The notes below the pieces were generated by a model. It was not told the DNA's origin, ran no database searches, and saw nothing but the letters and a program-made list of their open reading frames with translations. A program made the translations under genes and the position numbers. Shown here piece after piece: positions 1 to 64,000 of a stretch of DNA of 64,000 nucleotides. The DNA lies in contig OZ243950.1 of NCBI GenBank assembly GCA_965214545.1, positions 132,813-196,812 on the forward strand. Reading direction: 5' to 3'. Position 1 is the first letter of the stretch. Each line of letters starts with the position of its first letter. Source of the DNA: an uncultured candidatus Porisulfidus sp. (GTDB lineage: Bacteria; Pseudomonadota; Gammaproteobacteria; Poriferisulfidales; Poriferisulfidaceae).

Positions 1-32
1 AGGCGGCCGGCGGAGAGATCCAGGAGTAAACC

Positions 33-1343
33 GTGGCGCCGCCCAAAGCTTCACCGTTCGCCGAGTTGCGCCAACGCCTGCTGTTCGTCGTGGGCGCGCT
101 GATCGTCTATCGCATTGGCACCTACATCCCGGTGCCGGGCGTGGACCCCAATGCGCTGGCCCGCTTCTTCGAACAGCAAAGCGGCACCATCATCGACCTG
201 TTCAACATGTTCTCGGGCGGTGCGCTGGAGCGCCTCAGCATCCTGGCGCTCGGCATCATGCCGTACATCTCGGCCGCGATCATCATGCAGTTGATGACGG
301 CCGTGATTCCAAGCCTCAAGGAATTGCGCAAGGAAGGGGAGCAGGGGCGGCGGCAGATCACCCAGTACACCCGCTACGGCACCCTGGCCCTGGCCACGTT
401 CCAGGCCGGCGGCGTGTCGGTGGCGCTGCAAAGCCAGGGCATCGCGCTCTACACCGGCGCCGGCTTCGCCGTCACCGCCATCATCACCCTGGTGACCGGG
501 ACCATGTTCCTGATGTGGCTGGGCGAGCAGATCACGGAACGCGGCATCGGCAACGGGATCTCCTTGATCATCTTCACCAGCATCGTCGCAGGCCTGCCGA
601 CTGCGGTCGGCGGCACCCTGGAACTGGCCAGCACCGGCGAACTGTCGTCCGCGCTGGTGGTGTTCCTGTTCGCCCTGGTCCTGGCCATTACCGCATTCGT
701 CGTGTTCGTCGAGCGGGGGCAGCGCCGGATCACAGTCAACTACGCCCGGCAGCAACAGGGCCGGCATGTCGCCATGCAGTCGACGCACCTGCCGTTCAAG
801 CTCAACATGGCCGGCGTCATCCCGCCGATTTTTGCCTCCAGCATCATCCTGTTCCCGGCCACCTTCGGGCAATGGGCCGGCTCGGCTGAGGGCATGGGCT
901 GGCTGCGCGACCTGTCGTCCACCCTGGGGCCGGGGCAGCCGCTGTATGTGCTGTTCTACGCGCTCGCCATTGCCTTCTTCTGTTTTTTCTATACCGCGTT
1001 GGTGTACGACTCCAAGGACACCGCGGACAACCTGAAACGCTCCGGCGCGTTCATCCCGGGCATCCGCCCGGGTGCGCAGACCGCCCGTTACATTGACACT
1101 GTGATGACCCGCCTGACCGCGGTCGGTGCCTTGTATATCGTGTTCGTGTGCCTGCTGCCCGAATTCCTGATCCTGGGCCTGAGCGTCCCGTTTTATTTCG
1201 GCGGGACTTCGCTGCTGATCATCGTGGTGGTGGTGATGGATTTCATTGCCCAGCTGCAGACACACCTGATGTCGCATCAGTACGAAGGGCTGCTGAAGAA
1301 AGCCGAGGCACGGGGCATGCGTTCCCGCAGCCTCCTGCGATGA
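33..1343 (+). CDS. secY: Preprotein translocase subunit SecY (complete, GTG start)
   Basis: 436-aa ORF. The N-terminal [14 protein letters not shown]...PGV and the internal [26 protein letters not shown] and [29 protein letters not shown] blocks align with E. coli SecY along the whole length. The preceding TAA at 27-29 follows a GGAG, consistent with the end of rplO. Confidence 0.95.
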
Positions 1344-1355
1344 GAGGAGAATCCC

Positions 1356-1469
1356 ATGAAAGTCCAGGCTTCCGTCAAACGAATCTGCCGTCACTGCAAG
1401 ATTGTGCGCCGCAACGGCGTGGTCCGCGTGATCTGCAAGATTCCCCGCCACAAGCAGCGTCAGGGCTGA
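1356..1469 (+). CDS. rpmJ: 50S ribosomal protein L36
   Basis: 37-aa [40 protein letters not shown] with the C-x2-C...C-x-H zinc ribbon typical of L36. Sits between secY and rpsM as in the canonical spc/alpha junction. Too short for the ORF track. Confidence 0.9.
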
Positions 1470-1506
1470 TGCGGTAGAATACATCCCTTTACGCGCACGA
1501 AGAATC

Positions 1507-1863
1507 ATGGCACGAATTGCAGGCGTCAATCTCCCCGATCACAAGCACACGGTGATCGCGTTGCAGTCCATCTTTGGCGTGGGGCAAAACCGGGCGTCCG
1601 CGATCTGCGCGGCCTGTGCGGTGGATCCGGCGGAGAAGCTCGGCAGCCTCAGCGAGGCGGAGCTCGGCGTGTTGCGCGAGGCGGTGGGGAAGTACACCAT
1701 TGAGGGCGACCTGCGCCGCGAGACCGCCATGAGCATCAAGCGCCTGATGGACCTCGGCTGCTACCGGGGGGTGCGCCACCGGCGCAAACTGCCGCTGCGC
1801 GGCCAACGAACCCGAACCAACGCACGCACCCGCAAGGGCCCGCGTCGCCCCATCCGCAAGTAA
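1507..1863 (+). CDS. rpsM: 30S ribosomal protein S13
   Basis: 118 aa starting [26 protein letters not shown] with an Arg/Lys-rich C-terminus. Canonical position in the alpha operon. Confidence 0.95.
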
Positions 1864-1866
1864 ACT

Positions 1867-2274
1867 ATGGCCGCTCCCAAATCCAAAACCAAGACCGCGA
1901 CCCGGGCCCGGAAGAAAATCCGCCGGACCCTGACCGACGGGATCGCGCACATCCGCGCCTCGTTCAACAACACGATCGTGACCATCACCGACCTGCAGGG
2001 CAACACCCTATGCTGGGCGACATCCGGAGGCTCCGGCTTCAAGGGCTCCCGCAAAAGTACGCCGTTCGCCGCCCAGGTGGCCGCGTCGCGCGTCGGCAAG
2101 GAAGCCCAGGAATTCGGGATCCGCAACCTGGAAGTCCGGGTGCGCGGGCCGGGACCGGGCCGTGAGTCGGCCATGCGCGCCTTGAATGCAAGCGGTTTTC
2201 GGATCACCAACATCCGGGACATCACCCCGGTTCCGCACAACGGCTGCCGCCCGCCGAAGCGGCGCCGCGTCTGA
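1867..2274 (+). CDS. rpsK: 30S ribosomal protein S11
   Basis: 135 aa. The motif [16 protein letters not shown]...[18 protein letters not shown] is diagnostic for S11. Confidence 0.95.
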
Positions 2275-2284
2275 GGGCAGGACC

Positions 2285-2914
2285 ATGGCACGCTATCTCG
2301 GACCCCGATGCAAGCTCATGCGGCGCGAGGGCACCAATCTGGAGCTCAAGTCGCCGGTGCGCGAACTGGACAAGAAATGCAAGCTCGACGTGCCGCCGGG
2401 CAGCAAGGGCGGGCGCGGCGGTCGCCGCGGGCGCATCTCCGACTACGGCTTGCAGTTGCGCGAGAAGCAGAAGCTGCGCCGCCTGTACGGGGTGCTGGAG
2501 CGGCAGTTCCGCAACTATTACAAGAAGGCGTCGCAGGCCAAGGGATCGACCGGCGACAACCTGATGCGCCTGCTGGAGTGCCGGCTGGACAACGTGGTGT
2601 ACCGGATGGGTTTCGGTACGACCCGGGCGGAATGCCGCCAGATCGTCTCGCACAAGGGCATCGTGGTGAACGGCACCGTGGTCAACATCCCGTCGTATTC
2701 GGTCGAAGCTGGCGACGTGGTCGCCGTGCGCGAGAAAATGCGGGAACAGGTGCGGATCAAAGATGCAATCGGAATCGCCAAGCAGCAAGGCCTGCCGGAC
2801 TGGGTGGAGGTCGACCTCGAGAAGCTCGAAGGGACCTTCAAGCAGCCTCCGACGCGTGACGAGGTTTACCGGGAAGTCAACGACTCTCTTGTCGTTGAGT
2901 TCTATTCGAAATAA
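2285..2914 (+). CDS. rpsD: 30S ribosomal protein S4
   Basis: The in-frame ATG at 2285 gives [23 protein letters not shown], the canonical S4 N-terminus, and a 209-aa product. The longer ORF from 2186 is an upstream extension overlapping rpsK. Confidence 0.93.
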
Positions 2915-2932
2915 CCCTGAGAGGACTGGAGA

Positions 2933-3928
2933 ATGCTGAGCAGCGAACTGATGGTACCCCGCGTGGTGGAAGCCAAGTACACGGCCGGCCGCGAGGCGCG
3001 GGTGGTGTTGGAGCCGATGGAGCGGGGGTTCGGGCACACAATTGGAAACGCACTGCGCCGGATCCTGTTGTCGTCCATCCCGGGCTCGGCCATCACCGAG
3101 GTCGAGATCAAGGGCGTCAAACACGAGTACGACACGCTCGACGGGGTGCAGGAAGATGTCGTCGACATCCTGCTCAACCTCAAGGGTATCGCCATTCGCA
3201 TGCATGAACGGGTCAAAGCCGACTTGCAGCTGCAGAAGAGCGGCCCGGGGGTGGTGTGCGCGGGCGACATTGATCTGGGCCATGATGTGGAGGTGGCGAA
3301 CCCGGACCACGTGATCGCACACCTGACCGATACCGGCTCGCTGGATATGCGGCTGAAGATCGAGCGGGGTCGCGGCTACGTCCCGGTCCCGGCACGCCGG
3401 CGCGACGAACAGGAACATTCAATCGGCACCCTGCTGCTGGATGCGAGTTTCAGCCCGATCCGGCGGGTGGCCTATCACGTGGAGAACACTCGCGTGGAGC
3501 AACGCACCGATCTGGACAAGCTGGTGCTGAATTTGGAGACCAACGGCACCGTCGAGCCGGAAGAGATCATCCGCATGGCCGCGGTCATCCTGAGCGAACA
3601 GCTGTCGGTCCTGGTGGGCCTCGAAGGCGAGGTGATGCGCCCGGTCCCGACGCATACGACCGAGGTCGACCCGGTCTTCAAATTGCCCATCGACGAGTTG
3701 GAGCTGGGCGTTCGCTCGATCAACAGCCTCAAGCAGGAAAACATCTTCTTCGTGGGCGACCTGGTGCAGAAGGACGAGGAAGAGCTGATGAAGCAGACGC
3801 CGAACATCGGGGTGAAGACGGTCACGGAAATCAAGCAGGCGCTGGCAGAACGCGAACTGACCTTGGCCATGACGATCGAGAACTGGCCTCCTGCCGACCT
3901 GGTGCGCGGACGCACACCGCTGTTCTGA
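2933..3928 (+). CDS. rpoA: DNA-directed RNA polymerase subunit alpha
   Basis: 331 aa. The N-terminal domain motif [29 protein letters not shown] and the C-terminal domain motif [22 protein letters not shown] are both present. Confidence 0.96.
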
Positions 3929-3938
3929 GGGATTTGCC

Positions 3939-4361
3939 ATGCGCCACCGCAAGGCCGGCCGCCGCCTGAACCGCACCTCGGCACACCGCCGCGCCATGTT
4001 TCGCAACATGGCCGTGTCGTTGCTGCAGCATGAGGGGATTCACACCACCTTGCCGAAGGCCAAGGAATTGCGCCGGGTCGTCGAGCCGCTGATCACGCTG
4101 GCCGGGGAAGACACGCTGGCGCATCGCCGCCGCGCATTCGACAAGTTGCGTGACCGGCAGATCGTCGGCAAGTTGTTCACCGAACTGGGTCCGAAATACA
4201 AGGACCGTCCCGGAGGCTATCTCCGGGTTCTCAAGAACGGCTACCGCCCCGGGGACAAGGCGCCGATGGCGTATGTTGAACTGGTTGACCGGGCGGCCGG
4301 CACGGATTCGGAAATGGAGCCCCCGGCACTCGAAGCCTCCGAAATCGCCAAGGCGACATAA
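3939..4361 (+). CDS. rplQ: 50S ribosomal protein L17
   Basis: 140 aa starting [25 protein letters not shown]. It is the last gene of the alpha operon. Confidence 0.95.
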
Positions 4362-4456
4362 AGGTAAGCCTGTTTCAGTATCGCCGGGCACGCCGGTGAA
4401 ATCCCGACCGGCAACTTAATCCGGCCTGGACTTTCAGATTTGAACCTTCAGTGACC

Positions 4457-7264
<2,808 letters not shown>

Positions 7265-7435
7265 ATCGGGGCTTCCTTAGGGTCAGCCTCTTACTATACG
7301 ACAGAATTGAAGTGCAAGCCTGATGCCCGGGCGGGCAAATATTTGCGCTCGGCAACCCCTACCATGCCGACGCGGAAAATCTTTCTGACACGATGCGGGG
7401 AATCCTCCAGGTTCCGGAAGCAGAGGCCTATGCCA

Positions 7436-8683
7436 TCATCGTTCCCACAGCTCCGTGAACGGGACGGCAAGCATGCGCTTGTCTTTCATCGGAAGAATGT
7501 CTTGCCCGTTGTAGAGCACGATCCCTTGCTCGAAATCCTTCCCGCATTGATTGGCAAGCCTCGTCAGGCCTCGCCCATCATCGGAGGACAGCGAAGCCGC
7601 TGCCTTGACTTCGATTCCCCAAGTTCTGCGTCCCTGTGTCATCACCACGTCGACCTCGATCTGTTCGTTTTCGCGGTAATGCCAGAAACGCAATTCCGGA
7701 TCCGACCAGGCGGCTTGGGCGAGGAGTTGCTGGAGTACAAAAGATTCCAAGAGGTGGCCCATGTCGCCCCGGTTGTTGATCCAGTCCTCGGCTTTCAGGC
7801 CCGCCAAGGTCGCGGCAAGCCCGCTGTCCAGCAGGTGAATCTTCGGGGACTTGATGAGTCTCTTGCCCGTATTGCGGTGCCAGGCCGGCAAGCGCCGTGC
7901 CAGGAAAATTCTCTCAAGGACTGCGACATAGTGTTCAATAGTCTCTTTGCGTAAGCCGATCTCCCTAGCCAGGTTGGCAACATTGAAGACCTGCGCGTTG
8001 CGCAAGGCAAACAGTTCCAGTAGCCGGGCCAACTTATGCGCCTTCCTGATCTGCGCCACCTCCCTGACGTCCCGCTCGATGATATTACGCAAATACTGGC
8101 GATGCCATTTCCGGGCGAACCCAGGCTTCCGGGCTAGGGCGTCAGGGTACCCGCCCGCCACCATCCGCTTCGCCACAGCCAGACCGGAAGATTCGCTCCG
8201 AGGCCGGAGGCGGGGCGTCAGGGCACCGTCCATGAAGTCGCGCAGGAAGCGGCCAGCTTTGTGCTCTTTTTCTGCTTCCGTCAGTGGTTGCAGCTGTACG
8301 ATTTCCATTCGTCCCGCGAGCGATTCGGAGACTTTTGGAATCAGCAGCGGATTGGCTGATCCGGTCAGCAGGAAACGCCCCGGTCGCCGGTCTCTGTCTA
8401 CGCTCAATTTAATGGCAGAAAGCAGTTCCGGTGTCCGTTGCACTTCGTCGAGGGTGACGGGGTCTGGCAGGAATTCCATAAAACCTTCAATATCCGACAC
8501 GGCGGAGTTGTAGTGTTTCACGTCATCTAGGCTGAAAAAGGCACGGCTTGGGGCGAGTTCTTGGACAAGCGTGGTTTTTCCGCTCTGCCGGGGCCCTACG
8601 ATGTATACGACGGGCATATCCAAAAGCGACTCGCGAATGATCGGAGCAATCAGCCGTGGGTATCGAGTTGTGGCGGAAATCAT
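7436..8683 (-). CDS. AAA+ superfamily ATPase of the DUF4143/COG1373 type
   Basis: 415 aa with a Walker A motif (VGPRQSGKTT) near the N-terminus and a C-terminal region typical of the COG1373 'predicted ATPase (AAA+)' family. The gene is about 57% GC against about 65% in its neighbours. It sits between uvrA and the MFS gene; the Pseudomonas uvrA-MFS-ssb arrangement has no such gene. Confidence 0.6.
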   Translation of the reverse strand: MISATTRYPRLIAPIIRESLLDMPVVYIVGPRQSGKTTLVQELAPSRAFFSLDDVKHYNSAVSDIEGFMEFLPDPVTLDEVQRTPELLSAIKLSVDRDRRPGRFLLTGSANPLLIPKVSESLAGRMEIVQLQPLTEAEKEHKAGRFLRDFMDGALTPRLRPRSESSGLAVAKRMVAGGYPDALARKPGFARKWHRQYLRNIIERDVREVAQIRKAHKLARLLELFALRNAQVFNVANLAREIGLRKETIEHYVAVLERIFLARRLPAWHRNTGKRLIKSPKIHLLDSGLAATLAGLKAEDWINNRGDMGHLLESFVLQQLLAQAAWSDPELRFWHYRENEQIEVDVVMTQGRRTWGIEVKAAASLSSDDGRGLTRLANQCGKDFEQGIVLYNGQDILPMKDKRMLAVPFTELWER

Positions 8684-8689
8684 GGTTAA

Positions 8690-8850
8690 ACCAAGGCGAG
8701 CATATTGACTATTATTATATATGCATATATACTATTGGATACCTTGCATATCTGCTATTAGTGATTTAAATATCATTTATATACAAATATTTATATAAAT
8801 TTATAAATCTCGCATTAACGCCTCAAAATAACCGGAATTTTTTCCATCTA
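8690..8850. other. Extremely AT-rich intergenic tract (roughly 20% GC) in a roughly 65% GC genome
   Basis: Seen directly: the tract is runs of TATATA, ATTTATATA and AAATATTTATATAAATTTATAAAT, immediately upstream (minus strand) of the DUF4143 ATPase. It resembles a curved, promoter-like or xenogeneic DNA segment. Confidence 0.7.
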
Positions 8851-8865
8851 CCTAATCCCTCAGTT

Positions 8866-8905
8866 CCGAGTGATCCTGGTGTATTCCGCCGCGCGGATCA
8901 CTCGG
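8866..8905. promoter_or_regulatory. Perfect 11-bp inverted repeat (CCGAGTGATCC-N18-GGATCACTCGG) in the MFS/ATPase divergent leader
   Basis: Seen directly: 8866-8876 is the exact reverse complement of 8895-8905. It could be an RNA hairpin in the leader of the MFS gene or a protein operator. Confidence 0.4.
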
Positions 8906-9051
8906 CTTGAGTGGGTCTCGGTGCCGATTCGCGACCCCAGCATCCGCATCGGCCGGAAAGCCCGGCGTAGCAATTGGTAAAATTACGCAACAGCCATGCC
9001 CCTGCCGCATCAGGCCCGTTGTGCTGCACGAATTTTGATGGCTGATCTTCC

Positions 9052-10233
9052 ATGACCGACTCTTCACTCAACGCGCTGGAACGCAGGGCGGTGGGAACCC
9101 TAGGCGGGGTTTATGCCCTGCGTATGCTGGGCCTGTTCATCATTCTCCCGGTGTTCGCCATCTATGCGGAGACGCTGCATAATTCGACCCCGCTGCTCGC
9201 GGGCATTGCGGTGGGCATCTACGGATTGACGCAGGCGATCCTGCAGGTGCCGATGGGGTGGCTATCGGACCGCTTCGGCCGTCGTGGCGTCGTGCTGTTG
9301 GGGTTGGCGGTGTTCATGGCGGGGAGCTGGGTGGCGGCGGATGCCACCAGTATCGAGCAGATGATTCTCGGACGCGCCTTGCAGGGGGCTGGGGCGATTT
9401 CCGCAGCCTTGACGGCATGGGTGGCCGACTTGAGCCGGGAGCAGGTGCGGGCCCGGATGATGGGGATGGTCGGGATGCTGATCGGGACGACCTTCATTGT
9501 CTCCCTGATTGCCGGACCTCTGCTGGCCGGGAAAATCGGGGTCGACGGCATTTTCGCCCTGGTGGCGGGCCTGGCCGCCTTGGCCATGGTGCTGGTGCTG
9601 GTGTTGATCCCGGGCGGGCGGGCGCCCTCTCAATCAGCGGCAGGCACGTGGGGCGACCTGAGACAAGTCTTGCAGGATCCCAGGCTATTGCGGTTGAGTC
9701 TGGGCGCGGCCGTGATCCACATGCTGCTGACGGCGAACTTCATGTCGCTGCCCTTGGCAATGCGGGACATGGCGGGCCTCCCGGTCGAAGAGCACAGCCT
9801 GTTTTACTTGGTGGTCCTGGCCGGGTCTGCACTGTTTCTGTTCCCGGCTCTGCGTCTGGCGCAGTCTCGCGTCACCGGCTGGATGCGAGGGTTTGCACTG
9901 ACACTAGTGGGCTGCGAACTCCTGTTGATCTTCGTGCGTCATGACATCTTCTTGTTGGGCGGGGTGCTGCTGCTGTTCTTCATCGCATTCAATTTCCTGG
10001 AAGCCCAGCTGCCGACCCAGGTCTCTCGCCTGTGCCCGGCGGATCTAAAGGGCATGGCACTGGGGGTTTTCTCCACCGCCCAGTTCGGAGGAGCCTTCCT
10101 GGGAGGACTTTTGGCGGGAGTGTTTCTGCAGGCGCAGCACGCGGAAATCCTATGCCTGGCCCTGGCCGGCATCGCCGCATTTTGGGCTCTGCTGCTGAAT
10201 GGGCTAGAATTGTCTGGAGAACGGCGCATATAA
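9052..10233 (+). CDS. MFS transporter
   Basis: 393 aa with about 12 predicted TM helices. The MFS signature GWLSDRFGRRGVVLLG follows TM2. Its position between uvrA and ssb matches Pseudomonas synteny (uvrA-MFS-ssb). Confidence 0.85.
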   Translation: MTDSSLNALERRAVGTLGGVYALRMLGLFIILPVFAIYAETLHNSTPLLAGIAVGIYGLTQAILQVPMGWLSDRFGRRGVVLLGLAVFMAGSWVAADATSIEQMILGRALQGAGAISAALTAWVADLSREQVRARMMGMVGMLIGTTFIVSLIAGPLLAGKIGVDGIFALVAGLAALAMVLVLVLIPGGRAPSQSAAGTWGDLRQVLQDPRLLRLSLGAAVIHMLLTANFMSLPLAMRDMAGLPVEEHSLFYLVVLAGSALFLFPALRLAQSRVTGWMRGFALTLVGCELLLIFVRHDIFLLGGVLLLFFIAFNFLEAQLPTQVSRLCPADLKGMALGVFSTAQFGGAFLGGLLAGVFLQAQHAEILCLALAGIAAFWALLLNGLELSGERRI

Positions 10234-10350
10234 AGCCACCGCAAGTCTATAATTATTCTGATTATAAGCGGTAGTGCGTTGAATTGTAATAAAAAAATGC
10301 TTATGTATAAACGCAGGGAAGCGAAAGCATGAAAGTCTGGAGGAAGAATA

Positions 10351-10854
<504 letters not shown>

Positions 10855-10897
10855 ACTCCCGCGCGGGCATTCCAGGCCGCGTCGGCGGTAAGGAGTC

Positions 10898-12235
10898 ATG
10901 TCCGGAAAGGTCTACATCGAGACCCACGGGTGTCAGATGAACGAGTACGATTCCGCGCGGATGCGGGACGTGCTGCAGGACCGGTTGGGTATGGTACCGA
11001 CTTCGGATGAAGCCGAGGCGGACCTGTTCCTACTCAATACCTGCTCGGTGCGCGAGAAGGCCCAGGAGAAAGTATTCAGTCGCCTGGGCCGGCTCGCCCG
11101 CCACAAGGAATCCCGACCCGGCGTCCTGATTGGCGTCGGCGGTTGCGTGGCCAGCCAGGAAGGGGAGGCCTTGCGCGAGCGGGCCCCACAGGTCGATCTC
11201 GTGTTCGGGCCGCAGACCCTGCATCGCCTACCGGACCTGATCCTGCAGGCGCGCCAGGGCGGCGACGGGGCGGTGGATGTCAGTTTCCCGGAAATCGAGA
11301 AATTCGATTGTCTTCCCGAGCCCTCGGTGCAGGGCGCGTCGGCGTTCGTGTCGATTATGGAAGGGTGCAGCAAGTACTGCTCGTTCTGCGTGGTGCCCTA
11401 CACCCGCGGGGAAGAAATCAGCCGGCCCCTCGACGGCATCATTCGGGAAGGGGTGGGCCTGGCCGAGCGGGGCGTGCGCGAGGTCACGCTGCTCGGGCAG
11501 AACGTCAACGCCTGGCGAGGCCAGTTGCACGATGGGCAACCCGCCGACTTCGCCCTGCTGCTGCGCTATGTGGCCGCGATTGACGGCATTGAGCGGGTTC
11601 GCTACACCACGTCCCATCCGCGAGAATTTACTGATTCGCTGATTCAGGTCCATGCGGAAGTCGAGGAGTTGGCGGCACATGTGCACCTTCCGGTTCAAAG
11701 CGGATCGGATCGGGTGCTGGCCGCGATGAAGCGGGGCTATACGGCACTGGAGTACAAGTCCATCATCCGGAAACTGAAGGCTGCGCGCCCCGGGATTTCC
11801 GTCTCTTCGGACTTCATTGTCGGCTTCCCCGGGGAGACCGAGGAAGACTTCGACCGGACCTGCCGCCTGGCAGAAGAGGTGGGGTTTGACCAGAGTTTCA
11901 GCTTCCTCTACAGCCCGCGCCCGGGCACGCCGGCTGCGGAACTGGATGACGCCACGCCGTTGGCAGTCAGAAAGGCCCGCCTGTCGCGGCTGCAGGAGCA
12001 ACTGGAGGCGCAGGGGGCCGGGATTGCGAAGACCCGCCTCAACACTCTCCAGCAGGTTCTGGTGGAAGGTCCTTCGCGCCGGGACCCGGCAGAACTGGCG
12101 GGACGAGCCTCGGACAATCGCGTGATTAACTTCAGCGGCCCGGAAGACCTGATCGGGACTTTTCAGTCGGTGCGCGTGACCGAGACGCGGGCTCATTCAT
12201 TGCGGGGAGACTGGGCGCCCGCCCCACCGAATTGA
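10898..12235 (+). CDS. miaB: tRNA-i6A37 methylthiotransferase MiaB
   Basis: 445 aa starting [19 protein letters not shown] (N-terminal Cys cluster). The radical-SAM motif [15 protein letters not shown] and a TRAM domain are present. Confidence 0.93.
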
Positions 12236-13179
12236 GCACTCAGGCCAGCACCCTGAAGCTGCTTTTGCAGCCTGCGGACAACCCCCGCTTGGCCAGCCTG
12301 TGCGGCCCGCTCAACGCGCACCTGCACCAGTTGGAGGCACGGTTCGGCATCGAGGTCCGGCACCGGGGGCACGAATTTCAGCTGCTCGGTGACGCCGTCT
12401 CGGTCGCGGCGGCGGCCGAGGCTTTGCAGGGCCTGTACCACCAGACGGAACATGCGGAACTCTCGGAAGACAGCGTCAACCGGTTTCTGCTGACTTCCGG
12501 GCACGAGGAGAAGATGTCCGGGCCGCGGGAGGACCTGGTGCTCCGCCACTCCCGCCTTCGGGCTTACGGAGAGAACCAGGAACGTTACCTGGCGGCCTTG
12601 CAGGATCATGACCTAGTCTTCGGCGTGGGGCCGGCGGGTACGGGCAAGACCCACCTGGCCATCGCCCAGGCCGTCTATGCGCTGGAGCAGGACCTGGTGC
12701 AGAAGATCGTGCTGGTCCGCCCGGTGCTGGAAAGTGGCGAGCGGCTGGGATTTCTCCCGGGCGACCTGACCCAGAAAATTGATCCTTATCTGCGCCCGAT
12801 GTACGACGCGCTGGACGAGTTAATGGGGCACGACCGGGCCACGCGACAGATGGAAAACAACATCATCGAGATCGCGCCCCTGGCGTACATGCGCGGGCGG
12901 ACGCTGAAAGACGCATTCGTGATCCTGGATGAGGCGCAGAATGCTTCACGCGGGCAGATGAAGATGTTCCTGACGCGGCTCGGATTCGGTTCGCGCACCG
13001 TGGTGACGGGCGACCTGACCCAGACCGACCTGCCGCCCGGTGACTGTTCCGGCCTGGAGGAGGCCCTGGGTCTCCTCGGGGGAATGCCGGGCATCGCGTG
13101 CGTGCATTTCACGGAGCATGATGTCGTGCGGCACCCGTTGGTGCGGCAAGTCATCAAGGCCTACGCCCGGAAGAATTAG
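12232..13179 (+). CDS. ybeZ: PhoH-like ATPase (YbeZ)
   Basis: 315 aa with Walker [12 protein letters not shown]. Conserved miaB-ybeZ-ybeY-corC-lnt gene order. Confidence 0.9.
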
Positions 13180-13626
13180 ATGGGCATCCAGGTGGAAGTC
13201 CAGTACGCCTTTTCTGCCTCCGGGGTGCCCCCGGAAGAGCGATTCCTGGGCTGGGCCGAGGCGATCAAGCATCCGGCGGAGGTGTCTGCCTGCATCCGGG
13301 TCGTCGGCGACACGGAAATGACAGAACTCAACGAGCGCTATCGCGGCAAGCGAGGTCCCACCAATGTCTTGGCTTTCGAGGCGGACCAGGCAGAACGCGA
13401 CCAGGGCTGCCTGGGGGATGTCGTGGTCTGTGCGCCGGAAGTGTTTCGGGAAGCGCGCGAATATGGACACGCACCCGAGGCCCGGTTTGCGCACATGACG
13501 ATCCATGGGTTGCTGCATCTCTTGGGGTACGATCACGGCGACACCGGAGCGGCCGCCCGCATGGAAGGGCGGGAACGCGACGCAATGAAACGGCTGGGCT
13601 ACCCGGACCCTTACACGCGCTCATGA
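13180..13626 (+). CDS. ybeY: rRNA maturation endoribonuclease YbeY
   Basis: 148 aa with the H-x-x-x-H...H zinc motif in HGLLHLLGYDH. Its start abuts the phoH stop. Confidence 0.92.
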   Translation: MGIQVEVQYAFSASGVPPEERFLGWAEAIKHPAEVSACIRVVGDTEMTELNERYRGKRGPTNVLAFEADQAERDQGCLGDVVVCAPEVFREAREYGHAPEARFAHMTIHGLLHLLGYDHGDTGAAARMEGRERDAMKRLGYPDPYTRS

Positions 13627-14471
13627 AAACAAAGTCTTGGAGGCAGTTCGATTCGCGCATCCGGCGCTGGATATGGCGGAAGGCCTGGTTGCAGCCGAAG
13701 ACCCAGGACGAGGCGCGCACCCTGATCCGGGAACTCCATTGGCGGGACCTGTTGAATGAAAGCCTGCGGAACATGCTCGAAGGGGCATTCAACATTTCAC
13801 GGTTGCGGGCATCGGACATCATGATCCCGCGCTCGGAGATGAAAGTGATCCAGATCGGCGCGTCGCGCGAGGACGTCATCGACAGCGTGATCGAGCACGG
13901 CCACTCCCGCTATCCGGTGATTGATGATGATCGCGGCGCGGTCGAGGGCATCCTGTTGGCGAAGGATGTCCTCACCCGGGTCAGGGCTTCTGAGAGCCGG
14001 GATTTCTCGATCAAGGACATGATGCTGCCGCCCCACACGCTTCCGGAGAGCAAACGGCTCAGTTCCTTGTTGCGGGATTTCCAGCACAAGCGCAGCCACA
14101 TGGGTATCGTGATCGATGAATACGGACAAGCGTCGGGCCTGGTGACCATCGAAGATGTCCTGGAGGAGATCGTCGGCGAAATTGAGGACGAGCACGACCG
14201 GGAAATGGAATCGCCGTCGGTCCGCGTCGTTGGAGAAGGGCACCACGAAGTCAAGGCAACTATGTCCATGACCGACTTCAATCAACACTTCAGGTCGGCA
14301 TTGGATCCGGCGGGCCAGGAGACCATTGGCGGGCTGGTACTGAAGAAGATCGGTTACCTGCCTGCAATCGAGGAACGGGTTGAAATTGAAGGCTTCGCAT
14401 TTACCGTGGTGAAGATTTCGGATCGGAGAATTCGTCTGCTGGACGTATCGCACGCACCCTCCGGGGACTGA
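13623..14471 (+). CDS. corC: CorC/HlyC-family Mg/Co efflux protein (CBS pair plus CorC_HlyC domain)
   Basis: 282 aa with CBS domains and a C-terminal transporter-associated domain. Its start overlaps the ybeY stop in an ATGA junction. Confidence 0.88.
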   Translation: MKTKSWRQFDSRIRRWIWRKAWLQPKTQDEARTLIRELHWRDLLNESLRNMLEGAFNISRLRASDIMIPRSEMKVIQIGASREDVIDSVIEHGHSRYPVIDDDRGAVEGILLAKDVLTRVRASESRDFSIKDMMLPPHTLPESKRLSSLLRDFQHKRSHMGIVIDEYGQASGLVTIEDVLEEIVGEIEDEHDREMESPSVRVVGEGHHEVKATMSMTDFNQHFRSALDPAGQETIGGLVLKKIGYLPAIEERVEIEGFAFTVVKISDRRIRLLDVSHAPSGD

Positions 14472-14472
14472 C

Positions 14473-16014
14473 ATGTACGGGCGGGGTCCGCTTAGGTTCT
14501 GGCGCGGACTGGGCAGCTTGCCGTGGGGCCACGCCGCCGCCTTGGCCGGTGGCATCATCGCGTCATTCGGATTCGCGCCCTATGCCTTTCGACCGGCGCT
14601 CTGGGCGGGATTGATCCTGTTCTTCTGCACGCTGTATTCAGGCTCGGCTTCGACGGCCATGAAGCGGGGCGGGCTGTTCGGTCTGGGGTATTTCGGTTTC
14701 GGGGTCTACTGGGTTTACTACAGCCTTTATCACTACGCCAGTACGCCGCTGTGGTTGTCTCTCGCACTGGCTGCGCTCCTGGTGGCATACCTGTCTTTGT
14801 ACCCGATGCTGGCGGTTGGGCTGGCGGCACGCTGGCTGCCGCGCGGCATCCGACGCCTGACGGGCGCAGCCGTGCTGCTGGCCGGGGCGGAATGGCTGCG
14901 CGGGATCCTGCTCACGGGCTTCCCATGGATTCTGATCGGGCAGGGCAGCCTGGACAGCCCTTGGGCCGGTTACCTGCCACTGCTGGGGACGCATGGAACC
15001 GGCTTGTTGCTCCTGCTGGCGGCGGGGTGGACGGCGGTATGGCTGCGCCGGCCGCTTTCCAGGCATGCCGTTTGGCTGGGCATCGTCCTGTTGACGGCAG
15101 GGGGTGGAGAAGCCCTGCGAAACTTTCCCTGGAGCACGCCTTCCGGCGAGCCCATTGAAGTCGCCCTGATTCAACCCAGCTTGAATCCGGAGGCGCGCTG
15201 GCGGGCAAAAAACCGGGGCTTCATCAAGGAAACCTATTGGGAGATGACGCAGCAGGTCGCCGAGACCCCGCTGATCATCTGGCCCGAGGCGGCCATTCCG
15301 CAGTACTACAGCCGGGTCGAAGATTTTTACCAAAGCCTTCAAGCCGAGGTCCTGGGCGACGATACGAGTTTGGTCACAGGCGTGTTCTATCGCAAGGGGG
15401 AGGAATCCGGGCCGCACAACGGGCTGATGAACCATCAGACGGGACAGCGCTATGGGAAACGCCGACTGGTCCCTTTCGGGGAATACTCCCCGCTGGAAGA
15501 CTGGCTGGGTCCGCTGTATGAACGGATTCGTTTCAGGATGCGGGCATTGGAGCCTACCGGGGACCGGCCCTTGCTCCAGGTGCGGGGGCACCCGGTCGGA
15601 GTGACGGTCTGCTACGAGTCGGTCTACCCATCGATTACCCGTCTGGCTTTTCCGGAGGCCGCCTATCTGGTGAACGTGAGCAATGACGCATGGTTCGGGA
15701 CGAGCCGGGCGCCCTGGCAGCATCTGGAATCCAGCCGCCTGCGCGCGGCAGAGACCGCCCGGGAACTCCTCCGAGCCGCGAGTACCGGGGTGACGGCAAT
15801 CATTGGCGCGGACGGGACCCTCCGCGCGGTTACCCCTCAATTCACGACCGCGATTCTGGAAGGCGAGGTGCAACCCCGGGAAGGGCTGACGCCGTATGCC
15901 CGGTTCGGAGAATGGACGTCGGCTCTTCTGGGTTTATTGATTCTTATGTTTTGCTTTTATAAGAATGATAAATCAGAACATTTATTGTTTTCAAAAAAAC
16001 GTTTTCGGCGCTGA
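14473..16014 (+). CDS. lnt: Apolipoprotein N-acyltransferase
   Basis: 513 aa. A multi-TM N-terminus is followed by a CN-hydrolase domain (VTVCYESVYP...NVSNDAWFG). The AT-rich, low-complexity C-terminal 25 codons (FYKNDKSEHLLFSKKRF) are unusual. Confidence 0.9.
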   Translation: MYGRGPLRFWRGLGSLPWGHAAALAGGIIASFGFAPYAFRPALWAGLILFFCTLYSGSASTAMKRGGLFGLGYFGFGVYWVYYSLYHYASTPLWLSLALAALLVAYLSLYPMLAVGLAARWLPRGIRRLTGAAVLLAGAEWLRGILLTGFPWILIGQGSLDSPWAGYLPLLGTHGTGLLLLLAAGWTAVWLRRPLSRHAVWLGIVLLTAGGGEALRNFPWSTPSGEPIEVALIQPSLNPEARWRAKNRGFIKETYWEMTQQVAETPLIIWPEAAIPQYYSRVEDFYQSLQAEVLGDDTSLVTGVFYRKGEESGPHNGLMNHQTGQRYGKRRLVPFGEYSPLEDWLGPLYERIRFRMRALEPTGDRPLLQVRGHPVGVTVCYESVYPSITRLAFPEAAYLVNVSNDAWFGTSRAPWQHLESSRLRAAETARELLRAASTGVTAIIGADGTLRAVTPQFTTAILEGEVQPREGLTPYARFGEWTSALLGLLILMFCFYKNDKSEHLLFSKKRFRR

Positions 16015-16030
16015 CCCGGCAACTCAAGGG

Positions 16031-16777
16031 CTACAGGGTGCGGCTGTAGGCCAGCGCCAGGCGCAGGTCGCGGCCCTGCGGCAAATCCGGCAGTTCGGCT
16101 CGGGGCTCACCCAATGATTCCAGCAATCTCAAGGTGGTTTCCAAGCAGACCGGCTCGGTTCTGGAAGAACGACTGCACAAGGCGCTCCGGAAGCCTAGGT
16201 AGTCCGGGTGGGCAGGCAGGAAATACTGCGCGGATTCAACGTTCAGCCGGCCGGCCAGGCCGCACAGCAGTCCGGCTTCCCGGGTGGCTTGCACCCAGCG
16301 TGTCGCTTGAGGCAGGTCCATGTGTTTGTCCAGGGCTCCGGAATGTTTATCGGCAGTGTCCAGCATCAGTCCGGCGAATCCTGCCGCCCGGGCGGGTTCG
16401 ATCCATTGCATCGGGTTGATTTCAGGGCGGTCTGCGAACAGTACCGCAACCGCTTGGGCTGGAGCTTCGATCGCGGCGCGGAATTCGGGCAGCAAGGATT
16501 GTTGCGATGGGCAGGAGAAACCAATCTTGACGAAATCGACACCCTCCCGGGACAACCGGCAGGCCTGCTCCACCACGTTCCGGTCATCGGCAGACCCGGC
16601 AGCGGCACTGACGTGGCGCCGGTGTTTGACCTGGTCGACGACTTGGCGGACCACCGTGGGGTCTGCGGCACCCAACGCGCCCCGTGCAGGATCTTTCAGA
16701 TCCAGAATCGCGATCGGGGTTTGGAGCAGCAGTGCCGCTTCCCCGGTATCGCGCACGCTTCCGAGGATACGGGTCAC
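16031..16777 (-). CDS. MfnB-like (5-formylfuran-3-yl)methyl phosphate synthase homolog (DUF556)
   Basis: ILDLKDPARGALGA, GVDFVKIGF, GLMLDTADKHSGAL and LLCGLAGRL align block-for-block with archaeal MfnB (IIDVKNPKEGSLGA, GADYIKVGL, VAMLDTAIKDGKTL and LKCALAGSI). The proposed start is the GTG at 16777, which forms a GTGA overlap with the upstream gene's stop. The ORF-track ATG start at 16834 is the alternative. Confidence 0.7.
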   Translation of the reverse strand: MTRILGSVRDTGEAALLLQTPIAILDLKDPARGALGAADPTVVRQVVDQVKHRRHVSAAAGSADDRNVVEQACRLSREGVDFVKIGFSCPSQQSLLPEFRAAIEAPAQAVAVLFADRPEINPMQWIEPARAAGFAGLMLDTADKHSGALDKHMDLPQATRWVQATREAGLLCGLAGRLNVESAQYFLPAHPDYLGFRSALCSRSSRTEPVCLETTLRLLESLGEPRAELPDLPQGRDLRLALAYSRTL

Positions 16778-17349
16778 GGCGCGGCGTCCTTGAGCGCGAA
16801 GTGTTCGTGGACTCGTTCCATCAGCCAGTTCCATGCCTCCCGCTCAATCTCCCCGGCGGTTTTCTCGATTGCGATGTCGAGGTATTCGATTTCGCCGCGT
16901 ATTTTCTCATCCGACAACCGGTTCAGCCGGCTGACCAGGATCGCGAGTTCAATGACGGCCGCCTGCGCCCGGTTATAGCCCTGGAAAGGCGCATGGGCGG
17001 CCTCGTGCACGATCTTGCAGGTGAACGTGGGGCGCACCGGGTCGTCGTCGAAGCCTTCCACTTCGACTTCCGCATGCGACAGGCAATTCGCCAGCCGCTG
17101 GCAGGGAAGGATCTCGGCGCTGGTCAGGGGCCAGTCATGGCGTCCGGTCAGGCATCCGGCGTAGACGCGGACATCGTCCGGGCGATTCACGACCGCGTAA
17201 CCCTCGCGCTGGAGGTTTTCCAAGGTCTGCGAGGGGCGGAACGGTTTGAGTAGTAATCTTCGCTCTGCACAGTGCACGCCCATGGGCGCGATATGCGTCT
17301 GATCGTCGGCACCGCGCGTCGTCACGATGCTCTCCAGGATTTTCGGCAT
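16774..17349 (-). CDS. DUF447-family protein (H4MPT/methanofuran-associated ORF of methylotroph-type clusters)
   Basis: A 191-aa product starting MPKILESIVTTRGADDQTHIAPMGV resembles the DUF447 family that co-occurs with H4MPT-pathway genes. Its ATG overlaps the upstream gene's stop (TGATG). The longer ORF to 17457 is an in-frame upstream extension. Confidence 0.6.
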   Translation of the reverse strand: MPKILESIVTTRGADDQTHIAPMGVHCAERRLLLKPFRPSQTLENLQREGYAVVNRPDDVRVYAGCLTGRHDWPLTSAEILPCQRLANCLSHAEVEVEGFDDDPVRPTFTCKIVHEAAHAPFQGYNRAQAAVIELAILVSRLNRLSDEKIRGEIEYLDIAIEKTAGEIEREAWNWLMERVHEHFALKDAAP

Positions 17350-18764
17350 CAGGAGGGTTTCCGGTGTTTGATTGCGTTCTTGTGTTTTTGACGGGTCGGG
17401 CCGACTTCCCGGAATGCCGACAGGTCCTTGGCGGATTCCGTCACGGCACAGCCCCACAGGAACTCTTCATCCTGCTCGTAACGTTTGCCGAGCTGCCATG
17501 CGATCTGGGCCCGTGTCAATTCAATGCCCAGGTAGAACAGGTGGCCGGGGTCGTCGTCCAGGTCCAGGTCCGCATAGAAGTCAAGCGGGTCCGTGTGAAT
17601 GCGTTCGCCGTCCCGATTGTACAGGTGAACACCGTCTTCGGCGACCCGGATGCGGAAATTGGGGTCCTTCACCTGGGCGGCCAACGCGGCGATTTCCTCT
17701 GGGCTGTACGGGAAGGGGTGGCGCTCGTGCAGCATCATCAACTGGTCGTCGATGCCCTTCGGGGGGATTCCGTGGGCGGCCGCGGCCCGCATGATTCTCC
17801 GGGCACGGTCCGCTTCGCGCAATGAGGTCCGGCAGTGTTCGCTAACCTGGGTCGTCAGCGCATACTGGATTTTCAGCTCGGAGATCAATCCGAACAGCAG
17901 GGCGTTCATGCCGGCCGTGTCCGCATGGGTCAATTCGGTCAGGTTGCCGATGCCCATCAGGATCTGAATATCCGGATAGCGGCGGCGAAGATCGACGTAG
18001 CGGGCGAGGGAGTCGGCGCAGCCGAAATGGACCGGGTCGAGAATGGGGTCGGCGATGAATGCCTGGTCCTTCTCCAGACAGCGGTCGATACAGGCGTACA
18101 GGGAGTCGAGGTCCGTATTGCTGTCGCCGATCAGGATCGGGACGGATTCGACTTCGTCGGCCACCCACAGGCTGTCCGGGCGAAGGCTCAAGAGGAAGTC
18201 TGCCCCGGCCTGTCCTCCGGCCAGCAGGTCTTGCGTCTCCAGCGAGTCGACGCTCACCACGAAACCTTCCTGCTTGAGCATCTGCACGGTTTCGGTCAGA
18301 TGCGGGAATTCCACGCCCGGCAGACAGCCGACGTCGATGATGTCGGCGCCGTCTTCCTGATAGCGGCGGGCCTCGGCCAAAATCGCGTCGGGGCTGAGAT
18401 TGGGCGCCTCGGTAATTTCGGCGAAGATTCGGACATCGTAGCGGGTCAGGTCTTCCGCCATCGCGGCCCGGCCGAAATAGACTGGAAGGTCCTTGAGTTC
18501 ATCGGGCCCCCGTTCGACCGGCACCCCGAACTGCGCTTTCAGCGGTTCAAGATCCCCGCGCACCCGGCCGGGAAGCAGGATGCGGTCGATTCCGGGAGGG
18601 AGTTCGAGCCGCTTCTGAATCAACGTGGGGGTCATCAGTGCAGCAACACTCGCGCCGACCTGGTGGACTTCGTAGTCGAAATCCGTCGGCTGCATGGATT
18701 CCAGCACGCGATGCAGGCTCTGCTCGGCAAGCTTTCCGGTCAGGAAAAGGATTTTTTCGGTCAT
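17349..18764 (-). CDS. Dihydropteroate-synthase-like pterin-binding protein with extra N- and C-terminal domains (H4MPT-biosynthesis type)
   Basis: 471 aa. The central region (GADIIDVGCLPG...ILIGDSN...GIGNLTE) looks like a DHPS/pterin-binding TIM barrel. The 120-aa N-terminal and 110-aa C-terminal extensions are typical of the methylotroph/archaeal DHPS-like protein of methanopterin synthesis. Confidence 0.65.
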   Translation of the reverse strand: MTEKILFLTGKLAEQSLHRVLESMQPTDFDYEVHQVGASVAALMTPTLIQKRLELPPGIDRILLPGRVRGDLEPLKAQFGVPVERGPDELKDLPVYFGRAAMAEDLTRYDVRIFAEITEAPNLSPDAILAEARRYQEDGADIIDVGCLPGVEFPHLTETVQMLKQEGFVVSVDSLETQDLLAGGQAGADFLLSLRPDSLWVADEVESVPILIGDSNTDLDSLYACIDRCLEKDQAFIADPILDPVHFGCADSLARYVDLRRRYPDIQILMGIGNLTELTHADTAGMNALLFGLISELKIQYALTTQVSEHCRTSLREADRARRIMRAAAAHGIPPKGIDDQLMMLHERHPFPYSPEEIAALAAQVKDPNFRIRVAEDGVHLYNRDGERIHTDPLDFYADLDLDDDPGHLFYLGIELTRAQIAWQLGKRYEQDEEFLWGCAVTESAKDLSAFREVGPTRQKHKNAIKHRKPS

Positions 18765-18981
18765 GGATTCGGGCTCAAGGCTTGAATTTTAGCAAGGGGG
18801 TTTATTTGCTCGCCTGACTCTTTCCGGAAGTCGCCACACAATCGGCAAAATTGGGCTTCACAGAAGTGTATGGAATCCGATTTTCGAATTTGCTACAGTA
18901 ACCGGTCATGTACGAGATTCGCTCCAGTGCCCAAAATTCCGGTGCGGATCATTCCTCTCGAACCTCAGCGCACCCGCAGAC

Positions 18982-20736
18982 TTGAGCAGCATCGTTTTGA
19001 AGACCCAGCCTCAACCCCAAATTACCCGCAGGAACGCCTCTCCAGAAGCGCTGGATGCGCTCCAGGACCTGCCGCCGTTGCAACGGCGGGTGTTCGCCCA
19101 ACGTGGGGTCCGCGATCTGGATGAGATCGATCTGTCGTTGCGGCAGTTGCATCCGGTCAGCGAATTTCCGGCCTGCATCCAGGCAGCAGAATTGCTGTAT
19201 TCCGTCATGCGCGAAGACGGACGCATCCTGCTGGTCGGTGATTATGACGCGGACGGTGCAACCGGCGTGGCCGTCGCCACCCGCTGCCTGCGTGCGATGG
19301 GCTACCCGCAGGTGGCATTTCTGGTTCCGGACCGTTTTCGTCATGGCTATGGGTTTTGTCCGGAGTTGATGGAGGACGTCGAGAAAGAAGATCCCACGTT
19401 AATCGTGACCATCGACAACGGGATGTCGAGCCAGGCCGCCGTGGCCGAGGCCCGCAAGCGCGGAATCCGGGTGTTGATCACCGACCACCACCTTCCGGGC
19501 GACGACCTGCCCGAGGCCGACTGCATCGTCAATCCGAACAGCCCGCCCGGCAGTTTCGCGAGTACGGCCCTGGCCGGCGTCGGGGTCGTGTTCTACGTGA
19601 TGCTGGCGTTGCGCCAGCGTTTGCAGCAGGAAGACTGGTTTGCCAGCAAGGGAATCGAAGTCCCGAACATGGCTCAGTTTCTGGACCTGGTGGCGCTGGG
19701 GACGGTGGCCGATGTCGTTCCGTTGGACCGGAACAACCGGATCTTGGTGGAAAACGGGCTGCGGTGCATCCGGAAGGGCCGAGGAGCCCCCGGCATTGTG
19801 TCCCTGCTTCGCTACGGCAAGCGGGACCCCCGGCAGGCCAGCAGCACGGACCTGGCCTTCGCGGTGGGGCCGCGCATCAACGCGGCTGGCAGGATGGAAG
19901 ACATTGCGATCGGAATCCGGTGCCTCCTGGCGGAAGGCCGCGTCGAGGCCCATGAGCTCGCCGAGCAATTGCACCAGATCAACCGCCGGCGCCGGGACAC
20001 GGAAGGGTCGATGCACGCCGAGGCCCTGCGCGAGATCGAGGAACTGTCTCTGGAGGCCGACTCGATGATGAGCGTGTGCCTGTACCGGCCGAATTGGCAC
20101 GAGGGCGTGGTGGGCATCATCGCGTCGCGAATCAGGGAGCGGTATGGATTGCCGGCCATCGTGTTCGCACAGAGCCAGGACAAGCTTTTGAAAGGGTCCG
20201 GGCGTTCGATCCCGGGTCTGAACCTCAGGGACGCGCTGGTCGATGTGGAACAGACGGATCCTGATTTGATGCAGCGTTACGGGGGTCATGCAATGGCGGT
20301 CGGCCTGACCTTGCATGAAGGTGGGCTGGAGCGATTCCAGGCTTTGCTTGAGCAGGCCGTCTCGAAGGCCTTGGGCGGCGTACGGCCCAGCCAGACCATT
20401 GAGACGGATGGCGAACTGGCCAGCGAGGAGATAACGCTTGAAAATGCGGAGTTCGCGGCGTGCGGCCATCCTTGGGGCAAAGATTTCCAGGCGCCGCTGT
20501 TCGAAGGCGAGTTCGAGGTTCGGGGCCACCAGACTTTCAACGATGCCCACACCCGGTTTGATCTCAATCCGGTTGGGCATCCGGAACGCCGCATCAAGGC
20601 CATGGCGTTTTCTCACGACCGCTTCGACTGGGATCCGGAGAGTGTCCGCTTCAGGCTGGTGTACGAGTTGGGCGTGGATGACTACCAGGGGCGCCGGTCC
20701 TGCATGTTGAATATCCAACACATCGAGTCGCTCTAG
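18982..20736 (+). CDS. recJ: Single-stranded-DNA-specific exonuclease RecJ
   Basis: 584 aa with DHH motifs (LLVGDYDADGATG and ITDHHLPG) and a DHHA1 domain. The N-terminus matches E. coli RecJ. Confidence 0.93.
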   Translation: MSSIVLKTQPQPQITRRNASPEALDALQDLPPLQRRVFAQRGVRDLDEIDLSLRQLHPVSEFPACIQAAELLYSVMREDGRILLVGDYDADGATGVAVATRCLRAMGYPQVAFLVPDRFRHGYGFCPELMEDVEKEDPTLIVTIDNGMSSQAAVAEARKRGIRVLITDHHLPGDDLPEADCIVNPNSPPGSFASTALAGVGVVFYVMLALRQRLQQEDWFASKGIEVPNMAQFLDLVALGTVADVVPLDRNNRILVENGLRCIRKGRGAPGIVSLLRYGKRDPRQASSTDLAFAVGPRINAAGRMEDIAIGIRCLLAEGRVEAHELAEQLHQINRRRRDTEGSMHAEALREIEELSLEADSMMSVCLYRPNWHEGVVGIIASRIRERYGLPAIVFAQSQDKLLKGSGRSIPGLNLRDALVDVEQTDPDLMQRYGGHAMAVGLTLHEGGLERFQALLEQAVSKALGGVRPSQTIETDGELASEEITLENAEFAACGHPWGKDFQAPLFEGEFEVRGHQTFNDAHTRFDLNPVGHPERRIKAMAFSHDRFDWDPESVRFRLVYELGVDDYQGRRSCMLNIQHIESL

Positions 20737-20739
20737 TCC

Positions 20740-21357
20740 ATGCGCGGCATTCTCGGCGGATTGTTCGACCCCATTCACTTCGGGCACTACCGGCCCGCAC
20801 TGGAACTGATGCCGGTCCTGGGCCTAGCAGAGATTCGCCTGGTTCCCTGCGGTCGCCCCGTGCATCGCGAATCGGCGCAGGCTTCCGCGGAGCATCGCTG
20901 GAACATGGTGCGGCTGGTGGCAGACGGCGTGAAGCTGGTCGCGGATGACCGAGAACTGAAAAACCCAGGGCCGTCCTATACCTACGACACGCTGGCTTCC
21001 CTGAAGAACGAGGATCCGTCTCCCTTGTGCCTTCTGGTCGGGGCGGATGCGCTGCAGGGCTTGCCGTCCTGGCATCGTGCCGAGGAACTCATTCAACTGT
21101 GCCATGTGGCCGCGATTGCGCGGCCGGGCAGTGAGCCAGAGCCTTCCCTGCCGGATGCGTGGGGTTCGCGGTGCACCCGGGACCCCGAGACCCTGAAGCA
21201 GTCGCCTTGTGGTAGGATTTATCTGCACCAAGGGGCTATGTACGATTTTTCATCCACTCAGATTCGCGATCTTATCCGTGCCGGTACGCCACCGCGTTAT
21301 TGTGTCCCGGGCCCCGTGTGGGCCTACCTTCGTCGCCATCGCCTGTACCGGGATTAG
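20740..21357 (+). CDS. nadD: Nicotinate-nucleotide adenylyltransferase
   Basis: 205 aa with GGLFDPIHFGH (HxGH motif) and a C-terminal RHRLYRD. Collinear with E. coli NadD. Confidence 0.92.
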   Translation: MRGILGGLFDPIHFGHYRPALELMPVLGLAEIRLVPCGRPVHRESAQASAEHRWNMVRLVADGVKLVADDRELKNPGPSYTYDTLASLKNEDPSPLCLLVGADALQGLPSWHRAEELIQLCHVAAIARPGSEPEPSLPDAWGSRCTRDPETLKQSPCGRIYLHQGAMYDFSSTQIRDLIRAGTPPRYCVPGPVWAYLRRHRLYRD

Positions 21358-21386
21358 GTAGAGCCCGCTTGGAAACTGATCCCCGA

Positions 21387-21734
21387 ATGGAAGCCGATGC
21401 ACTCAAGCAGTTGGTGGTCGAGGCATTGGAGGACATGAAGGCCGAAGAGACGGCGGTGCTGGATGTCCGGGACAAAACAACCATCACGAGCTACATGGTC
21501 GTCGCCAGCGGACGTTCCGACCGGCACGTCCGCAGCATCGCGGACCGGGTCGTGGAGAGCGTGCGCGACGCACGCATGGGCCGGGTATCCGAAGAAAGTA
21601 GCCGCGACTGGGTCTTGCTGGATGCGGGCGATGTCGTGGTGCACGTCATGCTTCCGGAGACTCGGCAGTTGTACGCCCTGGAGAAACTATGGTCGGTTCC
21701 GCCGGCTGAGGTGCGCGCCAGCGCCGGGCAATGA
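21387..21734 (+). CDS. rsfS: Ribosomal silencing factor RsfS (Iojap)
   Basis: The internal start MEADALKQLVVEALEDMKAEE gives 115 aa with the DVRDKTTITSYMVVASGRS motif of the RsfS/DUF143 family. The ORF-track start at 21300 would overlap nadD. Confidence 0.88.
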   Translation: MEADALKQLVVEALEDMKAEETAVLDVRDKTTITSYMVVASGRSDRHVRSIADRVVESVRDARMGRVSEESSRDWVLLDAGDVVVHVMLPETRQLYALEKLWSVPPAEVRASAGQ

Positions 21735-22312
21735 GCCGCCTGGTTTTGGCTTCGGCTTCGCCGAGGCGGGCCGAATTGCTCCGCATGGCGGGGGTTGATT
21801 TTGAACCGTATCCGGTCTCGATTGATGAGTCGCTCCGGCCAGGGGAGGACGGCGTCGCGTGGGTGATGAGGCTGGCGCAGGCCAAGGCCGCCGCCGGCTT
21901 GGAGCAACATCCCGGATCGGTGGTGCTGGCAGCAGACACCTCGGTTTTGTGCCGGGGAGCGCCACGGGGCAAGCCCAGAGATTATCAGGATTACGTGTCG
22001 ATGATGGAGGCATTCAGCGATGCGTCCCATGATGTGGTCAGCGGGGTCTGTGTCGTTTCGGCGAACAAGAAGACGCTCTTCCACTGCGTGACTACGGTCG
22101 TGTTCGGCCGCTTGTCGCCGGCTTGGGTCGATGCGTATTGGGAGAGCGGTGAGCCGAAAGACAAGGCGGGGGGCTACGCGATACAGGGGAAGGCGGGCAG
22201 CCGGGTCCGGGAGATTGGGGGCAGTTACACCAACGTGGTCGGATTGCCGCTGTACGAGACTTGTTCCGTATTGTCGGACTTCGGGATTGCACCGAATCCA
22301 GAGGTTTTTTAA
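21731..22312 (+). CDS. maf: Maf-family nucleotide pyrophosphatase
   Basis: 193 aa starting MSRLVLASASPRRAELL, the Maf N-terminal signature. ATGA overlap with the rsfS stop. Confidence 0.9.
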   Translation: MSRLVLASASPRRAELLRMAGVDFEPYPVSIDESLRPGEDGVAWVMRLAQAKAAAGLEQHPGSVVLAADTSVLCRGAPRGKPRDYQDYVSMMEAFSDASHDVVSGVCVVSANKKTLFHCVTTVVFGRLSPAWVDAYWESGEPKDKAGGYAIQGKAGSRVREIGGSYTNVVGLPLYETCSVLSDFGIAPNPEVF

Positions 22313-22465
22313 GGGTTTTTGTTCTTGGGCGGACGCGCCAAGGTCTGGTAATCAGATAGTCCTGCCATGGGCCTCCAGCCTGAACTCAGAATCCCTAGCA
22401 AAGGCATAGCAGGCCCGCTCGACTTCAATTTACAATACAGTGGCTAACTGGCCACTCATAACCGG

Positions 22466-25400
22466 GTGCGTCGGGAATCGAATCTGCATATCAATCCAGC
22501 AATTCCGTCCACATTTACCATGAACAGACTCGGCGGCTATCTCGGTTTGGCGCTGATAGCGGCCGTAGGTGCGTTGGCCTTGGCCTCGACGGCATTGCGT
22601 GTCGTCTTGTTGACCTTGGATGATGTCCACCCTTATTTGAGCCGGTGGGCCTCCGAATCATTCGAGGTCCAGATGGAGATCGGACAGGCCGCCAGCGAAT
22701 GGCGAGGAGTCTATCCTTCCATCCTGTTGGACGACGTCACGCTGAAATTCGATGACGCGGGGGTCGAGCACCGTTTCGGCCAGGTGGCCTTGAGTCTGGA
22801 CCTGCTCAAGAGCCTGTTCTCCCTGTCTCTGGTTCCGGAGCAAATCTCCGTGAGCGGCGGTGTCATTCGACTGCAACGCCTGGAAGACGGGCAATGGGGG
22901 TTTGCCGGGATGCCGGACGGGCGGTTGGGGGCGGACATGAATCTTCCGGTTGACCGCATCCACCTGCGGCAGGTCGCGACCGTGTTGTTCGATCAAAAGA
23001 GTGGTGAGCGATTGGATCTGGGCGAGGTGGATATGGATATGGCTTTCGGCCTGTGGGGTCTCGAAGTCGTGGCACGGAATCGCACAAAAGAATCGGGCGG
23101 CTTCGGCTTCGAATTGCAGGCGGAGTTCAACGCCATGGATTCGGGGAACGGCATCGTCCGGCTTGAACGCATGCGGTGGGCGCAATTACTGCCCTGGCTT
23201 CCGGACAATGCGCGCCCCCTGGCGGAGCGATTGCCGGCACACGCGGACTTGCGGGCCGAGGCCCAGCTGACCTGGGAGGGCGGCACCCCGCAATTGGCAG
23301 GCGCATGGGTCGAGCTGGAGCAGCCGCGTTCCGGGGATGCGGATTGGCAGAGGGTGGCGGCGGCACTCAAGTGGCGGACCCTGGAAGAGGGCTATGCGGT
23401 CGCGCTGGAACAACTGGAGTTGGAGCAGCACGAGGTTGCGGCGGGGGCGTACATCGAGCACAGCGAACAATTGACCCGCGGCTATCTGACGTCGCTGGAC
23501 ATCAAGCGTGCGAGGCGAATGGCCGGAGTGGCCGGCTACCGGATGGAGGATTTTCTCCCCGGCAGCATCACGTCCGGGACACTCTCCCGGTTGAGTGGAG
23601 AGATCCATTGGGGCGACCCGCTCCGCTATCGTATCGATGCAGGACTGGAGGGGCTCGAACTCTCGATCCCGGAGCAAGGGATCCGGGTGACGGGCATCGA
23701 CGGCACGGTCGGCGGTTCCGAGCAGGGTATCCGCCTTAGTCTGGACGCAAAAGATCCGGTGATTTTCTACGCGCCATGGCATCTGGACGAATTCCGGCCC
23801 GGTCTGGCGAAATTCCAGTTGGACTGGTGGCCGACCGAAGACTGCTGCGCATTCAAACTGACAAACCTCCAGGTGTCGAATCCTGCCCTGCAACTTCGCG
23901 GCGCGCTATCGATGGGAGCTGGTGAACAGCGCATACTCCGGGCGGAGCTTGACATTGAACATGCGGATTTGGCGGCCGTGTCGCAGTGGGTGCCTCCCGG
24001 CCTGCTGCTGGAAGCCGATGACCGGTGGGTACGGTCGGCATTCAAGGCCGGCCGCCTGAGCGATGCGCGCCTGCGCCTGGCCGGGCCGCTGTCGCCCAAC
24101 ATGCTCGCGGCCGTTGATTCGGAACTGACACTAGATGGATATCTGCACGAGGTCGATCTGGACTATGAGCCGGGCTTGCCGATGTTCAAAGGCATTGAGG
24201 GAGGGGTTTTTCTCGACAAGAGCTCGCTGCATCTCATCATTCGGGAGGCCGCACTCAAGGAGTCGGGCATCACTCACGGGGCGCTCTGGATTGGCGACTT
24301 GAGTTTGATGGACATGCATTCGAGCAGCGTCGCGGACGGACCGGTGCGCGATGTGCCGGAATTCCTTGAGCAGATTGAATGGATGCCGCCGATGTTCAAC
24401 CAGGTTCTTGCGTTTGAGGGAAATTCAAAGCTGGAGGTCCAGATGAACCTGCCGTTGGACAATCGCCTGGATCACGAGCCCGTAGTGAAAGGGATCCTGA
24501 AACTTTCCGACAATCGACTGGACATTGCGGCCAATGATGTCCGGCTGGACGCGATCAAGGGGAAACTGGAATACGAGGATGAGGTTTTTAGCGGGTCCCT
24601 GGATGCCAAGTTCGCAGGGCATCCCGCCCGTATCGGGCTGACGACGATTTCGACGGGAGACGTGCAGGTCAAAATACAGGCATCCGCATCGATCACGGAT
24701 TATCTGCCGCAGGAGATTCGGCCGGCGTTTTCCTGGCTCAAGGGACATTCCGCCTGGGATCTCGAACTGCTGCTCCCCGGCGTGACAGAAAAATCCCGCC
24801 GGGAGCATCTGACCGTGCAGGCACGCAGTGACCTTCGCGGAGCCGCGATCGATTTGCCGAAGCCCTTGGGCAAGCCTGCGAACAGTGGGCAACCCATCCA
24901 GGTGGCGGCGGACATTGAATTTGATGGAGAGGGAGACTTCACCGTCAAATATGTGGACCGGGCACGGGCACGGATCAAGGTGCCCTCTTCAGGGGCAGTG
25001 AGCGGAACCGTTGCCCTGGGATCTGAAATGCCGCCGGCGCGTGCCGACGCCAAATTGATCTTGACGGGAATTCTGGCAGAAACCAATGTGCAGGACTGGA
25101 TCGACTGGCGAGAGCGGCGTGCCGGGTCGGGAGAGATCGGGCTGGAAATCGAAGGCCTGAAACTGGGCCTGCTGAAAGTCGGCGGATTTGAGATCCGCGA
25201 TGCGGAAGTAGCCGCGCGGTTCACCGAGGAATTTGACCGGTTCGCCCTGGATGCGCCGATTATGCAAGGGGTGATCGACGTCCCCAAAGAAGAGGGAGGG
25301 CGGACGAGAGGCGCTTTCAACTGGTTGCGTTTTTCCGAGTCACACCTGGAAACCGTGGCGGATGTGGAAAGCACGGACCTCAACCCCGCGAGCATCCCGC

Positions 25401-26221
25401 CCTTGGATCTTGAATTTAAATTGCTGCAGATCGGGCCCTACGAGATGCAGGACGCCACGCTCATGACCTCTCCGGGCGACCGGCGACTCACGATCGACAA
25501 ATTGCAGGCGAAATCTCACCAGTTCGATATGAACTTGAATGGGTATTGGAAGTTGGAGGATGGCCAACATCGGACCCTTCTCCAGGGCCAGGCCCACACG
25601 GACAATTTGCATGAAACTCTGAACCACTGGTCGATCGCAAACCCTTTGCGCAAGGGCGTGTTCGATATGGACGTGGCCTTGCAATGGCCCGGAGCCCCCC
25701 AGGACTACGAGTTCAAGAGCCTCCAGGGAAGTGTGGACATCAAGGGCAAAGACGGGCGGATCCGAAACGTCGCCCCAGAACTGGCCCGCATCTTGGCGCT
25801 GCTAAACCTCGAAATGATTTTCAAACGCCTATCGCTTGATTTCGATGACGTGGTTCGGGGCGGTTTTACCTACGAGACGGCAGAGGGAGAATTCAGTTTT
25901 CTCCAGGGCCACATGAATACCAGCGAATTCCGGATCATCGGCCCGTCGGCGCAGTTCCTGATCATCGGCCGCATCGGGGTGGAGGACGAAGATTATGACC
26001 TGGTGGTGGTGGCTACACCGGAGACCAGTGCCCTGCTGCCGGTAATTGGCGCGGTTGGAGGGCCGCTGGGGGTCGCCGGGGTTTATGTCGGCAACAAGGT
26101 GTTGGAGTGGCTGGGTCTGGGCATCGACGATGCGACCGCCGTCACCTACCGGGTCACCGGGCCCTGGTCGGACCCGGTCATCGAGGAGGTTTCCAAAACC
26201 GAGTCAGACTCGGAAGAGTAG
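22466..26221 (+). CDS. yhdP: YhdP-family (AsmA-like) envelope protein involved in phospholipid transport
   Basis: 1251 aa with a single N-terminal TM anchor (LGGYLGLALIAAVGALALA) and a long beta-rich periplasmic domain. The size and neighbourhood (maf, rne/rng) match E. coli yhdP. The true start may be M19 (MNRLGGY, 22520). Confidence 0.75.
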   Translation: MRRESNLHINPAIPSTFTMNRLGGYLGLALIAAVGALALASTALRVVLLTLDDVHPYLSRWASESFEVQMEIGQAASEWRGVYPSILLDDVTLKFDDAGVEHRFGQVALSLDLLKSLFSLSLVPEQISVSGGVIRLQRLEDGQWGFAGMPDGRLGADMNLPVDRIHLRQVATVLFDQKSGERLDLGEVDMDMAFGLWGLEVVARNRTKESGGFGFELQAEFNAMDSGNGIVRLERMRWAQLLPWLPDNARPLAERLPAHADLRAEAQLTWEGGTPQLAGAWVELEQPRSGDADWQRVAAALKWRTLEEGYAVALEQLELEQHEVAAGAYIEHSEQLTRGYLTSLDIKRARRMAGVAGYRMEDFLPGSITSGTLSRLSGEIHWGDPLRYRIDAGLEGLELSIPEQGIRVTGIDGTVGGSEQGIRLSLDAKDPVIFYAPWHLDEFRPGLAKFQLDWWPTEDCCAFKLTNLQVSNPALQLRGALSMGAGEQRILRAELDIEHADLAAVSQWVPPGLLLEADDRWVRSAFKAGRLSDARLRLAGPLSPNMLAAVDSELTLDGYLHEVDLDYEPGLPMFKGIEGGVFLDKSSLHLIIREAALKESGITHGALWIGDLSLMDMHSSSVADGPVRDVPEFLEQIEWMPPMFNQVLAFEGNSKLEVQMNLPLDNRLDHEPVVKGILKLSDNRLDIAANDVRLDAIKGKLEYEDEVFSGSLDAKFAGHPARIGLTTISTGDVQVKIQASASITDYLPQEIRPAFSWLKGHSAWDLELLLPGVTEKSRREHLTVQARSDLRGAAIDLPKPLGKPANSGQPIQVAADIEFDGEGDFTVKYVDRARARIKVPSSGAVSGTVALGSEMPPARADAKLILTGILAETNVQDWIDWRERRAGSGEIGLEIEGLKLGLLKVGGFEIRDAEVAARFTEEFDRFALDAPIMQGVIDVPKEEGGRTRGAFNWLRFSESHLETVADVESTDLNPASIPPLDLEFKLLQIGPYEMQDATLMTSPGDRRLTIDKLQAKSHQFDMNLNGYWKLEDGQHRTLLQGQAHTDNLHETLNHWSIANPLRKGVFDMDVALQWPGAPQDYEFKSLQGSVDIKGKDGRIRNVAPELARILALLNLEMIFKRLSLDFDDVVRGGFTYETAEGEFSFLQGHMNTSEFRIIGPSAQFLIIGRIGVEDEDYDLVVVATPETSALLPVIGAVGGPLGVAGVYVGNKVLEWLGLGIDDATAVTYRVTGPWSDPVIEEVSKTESDSEE

Positions 26222-26226
26222 ACCGG

Positions 26227-28260
26227 TCATTCTCCAGCCGGAGGCGTCCCTGCAGAGGGGGAGGAGGGCGCTTTGGGGGCGGATGAGGGAGAGGCCGCAG
26301 GCTTGGATTCTGCTTGGGGCGACGCACTGCCGTTGGATGGGGAACCGGCAGATTCGCCACCGCCGGGACGTCTGCGGTTGCGTCCGCCTCTTCGGCCGCG
26401 TCGGCGCCGGCGGGGTTGGCCATCGCCCTGCTTGGGATTGTCGCTGCTGGCCTGCTGCTCTCGCGGGGCCTGCTGTCCACTGCCACCACGGCGTCGCCGG
26501 GGGCGCCGTCTCCGACGGTCCGATTCGGAACCCTCGGACCTTTCCGAGGGAGACGATTCCGGTTTGCTTTCGACGGGGGTCGGGGCGCTGGCTCTCGAGA
26601 ATAGATTCAGGAACCGGCGAAGGCTTCGAGGCAAGCCTTTGTCCTTCGGGGAGTCGGTGATATGTTCCGCCACGTCGATAACCGGGCGTTCCCGGTTTTT
26701 GCGTTGCTGGCTTGGGGCGGGCCTGGAAGCCCGGCGTCTTTCTGGTTCTGCCGGTTTGTGGGCCACCGAAGTTTGGTAGTCGAAGTGGCGCGATGCCTCC
26801 GGATCTCCTTCCCGATAGCGGTGGACGTGGTAATGCGGAGTCTCCAGACCTGGGGTGGGCAACAGACGGACAAGGGGGCCGTGCCGTTGGGTAATTTGTT
26901 CGATGGTGGCCCGTTTCTCGTTGAGAAGGTAGGCCGTGACGTCTATGGGGAGTTCCGTCACCACGACCCCCGTACTCTCTTTCATGGCCTCTTCTTCAAT
27001 CAGGCGAAGGATAGCGAGTGACAGGGACTGGATGGTCCGGATCGTGCCGTGGCCGTCGCAGCGGGGGCAGGTAATCTGGGTGAATTCTCCGAGGGCCGGG
27101 CGCAATCGCTGCCGGGACAGTTCCAAAAGCCCGAAGCGGGAAATGCGGCCGATCTGGATCCGCGCCCGGTCGAGCCGGGTGCGCTCGCGGAATTCGTTCT
27201 CGACTTTTTTCTGGTTGGAAGTGCTGACCATGTCGATGAAATCGATCACGATCAGGCCGCCGATGTCGCGCAGCCGCAGTTGGCGTGCGATTTCCCGGGC
27301 GGCTTCCAGGTTCGTGTTCAGGGCCGTGGTTTCAATGTCCCCGCTTTTGGTGGCCCGTGCCGAATTGATGTCGATGGAAACCAGTGCCTCGGTATGGTCG
27401 ATGGCAATCGTCCCGCCGGACGGCAGGTTGATCATCCGGTCGTGCGCGAACTCGATCTGGCTCTCAATCTGGTAATGGCTGAACAGGGGGACGGTTTCCT
27501 GATACAGCTTGATGTTCTCACGGTATTGCGGCGCCATCCGTTCGACAAACTTGCAGGCTTCCTGGTACGTTTCTTCGTCATCGATCAAAACTTCGCCAAT
27601 ATCGTCGCGGAGGTTGTCCCGCAGTGCACGGACCATGGCATCGTTGTCGCTGTAGATGAGGAAGGGCGCAGACTTTTTGGCCGCTTCCTGGATGGCCTTC
27701 CAAAGCCGGACCTGGTTGTCGAGATCCCACTGCAACTCCTCGACGCTGTGGCCGATGCCGGCGGTTCGGATGATGACCCCGCCTTCCTCGACCGGCGTCA
27801 GCTGGGAGACCAGCTTCTGGAGCTCGTCGCGGTCTTCGCCTTCGATTTGTCTGGAGATTCCGCTGGCGCGCGAGTTGTTCGGCGTCAGCACCAGGAAGCG
27901 GCCAGGCAGGCTGGGGTACGTGGTCAGCGCGGCCCCCTTGTTGCCCCGTTCATCCTGGGAGACCTGGACAATCAACTCCTGGCCGTTGTTGACGGCTTCG
28001 CGGATCGAAGTCGCACTTCGGCTCTTGAAGTAATTCGGGGAAATTTCCCGAAACGGGAGAAATCCATGGCGCGGCGCGCCATAATCCACAAATGCCGCTT
28101 CAAGACTGGGCTCGATGCGAACGATTTTGGCTTTGTAGATATTTGATTTCTTTTGCTTGTTCCCGGTCAGTTCAATGTCGAGGTCGAACAGCTCTTGGCC
28201 ATCGACCATCGCCACGCGCAGTTCTTCCTGCTGCGTGGCATTTACAAGAATTCGTTTCAT
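26227..28260 (-). CDS. rne: Ribonuclease E (short form, 677 aa)
   Basis: The N-terminal 500 aa are collinear with the E. coli RNase E catalytic domain ([30 protein letters not shown]..., [13 protein letters not shown], the zinc-link [11 protein letters not shown]). This is followed by an [11 protein letters not shown] segment like the membrane-targeting segment A and an Arg-rich ([29 protein letters not shown]) tail. No long scaffold region is present. Confidence 0.85.
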
Positions 28261-28755
28261 GATGATCCTTCAACGGTTGCAGAACACCCGCCGTGCAGTC
28301 GAGAGCATCGGGCCATGCGGCGCGCGCATCAAGATGTGATTCGCAGTGACTTGGATTCATATCTCTTGTTCGCGTAGTGCGCTCATACAGGGTGGGCGGC
28401 AAAAAGTCTTTCGGTTGGATCCGGCTCGCGGTAACAATCTGTAGCAATCACGAAGACTTCTTACTGTGACTCATTCCAGAGGCCTGAATTCCCGGCGCAG
28501 ATGCGCCTCGACTCGTAGCCTCACTGCTCACAGTATACATCAGATGGCTTGCGGGCCGCTTCGAACGTCTGGAGTAAACGTTCAATAAGGGCGGCTTGTT
28601 TCCCTTGCAAGCTGTTGAAAAACCACTCCCTGCCGGCTCAGTAAAACAACGCCCCGAGGGCTTGGTGGGACATCCAGTGCGGCATGACTCCGGGCGATTC
28701 GCGGATTCCAACGCGGCCATACGATAAAATGGGGGGACGATTCCAAGGCTTTTTC
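28261..28755 (-). promoter_or_regulatory. Long untranslated leader/promoter region of rne, shared with the divergent ykgJ-like gene
   Basis: 495 nt without a credible ORF upstream of rne. In enterobacteria rne carries a long structured autoregulatory 5' UTR (established knowledge). A structural match cannot be verified by eye. Confidence 0.4.
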
Positions 28756-29652
28756 ATGAGTTCTCTCTCGCAGTCTGCCACGCCGGCTCAGGCGTCTCCC
28801 ATCCAGCCGATGGAGTTGAGCCTTGGCAGCGCGTTCCAGTTCCGTTGCCACAAAGAGATCGCTTGTTTCAATGCCTGCTGCCGCAACATTGACTTGCAAC
28901 TGACTCCGTATGACATCCTGCAATTGAAAAACCGCTTGGGCCTGACTTCCAGCGAATTCGTCGCACGCTACACCGTGCCGTTCGAGATGGATGCCCACGG
29001 CATGCCCGGGCTGAAAATGGCGACCAAGCCGGGCAGCTCGGAATGCGTCCACCTGACCGAGGAAGGATGCGGCGTCTATGAGGACCGTCCCGCCGCCTGC
29101 CGCTATTACGCCTTAGGCAATGTCGCGGTGCGAAAAAAGGATGCCCGGGAAATTGACGATGTCTATTTCGTTGTCCGCGAAGCCCACTGCCTGGGGCATG
29201 AGGAGCCGCACGAGCAGACGGTCGCGGAATATCGGACCGGGCAGGGCCTGGACAAGTATGACGCGATGAATGCTCACTGGCGCCGGCTGATTATCAAAAA
29301 ACGTTCCGCAGGCCCGACGGTGGGTGCGCCATCGGAACGAAGCCTGCAGTTGTTCGACCTGTGCAGTTATGACTTGGACGGCTTCCGCGCCTTCATGCAG
29401 AACTCGAAATTCAAAGACATCGTGGACCTGCCGTCGGAACAGGAACGAGAATTGATGGGCAATGAGGAACGCCTGCTCGAATTTTCCATGAACTTCCTGG
29501 AGCAGGTGCTGTTCGGGACCGGTTCGGTGACGGTCAGGCCCGGTGCCCGGGAGAAGCGGGTCCGGGAACGCCAGGGCATTTGGGCCCAGCGTCGTCAGCA
29601 GCAGGTCGCGAAACACAAGGAAGACCTGCAGAAGCAGCAATATGGAGAGTAA
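28756..29652 (+). CDS. YkgJ-family (UPF0153) Cys-cluster Fe-S/zinc-binding protein
   Basis: CHKEIACFNACCRNIDLQLTPYDILQL is a CxxCxxCC-type motif of PF03692. There is also a second Cys cluster (HLTEEGCGVYEDRPAACRYYA). The start is assigned to the ATG at 28756; ATGs at 28684 and 28729 are alternatives. Confidence 0.6.
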   Translation: MSSLSQSATPAQASPIQPMELSLGSAFQFRCHKEIACFNACCRNIDLQLTPYDILQLKNRLGLTSSEFVARYTVPFEMDAHGMPGLKMATKPGSSECVHLTEEGCGVYEDRPAACRYYALGNVAVRKKDAREIDDVYFVVREAHCLGHEEPHEQTVAEYRTGQGLDKYDAMNAHWRRLIIKKRSAGPTVGAPSERSLQLFDLCSYDLDGFRAFMQNSKFKDIVDLPSEQERELMGNEERLLEFSMNFLEQVLFGTGSVTVRPGAREKRVRERQGIWAQRRQQQVAKHKEDLQKQQYGE

Positions 29653-29680
29653 CCCTCAGACCGGGTCCCGATTCCAGGGG

Positions 29681-30214
29681 ATGGTGTCGGATGCCTCTTG
29701 CCGCAAAGTCCGCATTGGCATCCTGTCGGATACGCACGGCTGGATTGATCCGGACATCCAGAGCGTCCTGGCCGGTGCCGACTGCATCGTGCACGCAGGC
29801 GACATCATGGGGGCGCCGGTATTGCAGACCCTTGAGGGCCTGGCCCGGCAAAAGCGGGTCTTGGCGGTGGCGGGAAACAACGACATCGGGGGCAAGGATT
29901 CCAATGGCGACGCTTTGCCGACCGTGGCCGAGGTCCAACTCCCCGGAGGGCAGCTGGTCGTGACGCACGGGGACCAGTTCGGCGCGATGCCGGGCCACGA
30001 GAGATTACGGGAAACCTGGCCGGACGCTCGGGCCATTGTCTACGGACATACGCACCGGCTGGTCTGCGACCGGGACGCGCGCCCCTGGGTGCTGAATCCG
30101 GGTGCGGCCGGGCGCATCCGGGTCCATGACGGGCCGTCCTGCCTAGTGCTAACGATTGACAAGGAAGCCTGGACGGTGGACACGCACCAGTTCAAACCCT
30201 CCGGTGGAGTCTGA
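29681..30214 (+). CDS. YfcE-like metallophosphoesterase (calcineurin-like)
   Basis: Metal-binding motifs GILSDTHG, HAGDI, AGNND, THGD and GHTH are present. The start at MVSDASC (29681) avoids overlap with the upstream gene. The ATG at 29642 is the alternative. Confidence 0.75.
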   Translation: MVSDASCRKVRIGILSDTHGWIDPDIQSVLAGADCIVHAGDIMGAPVLQTLEGLARQKRVLAVAGNNDIGGKDSNGDALPTVAEVQLPGGQLVVTHGDQFGAMPGHERLRETWPDARAIVYGHTHRLVCDRDARPWVLNPGAAGRIRVHDGPSCLVLTIDKEAWTVDTHQFKPSGGV

Positions 30215-30216
30215 CT

Positions 30217-31335
30217 ATGTCTGTCGCGAGGAATTGGGCACTGAAGATATTGGCAACCGCCGACATCAAGGAGAATGGCTCCCGGCCTTGGGACATCCAG
30301 GTCCACAATCCCCGGCTGTACTGGCGAATTCTGACGCAAGGCTCGCTGGGCCTGGGTGAATCCTACATGGAAGGCTGGTGGGATTGCGATGCATTGGACG
30401 AGTTTTTTGCCCGGGTGCTCAGCTCCGGCCTGGATCAACAGATCACCGGGCTCAACAAGATCATCACCCTCGGGCTCTCGTGGTTCCTGAACATGCAGAG
30501 CCGCGCCCGGTCCAAGCAGGTGGCCCGGCAGCATTACGATGTGGGGAACGACCTTTACAGCAAGATGCTGGACCCCATGATGTTGTATTCCTGTGGCTAC
30601 TGGCGCCAGGCCGAAACCCTGGAGGAGGCCCAGGAGGCGAAACTGGATCTGGTCGCCCGCAAGCTGGGGCTGAAGCCCAATGCCCGGATTCTGGATATCG
30701 GCTGTGGATGGGGCGGAGCGTGCCGGTATTTTGCTGAACGCTATGGCGTGCAGGTGACCGGGACGACCCTGTCGGGAGAGCAGGCCCGCCTGGCCCGCGA
30801 GCATTGTGAGGGTTATGCCGTGCGGATTCTCCAGCAGGACTACCGGGACCTGCCGTCAAGCGAGCGATTCGATGCCATCTATTCGATCGGGATGTTCGAG
30901 CATGTCGGCTACAAGAATTACCGGACGTTCATGCGCAAGGTGCATGAGCTGCTACCGTCCGGAGGCCGCTTCCTCCTGCACACCATTGGCCGCAACACGA
31001 CGGAGATTGCCACCGACCCCTGGATGAACCGGTATATCTTCCCGCACGGCATGGTGCCCTCGATCCGGCAAATCGGGCAATCCATCGAGAACCTGTTCGT
31101 CATGGAGGACTGGCATGCGTTCGGCCGGGATTATGACCGCACCCTGATGGTGTGGCGGACCAACTTCGAGTCCGCGTGGGATTTCCTGCGCGAACGCTAC
31201 GATGAACGGTTTTTCCGCATGTGGCGATATTATTTGAGTTGTTGCGCCGGCTCTTTCCGGGCCCGCCACAACCAGTTGTGGCAGGTCCTGCTGGTGAAGG
31301 ACGGCTTGAAAATCGACTTGCCGGTGTGCCGTTAG
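30217..31335 (+). CDS. cfa: Cyclopropane-fatty-acyl-phospholipid synthase
   Basis: 372 aa with the SAM-binding motif ILDIGCGWGG and the conserved YYLSCC.G.F C-terminal block of CFA synthases. Confidence 0.9.
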   Translation: MSVARNWALKILATADIKENGSRPWDIQVHNPRLYWRILTQGSLGLGESYMEGWWDCDALDEFFARVLSSGLDQQITGLNKIITLGLSWFLNMQSRARSKQVARQHYDVGNDLYSKMLDPMMLYSCGYWRQAETLEEAQEAKLDLVARKLGLKPNARILDIGCGWGGACRYFAERYGVQVTGTTLSGEQARLAREHCEGYAVRILQQDYRDLPSSERFDAIYSIGMFEHVGYKNYRTFMRKVHELLPSGGRFLLHTIGRNTTEIATDPWMNRYIFPHGMVPSIRQIGQSIENLFVMEDWHAFGRDYDRTLMVWRTNFESAWDFLRERYDERFFRMWRYYLSCCAGSFRARHNQLWQVLLVKDGLKIDLPVCR

Positions 31336-31399
31336 GAAGCGGAGACTTCTGACACCTCTGCGGTGTTTGGGGCGTGACCCGCGGGCCGAACCCGCCAGG

Positions 31400-31501
31400 C
31401 TAGCAGAGCACGATGCTGACCACCAACGCGAGTCCTGCACCGCAGAGACCGGCGGCCATCATCATGAAAACGATATCGGTTCGGTTAATTTCTATCTTCA
31501 T
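31400..31501 (-). CDS. Possible 33-aa hydrophobic micropeptide downstream of lipA
   Basis: MKIEINRTDIVFMMMAAGLCGAGLALVVSIVLC, read by eye; below the ORF-track cutoff. It has one predicted TM helix and no recognisable family, and is followed by a GCGGG-TTCGG-CCCGC hairpin. Confidence 0.2.
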   Translation of the reverse strand: MKIEINRTDIVFMMMAAGLCGAGLALVVSIVLC

Positions 31502-31555
31502 CGCAGTTCTTCCCTGTTTGCCAGATTATAGTCGAGTCCCTCGCTTCCGCAGCCA

Positions 31556-32515
31556 TCAGGCCGTCTTTGTTTCTTGCCCAAGGATTCCCGCGGCCTGCCG
31601 GTCCGCGTGGTAGGAGGAGCGCACCAGGGGGCCGCTGGCCACTTCCAGGAACCCCAGTCGCCGGGCCTCGCCGCCGAGCGCGTCGAACTCCTCCGGCGGC
31701 ACGTAGCGGCGGACTGGGAGGTGGTGCCGGGTCGGTTGCAGGTACTGCCCCAGAGTCAGCATCCGGCAGCCGTGATCCAGCAGGTCTTGCATGACGGCGC
31801 GGAGCTGTTGCGGCGTTTCGCCCAGACCCAGCATCAGGCCTGACTTGGTCGGGGTGCCCGGATGGGCGCGACCAAATCGCTGCAGCAGTTTCAGGGAGTG
31901 AAGGTAGTCGGCTCCCGGGCGTGCCGCGCGGTACAGTTGCGGGACGGTTTCGAGGTTATGGTTGAACACGTCCGGGGGGTCGGTCTCCAATTCCGCCAGC
32001 GCGCGGTCGAGCCGGCCGCGGAAGTCGGGAACCAGGATTTCCACGCGGATCCCCGGATTGCGCGCGCGCACGGACCGGATGCATTCTGCGAAATGCCGGG
32101 CCCCGCCGTCGTGCAGGTCGTCCCGGTCTACCGAGGTGATCACCACGTAGCGCAAGCCCAGCCCTGAAATAGCATCCGCCAGGCGCTTCGGCTCGTCGGC
32201 ATCCACCGGCAGTGGCCGTCCGTGCGCCACGTCGCAGAAGGGGCAGCGGCGCGTGCACAGGTCGCCGAGGATCATGAACGTGGCGGTGCCGTGGCCGAAG
32301 CATTCCGGCAGGTTCGGACAGGCCGCTTCCTCGCAGACCGTATGCAGGGCCTGCCGGCGCAGGCGTTCGCGCATCTGCCGGACCTGGGGGGCATGCCGGA
32401 GGCGGATGCGCAGCCAGGGCGGTTTGCGCAGGGCCGGACCCTCAGGGGAGGGCGTGATCGGGATGCGCGAGAGCTTCTGCTCCGCCGTGTGCTTGATGCC
32501 GGGCGGGAGGCTCAT
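31556..32515 (-). CDS. lipA: Lipoyl synthase
   Basis: The start [19 protein letters not shown] matches the E. coli LipA N-terminus. [13 protein letters not shown] and the radical-SAM CTRRCPFC cluster are present. The ORF-track start at 32602 is an extension into lipB. Confidence 0.93.
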
Positions 32516-33141
32516 GTGCCGGTCTCGCCGGGGTACAGGGCGCGCAGCAGATGCGGCAGGAATTTCCGGGCGGTTTCGTCGACGTTCCAGCTCACCCCGC
32601 ATTCCCGCAAGCTCGTGGCCTCGAGTTCCGGGTGGCCGCAGATGTCGATGTGGCGGAACAGGCCCAGGTCCGGATGGACATTCAGTGCGAGCCCATGGGA
32701 ACTTCGGGCCCGGCTGACCCGCAGGCCGACCGACATGATCTTCTTGCCTCCCACATACACCCCGGGCATGCCGTTTTCCCGGCGGGCGGGCGTCCGGGCT
32801 TCCTGCAGCAGGGCCAACACCGCATGTTCCAGGCGCTCGATCAGTGCGCGAACCCCCAGGCGCATCCGGTGCAGGTCCAGCAGGGTATAGACGACCAGCT
32901 GGCCGGGCATATGGCAGGTCACCTGGCCGCCGCGGCTGCTGCGGACGACCGGCAGCGGGCCCGGGGAATGGATGTGGGAGGGGTCGGCGCCCACCCCGAG
33001 AGTCAGGACGCCCGGGTGCTGCAACATCCAGATCTCGTCGGCGCTGTTCTCGTTCCTGCGTTCGGTCTGCCGGCGCATGGCTTCGGCGCAGGGTTCGTAG
33101 TCGTACAACTCCCAGTGCCGGATTCGGGGTGCGGGAATCAC
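32512..33141 (-). CDS. lipB: Octanoyltransferase LipB
   Basis: 209 aa starting [23 protein letters not shown]. Contains the [23 protein letters not shown]...[12 protein letters not shown] blocks, including the catalytic Lys and Cys. Confidence 0.92.
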
Positions 33142-33974
33142 GAGGCGGTGCAGAATTCGTTGTACCAGGTGCGGACGCGCTGCGTGACCGGGCCGGCAGC
33201 CGGATGGCCTACCGGCTGGCCGTCCAGTTCGATCACGGGCACGACTCCGCGGGTGGAGCCGGTGATCCAGATTTCCTCGGCACGCCGCAATTCATCGACG
33301 CGCAACAGGCCTTCCTGGCATTCCACTCCGTTCTCGCGCATCAGTTCCAGCACCAGCTTCCGGGTGATTCCGGGTAGGATCCGGGGGCTGAGTGCCGGTG
33401 TCCGGACTTGTCCGTCCACCACGGCGAAGATATTGCTGGTCGCGCCTTCCATGACTTCTTCTCCCCGATACAGGAGGGCTTCTCCCGCCTGTCGATCAAT
33501 CGCCGCCTGCGTCGCGAGGACGGTTTCCAGCAACATAAGAGATTTGATGTGGCAGCGTCCCCATCGCTGGTCTTCGCAGGTGATGGCAGAGATCGGGCCG
33601 GGCCTTGTCGGCAGGGGCTGCGCCATGGCGAAAACGGTGGGCCGTCCGTCCAGGAAGTGCTTGCGGAAAGCTTCCCCATCGGGGATGACGCCGCGGGTCA
33701 CCTGGATGTACACGAAGCATTCATCCGGGCTCTGTTCGATCAGGCGGCCGCAGATTTCCCGCCAGGTGGATTCTTCCGGCACGTTGTGGAGGTGGATTGC
33801 AGCCAGGCTGCTTTCCAGGCGTTTCAGGTGGTCGTCCAGGCAGCGCGGGCGCCTGCAATGGACAGGAATCAGCTCGTAGACACCGTCGGCAAACAGGAAG
33901 CCGTGATCCATCACCGGGATCGTGAGTCCCTCAAGGGGGCGATATTCGCCGTTGTAGTAGGCCGGGATCGACAT
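33138..33974 (-). CDS. Class IV aminotransferase (D-amino-acid / branched-chain type)
   Basis: 278 aa with fold-type IV motifs ([42 protein letters not shown]). It sits between dacC and lipB, where ybeD is found in E. coli. Confidence 0.75.
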
Positions 33975-34107
33975 GGCGGCGTTACGGGGCTGAGCCGTCG
34001 CGATGATTCTGCTTTTTGGGAAAGGTCATGTCGTCCTTGCCGATGTCTCCCGGTCTGGGTTCTTATTATGGAACCGGTGGGGGGCATCTCGCAAGGGCTG
34101 CCGCCGA

Positions 34108-35241
34108 TCAGTGCATCAGTCGCTGTATCCGGTGCCAGAGCCGGGTGAAAAAGCCGACCTGCGGCACATCCGCCAGCAGGATGGCCGGTCTCTGGACCAG
34201 AATCCGGTTTTCATGGCGCACGGTGATCCGCCCGACGGGTTGTCCTTTCACGAGAGGGGCTTCCACCTCCGGCTCCAGATGGTAAGTGGTTTCCAGTTTG
34301 CCGAACTCCGCGACCGGCAGGGTCATCACCAGCTCCTCGGCCAGACCCACCGGTGCCTGCTCGGCTTCCGCGAACCATACCCGGATTTCCGTCAGCGGAT
34401 CCATGCCGGCATGAATCTTCCGCGTGCGGAAGAATCGAAACCCCCAGTTCAGCAGGGCCCGGCTGTCGCGCACCCGGGCCCGGCTGCTTTTGGAGCCGAG
34501 GATGACTGAAACCAGCCGCATGTCGTCCAGATCCGGGCGCCGGGCGCTGGCGGCCAGGCAATAGCGCGCCGCCTCGGTGAACCCGGTCTTGATGCCGTCC
34601 ACCGTGGGATCCAGCTTCAGGAGCCGGTTGCGGTTCGGTTGCCGGATGCCGTTCCAGGTGTATTCCTGTTCCTGGAACATCGCGTAGTATTCGGGGAACT
34701 CGTTAATCATCGCGGCAGACAGGATGGCGATGTCGCGGGCCGACATGTAATGCTCCGGCCCACCGAGCCCGGACGCGTCGGTGAAGCGGCTCTGGGTCAT
34801 GCCCAGGCGCTTGGCCTCCGTATTCATCATGCTGGCGAAGGATTCTTCGCTGCCGGCGATATGTTCCGCGAGCGCGATGCTGGCATCGTTGCCGGATTGC
34901 ACGATGATGCCGCGCAGCAGGTCGATAACCGGGACCTGGCTGTTGATCTCAACGAACATCCGGGAGCCGATCGCCCGCCGCGCCTTGCGGCTGATCGTCA
35001 CCGGGTCCTGTTCCCCGATCAGGCCTTCCCCCAAGGCCCGGAAGGCCAGGTATGTGGTCATGATTTTGGTCAGGCTGGCGGGTTCGACCGGCTGGTCGGC
35101 ATTCGCCTCGGCGAGGACCTCGCCGGTTTGCGTGTCCATCAGGATATAGCTGGGGGCGTCGAGCGACGGGGCAGGCGGGATCGGGATTTCGGCCCAGGCC
35201 GGGCCGGTCAGCAGCAGGGCGGCGAGAATCAGGCGAGTCAT
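34108..35241 (-). CDS. dacC: D-alanyl-D-alanine carboxypeptidase (PBP5/6 family)
   Basis: 377 aa with a signal peptide, the SLTKIMT (SxxK) active site, SGN and KTG motifs, and a C-terminal beta-sandwich domain. Confidence 0.9.
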   Translation of the reverse strand: MTRLILAALLLTGPAWAEIPIPPAPSLDAPSYILMDTQTGEVLAEANADQPVEPASLTKIMTTYLAFRALGEGLIGEQDPVTISRKARRAIGSRMFVEINSQVPVIDLLRGIIVQSGNDASIALAEHIAGSEESFASMMNTEAKRLGMTQSRFTDASGLGGPEHYMSARDIAILSAAMINEFPEYYAMFQEQEYTWNGIRQPNRNRLLKLDPTVDGIKTGFTEAARYCLAASARRPDLDDMRLVSVILGSKSSRARVRDSRALLNWGFRFFRTRKIHAGMDPLTEIRVWFAEAEQAPVGLAEELVMTLPVAEFGKLETTYHLEPEVEAPLVKGQPVGRITVRHENRILVQRPAILLADVPQVGFFTRLWHRIQRLMH

Positions 35242-35999
35242 TGCTTCCTTATGGGTTGCCAGTGAGGGATGTTGATGGGGGTGTATTCGGTAATGCCGCG
35301 AGTGTCGAGTTCCGAGATGGCCCGGTCGAGTTCGGTGTGGTCATCGAACGGGCCCTGCAGGACCCGGTGCAATGGCGCGTCCCCTTCCCGGGTATGCACG
35401 GAAAGGCGCACCAGTCCCTGACGGCGCAATTTTTGCACAAAAGCTTCCGCGTTGTTTCGCAGCGCGAAGGCGCCGAGTTGCAGGAACGAATGTTCGGGCT
35501 CCCGGGGGGCCGCGCTGGGTCCCCGGATGGTGCGCACCTCGACCGGGGCCAGCCCGTCCTCGACCACCCCCAAGGCTACGGCGGCCTCGCGAGACAGGTC
35601 GATGATTCGGCCTTCCTTGAAGGGGCCGCGGTCGTTGATGCGGACGGTGATGGAGTGGTCAGTCTCGAGGTGGGTGACCTTGACCCAGGTGGACAGAGGC
35701 AGGGTCTTGTGAGCGGCGCTGACCTCGTTCATGTCGAACACCTCGCCGCTGGAGGTCTTCCGTCCGTGAAATTTCGGTCCGTACCAAGAGGCCAGCCCGC
35801 GCTCGACGTAACCCTCGGCCGAGTCCAGCACGTGGTAGCGCACGCCAAAGACGACGTAACTGGAGGACGTGCCGGAGCGGCTGGCAGATTCCCCATTGGA
35901 GTCGGAAAATGTCTCGGCGACGTAGTCGTAGACGCTGCACCCGCTGCCCGCCAGGGCCAGGGCCAGCAGTCCGGCGGCACGGTTAAGGCCCCGGTTCAT
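35238..35999 (-). CDS. rlpA: Septal ring lytic transglycosylase RlpA
   Basis: A lipoprotein signal (LALALAGSGCS), a DPBB domain (GLASWYGPKFHGRKTSSGEVFD) and a C-terminal SPOR domain. Confidence 0.88.
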   Translation of the reverse strand: MNRGLNRAAGLLALALAGSGCSVYDYVAETFSDSNGESASRSGTSSSYVVFGVRYHVLDSAEGYVERGLASWYGPKFHGRKTSSGEVFDMNEVSAAHKTLPLSTWVKVTHLETDHSITVRINDRGPFKEGRIIDLSREAAVALGVVEDGLAPVEVRTIRGPSAAPREPEHSFLQLGAFALRNNAEAFVQKLRRQGLVRLSVHTREGDAPLHRVLQGPFDDHTELDRAISELDTRGITEYTPINIPHWQPIRKQ

Positions 36000-36957
36000 T
36001 TTTCAGGGCCTGGCTCAATTGGTGGATCATCAGCGCGTACAGGGCGCTGTGGTTGTATCGCGTGATGACGTAAAAATTATGGAAGCCGACCCAGTATTCG
36101 GACGCGGTGGAATTCTCGAACCGGTGCACGGCCACCGGTTCGGTGGTCGGGTTCTGCAGCTGGATCCCGGCGGCGGCCAGTCGCTCCGGCGGGATGTCTG
36201 GAAGCAGGGCCTCGCTCAGCGGGATCTGGCTGTCCGGGTCGGGATGGGTCAGTTCCGCGACCGGCTCGCCCGGATGCCAATGGTGCTGCCGGAAGTAGTT
36301 CGCGACACTGAAGATGATATCGGCGGGGCTGTCCCACAGGTCACGGCGGCCGTCGTGGTCGCCGTCGATGGTGAAGTGCCGGTAGCTGCTGGGAATGAAC
36401 TGGGCCTGACCGAGCGCGCCGGCCCACGAGCCGCGCAGGTTCCGGATATCCAGCCCCGCTTCGCGTTCCAGCAGCAACAGCTGCGTCAGCTGCCGGCGGA
36501 AGAATTCCGCGCGCGGCGGATAGTCGAAGCCCAGGGTCACCAGGGTGTCGAGCACCGGATGCGCCCCGGTATTGCGCCCGAAGTTGGACTCGGCCGCAAT
36601 GATGGCGGTGATGATTTCGGCGGGCACTTGGTAGGTCTGTTCCGCTTCCCCGAGCAGTTCGGCATGCTCCTGGAGATACTGGCGTCCCCCGCGGATGCGC
36701 TCGTCGGTAAGGAAGATGTTCCGATACCAGTGCCAGGGCTTGGATTCGGCGGGGCGCCGGACGCTGGCAATGACGCGAGGCTGGTGCTGGCTCTCGGCGA
36801 TCAGTTCATGGACACGCTCGGAGGAGAGGCCGTGTTCGGCCACGACCTGCTCGGCCCAGGCGCGAACCTCGGGGCGGTCGATGTACGGCACGGGAGGGTC
36901 GCCTGCCAGGGCGAAACCTGGCAGAAGAGATAGCAGAAGCCAGTGATTCCGATACAT
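35983..36957 (-). CDS. mltB: Lytic murein transglycosylase B-like
   Basis: 324 aa with a signal peptide and an MltB/Slt family 3 core (AIIAAESNFG, GALGQAQFIPSSY). Confidence 0.85.
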   Translation of the reverse strand: MYRNHWLLLSLLPGFALAGDPPVPYIDRPEVRAWAEQVVAEHGLSSERVHELIAESQHQPRVIASVRRPAESKPWHWYRNIFLTDERIRGGRQYLQEHAELLGEAEQTYQVPAEIITAIIAAESNFGRNTGAHPVLDTLVTLGFDYPPRAEFFRRQLTQLLLLEREAGLDIRNLRGSWAGALGQAQFIPSSYRHFTIDGDHDGRRDLWDSPADIIFSVANYFRQHHWHPGEPVAELTHPDPDSQIPLSEALLPDIPPERLAAAGIQLQNPTTEPVAVHRFENSTASEYWVGFHNFYVITRYNHSALYALMIHQLSQALKNEPGP

Positions 36958-36973
36958 CGTGCGGGTTCCTTTG

Positions 36974-38080
36974 TTATTTGTGACGGGCGCGGGTGTAATG
37001 CCGGGCCGCCATCATCATACCGAATGCAGCCAGGGTGCTGATCATGGCGCTTCCCCCGTAGCTCAGCAAGGGCAGTGGCGATCCGGTCACGGGGGCGTAG
37101 CCGATGGTCATCGCGATATTGATCAGGACATGCAGGAGCAGGGACAGGCCGAGCCCGCCGACCAGCAGTTGGCTGAACCGATCCGGCCCGGCCCGGCTCA
37201 GGGCCACGACCCGCCACAGGATCCCCAGGTACAGCAGGATCAGCCCGGCGACCCCGATCAGGCCGAACTCTTCGGCGTAGACAGAGAAGATGAAGTCGGT
37301 GGAATGTTCCGGCAGGAAGTCGAACTGGGCCTGGGTGCTTTGGGTCCAGCCTTTTCCGGAAATGCCGCCGGAGCCAACCGCGATCTTGGATTGGATCACG
37401 TTGTAGCCGCTGCCGAGCGGGTCGGCCTCCGGGTTGAAGAAGATTCGGATTCGATCTTTTTGGTATTCGCGCAGCGCGTACTGCCACACGAATGGCAGGC
37501 TGATCCCCGCCAGTGTCCCCATGCCGAAAATCCACCGCCGCGAAATCCCGGCCAGCAGGATGACCGAGATCCCAATTGCGGACACCAGCAGCGCCGTGCC
37601 CAGGTCCGGCTGGATGGCGACCAGCCAAGTCGCCAGCGCCACCAGCCCCAAAGCCAGGATGACGCGGAGGGGAGACAGGGGAGGCAGGGAAGAGCCCAGG
37701 AGGTAGGCCACCATCATGGGGGTGGTGAGTTTGAGCAGTTCGGAAGGCTGGAGGGCGATCGGGCCGTACGCCAGCCAGCGCTGGGCAGTGCTGCCGCTGC
37801 CGTAGAACACGACCGCCAGCAACAGGAACAGGTTGAACAGGAACAAGGCCGGAGCCCATCGTCTGAGTCGCTGCGGGGTCACGTGCGCCATGGTCAGCAG
37901 CGCAAGCAGGCCGATGCCAATGCGGATGGCATGTTGCTGGGTGGCGTGAGGGCTCATGTCGTTGGCACTGTATTGAATCGCCAGGCTGAGCGCCAGGACC
38001 GCCAGCAGCAATCCCATCAGGGTTCGATCCAGCGGTTCCAGCAGTTTGGACAGGGCCGGAGTGTAGAAGTGCTGTGCCAT
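36974..38080 (-). CDS. mrdB: Rod-shape peptidoglycan glycosyltransferase RodA
   Basis: 368 aa, a 10-TM SEDS-family protein. It lies downstream of PBP2 (mrdA). Confidence 0.92.
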   Translation of the reverse strand: MAQHFYTPALSKLLEPLDRTLMGLLLAVLALSLAIQYSANDMSPHATQQHAIRIGIGLLALLTMAHVTPQRLRRWAPALFLFNLFLLLAVVFYGSGSTAQRWLAYGPIALQPSELLKLTTPMMVAYLLGSSLPPLSPLRVILALGLVALATWLVAIQPDLGTALLVSAIGISVILLAGISRRWIFGMGTLAGISLPFVWQYALREYQKDRIRIFFNPEADPLGSGYNVIQSKIAVGSGGISGKGWTQSTQAQFDFLPEHSTDFIFSVYAEEFGLIGVAGLILLYLGILWRVVALSRAGPDRFSQLLVGGLGLSLLLHVLINIAMTIGYAPVTGSPLPLLSYGGSAMISTLAAFGMMMAARHYTRARHK

Positions 38081-39916
38081 TTATGAAGGGTCCAGGAGAT
38101 AGGCGTCCAGAATCTGGCGGGCGATGGGTGCGGCCAGAGTGGAACCGTGGCCGCCGTGTTCGACAATGACCGCCAGGGCGATTTTCGGCGCTTCGGCTGG
38201 GGCGAAAGCGATGAACAGCGAATGGTCGCGGATGTGTGCGGGAAGGTCTTCGGAATCCGGTCGTTTTTCGCCGTAGTTGATCACCTGTGCGGTTCCGGTT
38301 TTTCCTGCGATGCGGTATGCCGCGCCTCGCCCGGAACGCCAGGCGGTTCCATTCTCGGCGTGGACCACATCCACCATGGCGTCCGTGACCAGTTGCCACC
38401 AGGTGGGATCGGAGAGGGTCACGCGGCCGAGCTCTTGCGTCGAGTTCTGGATGACTTGACCGTCTTGCTCATAGGCGCGCAGCAGGCGCGGTTTCATGCG
38501 GACGCCGCGGGTGGCCAGCGTTGCGGTTGCTGCGGCGAGCTGCAGGGGCGTCAGCAGCAGGTAGCCCTGGCCGATGCCCATGATGACGGTTTCGCCGGGG
38601 TACCAGGGTTGGCCGTGGGTCTTTCTCTTCCATGCTTCGTTGGGAAGCAACCCGGTTTGCTCTCCGGGCAGGTCGATCTGCTGGGCTTGGCCAAGCCCGA
38701 ACTGTGCCAGGAATGGCTCCAAGGCATCGATGCCCATGCGGTAGGCCAGTGAATAAAAATAAACGTCGCAGGACTGGGTGATCGAGGAGCTGAGGGTGAC
38801 CCAGCCGTGGCCCTCGTCTTTCCAGTCGCGGAAGGGTCGCCGATAGTTCGGAATCTTGAACTGGGGGGCCGCGTAGAAGGGCTGGTTCGGGATGGCGTGG
38901 CCCGACTCCAGCCCGGCCAGAGCAACCAGAGGCTTGATGGTGGAGCCGGGTGCGTACTGCCCCTGGATGGCGCGGTTGAGCAGAGGGTTCTTTGTGTCCC
39001 GGATCAGGTCCTGGTAGTCGTCGGGATCAATGCTGTGCCCGAACACGTCCGGGTCAAAACTGGGCGTACTGACCAGTGCCAGAACATCGCCGGTTGAGGG
39101 CTCCAGGGCGACGATCGCGCCTTCCCGTCCGGCCATGGCCTGGCTCGCGGTCCGCTGCAGGGCGGCGTCCAGGGTAAGGAACAGGTTGCTGCCGGGGGTG
39201 GGCGCCTTGCGGTTGTGCACCATCAGGGAACGGCCCTGTGCATTGACTTCGGCCTGCTGCAGGCCGGGGGCTCCGAGCAGGAGGGGTTCATACTGGTGTT
39301 CGATGCCGGCCCGGCCGATTCGGCGGATTCCCCGGTAGCGGTAGCGGTCGATGCGTTCCCGGTCTTTCTTGCTGATGCTGGCCAGGTGGCCGAGCACGTG
39401 AGCCGTCGACTCTCCGTACGCATAGCGGCGTGCGGCATAGGCTTCCAGGTAGACGCTGGGGAACTGGTGCAAGTGCACGGCGACGCGGGCGATCGTTTCT
39501 TCCGGCAGGTCGATCTTGAGCGGGGTTGTTTCGAATCGGCTGCTTTGCCCGCGTTGCTGGAAGCGCTGGATCTCTCGGTCATGGATAGCGGTGAGTTCCC
39601 GCAGTTTTGAAATCGTAGCATCCAGGTCGTCAACCTGCGAGGGAATCAGGCTCAGGCTGTAGGCGACGCTGTTGTCCGCGAGCAGGGTGCCGTGGCGATC
39701 GAAAATCAGGCCCCGCGAGGGCGGGAGGGTGACCTGGCGCAGATGGTTTTCCGTCGACAACATGGCGAAGTGCGCGGTGTGTATGGTCTGCATCCAACCG
39801 ATCCGCAGCAGCAACAACAACAACAGCAGGCTCCCGATGCCGACCAGCAGGGTCAGTCGCTGGTGGGTTTGGGTGGCGCTGCGGTGGAACTCGCTTTTCC
39901 GGGTGGCGGGCGTCAT
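38081..39916 (-). CDS. mrdA: Penicillin-binding protein 2 (elongasome transpeptidase)
   Basis: 611 aa with an N-terminal TM anchor, the STIKP (SxxK) active site, SSN and KTG motifs. Confidence 0.93.
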   Translation of the reverse strand: MTPATRKSEFHRSATQTHQRLTLLVGIGSLLLLLLLLRIGWMQTIHTAHFAMLSTENHLRQVTLPPSRGLIFDRHGTLLADNSVAYSLSLIPSQVDDLDATISKLRELTAIHDREIQRFQQRGQSSRFETTPLKIDLPEETIARVAVHLHQFPSVYLEAYAARRYAYGESTAHVLGHLASISKKDRERIDRYRYRGIRRIGRAGIEHQYEPLLLGAPGLQQAEVNAQGRSLMVHNRKAPTPGSNLFLTLDAALQRTASQAMAGREGAIVALEPSTGDVLALVSTPSFDPDVFGHSIDPDDYQDLIRDTKNPLLNRAIQGQYAPGSTIKPLVALAGLESGHAIPNQPFYAAPQFKIPNYRRPFRDWKDEGHGWVTLSSSITQSCDVYFYSLAYRMGIDALEPFLAQFGLGQAQQIDLPGEQTGLLPNEAWKRKTHGQPWYPGETVIMGIGQGYLLLTPLQLAAATATLATRGVRMKPRLLRAYEQDGQVIQNSTQELGRVTLSDPTWWQLVTDAMVDVVHAENGTAWRSGRGAAYRIAGKTGTAQVINYGEKRPDSEDLPAHIRDHSLFIAFAPAEAPKIALAVIVEHGGHGSTLAAPIARQILDAYLLDPS

Positions 39917-41265
39917 GGTCGGGGAAGCAGAATGAATTGGCTGTGCGTCCCGCGCTGGACCTGGAGGAGCACTTGGGCGGAATCCCGGTCGAGGGTGGCG
40001 CGGATATCTTCGACGCTATTCACGGGACGGCGGTTGATGGAACGCAGCCGGTCTCCGGCCCGGATCCCGGCCTGTGCGGCAGGATAACCCGGTTCGACCT
40101 TAATGATCTCGATGAATGCCGTCCCGGCCTCCCGCCGGGTCGACAGGGTCAGGCCAGCCAGCGCCCGGTGCAGGTTGGCGCCCTGGATGCGCAGGGTCGC
40201 AGTCGCCGCGCGGACGGTCACGGCCTCGCGGCCGCGGAGCAGTTCGATCTCCACTTCGTGCCCGGCGCGCAGCAAGCCCAGCACATTGCGCATGTCCTTG
40301 ACGTCACGGATCTCTTCTCCGTCAATGCGCACCAGGATGTCCCCCGGGACGATGCCGGCCTGGTCGGCCGGAGACTCGTCCACCACTTCGGTGATGACGA
40401 CGCCCTCGGTCTGTTTGAGGCCGAAGGCTTCCGCCAGTTCCGGCGTCATGGCCTGGGCCTGTACCCCGAGCTGACCACGTTGCACCTGGCCGAACTCGGT
40501 TAGCTGGTCGGTGACCTGGAGTACCATGTGGATGGGGATGGCAAAACCGATTCCGATGTTCCCGCCGGAGCGACTCATGATCGCGGTGTTGATGCCGACC
40601 AGTTCGCCGCGCAGGTTGACCAAGGCGCCGCCGGAATTTCCGGGGTTAATGGAGGCATCGGTCTGGATGAAATCCTCGTAGCCGTAGTTGTCGAATACGC
40701 CGCTGCGGCCGAGTGCGCTGACGATCCCGGAAGTGACGGTCTGACCCAGGCCGAAGGGGTTGCCGATCGCCACGACGAAATCTCCGACCCGGAGCTGCTC
40801 GGAGTCGCTGAATGACAGGCTGGTCAGGCCGTCGGCCTCGATGCGCAGCATGGCCACGTCCGTCTCGCTATCCGAGCCGATCACCTCGGCCTTGATCTCG
40901 CGCCCGTCGCTCAGGGCCACCGTGATGTTATCCGCCCGGGCGATCAGGTGATGGTTGGTGACGACGTAGCCTTTTTCCGCGTCTAGGATTACGCCGGTGC
41001 CGAGCCCTCGCCGCACCCGCTTGCGGGTGGGGTGGCCGGGCAGGCCGAAAAAATGCTGGAAAAAGGGGTCCCGGAACAACGGTCCCGTGCGGACCACCTC
41101 TTCGTGGGCAGTGGAAATATTGACGACCGCCGGCACGGTTTTCTCCAGCATCGGCGCCAGCGAAGGCAAGGAGTCCTGGCCGTTTCCCCAAGGGAAGGCC
41201 GCCCAGGCGGGCAGGGCGAGGAGGGCGGCCAGCAATGCGGGCGCGATGCGGGGCAGGGCAGGCAT
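39913..41265 (-). CDS. degQ: DegQ/DegP-family periplasmic serine endoprotease (trypsin domain plus 2 PDZ domains)
   Basis: The start at MPALPRIAPALLAALLALPAWA is a signal peptide. The catalytic triad (H in TNHHL, D in DVAML, GNSGG) and two PDZ domains are present. Its stop overlaps the mrdA start as ATGA. The 58-aa upstream extension in the ORF track is not used. Confidence 0.85.
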   Translation of the reverse strand: MPALPRIAPALLAALLALPAWAAFPWGNGQDSLPSLAPMLEKTVPAVVNISTAHEEVVRTGPLFRDPFFQHFFGLPGHPTRKRVRRGLGTGVILDAEKGYVVTNHHLIARADNITVALSDGREIKAEVIGSDSETDVAMLRIEADGLTSLSFSDSEQLRVGDFVVAIGNPFGLGQTVTSGIVSALGRSGVFDNYGYEDFIQTDASINPGNSGGALVNLRGELVGINTAIMSRSGGNIGIGFAIPIHMVLQVTDQLTEFGQVQRGQLGVQAQAMTPELAEAFGLKQTEGVVITEVVDESPADQAGIVPGDILVRIDGEEIRDVKDMRNVLGLLRAGHEVEIELLRGREAVTVRAATATLRIQGANLHRALAGLTLSTRREAGTAFIEIIKVEPGYPAAQAGIRAGDRLRSINRRPVNSVEDIRATLDRDSAQVLLQVQRGTHSQFILLPRP

Positions 41266-41616
41266 AATCCCGGGAAGTATACCCGGTTCAGGTACTGGCC
41301 GGTGTGCGCTCGGTGGGGTTTTCACGGAATTGTGTGGATAGGCGGTCTGGGAGAAAGGTCCAATCCGCCGAGGCGGAAATAGATGGCCTCGCGGATGCGC
41401 TCGAAGCTGCGGCAACCGCAGGCTTGCCGCTTGACCCACTGGAGCCCTGTCCTCATCATAGAATGAGCCTGAAGGGGAGCGTGTACGGCCCCCTCACAGT
41501 CATGTCAAATCCCCTAAGAAAGCCATTGACTTCCCGTTTCGGCGCTGTTACTATTCGGCACATGATGTGATGGTCTGTCTAGGCCCTTTTCCGATAATAT
41601 AAAAGGGGTAACCGCC

Positions 41617-42108
41617 ATGAAGAAGATGTTGACTGGAATCTGGGGAATAGCCCTTATTGCCCTTTCTGCGATAGTTTTTGTGCCGCCTGTTGCGGCAGAT
41701 GAATGTAGTCATGAAGTTGAGGCAGATCCCGTTGAGGCAAAGGAAGGAAACAATGCCGTATTCAGGATCAAGGCCCAGTGCTCAGGGCCCTGGCCGCCAG
41801 GGTTCAAGTTTCGCTACAACTTCCAGACTCAAGACGACAGCACGGGTCGGAATGACTACAAGTGGAGATCCGGGTCTCACGTTTTTTCCCGAGGTAGCAG
41901 CACAACCAGGCGGGTTACCGTTAAGACCTACGATGACGATGAGTGCGAAGGTGACGAGGAATTCAAGTTAAACTTTGAACTGCAGGGTATGGTGAAGGGT
42001 ATTTGGATGGATTGGGCTGGAGGCCACCGTGGGCTGCCCGGCAGTTTCTCTATCAGAGGCGTGATCGAAGATCAAACATCGGGGTGTGGGGGCGCGAGTA
42101 GTTCTTGA
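41617..42108 (+). CDS. Small secreted Calx-beta-domain protein
   Basis: 163 aa with a signal peptide (MKKMLTGIWGIALIALSAIVFVPPVAA). DYKWRSGSHVFSRGSSTTRRVTVKTYDDDECEGDEEFKLNFEL matches the C-terminal consensus of Calx-beta domains. Local GC is visibly lower than the surroundings. Confidence 0.6.
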   Translation: MKKMLTGIWGIALIALSAIVFVPPVAADECSHEVEADPVEAKEGNNAVFRIKAQCSGPWPPGFKFRYNFQTQDDSTGRNDYKWRSGSHVFSRGSSTTRRVTVKTYDDDECEGDEEFKLNFELQGMVKGIWMDWAGGHRGLPGSFSIRGVIEDQTSGCGGASSS

Positions 42109-42175
42109 CCACGAATCCTGAAATCACGCATCATTCGCTTTGAGCGATTGAAAAGCTCGCTTTTTGACGAATTAG

Positions 42176-42266
<91 letters not shown>

Positions 42267-42282
42267 GGGGTTTCTCTGCTAA

Positions 42283-42615
42283 TCAGGCTTTCTGGATGTC
42301 GCCTGTTCCCGCCATCGGGGGCAGGTAGGTGACGTTTCCTTCGGCCTTGCGAATTTCGCCGGCTCCCGCTTTTTCCACCTCGTCGATGCGCATCACTGCA
42401 TGCATCGGGATATAGGTTCGAGGGACAGACTCGAACTCGGCTTTCAGGCGTTCCTCGCTCGGGTCGACCACGACTTGCGCCTTTTCGCCGAAAATGATCC
42501 CCTCGATGACAATGAAGCCGTACAAATCGGAGGAATAGACGTGTTCCGCGTAGATCTCGTAGATTTCTCCGTTGGAAAAGAAAATCACTTTGTAGATGGG
42601 CTCTGGCTCTTGCAT
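42283..42615 (-). CDS. DUF1820-family small protein
   Basis: 110 aa starting MQEPEPIYKVIFFSNGEIYEIYAEHV. The pattern is typical of the DUF1820 proteins found near icd/tRNA loci in gammaproteobacteria. Assignment is from memory of the family. Confidence 0.5.
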   Translation of the reverse strand: MQEPEPIYKVIFFSNGEIYEIYAEHVYSSDLYGFIVIEGIIFGEKAQVVVDPSEERLKAEFESVPRTYIPMHAVMRIDEVEKAGAGEIRKAEGNVTYLPPMAGTGDIQKA

Positions 42616-42657
42616 GACGCTACCGGTTCCGGGAAAATTAATTATACAAGACCTGCG

Positions 42658-44001
<1,344 letters not shown>

Positions 44002-44024
44002 GGCGCGCCCTCGGCCGAGGGCCG

Positions 44025-45329
44025 TCAAAACTGCTCTTCTTCGGTGGAGCCGGTCAGTGCCGTGACGGAAGATTTCCCGCCCTGGATGACGGTGGTCACA
44101 TCATCGAAGTAGCCAGCCCCGACTTCCTGCTGGTGGCTGACGAACGTATAGCCCCGGTCTGCCGACGCGAACTCCGGTTCCTGGACTTTCTCCACGTAAT
44201 GCTTCATGCCTTCGTCGCCGGCATAGTCGTAGGCGAGGTCAAACATGTTGTACCACATGCTGTGGATGCCGGCCAAGGTGATGAACTGGTACTTGTAGCC
44301 CATGGCGGACAATTCGCGTTGGAACTTGGCGATGGTGGCATCGTCCAGATTCTTCTTCCAGTTGAAGGAGGGGGAGCAGTTGTACGCCAACAGCTGGTTT
44401 GGGTACTCCTTGCGCAGGGCTTCCGCGAACGCCCGGGCAAACTCCAGGTCCGGGGTGCCGGTTTCGCACCAGACCAGGTCCGCATAAGGCGCATAGGCCA
44501 AGCCGCGCGAGATGGCCTGGTCCAGGCCGTTGCGTACGCGGTAGAAACCTTCGGAGGTTCGCTCGCCGGTCAGGAATGGCTTGTCGTTCTCGTCGAAGTC
44601 GGACGTCACGAGGTTGGCGGCTTCCGCATCAGTGCGGGCCAGCACCACGGTCGGGACCCCCATCACGTCGGCGGCCAGCCGGGCCGCGGCCAGTTTCTGG
44701 ACGGCTTCCTGGGTCGGCACCAACACTTTCCCACCCATGTGGCCGCACTTCTTGACGGCGGCCAACTGATCCTCGTAGTGGACTCCGGCAGCGCCGTTGT
44801 TGATCATGTTCTTCATCAACTCGAAGGCATTGAGCACGCCACCGAAACCGGCTTCGGCATCTGCCACGATCGGGGCGAAGTAGTCGACGAACCCGTCGTC
44901 GCCGGGATTGGTGCCACGCGCCCATTGGATCTCGTCGGCGCGCTTGAACGCGTTGTTGATGCGGCGCACCACGGTCGGCACCGAGTCGTAGGCGTACAAC
45001 GACTGGTCCGGGTACATGGTCTCGGAGGTATTGGCATCAGCGGCGACCTGCCAGCCGGACAGGTAGATGGCTTCGATACCGGCCTTGACCTGCTGCACTG
45101 CTTGTCCGCCGGTCAGGGCTCCGAGGCAGTTGACGTAACCCTTGCGCGCCTCGCCGTTGACCAGTCGCCAGAGCTTCTCGGCCCCTTCTGTCGCGGTGGT
45201 GTTGGCAGGCACGCGCGAGCCGCGCAGGCGGACGACGTCTTCTGCAGAGTAGCCGCGGCGCACGTCGCTCCATCGGGGGTTGCTGTCCCAGTCTTTCTGC
45301 AGGGCTTCAATTTGCTTTTTTCGATCCAC
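44025..45329 (-). CDS. aceA: Isocitrate lyase
   Basis: Collinear with E. coli AceA. Contains the catalytic KKCGHMGGK motif, and the C-terminus [18 protein letters not shown] matches [18 protein letters not shown]. The start is assigned to a GTG at 45329, with a GAGGA about 7 nt upstream, giving (M)[13 protein letters not shown] like E. coli MKTRTQQIEELQKEW. The ORF-track ATG start at 45416 adds about 29 non-homologous residues. Confidence 0.9.
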
Positions 45330-45590
45330 TTTAAGAGTCCTCAACTCATTGATCAGGGCAACCTCGCCCGGCGCGATGCGGGATCGCGTGCCGGAGATGC
45401 AAGGATGAATCCGCAATTTTAACAGAAAAGGAATTGGCCTGCCGAAAAAACGGCGAGAATCCGTCTCTGCTTCCAGCGGTGCGCGACTGGTCTGGAGGAA
45501 GCAAGCTGGCCCTGAGACTAGGTTTCCGGAAAATATCGTGAGGGACCGGGTGCGTCGCTCCGCCCCGGGTTGGCCTGTTGTCCGACAAGG

Positions 45591-46613
45591 TCAATGGCTG
45601 CGCTTTTCCCCCGGCTTCTCGGAGTGGCCATAGCATTTGCGGCATTTCTTGGGTTTGGGGTCGCTTTCGGACACGACACCATCCTCGTTCGTGTCGTGGC
45701 GCGAAAATTTCTTCTGTCCTGAAGCCAGGTATTCCCCGAAACTGATTTCTCCATTCTCGTCTGTGTCCATCGTCCCGAAGCGCGCCTTCGACCGCTTCAG
45801 TTTTTTCTCCCGGGCCTTCTCGATTGCCTTATCCAGGCGATGGCCGAATTCCAGTGCGTACTCTTCCGGGCTTAGCGTCTCGTCGCCGTTCTCGTCTGTC
45901 CGGTCAAAGTCGGCGCGGCGCCGGGCGCTGAATTCCTCGTGTGTGATCGCGCCGTCTCCATCGGTATCGTACTTCCGCATCATCCCTTTTTTGCTGTGGG
46001 TGCTGGGCATGTGGAGGACCCGCTTTGCGTGTTTTTCGCACATGCCTTTGTGTTTGCCGTGCTTGTGCCGCTTGTGGTCGTGGCCGGACTTGTGGTCGTG
46101 GTCGTGGCCGCTCTTCCCCTTGCCGGGGTAGCCCTTACATCCCTTTTTGCAATGTCGTTTGGGGCGCGGGTCTTCTGCATTGATGATGCCATTTTCGTCC
46201 CCATCAAAGCGCTGGAAGCTGCGCTCGCCGGATGCCTTGTACTCCGCCCACTCGATCTGTTCGTTGCCGTCTTCGTCCAAGGTGTCAAAGCGGCGGTGGG
46301 ACTGCCGGGTGTGCCGCTTGCGTTCCTTTTTGATTTTCTTGTCCAGGCGGTCGGCGCGCGCCTGCATGCGCTCGTCGACGTCGACTGAGCCATTACCGTT
46401 TTTGTCAATCAGGTCGTAACGGGACCGACGGGCCTGCTCGAATTCCTCCGCGGTCACTTGGGCATCGCCGTTTTGGTCGTACCGCTGAATGAAGGACCCC
46501 ATTCCATGGTGCCCCCCGCGGTGTCCTTTCTCGTGTTCTCCAGAGTGTCCTGCAAACGCGAGGCCTGCAGCGGTCGTCAACATGATCGCCGACGCTAAAA
46601 ATCGTGATTTCAT
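45591..46613 (-). CDS. Periplasmic EF-hand repeat protein with a His-rich metal-binding core
   Basis: Signal peptide, then at least 8 EF-hand-like loops (DQNGDAQVTAEEF, DKNGNGSVDVDE, DEDGNEQIEWAEY, DGDENGIINAED, DTDGDGAITHEEF, DENGDETLSPEEY, DTDENGEISFGEY, DTNEDGVVSESD). In the middle sits a His/Lys-rich block (KSGHDHDHKSGHDHKRHKHGKHKGMCEKH). Confidence 0.7.
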   Translation of the reverse strand: MKSRFLASAIMLTTAAGLAFAGHSGEHEKGHRGGHHGMGSFIQRYDQNGDAQVTAEEFEQARRSRYDLIDKNGNGSVDVDERMQARADRLDKKIKKERKRHTRQSHRRFDTLDEDGNEQIEWAEYKASGERSFQRFDGDENGIINAEDPRPKRHCKKGCKGYPGKGKSGHDHDHKSGHDHKRHKHGKHKGMCEKHAKRVLHMPSTHSKKGMMRKYDTDGDGAITHEEFSARRRADFDRTDENGDETLSPEEYALEFGHRLDKAIEKAREKKLKRSKARFGTMDTDENGEISFGEYLASGQKKFSRHDTNEDGVVSESDPKPKKCRKCYGHSEKPGEKRSH

Positions 46614-46696
46614 TCGGTGGTCTTTTTGTCTCTGAGGCGATGAATGATAGCACTTGAAGCGCTGGCCTCCCCTCCAAACACCCCAAATGTCAAACC

Positions 46697-46737
46697 AAAG
46701 TTAAAATGTCCCCCTGTCCCGCAAAGTTAAAGTGTCC
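46697..46737. promoter_or_regulatory. Two 15-nt direct repeats (AAAGTTAAARTGTCC) spaced 26 nt apart upstream of the EF-hand gene
   Basis: Seen directly: AAAGTTAAAATGTCC at 46697-46711 and AAAGTTAAAGTGTCC at 46723-46737, in the minus-strand promoter region of the EF-hand gene. This is a candidate response-regulator tandem binding site. Confidence 0.4.
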
Positions 46738-46809
46738 TCTTTCATCGTGTCATGGGCGGGCGGCAGCGCATGCGATCACCCGTCTGCCTTGATGTGGTCG
46801 CCCTCGAAT

Positions 46810-46838
46810 TTGACAGCCCTAGGTGGGGGTGCGACAAT
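46810..46838 (+). promoter_or_regulatory. Putative sigma70 promoter of the glyW-cysT-leuZ tRNA operon
   Basis: TTGACA (46810-46815), a 17-nt spacer, then GACAAT (46833-46838), about 15 nt before the tRNA-Gly 5' end. Confidence 0.45.
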
Positions 46839-46853
46839 TCCAGTCCGCACGGG

Positions 46854-46929
46854 GCGGGAATAGCTCAGTTGGTAGAGCGTAACCTTGCCAAGGTTAAGGT
46901 CGCCGGTTCGAACCCGGTTTCCCGCTCCA
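46854..46929 (+). tRNA. glyW: tRNA-Gly (GCC)
   Basis: GCGGGAATAGCTCAGTTGGTAGAGCGTAACCTTGCCAAGGTTAAGGTCGCCGGTTCGAACCCGGTTTCCCGCTCCA gives a cloverleaf with anticodon GCC. Confidence 0.9.
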
Positions 46930-46971
46930 GTTCCCATTGCGATCCGATCGCCGGGTCAGAGTATAAGCAGG

Positions 46972-47045
46972 GGCTGAGTGGCAGAGTGGTTATGCAGCGG
47001 CCTGCAAAGCCGTGGACGCCGGTTCGATTCCGACCTCAGCCTCCA
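46972..47045 (+). tRNA. cysT: tRNA-Cys (GCA)
   Basis: GGCTGAGTGGCAGAGTGGTTATGCAGCGGCCTGCAAAGCCGTGGACGCCGGTTCGATTCCGACCTCAGCCTCCA. The acceptor pairs GGCTGAG/CTCAGCC and the anticodon loop is CT-GCA-AA. Confidence 0.88.
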
Positions 47046-47073
47046 ATTTCTTTTACACTATGATAGGGGTGCT

Positions 47074-47376
47074 GCGGGCGTGGCGGAACCGGTAGACGCT
47101 GCGGACTTGAGGCCATTGAGTGCTCTCCGGGAAACCGGGGATGCAGAACTGCTCAAATTCGGGGAACCCTGTGAAATGGCGATCCCGAGCCAAGCCCGGG
47201 AGGGAACTTCCGGGAAGGTGTAGAGACTAGACGGGCAGCGCCTAAGGCCGGACGGCTAAGGTGAAGGGATAGTCCGGACCACAAACGCCGCGCAAGCGGC
47301 GGCGGCGAAAGCCGTAGTTGGTGCGAAAATCCGCTGGGCTTTGCCCGTGGGGGTTCGAATCCCTCCGCCCGCACCA
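47074..47376 (+). tRNA. leuZ: tRNA-Leu (UAA) interrupted by a group I intron in the anticodon loop
   Basis: Exon 1 (47074-47108): GCGGGCGTGGCGGAACCGGTAGACGCTGCGGACTT. Exon 2 (47326-47376): AAAATCCGCTGGGCTTTGCCCGTGGGGGTTCGAATCCCTCCGCCCGCACCA. Joined they make an 86-nt class II tRNA with acceptor GCGGGCG/CGCCCGC, anticodon stem GCGGA/TCCGC and loop CTT^AAAA (anticodon UAA). The gly-cys-leu order matches E. coli glyW-cysT-leuZ. Confidence 0.88.
47109..47325 (+). ncRNA. Group I (subgroup IC3-like) self-splicing intron inserted between U34 and A35 of tRNA-Leu(UAA)
   Basis: The 217-nt insert contains the conserved IC3 core strings AAATTCGGGGAACC, CCGAGCCAAGCCCGGGAGGGAACTTCCGGGAAGGTGTAGAGACTAGACGG, CCTAAGGCCGGACGGCTAAGGTGAAGGGATAGTCCGGACC. 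These are essentially identical to the cyanobacterial tRNA-Leu and Azoarcus tRNA-Ile intron cores, as recalled. The 5' exon ends in U, which can pair with the G of an internal GAGT guide sequence (P1: ACUU/GAGU). The intron ends in G (omegaG) before the AAAA of exon 2. Confidence 0.88.
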
Positions 47377-47460
47377 TACACCGGTGAAGACCCCTCGGCC
47401 TTGGGCCGGAACGGGCCGCTCCCCATGCTATGATTTGACGACGCACGCAAGGGGCTGTCC

Positions 47461-49026
47461 ATGACCCACCGCAAGCTTCCCATTGGAATCCAGGACTTCC
47501 GGGCGATCCGGGAGCGGGGCTATTACTACGTGGACAAGACCCTTCTCATCCGGGATCTGGTGGAGGGAGGCGAGCACTATTTCCTGTCCCGACCGCGCCG
47601 GTTCGGCAAGAGCCTGCTGGTGAGCACGCTCGAAGCCCTGTTCGAGGGTCAGGAGGAGCTGTTCCAGGGGCTGGCTATCCACGGCCACTGGGACTGGTCG
47701 GTGCGCCATCCGGTGGTGCATCTGAGCTTTGGTGCGGGATATACGAAGCCGGGGGACCTTGAGGGGGATATCCTCACGCAACTGGCGGGAATCGAGGAAG
47801 ATGCCGGTCTTTCTCCGGCAACCCAGATACAGGATGGGCCGAACCGGTTGAAGAACCTGTTGTATCGCCTGCATCGTGGGACCGGCCAGCAGGTCGTGGT
47901 GCTGGTGGACGAATACGATAAGCCGGTCCTGGATGTGTTGAAGGACACGGCGTTGTTGGAGGCGAACCGGGACTACCTGTGGGGGCTCTACGGTATCATC
48001 AAGGGCAGCGCCGAACATGTGCGTTTCGTGTTCGTGACCGGGGTGAGCATGCTCTCGAGGGCGAGCCTGTTCTCGGGGCTCAACAACCTGAGGGACATCA
48101 GCCTGGACCCACGGTACGCCACGGTCTGCGGGTACACCGATGCCGATCTGGACACGGTATTCGCCCCGGAACTGGAGGGCTTGGACCGGGATCAGATACG
48201 CGCCTGGTACAACGGTTATCATTGGCTGGGTGAGGAGAAAGTCTATAACCCGTGGGACATCCTTCTGTTGTTTGACAGCCGGAAATTCGAGCCCTACTGG
48301 TATGAGACCGGTTCGCCGAGCTTCCTGTTCCGGTTGATGATGGAGAAGGAAATGAGCCCGATGGAACTGGAGAACCGGATGGCCGACGAGAGAATGATCT
48401 CGAACTTCGATGTGGAGGACATCGGGGTGGAGGCCTTGCTGTTCCAGACCGGCTATCTGACGATTACCGCCGAGGAGACGACTGGGGTCAGGACCTTTTA
48501 CACGCTGGACTATCCGAACCAGGAAGTGCGACAGAACTTGAACGACGGGCTGTTGGAGCACTTGGGACAACGGGGGGAGGACGTGGTGGCCTGGGGCCGG
48601 CAGTTATGCGGCCGCCTGGAGTCGGGGGATTTCGAGGGATTTGGAGACGAGCTGAAAAGTTTTTATGCGGGGGTGCCGTACCAGTGGCACACGAGCGGGG
48701 AGTTGGCGCGGTACGAGGCTTGGTACGGAGGCCTGCTGTATGCGTGTTTCCGGTCGAACCGAGTGGACCTGCGGGTGGAGGATGCCTCCAGCCGGGGCCG
48801 GGCGGACATGGTGGTGTTCCGCGGGGGGCAGGTGTTCGTGCTGGAGTTCAAGATGGCAGCGGAGGGCGAAGACGGGGAGGCGGCGCTGGATGCGGCTCTG
48901 GTGCAGATGCGCGAGCGGGGCTATGCGGAGAAGTACCGCGACCGTGGCGAGCCGATTCATTTGGTCGGGATAGCGTTCGGACGGGAGGAGCGCAACCTGC
49001 TGGGAGTGCGAGCGGAATTGGCCTGA
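47461..49026 (+). CDS. AAA-ATPase-like / PD-(D/E)XK nuclease family protein (PF09820 plus PF08011 architecture)
   Basis: 521 aa. The N-terminus MTHRKLPIGIQDFRAIRERGYYYVDKTLLIRDL...FLSRPRRFGKSLLVSTLEALFEG is the hallmark of the 'AAA-ATPase-like' domain. The C-terminus (GEL.RYE.WY...D.R.E.......RADMVVF...VFVLEFK) has a D...E.K-like PD-(D/E)XK nuclease pattern. It lies immediately 3' of the tRNA cluster. Confidence 0.65.
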   Translation: MTHRKLPIGIQDFRAIRERGYYYVDKTLLIRDLVEGGEHYFLSRPRRFGKSLLVSTLEALFEGQEELFQGLAIHGHWDWSVRHPVVHLSFGAGYTKPGDLEGDILTQLAGIEEDAGLSPATQIQDGPNRLKNLLYRLHRGTGQQVVVLVDEYDKPVLDVLKDTALLEANRDYLWGLYGIIKGSAEHVRFVFVTGVSMLSRASLFSGLNNLRDISLDPRYATVCGYTDADLDTVFAPELEGLDRDQIRAWYNGYHWLGEEKVYNPWDILLLFDSRKFEPYWYETGSPSFLFRLMMEKEMSPMELENRMADERMISNFDVEDIGVEALLFQTGYLTITAEETTGVRTFYTLDYPNQEVRQNLNDGLLEHLGQRGEDVVAWGRQLCGRLESGDFEGFGDELKSFYAGVPYQWHTSGELARYEAWYGGLLYACFRSNRVDLRVEDASSRGRADMVVFRGGQVFVLEFKMAAEGEDGEAALDAALVQMRERGYAEKYRDRGEPIHLVGIAFGREERNLLGVRAELA

Positions 49027-49071
49027 AAATCGGCCGCTCTGCTATACTTTTTTACCGTAGCAAGGCTGGAA

Positions 49072-50028
49072 GTGTTCGACAATTCCATCGCTAACGCCAT
49101 GAAAAACAATATTTTTATAAGACGCCCAAACTTCATGATCGTGCAGGCGGGCGTGATCCTGCTCCTGTTTGGCGCCTTGCTGTACTGGCAGAGGGCGACC
49201 CTGGAGGAGATCTACCTGGGCCCCTTGGCGACGCAGCTCGGCCTGGTCGTCAATGGCATCATCGGGGCGTTGTTCCTGGTGGCGCTGGCCCGGATCTTCT
49301 ACCTGTTGTTCGCCTATGCCCGCGAGAGCCGCGCCATCGACCTGTTCGAGGAACAGGTGGACTTCGGTTTGACTGACGCCGGCATTGAAACCCTGTCCGA
49401 ATCCCTGGTCGTGCAGCGCTACCGCGTCCTGCAGCAGGGCCGGTCGGAACTGGACCGCCCCCAGCAGGCGGCCCTGTCGGCCATTCTGCTGAACCAGGAA
49501 ATGACGCGCCTCGGCCTGATCCGCCTGATCCAGGGCCTGCTGATCCTGCTCGGCGTGTTTGGCACAGTGGCCTCGTTGTCCCTGGCCCTGGTCGGGGCGT
49601 CCGACCTGCTGTCCTTCCCGCAGGACGGCGGCGGCATCACCCAAGTGGTGCACGGGATGGCGACCGCGCTGTCCACCACGATGACCGCTATTGCGGCCTA
49701 CTTGGTCTTGACGCTCATCTTCTCGCGGCTGGTGGCCAGCCAGTCCAGCGTGTGCCAGAGGATCGAGTGGCTGACCCTGCGCCGCCTGCTGCCGCTGGTG
49801 TCGCGCGAAGGCGCCAACCTGGGCCACACCCTGGCGCTGCGGCTGAAAGACCTCAACGAAGTGGCCTTGGCCCTGGCGGAAGTCCAGGACCGCCTGACCC
49901 CGAATCTTGAAGCCCTGCGTCGCGAGCAGCACATGCAGGACGAACACAACAAGAACGTGATGGACGCGTTGCACGGCATCGACCAGACCCTGAAGAAGGG
50001 GTTTCGGCTGGACCCGCCCGGACCATGA
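49072..50028 (+). CDS. MotA/TolQ/ExbB-family proton-channel subunit (4-TM stator-like protein)
   Basis: 318 aa with a TM1-TM2, about 90-aa cytoplasmic loop, TM3-TM4, about 100-aa tail topology. The region LLGVFGTVASLSLAL...GMATALSTTMTAIAAYLVLTLIF resembles the MotA/ExbB signature (LLGTVxGM...AxALxTTxxGL). An AT-richer 5' end leaves the exact start uncertain. Confidence 0.6.
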   Translation: MFDNSIANAMKNNIFIRRPNFMIVQAGVILLLFGALLYWQRATLEEIYLGPLATQLGLVVNGIIGALFLVALARIFYLLFAYARESRAIDLFEEQVDFGLTDAGIETLSESLVVQRYRVLQQGRSELDRPQQAALSAILLNQEMTRLGLIRLIQGLLILLGVFGTVASLSLALVGASDLLSFPQDGGGITQVVHGMATALSTTMTAIAAYLVLTLIFSRLVASQSSVCQRIEWLTLRRLLPLVSREGANLGHTLALRLKDLNEVALALAEVQDRLTPNLEALRREQHMQDEHNKNVMDALHGIDQTLKKGFRLDPPGP

Positions 50029-50924
50029 TCGACAGTCTCTCCGTGATCCCCGGCGCCCCCGCCCACCTGTCCCCGATCAACGAGGAGAACTTCTGGCCAT
50101 CCTTCACCGACATCATGATGGTTGTGGTCATCGTGTTCCTGCTGTCCAGCACGGTCGCCGTGCTGCATAACTGGGACCTGTCCCGGCAGGTCCAGGAAAC
50201 GGCCGCGCTTGAACAACAGGCCCGAGAGCAGGCGGAAGACCTGAACCTGCGCCGTCTGCTGCTCCAGATCGAATTGGAAGAGATGCAGGGCCGCATGGCG
50301 AAAACCCGCGAGGCGCTGGCGGCCAAGACCGGCCAGTTGCAACAGCGGGAGGAAGACCTGACCGGCGCGCAGGGCGCGCTGGCCGAACAACAGAGACAAC
50401 TGATGGACATGCAGGAGGAGTATGCGCGCGTGCAGGCAGAGATGAGGGCGAACCAGGACATGAGCGCGGAGCGCGAGCAAGAACTGCTCGACGTACAACG
50501 GCAGTTGGAGAAGATGCAGACCGAGAGCATCCTGCGCGAGCAGATGTACGTTGAAGTCGAGCAGCAGCAGCGGCAGACCCGGGAGGAGCTGCAGCTCCTG
50601 CAGAAGGAATACGAGGAGATGGGCGAGAAGTACGCGGCGCTGTCCAAGCCGGCCCGCAGCCCGCTCGGCAAGACGGTGGCCGCCGTCCGCTACCGGAAGG
50701 TGGACGGGCAGCCGTCCTTCATGCTCAAGCGCCCGGACGCCCCGCAGTTCGAGCCCATCGGCGAGGCGGACCTGCATCGGGCCCTGTCGCAACTGAAGGC
50801 GGAGCATGGGGACAAACTGTTCGTCCGCATCGTGATCCCGATGGACAGCAAGCTGAGCTACCAGGAAGGCTGGCAGTTCTCGCTGGACTTGCTGAGGCGT
50901 TACGACTACTACTACGCGGAATGA
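50025..50924 (+). CDS. MotB/TolR/ExbD-family N-terminal TM with conserved Asp, fused to a long coiled coil; no OmpA/PG-binding domain recognisable
   Basis: 299 aa. The N-terminal segment EENFWPSFTDIMMVVVIVFLL matches the MotB (W.IAYADFMTAMMAFFL) / TolR (PFIDVMLVLLIIF) channel-plug/TM motif, including the protonatable Asp. Residues about 55-200 are heptad-rich (EQQAREQAEDLNLRRLLLQIELEEMQGRMAKTREALAAK...), giving a predicted long coiled coil. The about 90-aa C-terminal domain has no known family. ATGA overlap with the upstream MotA-like gene. Confidence 0.55.
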   Translation: MIDSLSVIPGAPAHLSPINEENFWPSFTDIMMVVVIVFLLSSTVAVLHNWDLSRQVQETAALEQQAREQAEDLNLRRLLLQIELEEMQGRMAKTREALAAKTGQLQQREEDLTGAQGALAEQQRQLMDMQEEYARVQAEMRANQDMSAEREQELLDVQRQLEKMQTESILREQMYVEVEQQQRQTREELQLLQKEYEEMGEKYAALSKPARSPLGKTVAAVRYRKVDGQPSFMLKRPDAPQFEPIGEADLHRALSQLKAEHGDKLFVRIVIPMDSKLSYQEGWQFSLDLLRRYDYYYAE

Positions 50925-51042
50925 AGGCCGTCCGGATCGCACGCCCTCGCCGGGATCCACTTGAAACGGCAGGCGCGCGCCCCATATTAACCGGCAATAC
51001 CTGCACCGTTCGTCCACGACAAGGAAACAGAGGAAGGCACGC

Positions 51043-51969
51043 ATGCCCGGGTCCGTTGTAATCGAAAACCTGGTCAAGACCTACGGCGACCTGCATGCCG
51101 TGGATGACTTGAGTTTTGAGGTCCAGCCTGGCGAGGTTCTGGGCTTTCTCGGGCCGAACGGTGCCGGGAAGTCCACGACCATGAAGATTGTCACCGGCTT
51201 CCTGCCGCCGACCTCGGGCCATGTGACGGTGTGCGGGCACCCGGTCGAGACGCAGCCGCAGGCCGCCAAGAAATGCCTGGGCTACCTGCCGGAGGGGGCA
51301 CCGGCATACAGCGAGATGACGCCGTGGCAGTTTCTGAATTTCGTAGCCGATATTCGCCGGCCCGAAAACCGCCGCGCGCGGCTGGACTGGGTTATTGGGC
51401 AGCTGGGCCTGGAGCCCGTGTTGCATCGCCCGGTCGACACCCTGTCGAAAGGTTACCGCCGCCGGGTCGGCTTGGCGCAGGCCATGCTGCACGACCCGCG
51501 CGTGTTGATCATGGACGAGCCGACCGACGGGCTGGACCCCAACCAGAAGCGGCAGGTGCGCGATTTCATCAATGAAATGGCGCAGGACAAGACCATCATC
51601 ATCTCGACGCACATCCTCGAAGAGGTCGAGGCCATCTGCACGCGGGCCATCATCATTTCCGCCGGCAAGATCCTGGCCGACGAAACCCCCGAGGCATTGC
51701 GCCAGCGGTCCCGGTACTGCAATGCCGTCACGATCCAGGCCGACCTGGAGGAACCGGTGCGCGCCGCGCTCGGTGAACTCGAAGACGTCGCGCTGGTGGA
51801 GCCGGAACGCAATCGGGGCCTGACTCTGATTCCCCGAGCCGGCCGCACGCTGGAAGGCGCCGTCCGAGACGTCCTGTTGCGCCACAATCTGAAGGAAGTC
51901 CCGCTGCACATCCAGGCCGGGCGGCTGGACGACGTGTTCCACACCCTGACCCACAACGCCCATGAATAA
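51043..51969 (+). CDS. ABC transporter ATP-binding protein (GldA-like, ABC-2 type)
   Basis: 308 aa with Walker A GPNGAGKST, an LSKGYRRRVGLAQA signature and Walker B LIMDEPTDGLD. Confidence 0.85.
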   Translation: MPGSVVIENLVKTYGDLHAVDDLSFEVQPGEVLGFLGPNGAGKSTTMKIVTGFLPPTSGHVTVCGHPVETQPQAAKKCLGYLPEGAPAYSEMTPWQFLNFVADIRRPENRRARLDWVIGQLGLEPVLHRPVDTLSKGYRRRVGLAQAMLHDPRVLIMDEPTDGLDPNQKRQVRDFINEMAQDKTIIISTHILEEVEAICTRAIIISAGKILADETPEALRQRSRYCNAVTIQADLEEPVRAALGELEDVALVEPERNRGLTLIPRAGRTLEGAVRDVLLRHNLKEVPLHIQAGRLDDVFHTLTHNAHE

Positions 51970-52696
51970 CCTGATCGCGATCCTGAGGCGGGAGCTGGTC
52001 GGCTATTTCCAGACGCCGGTGGCCTACGTCTTCATCATGATCTTCCTGCTGTTGTCCGGGACGCTGAGTTTCTACCTGGGGAACTTCTACGAGCGCGAGC
52101 AGGCGGACCTGGGCGCATTCTTCACGTTCCACCCTTGGCTGTACCTGTTCCTGGTCCCGGCCATCTCCATGCGCCTGTGGGCGGAGGAGCGAAAGACCGG
52201 CAGCATCGAGTTGCTGATGACGCTCCCGGTGACGGTGCCGCAGGCGGTGCTCGGGAAGTTCCTGGCGGCCTGGATATTCACCGGCATCGCATTGTTCCTG
52301 ACGTTCCCGATCTGGCTTACGGTCAACTACCTGGGCGACCCGGACAACGGCATCATCCTGGGCGCCTACCTGGGCAGTTTCCTGATGGCCGGCGGCTTCA
52401 TGGCTATCGGCGCCTGCATTTCCGCGACCACGCGCAACCAGGTCGTGGCCTTCATCCTCAGCCTGGTGACCTGTTTCCTGTTCCTGCTGAGCGGCTTCCC
52501 GCTGGTCCTGGACTTCTTTCAGCTATGGCTCCCGCAACCGGTGGTCGACACCATCGCGTCGCTGAGTTTCCTGACTCACTTCTCCTCGATCAACAAGGGC
52601 GTGATCGACCTGCGGGACCTGGCTTATTTCGTGATCCTGATCTCGGTCTGGCTGTACGCCAACATGATCGTGGTCCGGACCCGCAAGGCCGCATGA
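51962..52696 (+). CDS. ABC-2 family permease (GldF-like)
   Basis: 244 aa with 6 predicted TM helices, an ABC-2 type permease. Overlaps the ATPase stop. Confidence 0.75.
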   Translation: MNNLIAILRRELVGYFQTPVAYVFIMIFLLLSGTLSFYLGNFYEREQADLGAFFTFHPWLYLFLVPAISMRLWAEERKTGSIELLMTLPVTVPQAVLGKFLAAWIFTGIALFLTFPIWLTVNYLGDPDNGIILGAYLGSFLMAGGFMAIGACISATTRNQVVAFILSLVTCFLFLLSGFPLVLDFFQLWLPQPVVDTIASLSFLTHFSSINKGVIDLRDLAYFVILISVWLYANMIVVRTRKAA

Positions 52697-54576
52697 ACGG
52701 TTCCAACCGGAAGACCTACACGGCGGCCGGGCTGGGCCTGCTGGCCGTGCTGTTCGTCTCCTCCATCATGCTCAGCAACCTGACCTTGGGCAACCTGCGG
52801 CTGGACCTGACCGAGCAGAAGCTCTACACCATGAGCGAGGGCACCCTGAAGGTTGTCGACAGCATCCAGCAGCCGATCAACCTGTATCTGTTCTTCTCGG
52901 ACCGGGCCAGCGCGGAGAACGCCCCTTTGCGCAACTACGCCCGCCGGGTCCGGGAACTGCTGGAAGAGTACACGCACCACGCGGACGGCCGGGTGATCTT
53001 GCAGGTCATCGACCCGGCCCCGTACTCGGAAGAGGAAGACCGGGCCACGGAATTCAACCTGCAATCGTTTCCGGGGCAAGGCGGCGACAACCTGTACTTC
53101 GGCCTGGTCGGCACGAACGTGGTCGGCGACGTCGAGGTCATCAAGTTCTTCCAACCGGACCGTGAGGCATTTCTGGAATACGACATCAGCCAGCTGATCT
53201 ATGCCCTGACGAATCCGGCGAAGCCGGTGGTGGGAGTCCTCACCGGCCTGCAGATGTTCGGCGGGTTTGATCTGGCCAACCAGCGCGCGACCCCCCAGTG
53301 GGCCATCCTCGACCAGATCGAACAGCTGTTCGAGACCCGGCAGGTCGACATCGAGTCCGGGGTGATCGACCCGGACATCCGGATCCTGATGCTGGTCCAC
53401 CCGAAGGGGCTGTCCGAGAAGATGCTGTATGCGGTGGACCAGTTTCTGATGCGCGGCGGCCGCTTGATGCTGTTCGTCGATCCCTACGCGGACAAGGACC
53501 CTATGTTCCAGAATGCCAGCAACCCTCCGGAGTCGGGGGGTATCCAGGCCTCCGAGATCGACCGGCTGCTGGATGGGTGGGGGCTGGACATCGACATGGA
53601 CGCGATCGTGGCCGACCGGGCCCTGGCCCTGCCGGTGCAACGCCCCAATGCCCCGCGGCCGATTCGCCACCTCTCGTTCATCGGGATCGCCGAGGACGGG
53701 ATCAACCGGGACAACCTGATTTCCGCCCAGCTGTCCCGGGTGACGTTCGGGTTCGCGGGCCGGATCAGGAAGACCGAGGCGTTCCAGGGTGAATTCGAGC
53801 CGCTCCTGCGCACGTCGGAAGATTCCGGCGAGATCCCGAAGCCGCGCTACCGGCATCTTCCCGACCCGACCGCCTTGCTGGAATGGTTCGACCCGGGCGG
53901 GCGTCCCTTGACGCTGGCGGCCTGGGTGCGGCTGCGCCCGGGCAGCCTGTTCCCGGAGGGCCCGCCGGCGGATGCGACGGCGCCGGCGGAAGGCCATCTG
54001 GCCGAAGCACGGGAGAGGGTCGATGCGATCGTGGTCGCGGATGTCGACATGCTGTCAGACACCCTGTGGGCGCGGGTACAGAACTTTTTCGGGCAGCGGA
54101 TCGTGCAAGCCTGGGCCAGCAACGGCGATTTCGTGGTCAACGCGTTGGAAAGCCTGGCCGGCAGCGGCGACCTGATCGGCTTGCGGGGCCGGTCCGAATT
54201 TGCGCGGCCCTTCCACGTGGTCGAACAACTGCGGCGGCAGGCGGAGCAACGCTTCCATGCCAAGGAGGAGGAGCTCCAGCGGCGCCTGGAAGAGGCGGAA
54301 CAGAGCATCAGCCGGATCCAGCAGTTGCGGCAGGAAGGGGAGCAGAGCTTGTTGACGGAGCAGCAGCGCGCGGAAATCGAGGCCTTCCAGCAGGAACGGT
54401 TGCGGGTGCGCCGTGAATTGCGCTCGGTCCGTCATGAACTGGACCGGGATATCGAACACCTGGGCTTCGTCTTGCGCCTGATTAACATCTGGCTGGTTCC
54501 AGTCCTGGTCACCCTGGCCGCCATCGGCCTGTGGCTGTTCCAGCGCCGCCGCCGCTCCCAGAGGGCGCAGGCATGA
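52693..54576 (+). CDS. GldG-like ABC transporter auxiliary component (COG3225 family)
   Basis: The start MNGSNRKTYTAAGLGLLAVLFVSS (ATGA overlap with the permease stop) gives about 627 aa. It has an N-terminal TM, a large periplasmic domain and a C-terminal TM (LINIWLVPVLVTLAAIGLWLF). The 813-aa ORF in the track is a frame artefact running through the permease gene. Confidence 0.65.
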   Translation: MNGSNRKTYTAAGLGLLAVLFVSSIMLSNLTLGNLRLDLTEQKLYTMSEGTLKVVDSIQQPINLYLFFSDRASAENAPLRNYARRVRELLEEYTHHADGRVILQVIDPAPYSEEEDRATEFNLQSFPGQGGDNLYFGLVGTNVVGDVEVIKFFQPDREAFLEYDISQLIYALTNPAKPVVGVLTGLQMFGGFDLANQRATPQWAILDQIEQLFETRQVDIESGVIDPDIRILMLVHPKGLSEKMLYAVDQFLMRGGRLMLFVDPYADKDPMFQNASNPPESGGIQASEIDRLLDGWGLDIDMDAIVADRALALPVQRPNAPRPIRHLSFIGIAEDGINRDNLISAQLSRVTFGFAGRIRKTEAFQGEFEPLLRTSEDSGEIPKPRYRHLPDPTALLEWFDPGGRPLTLAAWVRLRPGSLFPEGPPADATAPAEGHLAEARERVDAIVVADVDMLSDTLWARVQNFFGQRIVQAWASNGDFVVNALESLAGSGDLIGLRGRSEFARPFHVVEQLRRQAEQRFHAKEEELQRRLEEAEQSISRIQQLRQEGEQSLLTEQQRAEIEAFQQERLRVRRELRSVRHELDRDIEHLGFVLRLINIWLVPVLVTLAAIGLWLFQRRRRSQRAQA

Positions 54577-55601
54577 ATCGCCGCGAGCTGGGCCGGCTGG
54601 CGACCCTGACCGGAGTCGTGCTGCTTGCGACGGCCGTGATGTACAACCTTCGCTCCCAGTCCGGAGACCAGGACTATATCGGGGCCTTGTGGCTTGAAAA
54701 CCTCGACATCAACGCCGTCACCCGCATCGATGTCACCGGGCCGGGAAACATGCCGCAGGTCAGCCTGGAGCGCCGCCCGGAAGGCTGGGGCGTGGTGCAG
54801 CGCCAACATTATCCCGCGAATGTCGGCATCATCCGGAGCCTGTTGTTGGATTTGTCGGAAGCGAAATTCCTGGAGCGCAAGACCGGGGATCCGGGCCAGC
54901 ATGCCCGCTTGGGCCTGGGCCGCATCGAGCAGTTGGAGGCCGTCGGGCAGCAGGTCACGCTGCATACCGCGGAAGGGCCCCGGCCCGTCCGCATCGGCAT
55001 GAACCCGGACGGGCGCAGCGCCACGTATGTGCGGAATGCCGACGACGATCAGGGCTGGCTGGTGGACCGGACTTTCACGATTCCGAACGAACCGCGGCGC
55101 TGGCTCGACCCGGAACTGCTGGATATCGGGATGGAGCGGATCCGCCGGATGGAGGTCGTGCACCCGGACGGGGAAAGGATCGAAGGGCAGCGCGCGGAAC
55201 AGTCCGCGGACGTAAAATTCACCGTGCTCAACCTTCCCGAAGATGCGGTGCTGAAAAGCGAGTACGCGCTCAGCCGCATGGCCAGCGCGATCACCAGCCT
55301 GTCGCTGGAGGACGTGATGCCGGCCGCCCAGGCCGCGGCCTATCTGGAAGACGCGGCCCGGGCCTGGTACGAGATTGACTCGGGCTACCGCCTGGAAGCG
55401 CGCCTGTTCGCCGTGGATGTGGAACGCTACGCGCGCTTTACGGTGCACCTCGGAGAGGACATGAGCGACGAGGACCGTGCCCGGGCGAGCCTGCTGGCCC
55501 GACACCTCGAGGGCTGGGCCTTCCGGATTCCGTCCTTCGCCCACGACAGCATGGCGCTGCGCTGGGCCGATATTTTGGAGGGGGTCGGGGAGCCCGAGTG
55601 A
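54573..55601 (+). CDS. DUF4340-domain protein (fourth gene of the GldAFG-like cassette)
   Basis: The start MNRRELGRLATLTGVVLLATAV (ATGA overlap with the upstream stop) gives an N-terminal TM plus periplasmic repeats. Assignment to DUF4340 is from memory of the common operon architecture. Confidence 0.5.
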   Translation: MNRRELGRLATLTGVVLLATAVMYNLRSQSGDQDYIGALWLENLDINAVTRIDVTGPGNMPQVSLERRPEGWGVVQRQHYPANVGIIRSLLLDLSEAKFLERKTGDPGQHARLGLGRIEQLEAVGQQVTLHTAEGPRPVRIGMNPDGRSATYVRNADDDQGWLVDRTFTIPNEPRRWLDPELLDIGMERIRRMEVVHPDGERIEGQRAEQSADVKFTVLNLPEDAVLKSEYALSRMASAITSLSLEDVMPAAQAAAYLEDAARAWYEIDSGYRLEARLFAVDVERYARFTVHLGEDMSDEDRARASLLARHLEGWAFRIPSFAHDSMALRWADILEGVGEPE

Positions 55602-55602
55602 T

Positions 55603-56598
<996 letters not shown>

Positions 56599-56683
56599 CT
56601 ATAATTCGGACAAACCTTGCATTCCTGTTTTGAAGAAAAAGCCCGCCAAACGCGCGAAACGACCAGATTCGCAACCCCGCCGC

Positions 56684-58933
56684 ATGTCTCCGGTGTTCCG
56701 CGAGGGTGCGCTACTTGTCTTCTCGGCCCTGGCCGTGTACCTGCTGGTCGCACTGATCAGCTTCCACCCGGATGACCCGAGCTGGTTCGATACCGGCGAC
56801 GGGAGCACCCGGAATGCGGCCGGGACGGTGGGCGCGGTCGTGGCCGGCCTGTTGCTGAACTTGTTGGGCTATGTCGCATACCTGGTCCCGTTCATGCTGG
56901 GCTATCACGGCTGGCTGCTCTACAGCCAGCGGCCCGTCCCGGGGACGGCGCAGAAGCCCGGCTGGGCCCTGGCATCGATGCGCTGGGGCGGATTCCTCAT
57001 GACGTTGATTGCGGCCTGTGCCCTGATCGGGATCTACCTGCTGGCCCCGGCCTTGCCGAATGGAAGCGGCGGGCTGATCGGGAAAGGGGTTGCGAGTGGA
57101 TTTGTCATCGCATTCAGCGAAGTGGGCGCAACGGTGCTGTTGCTGGCGATGCTGCTGGTCGGCACCACCCTGTGGACCAGTTTTTCGTGGCTGAAGGTCG
57201 TGGACCTGACCGGAAAGGGGATCTGGGAGGCCGGGGTGGCGATGATCGCGGGAATCCAGTACCTGCGCGAATATGTGTCCGGACGGAAGGATCGCCAGCA
57301 ACGCCAAGAGAAGCGGAAGCGAACCAAGCAGAAGAGGGCGGGCAAGAGCCCTGCCCGGATTGAACCCAGGATCCAGATCGAAACCGATGCCAAGAGGCAG
57401 GCGAAGGAAAAGCAGATTTCCCTGCTGCCCGCGAACGAAACCAAGGAATTGCCGCCGCTCGACCTGTTGGACGAACCCATGGAAGGGAGCCTGGGATATT
57501 CTGAGGAAACTCTCAGCAATATGTCGAAACAGATTGAAATTAAAATGGAAGAATTCAAGGTTGACGTCACGGTGGTGGCCGTGACGGCCGGGCCGGTCGT
57601 GACGCGTTTCGATCTGGAGCCGGCCCCGGGGATCAAGGGCAGCAAAATCAGCAGTTATGCCAAGGATCTGGCGCGTGCATTGTCGGTGGTCAGCGTCCGC
57701 GTGGAGGAGGTGGTCGAAGGGAAGCCGGTGATCGGCCTGGAGGTGCCGAACGAGGATCGCGAGATGGTGATGGCCAGCGAGATCCTGCGCTCGGCCGCGT
57801 TCAACCAATCCCCATCCCTGCTGACGCTGGCGCTCGGCAAGGGCATCGGCGGCGAGCCGGTGGTTTGCGACCTGGCGAGAATGCCGCATCTCCTGGTGGC
57901 CGGGACGACCGGCTCCGGGAAGTCGGTGGCGATCAACGCCATGATTCTGAGCCTGCTGTACAAGGCCCTGCCGCGGGATTTACGGTTGATCCTGATTGAC
58001 CCGAAGATGCTGGAACTCGCCATCTACGAGGGCATCCCGCACCTGCTGACCCCGGTTGTCACCCAGATGGGCAAGGCGGCTCAAGCCCTGCGGTGGTGCG
58101 TGGCCGAGATGGAACGACGCTACACCATCATGTCGAGGTTAGGTGTCCGCAACTTGAACGGCTACAACCGGAAGGTCGAGGAAGCGGAGAAGGACGGGCA
58201 GCCGCTTGCGAATCCGATGTACGAAGGTTTGGGCGAGGAAGAGGAGCCGCCGCTTTTGGAGCACCTGCACTACATCGTGGTGGTCATCGACGAATTTGCG
58301 GACTTGATGATGGTGGCCGGGAAAAAGGTTGAGGAGCACATTATCCGCCTGGCCCAGAAGGCCCGTGCCGCCGGAATCCACCTGATCCTCGCGACGCAGC
58401 GCCCGACACGCGAGGTGATTACCGGCTTGATCAAGTCGAATATTCCTTCCCGGATCTCCTTCCGGGTCGCCTCGCAGATCGACTCGCGCACGATCCTGGA
58501 CCAGGGCGGGGCGGAACAACTGCTGGGGCACGGAGACATGCTGTTCCTGGATTCGGGGGAGACCTTGCCCAAGCGGGTGCATGGCGCCTTCATTTCTGAC
58601 GACGAGGTCCGTCAGGTGACCAAGCACTTGCGCAAGCACGGCGGCGAGCCTGAATACCTGGAGGAAGTCACGGAGAAGGACGGATCTGCCCCGGTGCCGG
58701 GACTGAACGACGAGGACGACGAGGAGGGGGCAGAGGATTCACTGTACCAGACGGCGGTAGAGATTGTGCGCCGCGATCAGAAAGCCTCGATCTCGTACCT
58801 GCAGCGGCGCCTCAAGGTGGGCTACAACCGGGCGGCCCGGATGATCGAGGAAATGGAGGAGGCAGGGATTGTCGGCGCGGTGCAGCCGGGGGGCGCCCGC
58901 GAGGTCCTCGTGTCTTCGCCTGACGAATCCTGA
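56684..58933 (+). CDS. ftsK: DNA translocase FtsK
   Basis: The start is assigned to MSPVFREGALLVF... This gives N-terminal TM helices, a Pro/Gln/Lys linker, a motor domain (Walker A GTTGSGKS, HLILATQRP) and a C-terminal gamma domain (LYQTAVEIVRRDQKASISYLQRRLKVGYNRAARMIEEME). The ORF-track start at 56492 would overlap trxB antisense. A TTG at about 56633 is an alternative. Confidence 0.9.
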   Translation: MSPVFREGALLVFSALAVYLLVALISFHPDDPSWFDTGDGSTRNAAGTVGAVVAGLLLNLLGYVAYLVPFMLGYHGWLLYSQRPVPGTAQKPGWALASMRWGGFLMTLIAACALIGIYLLAPALPNGSGGLIGKGVASGFVIAFSEVGATVLLLAMLLVGTTLWTSFSWLKVVDLTGKGIWEAGVAMIAGIQYLREYVSGRKDRQQRQEKRKRTKQKRAGKSPARIEPRIQIETDAKRQAKEKQISLLPANETKELPPLDLLDEPMEGSLGYSEETLSNMSKQIEIKMEEFKVDVTVVAVTAGPVVTRFDLEPAPGIKGSKISSYAKDLARALSVVSVRVEEVVEGKPVIGLEVPNEDREMVMASEILRSAAFNQSPSLLTLALGKGIGGEPVVCDLARMPHLLVAGTTGSGKSVAINAMILSLLYKALPRDLRLILIDPKMLELAIYEGIPHLLTPVVTQMGKAAQALRWCVAEMERRYTIMSRLGVRNLNGYNRKVEEAEKDGQPLANPMYEGLGEEEEPPLLEHLHYIVVVIDEFADLMMVAGKKVEEHIIRLAQKARAAGIHLILATQRPTREVITGLIKSNIPSRISFRVASQIDSRTILDQGGAEQLLGHGDMLFLDSGETLPKRVHGAFISDDEVRQVTKHLRKHGGEPEYLEEVTEKDGSAPVPGLNDEDDEEGAEDSLYQTAVEIVRRDQKASISYLQRRLKVGYNRAARMIEEMEEAGIVGAVQPGGAREVLVSSPDES

Positions 58934-59571
58934 TGAGGTCTCCGAACGTCCGGTTTCTGGCTTTCGCTACCCTGCTCGGGCTGGCGTCCGCCCCGGATGC
59001 CCCGGCGAGCCCGGAGAGCGAGATTGAGCGATTCTTCGAGCAGACCCAGTCCTTGACGGCATTCTTCCAACAGGAAGTCTGGTCGGTGGACGGGACGCTC
59101 CTGTCTTCCGGGCATGGCGACATGAGTTTGTTGCGACCGAGCTTCATGCGCTGGAACTACCGGGAACCCGAGCCCTTGGTCCTGGTTTCCGATGGCATCG
59201 ATTTCTGGTCCTACGATCCGATCCTCGAACAGGCGACCGTCACAAGGGTGGAAGAGGCCTTGGACGACACGCCGCTTTCGGCCTTGTTGGGTTCGCGGGT
59301 CCTGGAAGACTTGTTCGCGGTCGAACAAACCCGCCACCAAGACGGGATCGACTGGATTGTGCTGCAATCCCGGGCGGGCGCCGCCCGCCCGGTTGAGCTG
59401 TTGATCGGCTTGCGTTCGGGCACGCTGGCGCGCCTGCATTTCGTCGACCAGTTCGGACAGGAAGTTCGGGTTCGGTTCGAACAGGTGCGGGTGAACCCGC
59501 CCCTGCAGCCGGATTTTTTTTCCTACCGGCCGCCACGCGGCACGGACGTTCTGGGTACGCCGAGCCAGTGA
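58933..59571 (+). CDS. lolA: Outer-membrane lipoprotein carrier protein LolA
   Basis: 212 aa with a signal peptide and the LolA fold pattern (FxQ...W...SDG...W.YD). Conserved ftsK-lolA-rarA order. TGATG junction with ftsK. Confidence 0.85.
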   Translation: MRSPNVRFLAFATLLGLASAPDAPASPESEIERFFEQTQSLTAFFQQEVWSVDGTLLSSGHGDMSLLRPSFMRWNYREPEPLVLVSDGIDFWSYDPILEQATVTRVEEALDDTPLSALLGSRVLEDLFAVEQTRHQDGIDWIVLQSRAGAARPVELLIGLRSGTLARLHFVDQFGQEVRVRFEQVRVNPPLQPDFFSYRPPRGTDVLGTPSQ

Positions 59572-60896
59572 GCGAACTGTTCGATTCGAGAAAAGAATTC
59601 CGCCCACTGGCGGACCGCATGCGCCCGCAGAGCCTGGAGGAATTCGTCGGACAGCGGCACTTGCTTGCGGACGGGTTGCCCCTGCGGCAAGCGGTCGAGG
59701 CCGGAAAACTCCACTCCATGGTGTTCTGGGGGCCTCCGGGCACGGGCAAGACCACGCTGGCGAAACTGATGAGCCGGTATGCCGAGGCTCGCTTCGTGAG
59801 CCTGTCGGCCGTGTTGGCTGGGGTCAAAGAAATCCGCGAGGCGATCGCGGAAGCCCGGCAAGCCCAGGATCGCGACCAGCAAGCCACTGCGCTGTTCATC
59901 GACGAAGTCCATCGCCTCAACAAGGCCCAGCAGGACGTGTTCCTGCCGCATGTCGAGGACGGCACGATCTACCTGCTCGGGGCGACCACGGAGAACCCCT
60001 CGTTCGAACTCAACAACGCATTGCTGTCCCGGGTCCGCGTCTATGTTCTGAAAATGCTTGAGCGGGAAGACTTGGGCCAATTGCTTGACTGGGCGCTGAC
60101 GGACGGAGAGCGAGGTGCGGGCGCGGGCTCAGTGCAGCTGGAGGATGGCGCGCGCGACCTGATGATCCAGGCCGCAGACGGCGATGCGCGCGTGTTGCTG
60201 AACCTGCTTGAGATTGGATTGGACCTGGCGCCGGAACAGGAGGGGACGAAAGTCATCGAGGCGGCGATCATCCAGCAGGTCGCCGGGCAAGGCACCCGGC
60301 GTTTCGACAAGGGCGGGGAGTATTTTTACGACCAGATCTCCGCGTTGCACAAGTCGGTGCGGGGCTCTGACCCGGATGCCGCCCTGTACTGGCTGTGCCG
60401 CATGCTCGACGGCGGCTGCGATCCCCGGTATATCGCCCGGCGCGTGGTGCGGATGGCGAGCGAGGACATCGGGAATGCCGCCCCGCAGGCGCTCAACCTG
60501 TGCCTGTCTGCCTGGCAGGCCTACGAGCGGTTGGGGTCGCCGGAGGGGGAACTGGCCCTCGCATCGGCCGTGGCCTACCTGGCCTGTTCGCCTAAGAGCA
60601 ACGCGGTGTACACGGCCTACAAGGCGGCGATGGAGCAGGCCAAAAAATCAGGCACCCTGGAAGTCCCGATGCATCTACGCAATGCCCCGACCCGGTTGAT
60701 GAAGGATCTGGGCTATGGCAAGGACTATCAATACGCGCACGATCACGAGGACGGATACGTGGCCGACGAAGTGTACCTGCCGGAGTCCTTGCAGGGCCTG
60801 TCGTTCTATTTTCCCGTCGACCGGGGCCACGAGAAGGCGATCGGGGAGTGGTTGCAGAAAGTCCGGGAAAGCGCGCGCCGGCGCTCGGCTAATTAA
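59568..60896 (+). CDS. rarA: Replication-associated recombination protein A (MgsA/RarA)
   Basis: 442 aa with a GTG start (GTGA overlap with lolA). Contains RPQSLEEFVGQRHLL, Walker A GPPGTGKTTLA, sensor motifs and the C-terminal MgsA domain. Confidence 0.93.
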   Translation: MSELFDSRKEFRPLADRMRPQSLEEFVGQRHLLADGLPLRQAVEAGKLHSMVFWGPPGTGKTTLAKLMSRYAEARFVSLSAVLAGVKEIREAIAEARQAQDRDQQATALFIDEVHRLNKAQQDVFLPHVEDGTIYLLGATTENPSFELNNALLSRVRVYVLKMLEREDLGQLLDWALTDGERGAGAGSVQLEDGARDLMIQAADGDARVLLNLLEIGLDLAPEQEGTKVIEAAIIQQVAGQGTRRFDKGGEYFYDQISALHKSVRGSDPDAALYWLCRMLDGGCDPRYIARRVVRMASEDIGNAAPQALNLCLSAWQAYERLGSPEGELALASAVAYLACSPKSNAVYTAYKAAMEQAKKSGTLEVPMHLRNAPTRLMKDLGYGKDYQYAHDHEDGYVADEVYLPESLQGLSFYFPVDRGHEKAIGEWLQKVRESARRRSAN

Positions 60897-60927
60897 AATG
60901 GGTTAGGGAAGCAGGTAATCTGCGCCA

Positions 60928-61173
60928 TTATTTTGCAATCCATTCGCGAAGAGCTTGGTCGATTCGCGTTTGCCACCCACGTCCCCCAGCCTTGAAGTGA
61001 TCGATCACGTCGGGCGACAGCCGGATGGTGGTTGACACTTTTGGCTTATCAAGAGGAGGCCGTCCACGGCGTACAGGAACTTTAGCAATAATTTCCGGCC
61101 AATCGCCTTGAGAAAGGTCCGGAGCATCATCTGAGTCAAAAATTTCTGGTATAGATTGTTTTTTCTCGTTCAT
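60928..61173 (-). CDS. brnA: BrnA-type antitoxin (ribbon-helix-helix, COG3514)
   Basis: 81 aa (...VPVRRGRPPLDKPKVSTTIRLSPDVIDHFKAGGRGWQTRIDQALREWI) is typical of BrnA antitoxins. Its start overlaps the 3' end of the upstream brnT-like reading frame. Confidence 0.7.
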   Translation of the reverse strand: MNEKKQSIPEIFDSDDAPDLSQGDWPEIIAKVPVRRGRPPLDKPKVSTTIRLSPDVIDHFKAGGRGWQTRIDQALREWIAK

Positions 61174-61401
61174 TCGCTTTTCTCATGCTGATTATTCGGT
61201 AGGCACCATCCCTCGGAGTCCAGACCAGAACTACCATTCTTCTATCAAGAAATCCAATGGTGATGAAGCGGTCCTCGCCATAATTTCTCCGCCCGTCCTC
61301 AAAAGGTTTAGGCCATCAAGTATCTCCCCGGCCCGAGCCATATCCAGTCCTCTGGCTTCAAGAGTGGCTGCGCGTTTTTCCTTGTCGAAGTCAATCGGCA
61401 T
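61136..61401 (-). pseudogene. brnT: brnT-like toxin gene (DUF497) interrupted by a -1 frameshift
   Basis: Read by eye. From the ATG at 61401 the frame gives MPIDFDKEKRAATLEARGLDMARAGEILDG, the BrnT N-terminal pattern (W/FDxxKxxxNxxKHGV). The conserved C-terminal half (...PFEDGRRNYGEDRFITIGFLDRRMVVLVWTPRDGAYRIISMRKANEREK) is in the -1 frame behind a TGA. The 266-nt span is not a multiple of 3. Confidence 0.55.
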
Positions 61402-61447
61402 TTATTTTATGTTGCCACAATAAATTAACTTGGTAACACTGCCAGGT

Positions 61448-61861
61448 CTAATCGCTGGTTTCCGGCGTAAAGGGATCGACAGGATTGCCGGCCATGACCC
61501 AGGCTTTGAATCCCCCGGCCATATGCGTGACGTTCTCGAAACCCATCTGCTTGAGCGTGTTGGCGGCCAGCGCCGAGCGGCCGCTGGTCCCGCAATACAG
61601 GATCAGGCGGTCGGCCTGGGCGAAGACCGGCAGGTGCTTTGGCGACGATGGGTCGGCGTGGAATTCCAGCATGCCGCGCGAAGCGTGGTGGGCACCGGGC
61701 ACGGTGCCGGTCTGGGCCAGCTCATTTTGGTCGCGCACGTCGATGATGGCGACACCGGGCTGGTCCAGGGCCTGGGCGACGGCCGTGACGGAGACTTCGT
61801 CGACCTCGCCGACGGCCTCGGACAGCAGGGCCTTGAATCCTCGTTTGATTTGTACGGACAT
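61448..61861 (-). CDS. Single-domain rhodanese (sulfurtransferase)
   Basis: 137 aa with the active-site loop YCGTSGRS (catalytic Cys) and the rhodanese fold pattern IIDVRDQNEL...GHIPGA. Confidence 0.8.
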   Translation of the reverse strand: MSVQIKRGFKALLSEAVGEVDEVSVTAVAQALDQPGVAIIDVRDQNELAQTGTVPGAHHASRGMLEFHADPSSPKHLPVFAQADRLILYCGTSGRSALAANTLKQMGFENVTHMAGGFKAWVMAGNPVDPFTPETSD

Positions 61862-62037
61862 GTTTTTTTGCTCCCCAAGATCGGCAGGCCACCATCTTAA
61901 CGCATTGGCTCTATCTTCCGCATACCGAAATCCACGTTACGGCAGTTCCGTGGCTGTGAGTCGCATGTACGTGGTCGAGGCTACAATGCGTACGACGAAG
62001 TCAGCACGCAAGGCCAACCTGAAGGAGGCCGCAGGCT

Positions 62038-62373
62038 ATGAGCACAACGCGCGTCAGGATTGATCTCGACGATCCGTCCACCTTCCCCGAGGGGCGAATC
62101 AACCCTGCGGTAGTGGATGCGACCACGGAAGCGGAAATCACCTTGCAGGAGCAGGAAGACGAAGCCGAGGCATTGCAGGATATGGCACGGTATACGCGCC
62201 GAATCCGGCGGCGACTGGGCCTCAGCCAGACAGAACTGGCGCGACGTATCGATGTGTCGCACGAGACAACCCGCAACTGGGAACAGGGAAAGCGCGGCCC
62301 GACCGGCGCGGCGCGCGCCCTGTTGCGGATCCTTGACAAGGCACCGGAGACAGCGCTCCGTTTATTGACCTAA
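62038..62373 (+). CDS. XRE-family HTH protein of the COG2944/antitoxin-like type
   Basis: 111 aa with a C-terminal HTH (IRRRLGLSQTELARRIDVSHETTRNWEQGKRGPTGAARALLRIL) typical of small antitoxin-like DNA-binding proteins. No cognate toxin ORF is visible upstream. Confidence 0.55.
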   Translation: MSTTRVRIDLDDPSTFPEGRINPAVVDATTEAEITLQEQEDEAEALQDMARYTRRIRRRLGLSQTELARRIDVSHETTRNWEQGKRGPTGAARALLRILDKAPETALRLLT

Positions 62374-62462
62374 ACGTTGCGCATGGTTTTGGAGAGCATG
62401 CTAACTCCGGGCCTCGGGGATTTCCTTTACGACACCAAGACTGACCTGCCGATTCGACCCCA

Positions 62463-63536
62463 ATGACTACAACGTCTCCGCTGGAACTGCCTCTGGGTCC
62501 GCTGATCGTGGATGTGGCTGGAAAAGAACTGGAGCCTGAGGACCGGGAGATCCTGGCGCATCCTCTGGTTGGGGGGCTCATCCTGTTTACGCGGAACTAC
62601 GAATCCCCCGGGCAACTGAGTGCATTAATTCGGCAAGTCCACCAGATCCGGACGCCGGGCCTGGCGGTCTGCGTGGATCAGGAAGGCGGGACGGTGCAAC
62701 GGTTCCGGGAAGGGTTCACGCGCCTGCCCGCCGCCCAGGCGCTCGGCAAACTGTACCGCGGGGACCGGGAACAGGCCTACCGGGCCTGCACCTTGATGGG
62801 CTGGCTGATGGCGGCCGAATTGAGGGCGGTGGGCGTGGATATCTCGTTCGCGCCCGTGGTGGATTTGAACTGGGGGACCAGCGAGGTCATCGGCGGGCGG
62901 GCCTTCCACCGAAACCCGTACACCGTCTCCGAACTGGCGTCCCGCACCGTTGCCGGCATGCACCGGGCCGGGATGAAATCGGTGATCAAGCACTTCCCGG
63001 GGCACGGCCATGTGCACGAGGATTCGCACAAGGACATGCCGGTCGACTCGCGCGGTTTCGAGGACATCCGCGGAGAAGACTTGGTCCCGTTCGATCACCT
63101 GGGGTCGGCCTACAACGAAGGCGTGATGACGGCGCACATCGTCTTCCCGAAGGTGGATGAGGTCCCGGTCACTTTCTCGCGCAAATGGCTGCAACACATC
63201 TTGCGGGACGAGATGAATTTTTCCGGGGTGGTGTTCAGCGACGACCTGAATATGCATGCGGCCCACCTGCACGAGGATATCGAGTCCCGGGTGCGGGCAG
63301 CATTCCAGGCGGGCTGCGACGTGGCCTTGCTGTGCAATAATCGTCCGGCGGTCGTCGAGGTGCTGGATCACTTGCAGGACTACCGCAATCCGGTCGCGAG
63401 CCTGCGCCTGTTCCGGATGCGGGGCGCCCCGGGAGCCGAGCCGCTCGATGGCCTGCGGCAGTCGCCGGAATGGGCGGAAGCAGTGGAACTGGCGGCCCGT
63501 TATGCCGAAGCGGATGGCCCGGAGTTGAAGTTATGA
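62463..63536 (+). CDS. nagZ: Beta-N-acetylhexosaminidase NagZ (GH3)
   Basis: 357 aa with GH3 motifs (GGLILFTRN, KHFPGHG, and a catalytic Asp in VFSDDLNM). Confidence 0.9.
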   Translation: MTTTSPLELPLGPLIVDVAGKELEPEDREILAHPLVGGLILFTRNYESPGQLSALIRQVHQIRTPGLAVCVDQEGGTVQRFREGFTRLPAAQALGKLYRGDREQAYRACTLMGWLMAAELRAVGVDISFAPVVDLNWGTSEVIGGRAFHRNPYTVSELASRTVAGMHRAGMKSVIKHFPGHGHVHEDSHKDMPVDSRGFEDIRGEDLVPFDHLGSAYNEGVMTAHIVFPKVDEVPVTFSRKWLQHILRDEMNFSGVVFSDDLNMHAAHLHEDIESRVRAAFQAGCDVALLCNNRPAVVEVLDHLQDYRNPVASLRLFRMRGAPGAEPLDGLRQSPEWAEAVELAARYAEADGPELKL

Positions 63537-64000
63537 TCGAACAGTGGATTGAGGCCGGCCAGGCACACCTGGGGCAGGGCGGGCTGTCCGAGGTGCTCTT
63601 GTTGCTGGGTGGGGCGCTGGCGGCCAGTTTGCTTGGGCGTTGGCTTCTGGGCATGTTGCAACGCGGCGCGCAACACACGACCTACATCATGGATGACGCC
63701 GTTCTGAGTTCGGCCGCCCAGCCCGTACAGGCCCTGATTGGATTCCTCACGCTGACCTGGATCGCCCAGGTGCTGCTGGGCGAGTCCGCTTTTGCGTCGT
63801 GGTTGCCGAAGATCCAAAGAGCGGGCGTTTTCCTGGTTCTGGGATGGTTCCTGTTTTCGCTCATCCGTGACTACAGCGCCGGGGCACGCCAGCGCGCCCG
63901 GGCCGAAGGCAAGGAATTGGATAAAGATCTGTACCTGGCGGTAGCCCGGACCCTGCAGGCGGCCATTGTCGTGCTCGTCGGCATGGGTCTGATGCAGACT
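63533..64000 (+). CDS. Membrane protein, possibly MscS-family mechanosensitive channel (5' partial, runs off the window)
   Basis: Several TM helices in the first 155 aa. Family assignment is tentative because the conserved C-terminal domain is outside the window. Confidence 0.35.
   Translation, partial: MIEQWIEAGQAHLGQGGLSEVLLLLGGALAASLLGRWLLGMLQRGAQHTTYIMDDAVLSSAAQPVQALIGFLTLTWIAQVLLGESAFASWLPKIQRAGVFLVLGWFLFSLIRDYSAGARQRARAEGKELDKDLYLAVARTLQAAIVVLVGMGLMQT

Follow-up and report, generated by a model that had tools for sequence, protein, structure and literature searches.

A probable Candidatus Porisulfidus copy of the methylotroph orf19-orf20-orf22 cofactor module

Candidatus Porisulfidus carries three overlapping genes, g1, g2 and g3, encoding a dihydropteroate synthase-like (DHPS-like) protein, a DUF447 protein and a protein of the MfnB family. 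These genes probably (at roughly three chances in four for the reading as a whole) represent in Porisulfidus the conserved proteobacterial orf19-orf20-orf22 module, part of the 'archaeal-like' C1 gene set, forming one translationally coupled operon whose products help to build both cofactors of the tetrahydromethanopterin (H4MPT) pathway. As such the trio is a known methylotroph module in a new lineage and not a new system.

The trio was studied in a 64-kb window, the whole stretch of DNA analysed, taken from a 1.85 Mb chromosome of the gammaproteobacterium Candidatus Porisulfidus, which lives in association with sponges. In window coordinates the features are:

16031..16777, minus strand, g3 (248 aa, GTG start), homolog of orf22 and of the MfnB family, 4-HFC-P synthase TIM barrel
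16774..17349, minus strand, g2 (191 aa), homolog of orf20, DUF447_N and DUF447_C
17349..18764, minus strand, g1 (471 aa), homolog of methylotroph orf19, DUF6513 with a DHPS-fold TIM barrel and a small C-terminal domain
17463..17702, minus strand, C-terminal domain of g1 (residues ~355-434), weak PterinBD-DUF4346 match
17775..18434, minus strand, DHPS-like TIM barrel of g1 (residues ~111-330), from Foldseek and hhalign to E. coli FolP
18501..18758, minus strand, DUF6513 domain of g1 (residues 3-88), Pfam E 8e-37, or 5e-38 when scanned alone
18765..18981, divergent, spacer between g1 and recJ (217 bp), putative promoter region of the trio, from the gene map

The first-pass annotation of this DNA had described three minus-strand genes joined by TGATG and GTGA stop/start overlaps, and the open reading frames and a reading of the sequence agree with this. 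In the first junction the g1 stop TGA (17351-17349) overlaps the g2 start ATG (17349-17347), and in the second the g2 stop TGA (16776-16774) overlaps the g3 start GTG (16777-16775), with an AGGA Shine-Dalgarno sequence ~9 nt upstream of the latter. Public gene calls for the same chromosome give proteins of 471, 191 and 248 aa that agree exactly with the ORFs used here, and the protein P0121 is 100% identical to g3. The trio had also been placed as convergent between lnt and recJ, which holds for lnt, with 16 bp between the stops, but not for recJ, which is divergent from the trio and has the 217-bp upstream region in common with it. The GC content of the trio (0.625) is the same as that of the remainder of the window. 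No consensus sigma-70 site was found in the g1/recJ spacer, so that a promoter for the trio can only be presumed there, and the promoter/terminator scan around the operon gave nothing usable. In other genomes the spacer holds insertions.

Profile searches place all three proteins in named families, and these are the families proposed earlier from the letters of the sequence, namely a DHPS-like pterin-binding protein with extra N- and C-terminal domains, a DUF447 protein and an MfnB-like protein. Residues 3-88 of g1 align to profile positions 1-86 of 86 of the Pfam domain DUF6513 at 125.8 bits (cutoff 23.9) and take an alpha-beta fold of alternating strands and helices in the AlphaFold model. 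Pterin_bind (PF00809) reaches 20.6 bits on g1 and 22.4 on the barrel alone, under the Pfam cutoff of 25.5, while PterinBD-DUF4346 reaches 23.2-26 bits on the C-terminal domain, under the cutoff of 29.6, with several g1 orthologs carrying precomputed PF14251 matches. The best curated match is TIGR00284 ('DHPS-like protein') at 162.5 bits, under its cutoff of 256.65, with the homology spanning g1 residues 111-434 on profile positions 152-496 of 497. The weak Pterin_bind call is backed by structure, since in a Foldseek search with the AlphaFold model (pLDDT ~90 in the barrel region) the 50 best PDB matches were all dihydropteroate synthases or Sul enzymes (E 2e-9 to 1e-7, TM on the target 0.40-0.65). 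When g1 is aligned to E. coli FolP by hhalign (probability 22%), the GADIIDVG, VSVDS and ILDP segments of g1 align, and the invariant D173 and D243 of g1 correspond to FolP D96 and D185; FolP N115, K221 and R255 have no evident counterpart in g1, the alignment being unreliable there.

The Pterin_bind superfamily takes in methyltransferases as well as DHPS. Given the several canonical DHPS pocket residues missing from g1 in the hhalign alignment and the Rossmann-like strand/helix pattern of its N-terminal domain, g1 might be taken not for a synthase but for a pterin-dependent MeTr/MetH-branch methyltransferase whose N-terminal alpha/beta domain would be a cofactor-binding module. This is extremely improbable. 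No methyltransferase occurs among the 50 best fold matches, scans of the N- and C-terminal domains with E allowed up to 10 give no family of B12-binding or other cofactor domains, the curated model closest to g1 is an archaeal 'dihydropteroate synthase-like' family, and the gene context is one of cofactor biosynthesis. The B12-binding/methyltransferase reading of g1 was accordingly set aside, finding support in neither the fold matches nor the domain scans.

In g2 both DUF447_N (85.4 bits, cutoff 24, E 4e-24) and DUF447_C (60.5 bits, cutoff 24.8, E 2e-16) exceed their Pfam cutoffs, and the protein matches the PDB entries 3b5m (E 2.6e-19) and 2iml (E 5e-4). DUF447 is a split-barrel family akin to flavin-binding proteins, and the archaeal DUF447 structures were reportedly solved with FMN bound.

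In g3 the 4HFCP_synth domain (PF04476) exceeds its cutoff of 22.4 bits with a score of 178.6 (E 2e-52, residues 5-212 on profile positions 2-221 of 228), and g3 matches MJ1099 (PDB 4rc1) at E 6e-9, with D26, K28, K84, D140 and K144 of g3 corresponding to the active-site residues D25, K27, K85, D151 and K155 of MJ1099. All 76 outgroup homologs have the same residue in each of these five columns, as do 43-44 of the 44 lineage clusters, where the exceptions are one gap and one K-to-Q replacement. We take the roles of the MJ1099 residues, including that of K27 as the Schiff-base lysine, to be as in Wang et al. 2015 and Bobik et al. 2014. The MfnB equivalogs of NCBIfam are not reached by g3 (NF002575, 80.7 against 304 bits; NF002573, 70.7 against 341), and its proteobacterial orthologs likewise fall under the equivalog cut-offs at 104-128 bits. 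The best model for g3 is NF002576, the proteobacterial DUF556 family of Orf22 type, at 192.4 bits against a cut-off of 297, with outgroup orthologs scoring 247-298 bits and Porisulfidus-lineage relatives 180-184. The protein is strongly diverged in the Porisulfidus lineage, with 35-41% identity to outgroup orthologs and a lineage-specific Ser-to-Arg change at the otherwise conserved LAGS serine, which is Arg177 in g3.

Elsewhere in the Proteobacteria the same families (DUF6513/DHPS-like, DUF447, 4HFCP_synth) are linked to C1 metabolism. They occur in the same gene order in Methylophilaceae (L014, L016), lying apart from C1 enzyme genes in L016, while in L022, L025 and L026-L028 the trio is found inside or next to full islands of C1 and cofactor genes comprising Fae, MCH, Mpt_N (MtdB), CitG, RimK, ATP-grasp, His_biosynth, Hydantoinase_A, AA_kinase, PabB and Flavoprotein. 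In L017-L019 the trio is near AA_kinase and PabB, and every outgroup lineage with an informative neighbourhood has fae and other pathway genes. In Methylosinus the gene order is orf19-orf20-afpA-orf21-orf22 (PMC3615186). Orf22 is a homolog of MfnB and Orf21 of MfnE, and all genes of the cluster are reported to be essential on methanol (PMC8141765). Both the islands with Fae, MCH and MtdB and this match to orf19-orf20-orf22 are in keeping with the H4MPT/methanofuran-cofactor function that the first-pass annotation had read into the trio.

In such a module the products of the trio would help build two cofactors of tetrahydromethanopterin-linked formaldehyde oxidation. With its DHPS fold g1 would join 6-hydroxymethyl-dihydropterin diphosphate to the arylamine beta-RFAP, giving the pterin-aryl core of dephospho-H4MPT, with g2 perhaps catalysing an adjacent step on an RFAP-derived intermediate. 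As a class-I-aldolase-type TIM barrel like MfnB, g3 is predicted to form 4-HFC-P, the furan precursor for methylofuran. To our knowledge, no enzyme activity has been demonstrated for bacterial Orf19, Orf20 or Orf22.

Domain fusions in other organisms tie all three families to methanopterin synthesis. DUF447 is fused to beta-RFAP synthase in P0362 (143 bits) and P0320 (140 bits; TIGR00144 cutoff 113.5) and to 4HFCP_synth in P0262, and the proteins P0181, P0196, P0205 and P0234 combine 4HFCP_synth with FolB (dihydroneopterin aldolase). The 4HFCP_synth/FolB fusions, and P0262 in joining 4HFCP_synth to a domain that other proteins combine with beta-RFAP synthase, have been weighed as pointing to a role for all three proteins in the methanopterin branch, with Orf22/NF002576 not, or not only, the furan synthase MfnB and working on the pterin-aryl core together with FolB, DUF447 and the DHPS-like enzyme. 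In keeping with such a role, some homologs are named 'dihydroneopterin aldolase' by JGI and all tested proteobacterial homologs best match NF002576 (a 'hypothetical protein' model) and not the MfnB equivalogs. MJ1099 itself reportedly takes part in the synthesis of methanopterin as well as of methanofuran (Bobik et al. 2014). We nonetheless consider a purely or partly methanopterin-directed Orf22 unlikely, as the homologs compared keep all five active-site residues of MfnB and MfnB activity has been assigned to Orf22 by Hemmann et al. (PMC8141765), an activity that would be needed because methylofuran has the same furan unit; the fusions may just mirror operon neighbours in one pathway needing both cofactors. 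We likewise give a low probability to the trio being a stand-alone unit that makes the aryl-pterin core of dephospho-H4MPT, in which DUF447 would have as its direct substrate the product of either beta-RFAP synthase or the DHPS-like enzyme, a candidate reaction being the flavin-dependent reduction of ribofuranosyl to ribityl, and DUF556 would serve the pterin arm with FolB, instead of or besides the furan. In that case the lineage-specific divergence of the Porisulfidus g3 might reflect a change of substrate.

The order of the genes, with the trio convergent to lnt and divergent from recJ, and their chromosomal place are the same in every relative examined, comprising 12 Porisulfidus-type genomes and the deeper relatives L020, L021, L024 and L030. 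In all genomes compared the reading frames of the trio are intact, and dN/dS is 0.05-0.07 for g1, 0.04-0.09 for g2 and 0.10-0.19 for g3, with housekeeping neighbours at 0.05-0.16. Genomes of the Porisulfidus lineage are reduced (1.6-2.0 Mb, GC 57-63%), and the strong purifying selection on the trio in such genomes indicates that its product is needed. Pseudogene formation or decay was rejected on the intact frames in all genomes and dN/dS values of <=0.19, and horizontal transfer on the native GC content and on the recJ-trio adjacency being common to gammaproteobacterial lineages of GC 37% to 74%.

Pfam scans of ~40 further ORFs found no other H4MPT, methylofuran or C1 genes within the 64-kb window, these ORFs being housekeeping and mobile-element genes only, and no C1 genes adjoin the trio at any Porisulfidus-lineage locus examined. 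A search with an Orf21/MfnE-type kinase from the nearest outgroup (L017), an insensitive test, returned no Porisulfidus-size contig among the best 120 matches, and a likewise insensitive search with four Fae 90% clusters returned none among the matches listed. Together with the reduced genomes and the strong divergence of g3, including its lineage-specific Ser-to-Arg change, these results would fit a retained remnant, the H4MPT-dependent C1 enzymes having been lost and the three proteins reused, for example for another pterin- or furan-containing metabolite. Such an origin seems distinctly improbable. The isolation of the trio is normal, because Methylophilaceae (L016) too hold it away from C1 enzyme genes, purifying selection is strong in spite of genome reduction, fae and other pathway genes accompany the trio in all outgroup lineages with informative neighbourhoods, and the negative kinase and Fae searches cover the best 120 or 15 entries. 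From the purifying selection, the lineage-wide retention and the co-occurrence in all outgroups a C1 module is therefore predicted for this genome, which would presumably carry and use the rest of the pathway alongside the orf19-orf20-orf22 genes.

Numerous sponge species harbour Porisulfidus, a symbiont described as oxidising sulfide. Should it make the cofactors, formaldehyde oxidation or detoxification via the H4MPT route is probable in Candidatus Porisulfidus, with methanol, methylated amines and sulfur compounds as possible sources of formaldehyde in the sponge. Such C1 capacity, if true, would widen the metabolic role of the symbiont in the holobiont and match the pattern reported for other host-associated Gammaproteobacteria. 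The fusion network linking DUF447 with beta-RFAP synthase, DUF447 with the MfnB-like domain and the MfnB-like domain with FolB also offers a lead for assigning the reactions of Orf19, Orf20 and Orf22.

Complete dH4MPT-dependent oxidation pathways have been reported for the sponge MAG SP5GCR1 ('Chromatiales', 1.62 Mb; PMC7313196) and the sulfur-oxidising symbiont Ca. Thiodiazotropha luna (bioRxiv 10.64898/2025.12.05.692423). Both are host-associated Gammaproteobacteria like Porisulfidus, and the SP5GCR1 genome is also small, but they belong to other lineages (GC 44.7% in SP5GCR1 against 57-63% here), and for Porisulfidus the rest of the pathway is a prediction. Among individual proteins, g1 has the DHPS fold and the GADIIDxG, SVD and LDP motifs of FolP and TIGR00284, including the two pterin-pocket aspartates, and is homologous to the archaeal TIGR00284 family across the barrel and the C-terminal domain. 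It differs from both in its extra DUF6513 N-terminal domain and its sub-threshold Pterin_bind and TIGR00284 scores, and from FolP, which uses pABA, in its expected arylamine substrate, which would be beta-RFAP. The g2 protein is homologous over its full length to 3b5m and 2iml, which with 2ptf and 2nr4 are structural-genomics entries of the DUF447 family without assigned function. With MfnB (MJ1099, EC 4.2.3.153, PDB 4rc1/4u9p), g3 has in common PF04476, a TIM-barrel alignment of ~200 residues and the D-x-K, K and D-T-x-x-K active-site residues, but it is only ~25% identical, far under the MfnB equivalog cut-offs, and has its best match in the proteobacterial NF002576 model. The orf19-orf20-afpA-orf21-orf22 island of Methylorubrum extorquens and Methylosinus trichosporium OB3b differs from the Porisulfidus locus in having afpA (flavoprotein) and orf21 (AA_kinase, MfnE homolog), neither of which lies between or beside the Porisulfidus genes, and in its hosts, Porisulfidus being sponge-associated, described as a sulfur oxidiser and not a described methylotroph, with a much more diverged g3. 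The island nevertheless has the same three families in the same order (DHPS-like, DUF447, DUF556), is compact and co-transcribed, and is often apart from the C1 enzyme genes, as the trio is in Porisulfidus and in Methylophilaceae.

Three adjacent minus-strand genes, g1 (DUF6513 and dihydropteroate synthase-like, DHPS-like), g2 (DUF447) and g3 (4HFCP_synth, the MfnB family), constitute a known gene module, here in the Porisulfidus lineage, for which, to our knowledge, it has not previously been discussed. The genes and their neighbors are:

14473-16014, plus strand, lnt, flanking the trio on the g3 side
16031-16777, minus strand, g3, ORF of 248 aa with a GTG start at 16777
16774-17349, minus strand, g2, ORF of 191 aa with an ATG start at 17349
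17349-18764, minus strand, g1, ORF of 471 aa
18982-20736, plus strand, recJ, flanking the trio on the g1 side

The overlapping stops and starts described in the first-pass annotation were confirmed by reading the sequence, with the g1 stop TGA (17351-17349) having one A in common with the g2 ATG, and the g3 GTG (16777-16775), preceded by AGGA some 9 nt upstream, overlapping the g2 stop TGA (16776-16774). The same annotation had placed the trio convergent between lnt and recJ, which is correct for lnt (16 bp between stops) but not for recJ, which is divergent and 217 bp apart. The starts are those of the public annotation, with identical proteins recorded on a 1,853,631-bp contig; the public names are "DUF6513 domain-containing protein" and "DUF447 family protein," with relatives named "(5-formylfuran-3-yl)methyl phosphate synthase." The GC content of the trio is that of its surroundings.

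Profile searches bore out the earlier assignment to DHPS-like, DUF447 and MfnB-like families. In g1, Pfam matched DUF6513 (E 8e-37) with both Pterin_bind and PterinBD-DUF4346 below threshold, while the archaeal "dihydropteroate synthase-like protein" model TIGR00284 covered the barrel and C-terminal domain at 162 bits (cutoff 257). As the pterin-binding call was weak, the structure of g1 was modeled from 30 homologs (pLDDT about 90 across the barrel) and compared with the PDB, all top 50 matches being dihydropteroate synthases or Sul resistance enzymes. In a weak profile alignment with E. coli FolP (sequence identical to 1AJ0), GADIIDVG, VSVDS and ILDP line up, such that both pterin-pocket aspartates appear retained, while FolP N115, K221 and R255 are not evidently retained. 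From these fold matches and partial pocket residues, g1 is a DHPS-fold protein yet probably not a canonical FolP. In L027, one of the loci compared from other genomes (given as L numbers), the DUF6513/DHPS-like and DUF447 genes were called as one 644-aa protein (L027:13858-15792), whereas they are separate in the sister assemblies L026 and L028; the single call reflects either a true fusion or an error, by frameshift or in assembly.

The g3 protein matched 4HFCP_synth (E 2e-52) and aligned with the archaeal MfnB MJ1099 (4rc1; E 6e-9), its top NCBIfam model being NF002576, an unnamed proteobacterial group, with both MfnB equivalogs scoring far lower. Equivalents of the MJ1099 catalytic residues D25, K27, K85, D151 and K155 are present in g3, and these five columns carry the same residue in 43-44 of the 44 Porisulfidus-lineage clusters (one gapped, one K-to-Q) and in 76/76 other proteobacterial homologs. 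Divergence of g3 in this lineage is far greater than that of g1 and g2, with identity to outgroups of 35-41% (g1 45-63%, g2 52-60%) and within the genus of 75-79% (g1 about 92%), and Arg (R177 in g3) replaces the Ser of the conserved LAGS motif in 41/44 lineage clusters, Ser being found in 66/76 others. The diverged g3 is still under purifying selection with its active-site residues intact, and its faster divergence in this lineage may be just a faster clock.

Both DUF447_N and DUF447_C were matched in g2, which is homologous end to end to the uncharacterized structures 3b5m and 2iml. With g2 as query against 1.84 billion cluster representatives, 919 DUF447 relatives were recovered, several of them about 500-550 aa long. 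The long proteins have beta-RFAP synthase (MptG) as a C-terminal domain; P0362 and P0320 scored above the TIGR00144 cut-off and P0303, P0332 and P0337 below it, with P0335 having only a GHMP-kinase Pfam domain. Weak matches to PNPOx-like and F420-dependent PPOX models were also seen in fused relatives. The first committed step of methanopterin synthesis is catalyzed by RFAP synthase (PMC6787355). A further protein, P0262, fuses DUF447 to 4HFCP_synth, and among g3 homologs 4HFCP_synth is fused to FolB (P0181, P0196, P0205, P0234 and L022:3111-4274). In folate biochemistry the FolB product, hydroxymethyl-dihydropterin, is used by the DHPS-type enzyme after pyrophosphorylation. Together these fusions tie all three trio families to the pterin-arylamine joining step. 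In the proposed scheme g1 would condense pterin diphosphate with beta-RFAP, g2 would act on a neighboring intermediate, and g3 would supply the furan precursor for methylofuran, as assumed for Orf22 of the methylotroph cofactor island. Alternatively, the proteobacterial DUF556 (MfnB-family) protein may serve the pterin arm too, or instead of the furan. The DUF447/MptG, DUF447/MfnB-like and MfnB-like/dihydroneopterin aldolase fusions offer a lead for the reactions of Orf20 and Orf22.

Among genomes sampled at one per species, the nearest g1 relatives (92-93% identity) were in MAGs labeled Candidatus Porisulfidus, "uncultured Chromatiales" or Gammaproteobacteria, of which several are complete 1.6-2.0-Mb chromosomes. 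Porisulfidus, reportedly described by Lavy et al. in 2018, is a sponge-associated gammaproteobacterium and a proposed sulfide oxidizer. All nearest-relative genomes share the order miaB-phoH-ybeY-corC-lnt, convergent with g3-g2-g1, which is divergent from recJ-nadD-rsfS-maf-yhdP, and deeper relatives (L020, L021, L024, L030) have the trio at the same chromosomal place. Against ten relatives, dN/dS was 0.05-0.07 for g1, 0.04-0.09 for g2 and 0.10-0.19 for g3, the range of the housekeeping neighbors. The trio is native, long at its present position and kept by selection in reduced genomes. Retention of the divergent recJ adjacency in gammaproteobacterial lineages of 37% to about 60% GC (L012, L017, L018, L030) argues for vertical inheritance; at L024 (74% GC) the trio adjoins lnt with other genes on the recJ side. 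The L024 genome is 1.88 Mb, with strikingly high GC. In sister genomes the recJ-g1 spacer, 217 bp in the window (18765-18981), is a hot spot for insertions:

L001:8185-9742, a 419-aa TnpB-like ORF and a small HTH ORF
L011:3506-9774, 1255-aa and 475-aa ORFs
L015:5317-9411, an RND efflux pair
L020:7596-9788, an AAA_21 gene and small ORFs

At L020:13060-14238 an AAA_14/DUF4143-family gene is inserted between g3 and lnt.

The same trio in the same order, preceded by a flavoprotein gene, is found in Methylophilaceae (L014, L016), and in other gammaproteobacterial lineages (L012, L017-L019) it lies beside recJ with an AA_kinase gene and pabB about 8 kb off. In L026-L028 the trio belongs to a single island that also holds RimK, CitG, Fae, His_biosynth, ATP-grasp_3, Hydantoinase_A, PabB and AA_kinase, and L025 has a similar arrangement. 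L022, for which the Fae cluster names point to Rhizobiales, has the order [4HFCP_synth-FolB fusion]-AA_kinase-Flavoprotein-DUF6513-DUF447, after which come Hydantoinase_A, His_biosynth, Fae, CitG, RimK, MCH, ATP-grasp and Mpt_N.

None of fae, mtdB, mch, fhcABCD or mptG lies within the 64-kb window, the other features of which include:

33-4361, ribosomal protein operon tail (secY, rpsM, rpsK, rpsD, rpoA, rplQ) at the left end, where a longest-ORF listing misleads because antisense ORFs are longer
7436-8683, AAA_14/DUF4143 ATPase gene
33138-33974, class IV aminotransferase (Aminotran_4) adjoining lipB/lipA, candidate functions being D-amino-acid aminotransferase and aminodeoxychorismate lyase (pABA synthesis)
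41617-42108, small protein matching Calx-beta weakly and below threshold, near the isocitrate genes
42176-42266 and 46854-47045, three tRNA genes (Ser-GGA, Gly-GCC, Cys-GCA)
42658-44028, isocitrate dehydrogenase
44025-45416, isocitrate lyase, directly upstream of isocitrate dehydrogenase
45591-46613, secreted-looking EF-hand protein near the isocitrate genes (EF-hand and Calx-beta domains are commoner in eukaryotic proteins)
47461-49026, predicted AAA-ATPase with a PD-(D/E)XK nuclease domain, just past two tRNA genes

With the Orf21-type kinase of the nearest outgroup as query, no contig of Porisulfidus size appeared among the matches listed, and likewise none among the entries listed for four Fae clusters, each listing covering only a minor part of a large family. 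The genes absent from the window (fae, mtdB, mch, fhcABCD, mptG) are predicted elsewhere in the Porisulfidus genome, with indirect support from the retention of the trio by selection in small genomes, from fae and other pathway genes near the trio in L022, L025 and L026-L028 (only AA_kinase and pabB being visible in L017-L019), and from two published precedents, the sponge MAG SP5GCR1 ("Chromatiales", 1.6 Mb), in which the dH4MPT pathway is complete (PMC7313196), and the sulfur-oxidizing symbiont Ca. Thiodiazotropha luna (bioRxiv 10.64898/2025.12.05.692423).

The occurrence of the same module in C1-gene islands and in the methylotroph literature supports, for gene identity and pathway, the methanopterin/methanofuran-type cofactor reading proposed at first pass. 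The orf19-orf20-afpA-orf21-orf22 island has been published for Methylosinus trichosporium (PMC3615186), and PMC8141765 gives Orf22, Orf21 and Orf9 as the homologs of MfnB, MfnE and MfnF and states that growth on methanol requires every gene of the "archaeal-like" cluster. By the match to this island and these homologies the trio corresponds to orf19, orf20 and orf22, although the Methylosinus island includes afpA and orf21 while the trio in the window stands without them alongside.

Follow-up and report, generated by a model that had tools for sequence, protein, structure and literature searches.

Introns of the Leu.3Ug type constitute one of the four classical types of bacterial tRNA introns; together these types account for 3453 of the 5292 introns collected across 80,413 genomes, and the intron database cited in that survey marks all four as IC3 (Williams 2020, 10.1101/2020.01.27.920355). 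The tRNA-Leu(UAA) intron of the Anabaena/Synechococcus type goes back to Xu et al. 1990 and Kuhsel et al. 1990, both as cited in PMC3984707, which also refers to crystal structures of the Azoarcus intron. According to the title of Zaug et al. [quoted passage not shown] Group I-interrupted tRNA-Leu(UAA) genes have been described in Beggiatoaceae as well, namely BOGUAY and Ca. Thiomargarita (PMC4853749). Here, we analysed a stretch of 64,000 nucleotides, hereafter called the window, in which the segment 47109-47325 of the + strand is very likely a working group I intron, of the compact kind known from bacterial tRNAs (IC3, Leu.3Ug), located in a Gly-Cys-Leu tRNA cluster.

The first two genes of the cluster, both on the + strand and called by ARAGORN, code for tRNA-Gly(GCC) (46854-46929; Rfam tRNA score of 71.4 bits) and tRNA-Cys(GCA) (46972-47045; 60.7 bits). 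With intron detection (-i), ARAGORN calls as the third gene a tRNA-Leu(taa) with a 217-nt intron, at exactly 47074-47376 on the same strand. The 5' exon (47074-47108) comprises the acceptor 5' strand, the D arm and the 5' strand of the anticodon stem (GCGGA, 47101-47105), followed by C32, U33 and U34. The 3' exon (47326-47376) starts with A35 A36 A37 A38 and continues with the 3' strand of the anticodon stem (UCCGC, 47330-47334), a long variable arm, the T arm, the acceptor 3' strand, A73 and an encoded CCA. Once joined, the exons form an 86-nt class II tRNA-Leu(UAA). ARAGORN places the intron at gene positions 35/36, i.e. exactly between U34 and A35 (gactt-intron-aaaat). The preliminary description had reported these two exons, their splicing to a class II tRNA-Leu(UAA) and a 217-nt insert at precisely this point, all of which are borne out. 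It had also regarded the cluster as conserved, and the Gly(GCC)-Cys(GCA)-Leu(UAA) order indeed matches that of E. coli, in whose RefSeq genome pgsA is followed by the genes for tRNA-Gly, tRNA-Cys and an intron-less tRNA-Leu with a UAA anticodon. Approximately 15 nt 5' of the tRNA-Gly gene, a consensus scan detected a promoter-like site on the + strand (TTGACA-17-GACAAT with TG, 46810-46838; one site found versus 0.3 expected). This pattern match is a possible promoter of the three-tRNA transcript.

The tRNA-Leu gene was missed by the default ARAGORN and Rfam scans of the 64-kb window, which report the genes for tRNA-Gly and tRNA-Cys plus one for tRNA-Ser elsewhere in the window. A search with the Intron_gpI model (RF00028) did yield a match at 47099-47302, spanning the full model (1-253) with a score of 46.1 bits (local E = 1.3e-10; E = 1.4e-8 when the entire 64 kb are searched). 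The default Rfam scan is silent on the intron because this value falls under the gathering score of 50 bits. [quoted passage not shown] The match is more than chance. Within the 64-kb window, 47074-47376 is the sole tRNA-Leu(UAA) gene. The long-intron mode of ARAGORN also proposed, at 42176-43444, a 'tRNA-Ala with a 1175-nt intron', as well as a 'tRNA-Gly with a 96-nt intron' fusing the Gly and Cys genes; we treated both as ghost-exon artefacts.

The intron starts with a G directly after the exon U, and its terminal (omega) G is G47325, which is invariant in our alignment of 53 introns (see below). It has no ORF of its own. No homing endonuclease gene is present within its 217 nt, and one is excluded because the intron is too small; the ORFs that overlap it are at most 97 residues long, most of them cross the intron boundaries, and they were treated as chance ORFs. 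A homologous intron in a Chitinophagaceae MAG bears an HNH ORF.

We laid out the helices of the intron, all on the + strand, with the guidance of a published alignment of bacterial tRNA introns. P1 (47106-47110 / 47116-47120) combines the exon CUU and the intron GA with UUGAG and contains the splice-site wobble U47108.G47118; the U.G pair is found in 53 of 53 sequences, and the pairs beside it covary (AU/GU/CG). P2 (UCUCCGG/CCGGGGA, 47124-47130 / 47135-47141) is capped by a GAAA tetraloop (47131-47134), lies within the segment 47121-47145 and shows compensatory changes in all seven pairs; RNAalifold lengthens it by UGC/GCA (47121-47123 / 47143-47145). P3 (CUGCUC/GGGCAG, 47149-47154 / 47233-47238) is 99.7% paired, with three of its six pairs covarying. 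P4 (UCGGG/CCCGA, 47159-47163 / 47184-47188) is 100% paired and encloses P5, a helix of 2 bp (CC/GG, 47168-47169 / 47178-47179) flanked by the A-rich joining strands J4/5 and J5/4. P5 is also 100% paired, and one of its pairs flips between C-G and G-C in 15 sequences. P6 (GCC/GGU, 47189-47191 / 47217-47219) is invariant, and in the P6a hairpin (47195-47201 / 47208-47214) six of seven pairs covary.

P7 (G[A]GACUA/UAGUCC, 47223-47229 / 47270-47275), with its bulged A47224, would by homology be the guanosine-binding helix. It is invariant in 53 of 53 sequences, a feature that the search pattern builds in for its 5' strand, the 3' strand being outside the pattern. A plasmid homologue displays a compensatory A-U to G-C change in this helix. 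P8 (CGCC/GGUG) and P8a (GGCC/GGCU), which together occupy 47239-47263, have three of four and four of four covarying pairs, respectively, and frame the internal loop CCUAAG...UAAGG. This loop resembles the 11-nt GAAA-tetraloop receptor CCUAAG...UAUGG, and the third base of its 3' half varies freely across the alignment; by analogy with the Azoarcus structure, it may act as such a receptor. The J8/7 segment AAGGGA and the P7 3' strand UAGUCC (47264-47275) are invariant or nearly so in the 53 sequences. The P9 region (47278-47322) forms a three-way junction of P9 (ACCA/UGGU), P9a (CGCCGC/GCGGCG, GCAA loop) and P9b (GCGGC/GCCGU, GAAA loop at 47307-47310), in which 87-93% of the pairs are formed and 12 of 15 covary. 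P10 is at most 2 bp long. Besides AAGGGA in J8/7, the intron contains the J6/7, J3/4 and J4/5 segments GUA, AAA(U) and GAAC, which show little or no variation; by analogy, these joining segments and the bulged P7 probably act as they do in studied introns. GAAA loops on P2 and P9 and CCUAAG...UAAGG in P8 are present as well; a compact IC3 periphery lacks P5abc and carries such loops and receptor-like motifs, which may dock with each other.

We then aligned the window intron with 52 other bacterial tRNA-Leu(UAA) introns (n=53 distinct sequences) and assessed a structure of 69 pairs made up of P1-P9 and the exon anticodon stem. Standard pairs occupy 94.9% of the cells versus 81.6% in shuffles and 30-42% with slid partners, knowing that the structure was derived from the window sequence, which inflates the pairing of the window intron itself and not that of the other 52. 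Compensatory changes affect 42 of the 69 pairs (28.1 in shuffles), and the covariation score is 0.369 versus 0.136 in shuffles, with 0 of 500 shuffles scoring as high. In the exon anticodon stem, pairing is kept in 100% of cases and three of five pairs covary. The P1-P9 fold with its P3/P7 pseudoknot, which defines a group I intron, is thus kept by compensatory change, with P6 and P7 resting on conservation and on the single plasmid change because they never vary in the alignment. With the alignment alone as its input, RNAalifold recovers 11 of the 14 helices, finding the anticodon stem, P1, P2 (with the three additional pairs), P3, P4, P5, P6a, P8, P8a, P9, P9a and P9b. Minimum free energy folding was uninformative, giving a structure other than the cloverleaf, with z values of -1.9 (spliced tRNA) and -2.95 (pre-tRNA); it recovered only P2, P6a, P9a and P9b, and P4 appeared in the centroid only.

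Taken with this covariation-backed fold, the assignment to the group I, bacterial tRNA (IC3) type at U34/A35 of tRNA-Leu(UAA) that the preliminary description had made from the letters holds. The four core motifs that it quoted are all found in the insert, and its pairing of a 5'-exon U with a guide G and its terminal intron G correspond to the U47108.G47118 wobble and to G47325.

The intron almost certainly works like the IC3 pre-tRNA introns that have been studied, and by the same analogy splicing would be catalysed by the RNA and proceed without protein. After transcription of the three-tRNA cluster, the intron would fold to P1-P9 with the P3/P7 pseudoknot, the anticodon stem holding the exon halves together. 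A free guanosine bound in P7 would attack the bond 3' of U34, within the U.G wobble of P1, and the terminal G47325 would then occupy the guanosine pocket. Attack of the U34 3'-OH on the bond after G47325 would join U34 to A35 and release the 217-nt intron, yielding a mature UAA anticodon loop.

An alternative is a decayed, splicing-dead intron. Under that reading the present tRNA-Leu(UAA) gene would be a pseudogene and the tRNA would come from another gene, which fits with the Rfam score below the gathering cut-off, with the very short P5 and P10 and with a tRNA-Leu(UAA) count that covers the 64-kb window alone. However, all conserved core elements are intact and match the 53-sequence consensus exactly, and the gene retains both its position in the conserved cluster and its encoded CCA. 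Substitutions tell the same story: relative to the L069 intron, five changes are compensatory, four are one-sided and still paired, and two are broken, and the corresponding numbers relative to the L059 intron are eight, two and three. Against the three closest introns, pairing mostly survives substitutions, the changes being mostly compensatory or wobble, a pattern that argues for a structure under selection rather than a decaying relic. The same intron is also found above the Rfam threshold in a relative of the host. We consider a dead intron highly improbable and retain a functional one.

The names of the nearest protein relatives agree with the gammaproteobacterial host proposed earlier, and they do not bear out its description as Pseudomonas-like. 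The PBP2 encoded at 38081-39916 has a 100% match on a 1.85-Mb contig. The relatives of this PBP2 that share 75-88% identity with it all come from MAGs named 'Gammaproteobacteria bacterium', and it is at most 51% identical to the proteins of better-named taxa, e.g. Chromatiales, Ectothiorhodospira and Sulfurifustis. One relative, L121, whose PBP2 is 78% identical to that of the window, shows synteny across most of the region. Its Gly-Cys-Leu cluster is the same, and the 220-nt intron in it reaches 56.9 bits with the Rfam model, above the gathering score. Because L121 shares both the cluster and the intron, gene and intron are passed on together in the host lineage. The tRNA cluster was not found within the fetched flanks of L122, L123 and L124, indicating that its position is not fixed in the lineage. 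Relatives of the host lineage carry ankyrin proteins.

To collect homologues, we scanned one genome per species with the core motif AAGGTGTAGAGACTAGACGG. Among the 121 matches listed, at least 60 are tRNA-Leu(UAA) genes that ARAGORN finds split at the same site; the junction CUU|...G|AAAAUC is common to at least 60 other genes, and 52 of their introns make up the alignment with the window intron. Split genes for tRNA-Arg, Ser, Phe, Thr and Met are also among the matches listed. The tRNA-Leu(UAA) genes among them come from many Alphaproteobacteria, Betaproteobacteria (Burkholderia, Paraburkholderia), Acidobacteriota, Binatia and Bacteroidota, and at least four Gammaproteobacteria, i.e. Halioglobus, Carnimonas, Microbulbifer and Ca. 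Porisulfidus. The last of these, a sponge-symbiont gammaproteobacterium, has the closest intron among the matches listed outside the lineage of the window and L121. The same type of gene was observed on conjugative, antibiotic-resistance plasmids, and also in viral contigs and phage-like tRNA arrays; the copy on plasmid pCTX-M3 is adjacent to aac(3)-IId. A tRNA-Leu(UAA) intron has reportedly been found in a subsurface isolate, Pseudomonas sp. D0715, by Vepritskiy et al. in 2002 (J Bacteriol). The intron had been called unusual for a gammaproteobacterium, a statement that does not stand: it belongs to a classical type present in at least 60 genes, at least four of them gammaproteobacterial, and Beggiatoaceae had provided earlier cases. 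The notion that tRNA-Leu(UAA) introns are rare outside cyanobacteria is out of date.

Whether the intron is a vertical relic or the product of lateral transfer is a fair question, which had led to its being considered phylogenetically informative, but a single locus adds little to existing surveys. That it might descend vertically from the cyanobacterial/plastid tRNA-Leu(UAA) intron, kept since before the phyla split, is suggested by a U34/A35 site and a host tRNA identical to those of cyanobacteria and by its inheritance with the gene in the host lineage, the window, L121 and L069 introns clustering together in a neighbour-joining tree. U34/A35 had been named as the ancient cyanobacterial/plastid site. 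Descent from cyanobacteria is a reading that we do not favour: the intron is nearer to proteobacterial tRNA-Arg and tRNA-Leu introns, with 82% identity to the former and 85% to Ncf2.Leu.3Ug, than to the cyanobacterial Sel1.Leu.3Ug (72%). The E. coli gene at the same cluster position is intron-less, and classes are mixed in the tree of 53 Leu(UAA) introns, a short tree that has neither support values nor a cyanobacterial sequence and is weak evidence. In that tree, the gammaproteobacterial Microbulbifer and Carnimonas lie inside an alphaproteobacterial clade and Halioglobus groups with an alphaproteobacterium, whereas Acidobacteriota, Burkholderia, Caulobacterales and the window's own lineage form host-congruent groups. 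These patterns suggest a history partly vertical and partly lateral, and not a relic from cyanobacteria, and the absence of support values is why we read no more than this from the tree. A cyanobacterial relic thus appears unlikely.

The exons offer another angle on this history, since the whole gene, exons and intron together, might have been transferred laterally and have replaced the resident leuZ-type gene of the cluster. Exons of intron-bearing genes resemble one another across phyla more than expected. Those of the window share 88-91% identity with their alphaproteobacterial counterparts from intron-bearing genes versus 74% with E. coli leuZ. Furthermore, when only genes with an identical 26-nt D-arm/anticodon-arm sequence are compared, 16 of 25 that bear the intron have the acceptor stem GCGGGCG, versus 4 of 111 intron-less ones, the latter from metagenomes. 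However, these two samples come from different collections, are phylogenetically non-independent and are taxonomically unmatched, and host taxonomy may therefore explain the bias; besides, intron-less genes with a GCGGGCG acceptor stem do exist. Whole-gene transfer was reportedly proposed earlier for cyanobacteria (Rudi et al. 2002), and the occurrence of this gene type in viral contigs and on plasmids that conjugate speaks for it here. We regard such a replacement as possible though rather doubtful. The same tentative standing applies to the broader idea that intron-bearing tRNA-Leu(UAA) genes make up a single lineage that moves laterally, exons and intron together, on plasmids, in resistance modules and in phage tRNA arrays, and that a member of this lineage replaced the leuZ-type gene in a symbiont-like host.

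The main practical value of the locus lies in annotation. As default tRNA and Rfam scans miss the gene, the genome would seem to lack its sole reader of UUA codons. Beyond this, it adds one further gammaproteobacterial host lineage to an already large catalogue of such introns, which covers thousands of bacterial genomes, other gammaproteobacteria among them, and the side observations on plasmids and phage arrays are more interesting than the intron locus itself.

The split gene is genuine and had been identified correctly, and the intron is a further member of the well-known Leu.3Ug class. Over its whole length, it is 85% identical to the Ncf2.Leu.3Ug seed (Williams 2020). It shares with this class the host tRNA, the insertion site (CUU/intron...g/AAAA), the U at position -1 and the terminal G, and the sequences of P3, P4, P6, P7 and J8/7 are the same; only peripheral elements, i.e. 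P2, the P5 loop, P6a, P8a and P9a, differ in sequence or length. Rur1.Arg.5Ug, from an alphaproteobacterial tRNA-Arg(CCU) of the Agrobacterium type, is 82% identical to the window intron and has the same P9 three-way junction ending in ...GCGGCGAAAGCCG..., but it resides in another tRNA and at another site, and its P7 has a G-C pair (GACUG/CAGUC) where that of the window has A-U. The IC3 intron of the tRNA-Ile(CAU) gene of Azoarcus sp. BH72 displays the same compact architecture: its core GUAGAGACUAGACGG...AAGG.AUAGUCC is identical, P2 and P9 carry GAAA loops, and P8 has the CCUAAG receptor-like motif. It interrupts another tRNA at another site (after position 36, Ile2.5Ug), its P5 is longer and its P9 simpler than those of the window intron, and it is 70% identical over the aligned bases. 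Finally, the cyanobacterial and plastid tRNA-Leu(UAA) introns have the identical site, host tRNA and overall group I fold, but Sel1.Leu.3Ug shows only 72% identity to the window intron, and the cyanobacterial introns are distinguished by a different P3, longer P5 and P6 peripheries, and GCAGAGACU in place of GUAGAGACU before P7.

The intron-split form of tRNA-Leu(UAA) is also carried by plasmids. The resistance plasmid pCTX-M3 harbours a complete tRNA-Leu(UAA) gene interrupted by a group I intron (NC_004464.2, 61823-62121; L245:5001-5299 in our locus set), which is 74% identical to that of the window across all 303 nt and whose intron scores 36.8 bits in Rfam. Its nearest relatives, among the matches listed, are the genes of two alphaproteobacterial loci (L004 and L073). 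Searches of PLSDB revealed split genes of the pCTX-M3 type in 1281 plasmids. Such a gene also occurs in 636 of the 5426 complete genomes of E. coli, and the E. coli copies, plasmid-borne at 589 places and chromosomal at 82, are at least 99% identical. A resistance module composed of a tmrB-like ATPase gene, aac(3)-IId and IS26 is found approximately 90 nt from the split gene of pCTX-M3. The RefSeq annotation has no feature at the position of this gene, ARAGORN wrongly labels it tRNA-Stop(tta), and our literature search found no paper connecting tmrB/aacC2 to a group I intron.

The plasmid match with the highest identity to the window (78.6%) is the intron-split tRNA-Leu(UAA) gene of the 316-kb conjugative plasmid of Bradyrhizobium sp. 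ISRA443 (NZ_CP094524.1; L246:4001-4290), with an intron of 204 nt that scores 45 bits with the Rfam Intron_gpI model. This gene is adjoined by trb conjugation genes.

In a Chitinophagaceae MAG (JAULAZ010000003.1; L105:4136-4983, minus strand), a tRNA-Leu(UAA) intron occupies the same insertion site as that of the window. It is 761 nt long, with additional sequence in the P1 loop coding for a 152-residue protein that matches the Pfam HNH endonuclease signature (23.9 bits for a cut-off of 21.4). This protein is a candidate homing endonuclease within this class of tRNA-Leu(UAA) introns.

We compared the exons of 61 intron-bearing genes, collected among the matches listed for loci with the intron core motif (L001-L121), with those of metagenome contigs (L248-L367). 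One exon type is common to intron-bearing tRNA-Leu(UAA) genes of different phyla. Among the matches listed, and considering genes with the same 26-nt D-arm/anticodon-arm sequence in samples that are not phylogenetically controlled, the acceptor stem GCGGGCG/CGCCCGC was found in 16 of 25 intron-bearing genes versus 4 of 111 intron-less ones.

The genetic environment of the tRNA cluster was also analysed. The isocitrate lyase gene is separated from the cluster by a gene for a 340-residue protein (window 45591-46613, minus strand), which is predicted to be secreted and contains several EF-hand calcium-binding motifs in repeated form as well as histidine/lysine-rich segments. In the related locus L121, by contrast, the same slot contains genes for an 878-residue protein with a faint N6_Mtase match and a 170-residue protein, and no gene for the 340-residue EF-hand protein; the region beside the tRNA cluster is therefore variable. 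Directly 3' of the tRNA-Leu gene, a 521-residue protein with AAA-ATPase_like and PD-(D/E)XK (PDDEXK_9) domains is encoded (47461-49026, plus strand), whose exact sequence was not found in the protein collection. The spacing within the cluster differs as well. A pair of upstream tRNA genes resembling the tRNA-Gly and tRNA-Cys genes of the window is located ~1.3 kb from the split tRNA-Leu gene in another Ca. Porisulfidus locus (L069:41-1850) and ~2.4 kb from it in Halioglobus (L059:456-3328), whereas this gap is only 28 nt in the window; the former two clusters contain inserted material. Antisense to tRNA-Ser(GGA), matches to the Rfam model 'Plastid-psbl-rps4' in the window (42179-42231, plus strand, 45.6 bits) and in L121 (8426-8469, 40.9 bits), both below the gathering score of 68, seem to be artefacts that this model produces on tRNA-derived sequence.

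Searching IMG/VR viral contigs with the same intron core motif yielded at least 120 matches (L125-L244). Those listed include 44 split tRNA-Leu(UAA) genes but no intron close to that of the window (at most 78% identity over 140 nt), and GenBank phage records gave nothing beyond seven weak partial matches. According to a 2014 review, all phage group I introns then known were located in protein-coding genes. At ~40 loci among the IMG/VR matches listed, the intron is surrounded by arrays of 5-30 ordinary tRNA genes (30 in L175, 22 each in L164 and L198), similar to the tRNA arrays of large phages.

Follow-up and report, generated by a model that had tools for sequence, protein, structure and literature searches.

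In a 64,000-nucleotide window (contig OZ243950.1) from Candidatus Porisulfidus, a sponge-associated sulfur bacterium, two adjoining genes, here called A and B, on balance appear to encode a stand-alone motor driven by the proton-motive force. The motor would be of the 5:2 type and of the non-flagellar ExbBD/TolQR/ZorAB class, with a periplasm-spanning arm carried on the B subunit. MotAB, ExbBD, TolQR, GldLM and ZorAB form a small set of 5:2 ion-driven motors that carry energy away from the inner membrane into other compartments of the cell. To our knowledge, it is still unsettled how the non-flagellar members turn rotation into useful work. Hundreds of chemolithotrophic bacteria, including Gamma- and Zetaproteobacteria, have conserved the A-B pair. 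Carriers include metagenome-assembled genomes placed in Mariprofundus, Sedimenticola and Thiolinea. Judged by sequence models, the pair belongs to no characterised system, and a full-text literature search found no description of its architecture. More tentatively, it may represent a kind of trans-envelope machine not described before, in which the dimeric axle of a proton-driven 5:2 motor is itself a periplasmic coil of 14-58 nm with TolR-like heads, so that motor and force transducer would form one polypeptide and no TolA or TonB would take part.

The gene pair and its channel subunit

All features described below lie on the + strand. The open reading frame of gene A occupies positions 49072-50028 and encodes 318 aa from a GTG codon. 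Its homologues are 305-309 aa long and their alignment begins at Met10; the real start is therefore probably the ATG at 49099, which gives a protein of 309 aa. Gene B (50025-50924) encodes 299 aa and combines a transmembrane (TM) helix, a coiled coil and a putative TolR-like head. In an ATGA overlap read directly from the sequence (50025-50028), the stop codon of A shares bases with the start codon of B, which implies translational coupling. The same spacing, a gap of -4, is the commonest among the homologous loci (22/86).

Subunit A matches the Pfam family MotA_ExbB (PF01618) over residues 141-231 with 25.5 bits, above the gathering threshold of 22.9 by a thin margin. A profile of the A family compared by HMMER with the sequences of solved MotA, ExbB, TolQ and ZorA proteins gave no match beyond coiled-coil noise, so that membership at the sequence level rests on the Pfam match. 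Four hydrophobic helices are predicted, and the N-terminus, the loop between TM2 and TM3 and the C-terminus are rich in Lys and Arg, which indicates a topology with four TM helices and the N-terminus inside. The Pfam-matched region forms the channel core (49492-49764) and contains columns that are invariant in 48 homologues. These include I158-L-x-G-V-F-G-T165 in TM3 and G195-M-x-x-A-L-S-T-T203 in TM4, which align with the GLFGTV and GIAEALVAT segments of bona fide TolQ. The putative pore-lining threonines, T165 in TM3 and T202 and T203 in TM4, are invariant in the same set. The protein ends in a long cytoplasmic helix (residues ~250-311, positions 49819-50007; H250-311 in the AF2 model), a single tail of ~60 aa closing with the G310-F311-R312 motif, also invariant in the 48 homologues.

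Structural comparison gave A the fold of the A subunits of 5:2 motors. ExbB, ZorA (the second-best match) and TolQ were closer than MotA, and PomA was also a weaker match than ExbB and TolQ. By its Pfam score, fold and conserved pore threonines, A belongs to the MotA/TolQ/ExbB proton-channel superfamily. The preliminary description of this DNA, which had proposed an orphan, translationally coupled pair with a MotA/TolQ/ExbB-like subunit of four TM helices, thus agrees with the overlap, the Pfam score and the predicted helices. TolQ and ExbB have three TM helices, whereas four are predicted here.

The axle subunit and its extension

The N-terminal part of B contains the predicted trans-pore helix (residues 23-44, FWPSFTDIMMVVVIVFLL..., positions 50091-50156), with the codon of Asp29 at 50109-50111. 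Within the motif FWPSFTDIMMVVVIVFLL, W24, P25, S26, D29, M31 and F38 are each shared by ≥98% of the 108 homologues compared, and Asp29 by 100% of them. An hhalign comparison (E 3.5e-4) placed this residue opposite the Asp in the TM helix of TolR. The Pfam ExbD model (PF02472) covered the TM region only and scored 17.2 bits, below its cutoff of 25.4, and a weak PADLOC match to ZorB was likewise confined to this segment. With a single N-terminal TM helix, a conserved Asp and a gene directly downstream of A, subunit B reads by its sequence as a MotB/ExbD/TolR-type axle.

The helix is followed by a coiled coil (residues ~45-200, positions 50157-50624) whose location would be periplasmic. This region is rich in Glu, Gln, Arg, Leu and Ala, and among 198 family members it contains 0.003 Pro per 100 residues. 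Hydrophobic residues in the same set recur with a sharp 3.5-residue period (power 2.0 against a background of ~0.15). In the protein from the window, the heptad phase hardly shifts between residues ~76 and 200. A hairpin or break of the coil at the TGAQG segment was considered and is unsupported, the phase being the same on both sides. The coil measures ~155 aa in this protein and 95-393 aa across the family, which would correspond to ~23 nm here and 14-58 nm family-wide if it is two-stranded and continuous. Such four-fold variation is hard to square with a rigid ruler across a periplasm of fixed width. Matches of the coil to SMC, JetC and FlbB in NCBIfam and PADLOC were of the generic coiled-coil kind.

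A Pfam search detected neither an OmpA domain nor any other domain above its cutoff in B. A cryptic peptidoglycan-binding OmpA domain was rejected, as Pfam and NCBIfam gave no match to one. Residues 22-187 of B did align with positions 15-179 of the 350 positions in the NCBIfam PRK09039 models (NF006543/NF006546), scoring 22.5 bits against a cutoff of 305. Since the alignment covers the first half of the model, the two proteins appear to share a design in which a helix is followed by a coiled coil. Unlike that family of 'peptidoglycan-binding proteins', B matches this half only and has no OmpA domain. The PRK09039 family, which we take to be itself uncharacterised, presumably carries an OmpA-type peptidoglycan-binding domain at its end.

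These features also bear on the view that the pair is a divergent paralogue of a flagellar or gliding-motility stator, which is very improbable. Subunit A is nearer to ExbB, ZorA and TolQ than to MotA. MotAB and PomAB have an OmpA-like peptidoglycan-binding domain on the B subunit and a flagellar context, both of which are absent here. Neither protein matched the NCBIfam MotA or MotB models, and flagellar or gliding genes lay near none of the inspected loci.

The C-terminal globular head (residues 203-299, positions 50631-50921) is a domain of ~95 aa and the best-conserved part of B after the TM helix. Its invariant positions are PAR (209-211), G215, P272, W283 and Y293-D-Y-Y296. The order of its elements, beta-beta-beta-alpha-beta-alpha, suggests a putative TolR-like fold. 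A comparison of the head with TolR and ExbD by hhalign was colinear and not significant; the TolR alignment consisted of two approximate E. coli sequences and Zetaproteobacterial TolRs. A search seeded with the TolR of a Zetaproteobacterial carrier locus, L042, returned only close Mariprofundus TolRs (73-96% identical), which confirmed the L042 frame as a bona fide TolR and did not deepen the profile. The head profile gave only noise against PDB sequences (S100, thioesterase; E >0.3). Foldseek found nothing significant for the head in the PDB, the top matches being RNase-H-like cores with TM-scores of ~0.3. The domain has no Pfam or NCBIfam model, and B is therefore annotated merely as hypothetical.

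Three earlier proposals on B can be judged from these data. The MotB/TolR motif with a protonatable Asp is borne out by the invariance of Asp29 across the 108 homologues. The coiled coil of roughly 150 residues in place of an OmpA anchor is likewise found, nearly free of proline and with clear 3.5-residue periodicity. The C-terminal domain of roughly 90 aa is real and well conserved, and its designation as unassignable is refined here to a putative TolR-like head.

Proposed machine and its relation to known motors

In the proposed stand-alone motor, five copies of A would form a ring in the membrane, with a pore lined by Thr165 of TM3 and Thr202/203 of TM4. Two copies of B would insert their N-terminal helices, each bearing Asp29, into this pore, and protonation and deprotonation of Asp29 would rotate the A ring relative to the B dimer. 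The A5B2 stoichiometry and the ion-driven rotation are taken over from homology alone. The two B chains would wind around each other as a parallel coiled coil, long and without interruption, and the two TolR-like heads at its end would stand well away from the inner membrane, level with the peptidoglycan layer or beyond it. A motor with its own periplasm-spanning arm would probably not need a third protein of the TolA/TonB type. We infer the periplasmic location of the arm, binding by the heads to peptidoglycan or to an outer-membrane-proximal partner, and a physiological role in which such binding would couple proton flow at the inner membrane to the outer envelope. This role may be one of maintenance or tethering, parallel to that of the canonical Tol-Pal system.

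Among known systems, the nearest are the Tol and Ton motors, from which the pair differs in several respects. In TolQ-TolR and ExbB-ExbD the helix runs almost directly into the head, while in B a coil of ~155 aa (95-393 in the family) separates them. The pair has no linked TolA/TonB, TolB, Pal or YbgC; the ybgC-tolQ-tolR-tolA-tolB-pal context is absent around it in the window and in 89 loci. A canonical ybgC-tolQ-tolR-tolA cluster is present separately in the L042 carrier. Its true TolR scores 135 against a cutoff of 127, whereas B has no TolR or ExbD match in NCBIfam (TIGR02801 and others). As canonical tolQRA genes also occur in Zetaproteobacterial carriers, the A-B pair constitutes a separate system.

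It is nevertheless conceivable, if rather unlikely, that A and B energise a TonB- or TolA-type transducer encoded elsewhere, with the head of B contacting it as ExbD contacts TonB. The fold of A, closest to ExbB and TolQ, and the putatively TolR-like head of B would fit such a three-component arrangement. Moreover, tonB genes are often unlinked from their exbBD motors (PMC12204202), and the absence of a neighbouring transducer therefore does not prove that none exists. Against this stands the lack of a conserved TonB- or TolA-like gene beside the pair in 90 loci. The coil of B could by itself span the periplasm and would duplicate what TolA domain II or the TonB linker does. In addition, A and B fail all NCBIfam Ton and Tol equivalog models, whereas the true TolQ and TolR of the carrier genome pass them.

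Other motors offer closer parallels to a stand-alone motor with its own arm. TPH-vWA proteins paired with TolQ-like genes have been proposed as B-type partners with a transducer domain of their own (PMC12204202). The shared concept is a TolQ-like pentamer around a dimeric inner partner that brings both the trans-pore helix with its Asp and a periplasmic effector or transducer, without a separate TolA or TonB (PMC12204202). In the TPH-vWA motors, however, the effector is a periplasmic vWA domain and the genes often form heterologous pairs, while the pair described here has a single B gene with a predicted homodimeric coil and a putative TolR-like head. The inner dimer of GldM is a long periplasmic shaft of ~18 nm that reaches toward the outer membrane (PMC9389320). 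GldL-GldM has the same mechanical design as is proposed for the B arm. The GldM shaft consists of four globular domains, though, whereas the B arm is a coiled coil with no detectable sequence relationship to it, and neither A nor B matched GldL or GldM in Pfam or NCBIfam. GldLM further belongs to a large conserved gene cluster, and the A-B pair is autonomous.

The extension of the Zorya motor is a tail of ZorA in the cytoplasm, while here it lies on B. ZorB has a peptidoglycan-binding domain and Zorya needs ZorC/D or ZorE; here there is no such domain and no effector genes, and the locus is core. The preliminary description, according to which the pair resembles Zorya and GldLM without matching them, is consistent with the sub-threshold Zorya scores and the absence of Gld matches. 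Its view that no characterised system fits the pair holds for the NCBIfam models of TolQ, TolR, ExbB, ExbD, MotA and MotB, none of which matched A or B.

If the proposed class is real, the single polypeptide combining motor and transducer could, for example, turn as a shaft or pull on the peptidoglycan or on the outer membrane in the manner of a torsional winch. It would then belong to the core functions of the envelope in Proteobacteria that oxidise sulfur and iron, among them sponge symbionts with reduced genomes, and raises the question of an additional envelope function beyond Tol-Pal in chemolithotrophic Gamma- and Zetaproteobacteria. As a minimal two-gene 5:2 motor, with a long, simple, length-variable arm and a small head on the axle and apparently no third component, it would be attractive for structural work on how rotation or anchoring of B is transmitted across the periplasm. 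It would also allow one to ask whether a TolR-type head can function when placed far from the membrane. Annotation in a few hundred species would benefit from a definition of the family.

Genomic setting of the pair

The pairing of the two genes is obligate. An A-family reading frame is present in 90/90 loci carrying B, and 86 of them, by a strict criterion, have it directly upstream in the same orientation; the other four have over-extended starts of the reading frame. The pairing predicted for homologues is thus conserved in essentially all loci. Flagellar, Tol-Pal and TonB genes are absent within ~10 kb of the pair, as had been stated for the surroundings of the window pair.

In the window, tRNA-Gly and tRNA-Cys genes and an AAA-ATPase_like/PDDEXK_9 gene adjoin the pair upstream. 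The order IDH-ICL-tRNAGly-tRNACys-A-B-ABC-DUF4340-trxB is syntenic in 10/10 loci of the Porisulfidus clade, all from small chromosomes of 1.6-2.0 Mb, and the pair is part of the core chromosome of Candidatus Porisulfidus. The AAA/PD-(D/E)XK gene was found in the window genome alone among these ten and is a strain-specific insertion.

A Zorya-type anti-phage motor, or a new defence system in a tRNA-linked island, is accordingly hardly credible. The tRNA pair, the PD-(D/E)XK gene and the position of ZorA as the second-best structural match of A point that way, as do weak PADLOC matches to ZorA (at most 17 bits) and to the N-terminus of ZorB (24 bits). These PADLOC matches are sub-threshold and, apart from generic coiled-coil matches, were all that PADLOC returned. 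No ZorC/D/E-like gene, long ZorA tail or peptidoglycan-binding ZorB domain was found. Plasmid and phage collections gave no matches to the pair, which is retained in the reduced symbiont genomes and whose distant homologues stand among housekeeping genes, for example thiC, glnE, trmE/yidC and secDF. With the clade-wide synteny and the private insertion, these results leave the defence island rejected. Of the neighbourhood as first described, the adjacency is correct, while the accessory or defence character is not supported.

Downstream of B in the window lie GldA-, GldF- and GldG-like genes. They encode parts of an ABC transporter, stay below the Gld cutoffs and do not belong to a GldLM motor. 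It has to be considered whether the Porisulfidus pair energises this ABC-2 transporter together with DUF4340, all forming one envelope-spanning apparatus for export or surface trafficking. The cassette is on the same strand and starts 118 bp downstream of B, and the interval from B to the ABC gene showed no terminator on the + strand. The order A-B-ABC-permease-GldG-like-DUF4340 is found in 10/10 loci of the clade, down to 43-50% identity of B, and is kept even in one locus (L007) with a different upstream flank. This arrangement is unlikely all the same. In the other 80 loci, no GldF-, GldG- or DUF4340-like gene lies closer than 10 kb to the pair, the spacer between B and the ABC gene contains a promoter-like site, and the cassette falls under the NCBIfam GldA/F/G cutoffs. 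The linkage can also be explained by the synteny of the clade, which includes trxB and ftsK.

The stand-alone motor agrees with the wider survey, in which all-against-all clustering of neighbouring reading frames from the 90 loci detected no conserved third gene. The recurrent neighbours were lineage-specific, namely thiC (11 loci), a reading frame of 177 aa (6) and glnE (3).

The A-B pair and its channel subunit

Gene A, encoding a MotA/ExbB-type channel subunit, is a plus-strand ORF at 49072-50028 (318 aa counted from GTG), and gene B, encoding its TolR/MotB-type partner, is an ORF of 299 aa at 50025-50924 (+); the two share the bases ATGA. Since the close homologues of A have 305-309 aa and align from Met10 of the window protein, A probably begins with the ATG at 49099. 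Public annotation names A a "MotA/TolQ/ExbB proton channel family protein" and B a "hypothetical protein".

The preliminary description of both proteins was found to be accurate by ORF and protein analysis, and the pairing it reported is conserved across homologues. An A-family ORF was present in all 90 surveyed sources. By a strict test it lay directly upstream of B, in the same orientation, in 86 of them; the other four fail this test only through over-extended ORF starts. The commonest junction is the same 4-base overlap as in the window. Among the neighbours of the pair in the 90 loci there is no conserved third gene, and what flanks the pair immediately depends on the lineage (thiC in 11 loci, an ORF of 177 aa in 6, glnE in 3).

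Subunit A narrowly passes the Pfam MotA_ExbB model (25.5 bits against a gathering score of 22.9, residues 141-231). It is recognised by no NCBIfam model, and its family profile, built from 48 sequences, did not match solved MotA, ExbB, TolQ or ZorA chains by sequence. Two motifs are invariant, I158-L-x-G-V-F-G-T165 and G195-M-x-x-A-L-S-T-T203. They align with GLFGTV and EALVAT of a bona fide TolQ, and their threonines correspond to the pore-lining positions of the MotA/TolQ/ExbB superfamily. The predicted model has two N-terminal hydrophobic helices, and Lys/Arg residues cluster at both termini and in the TM2-TM3 loop; together these give a predicted N-in topology with four TM helices and a helical cytoplasmic domain. 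The last element of this domain is a helix of 60 residues that carries an invariant G-F-R motif at its C-terminal end.

Membrane helix, coiled coil and head of subunit B

The N-terminal motif FWPSFTDIM of B is nearly invariant, and the membrane aspartate singled out in the preliminary description, Asp29, is kept in 108 of 108 full-length homologues. In profile comparison the helix and its Asp align with TolR (E 3.5e-4). Weak Pfam ExbD and PADLOC ZorB matches are confined to this segment.

The helix is separated from the C-terminal domain by 95-393 residues (median 165; 198 family members), with 0.003 prolines per 100 residues, 1.9% glycine and a sharp hydrophobic periodicity peak at exactly 3.5 residues. 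The window protein keeps one heptad phase from about residue 76 to about 200, the TGAQG segment included. Judged from sequence, this region is an uninterrupted coiled coil, about 23 nm long here and 14-58 nm family-wide, assuming a rise of ~0.148 nm per residue. The coil explains the matches of B to SMC, JetC, FlbB and PRK09039. The shortest coils have ~95 residues and the longest ~390 (~58 nm; P0345, P0357, P0358, P0332 and P0271, B-family proteins of 494-540 aa). The latter length far exceeds any usual periplasmic width, and the four-fold variation argues against a rigid perpendicular ruler.

Residues 203-299 form the best-conserved globular part (Y203, L206, P209-A-R211, G215, P272, W283, Y293-D-Y-Y296). 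The model predicted from a 31-sequence alignment (pLDDT 89.7) is beta-beta-beta-alpha-beta-alpha. With hhalign the domain is colinear with TolR over its whole length, at an E-value of only 0.07; Foldseek against the PDB gave no significant match, and an HMM search of PDB sequences did not corroborate the assignment. A TolR-like head is nevertheless the likely identity, helped by its position C-terminal to a TolR-type helix in a gene adjoining a TolQ/ExbB-type gene. Searching 1.84 billion representative proteins with the head profile returned only 376 clusters, 348 of them below 1e-10. The head invariably sits at the C-terminus, the proteins being 258-540 aa long, and the 150 best matches listed include no ExbD/TolR of ordinary size (140 aa); the family is discrete.

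A candidate motor with a built-in transducer

The ExbB/TolQ fold, the invariant Thr ring, the helix with its invariant Asp, the obligate pairing with translational coupling, the coil and the TolR-like head are compatible with a proton-driven A5B2 motor, which would belong to the non-flagellar branch. The B dimer would run on as a parallel coiled coil holding two TolR-like heads off the inner membrane. The head would attach to peptidoglycan or to a partner near the outer membrane, or act on either. It is homology (cf. PMC9389320) that suggests the stoichiometry, the rotation, the periplasmic location and the head target. The proposed arm is mechanically akin to the GldM shaft (PMC9389320), and the built-in transducer conceptually resembles the TPH-vWA partners proposed for TolQ-like genes (PMC12204202). 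A role in motility is very improbable.

The favoured reading is a motor with a built-in transducer, because no TolA/TonB-like partner is linked to the pair and the coil is long enough to span the periplasm. Service by an unlinked TonB or TolA is unlikely. In the Zetaproteobacterial MAG loci L042 and L067, a canonical ybgC-tolQ-tolR-tolA cluster (L042 2484-4798, minus strand, by NCBIfam) is encoded ~4.6 kb away from the pair, in the opposite orientation. Its TolQ (269 vs 221), TolR (135 vs 127) and YbgC exceed their NCBIfam equivalog cutoffs, and the adjacent A and B homologues have no NCBIfam match at all. Given this coexistence, the pair is an additional system separate from the Tol motor, at least in those genomes. 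Full-text literature searches found no description of the A-B architecture, which is a new architecture within a known class of machine rather than a new class, and is relevant to the 5:2-motor and cell-envelope fields.

Distribution and neighbourhood

The closest genomes are those of Candidatus Porisulfidus, sponge-associated sulfur-oxidising Gammaproteobacteria with chromosomes of 1.6-2.0 Mb. Less closely related members (28-37% identity) are found in Thiotrichales, Ectothiorhodospiraceae, Halothiobacillaceae, Sedimenticolaceae, Thiohalomonadaceae and Zetaproteobacteria/Mariprofundus, and in some Desulfuromonadales and Desulfobacterales. Tblastn over species-representative genomes matched 557 candidate stretches; the 80 loci retained all match via the head of B.

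The ten Porisulfidus-clade loci are syntenic (IDH-ICL-tRNAGly-tRNACys-A-B-GldA-like-GldF-like-GldG-like-DUF4340-trxB), except that L007 lacks the IDH-ICL-tRNA flank. Directly downstream of B, at 51043-55601 (+), lie an ABC ATPase (GldA-like, 299 bits vs cutoff 403), an ABC-2 permease (GldF-like, 173 vs 289), a GldG-like ABC_transp_aux/DUF7088 protein and a DUF4340 protein. Coupling of the pair to this cassette is a shade less likely than an unlinked TonB/TolA partner, since the linkage, found in all loci of the clade, is not kept in other lineages.

The defence-island setting suspected at first was not upheld, and a defence system is the least probable reading of the pair. The synteny is clade-wide, PADLOC gave nothing above noise, and tblastn found no match for A or B in a plasmid collection or for B, the only query, in a phage collection. 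The AAA-ATPase_like (PF09820)/PDDEXK_9 (PF08011) gene (521 aa, 47461-49026, +), just 3' of tRNA-Gly/tRNA-Cys (46854-47045), has no significant PADLOC match. As it occurs in this genome only among the ten otherwise syntenic loci, it is a strain-specific tRNA-site insertion. The same applies to a 340-aa EF-hand gene (45591-46613, -) without counterpart in related loci; its product has His/Lys-rich stretches, several EF-hand calcium-binding motifs and a hydrophobic N-terminus, a putative signal peptide.

The wider window holds housekeeping and many envelope genes, dense at 22466-26221 (+), 34108-41439 (-) and 56492-59571 (+). Among the window ORFs, Pfam identified YhdP, PBP5 and an SLT_2 lytic transglycosylase; PBP2, DegP, FtsK and LolA are probably also encoded, from Pfam matches on the syntenic genes of the related loci L006 and L008. 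This clustering is suggestive. At 7436-8683 (-) a second ATPase gene (AAA_14 + DUF4143), of a type often met as an accessory insertion, adjoins a putative uvrA (4457-7264), so named from its length and the sequence of its N-terminus.
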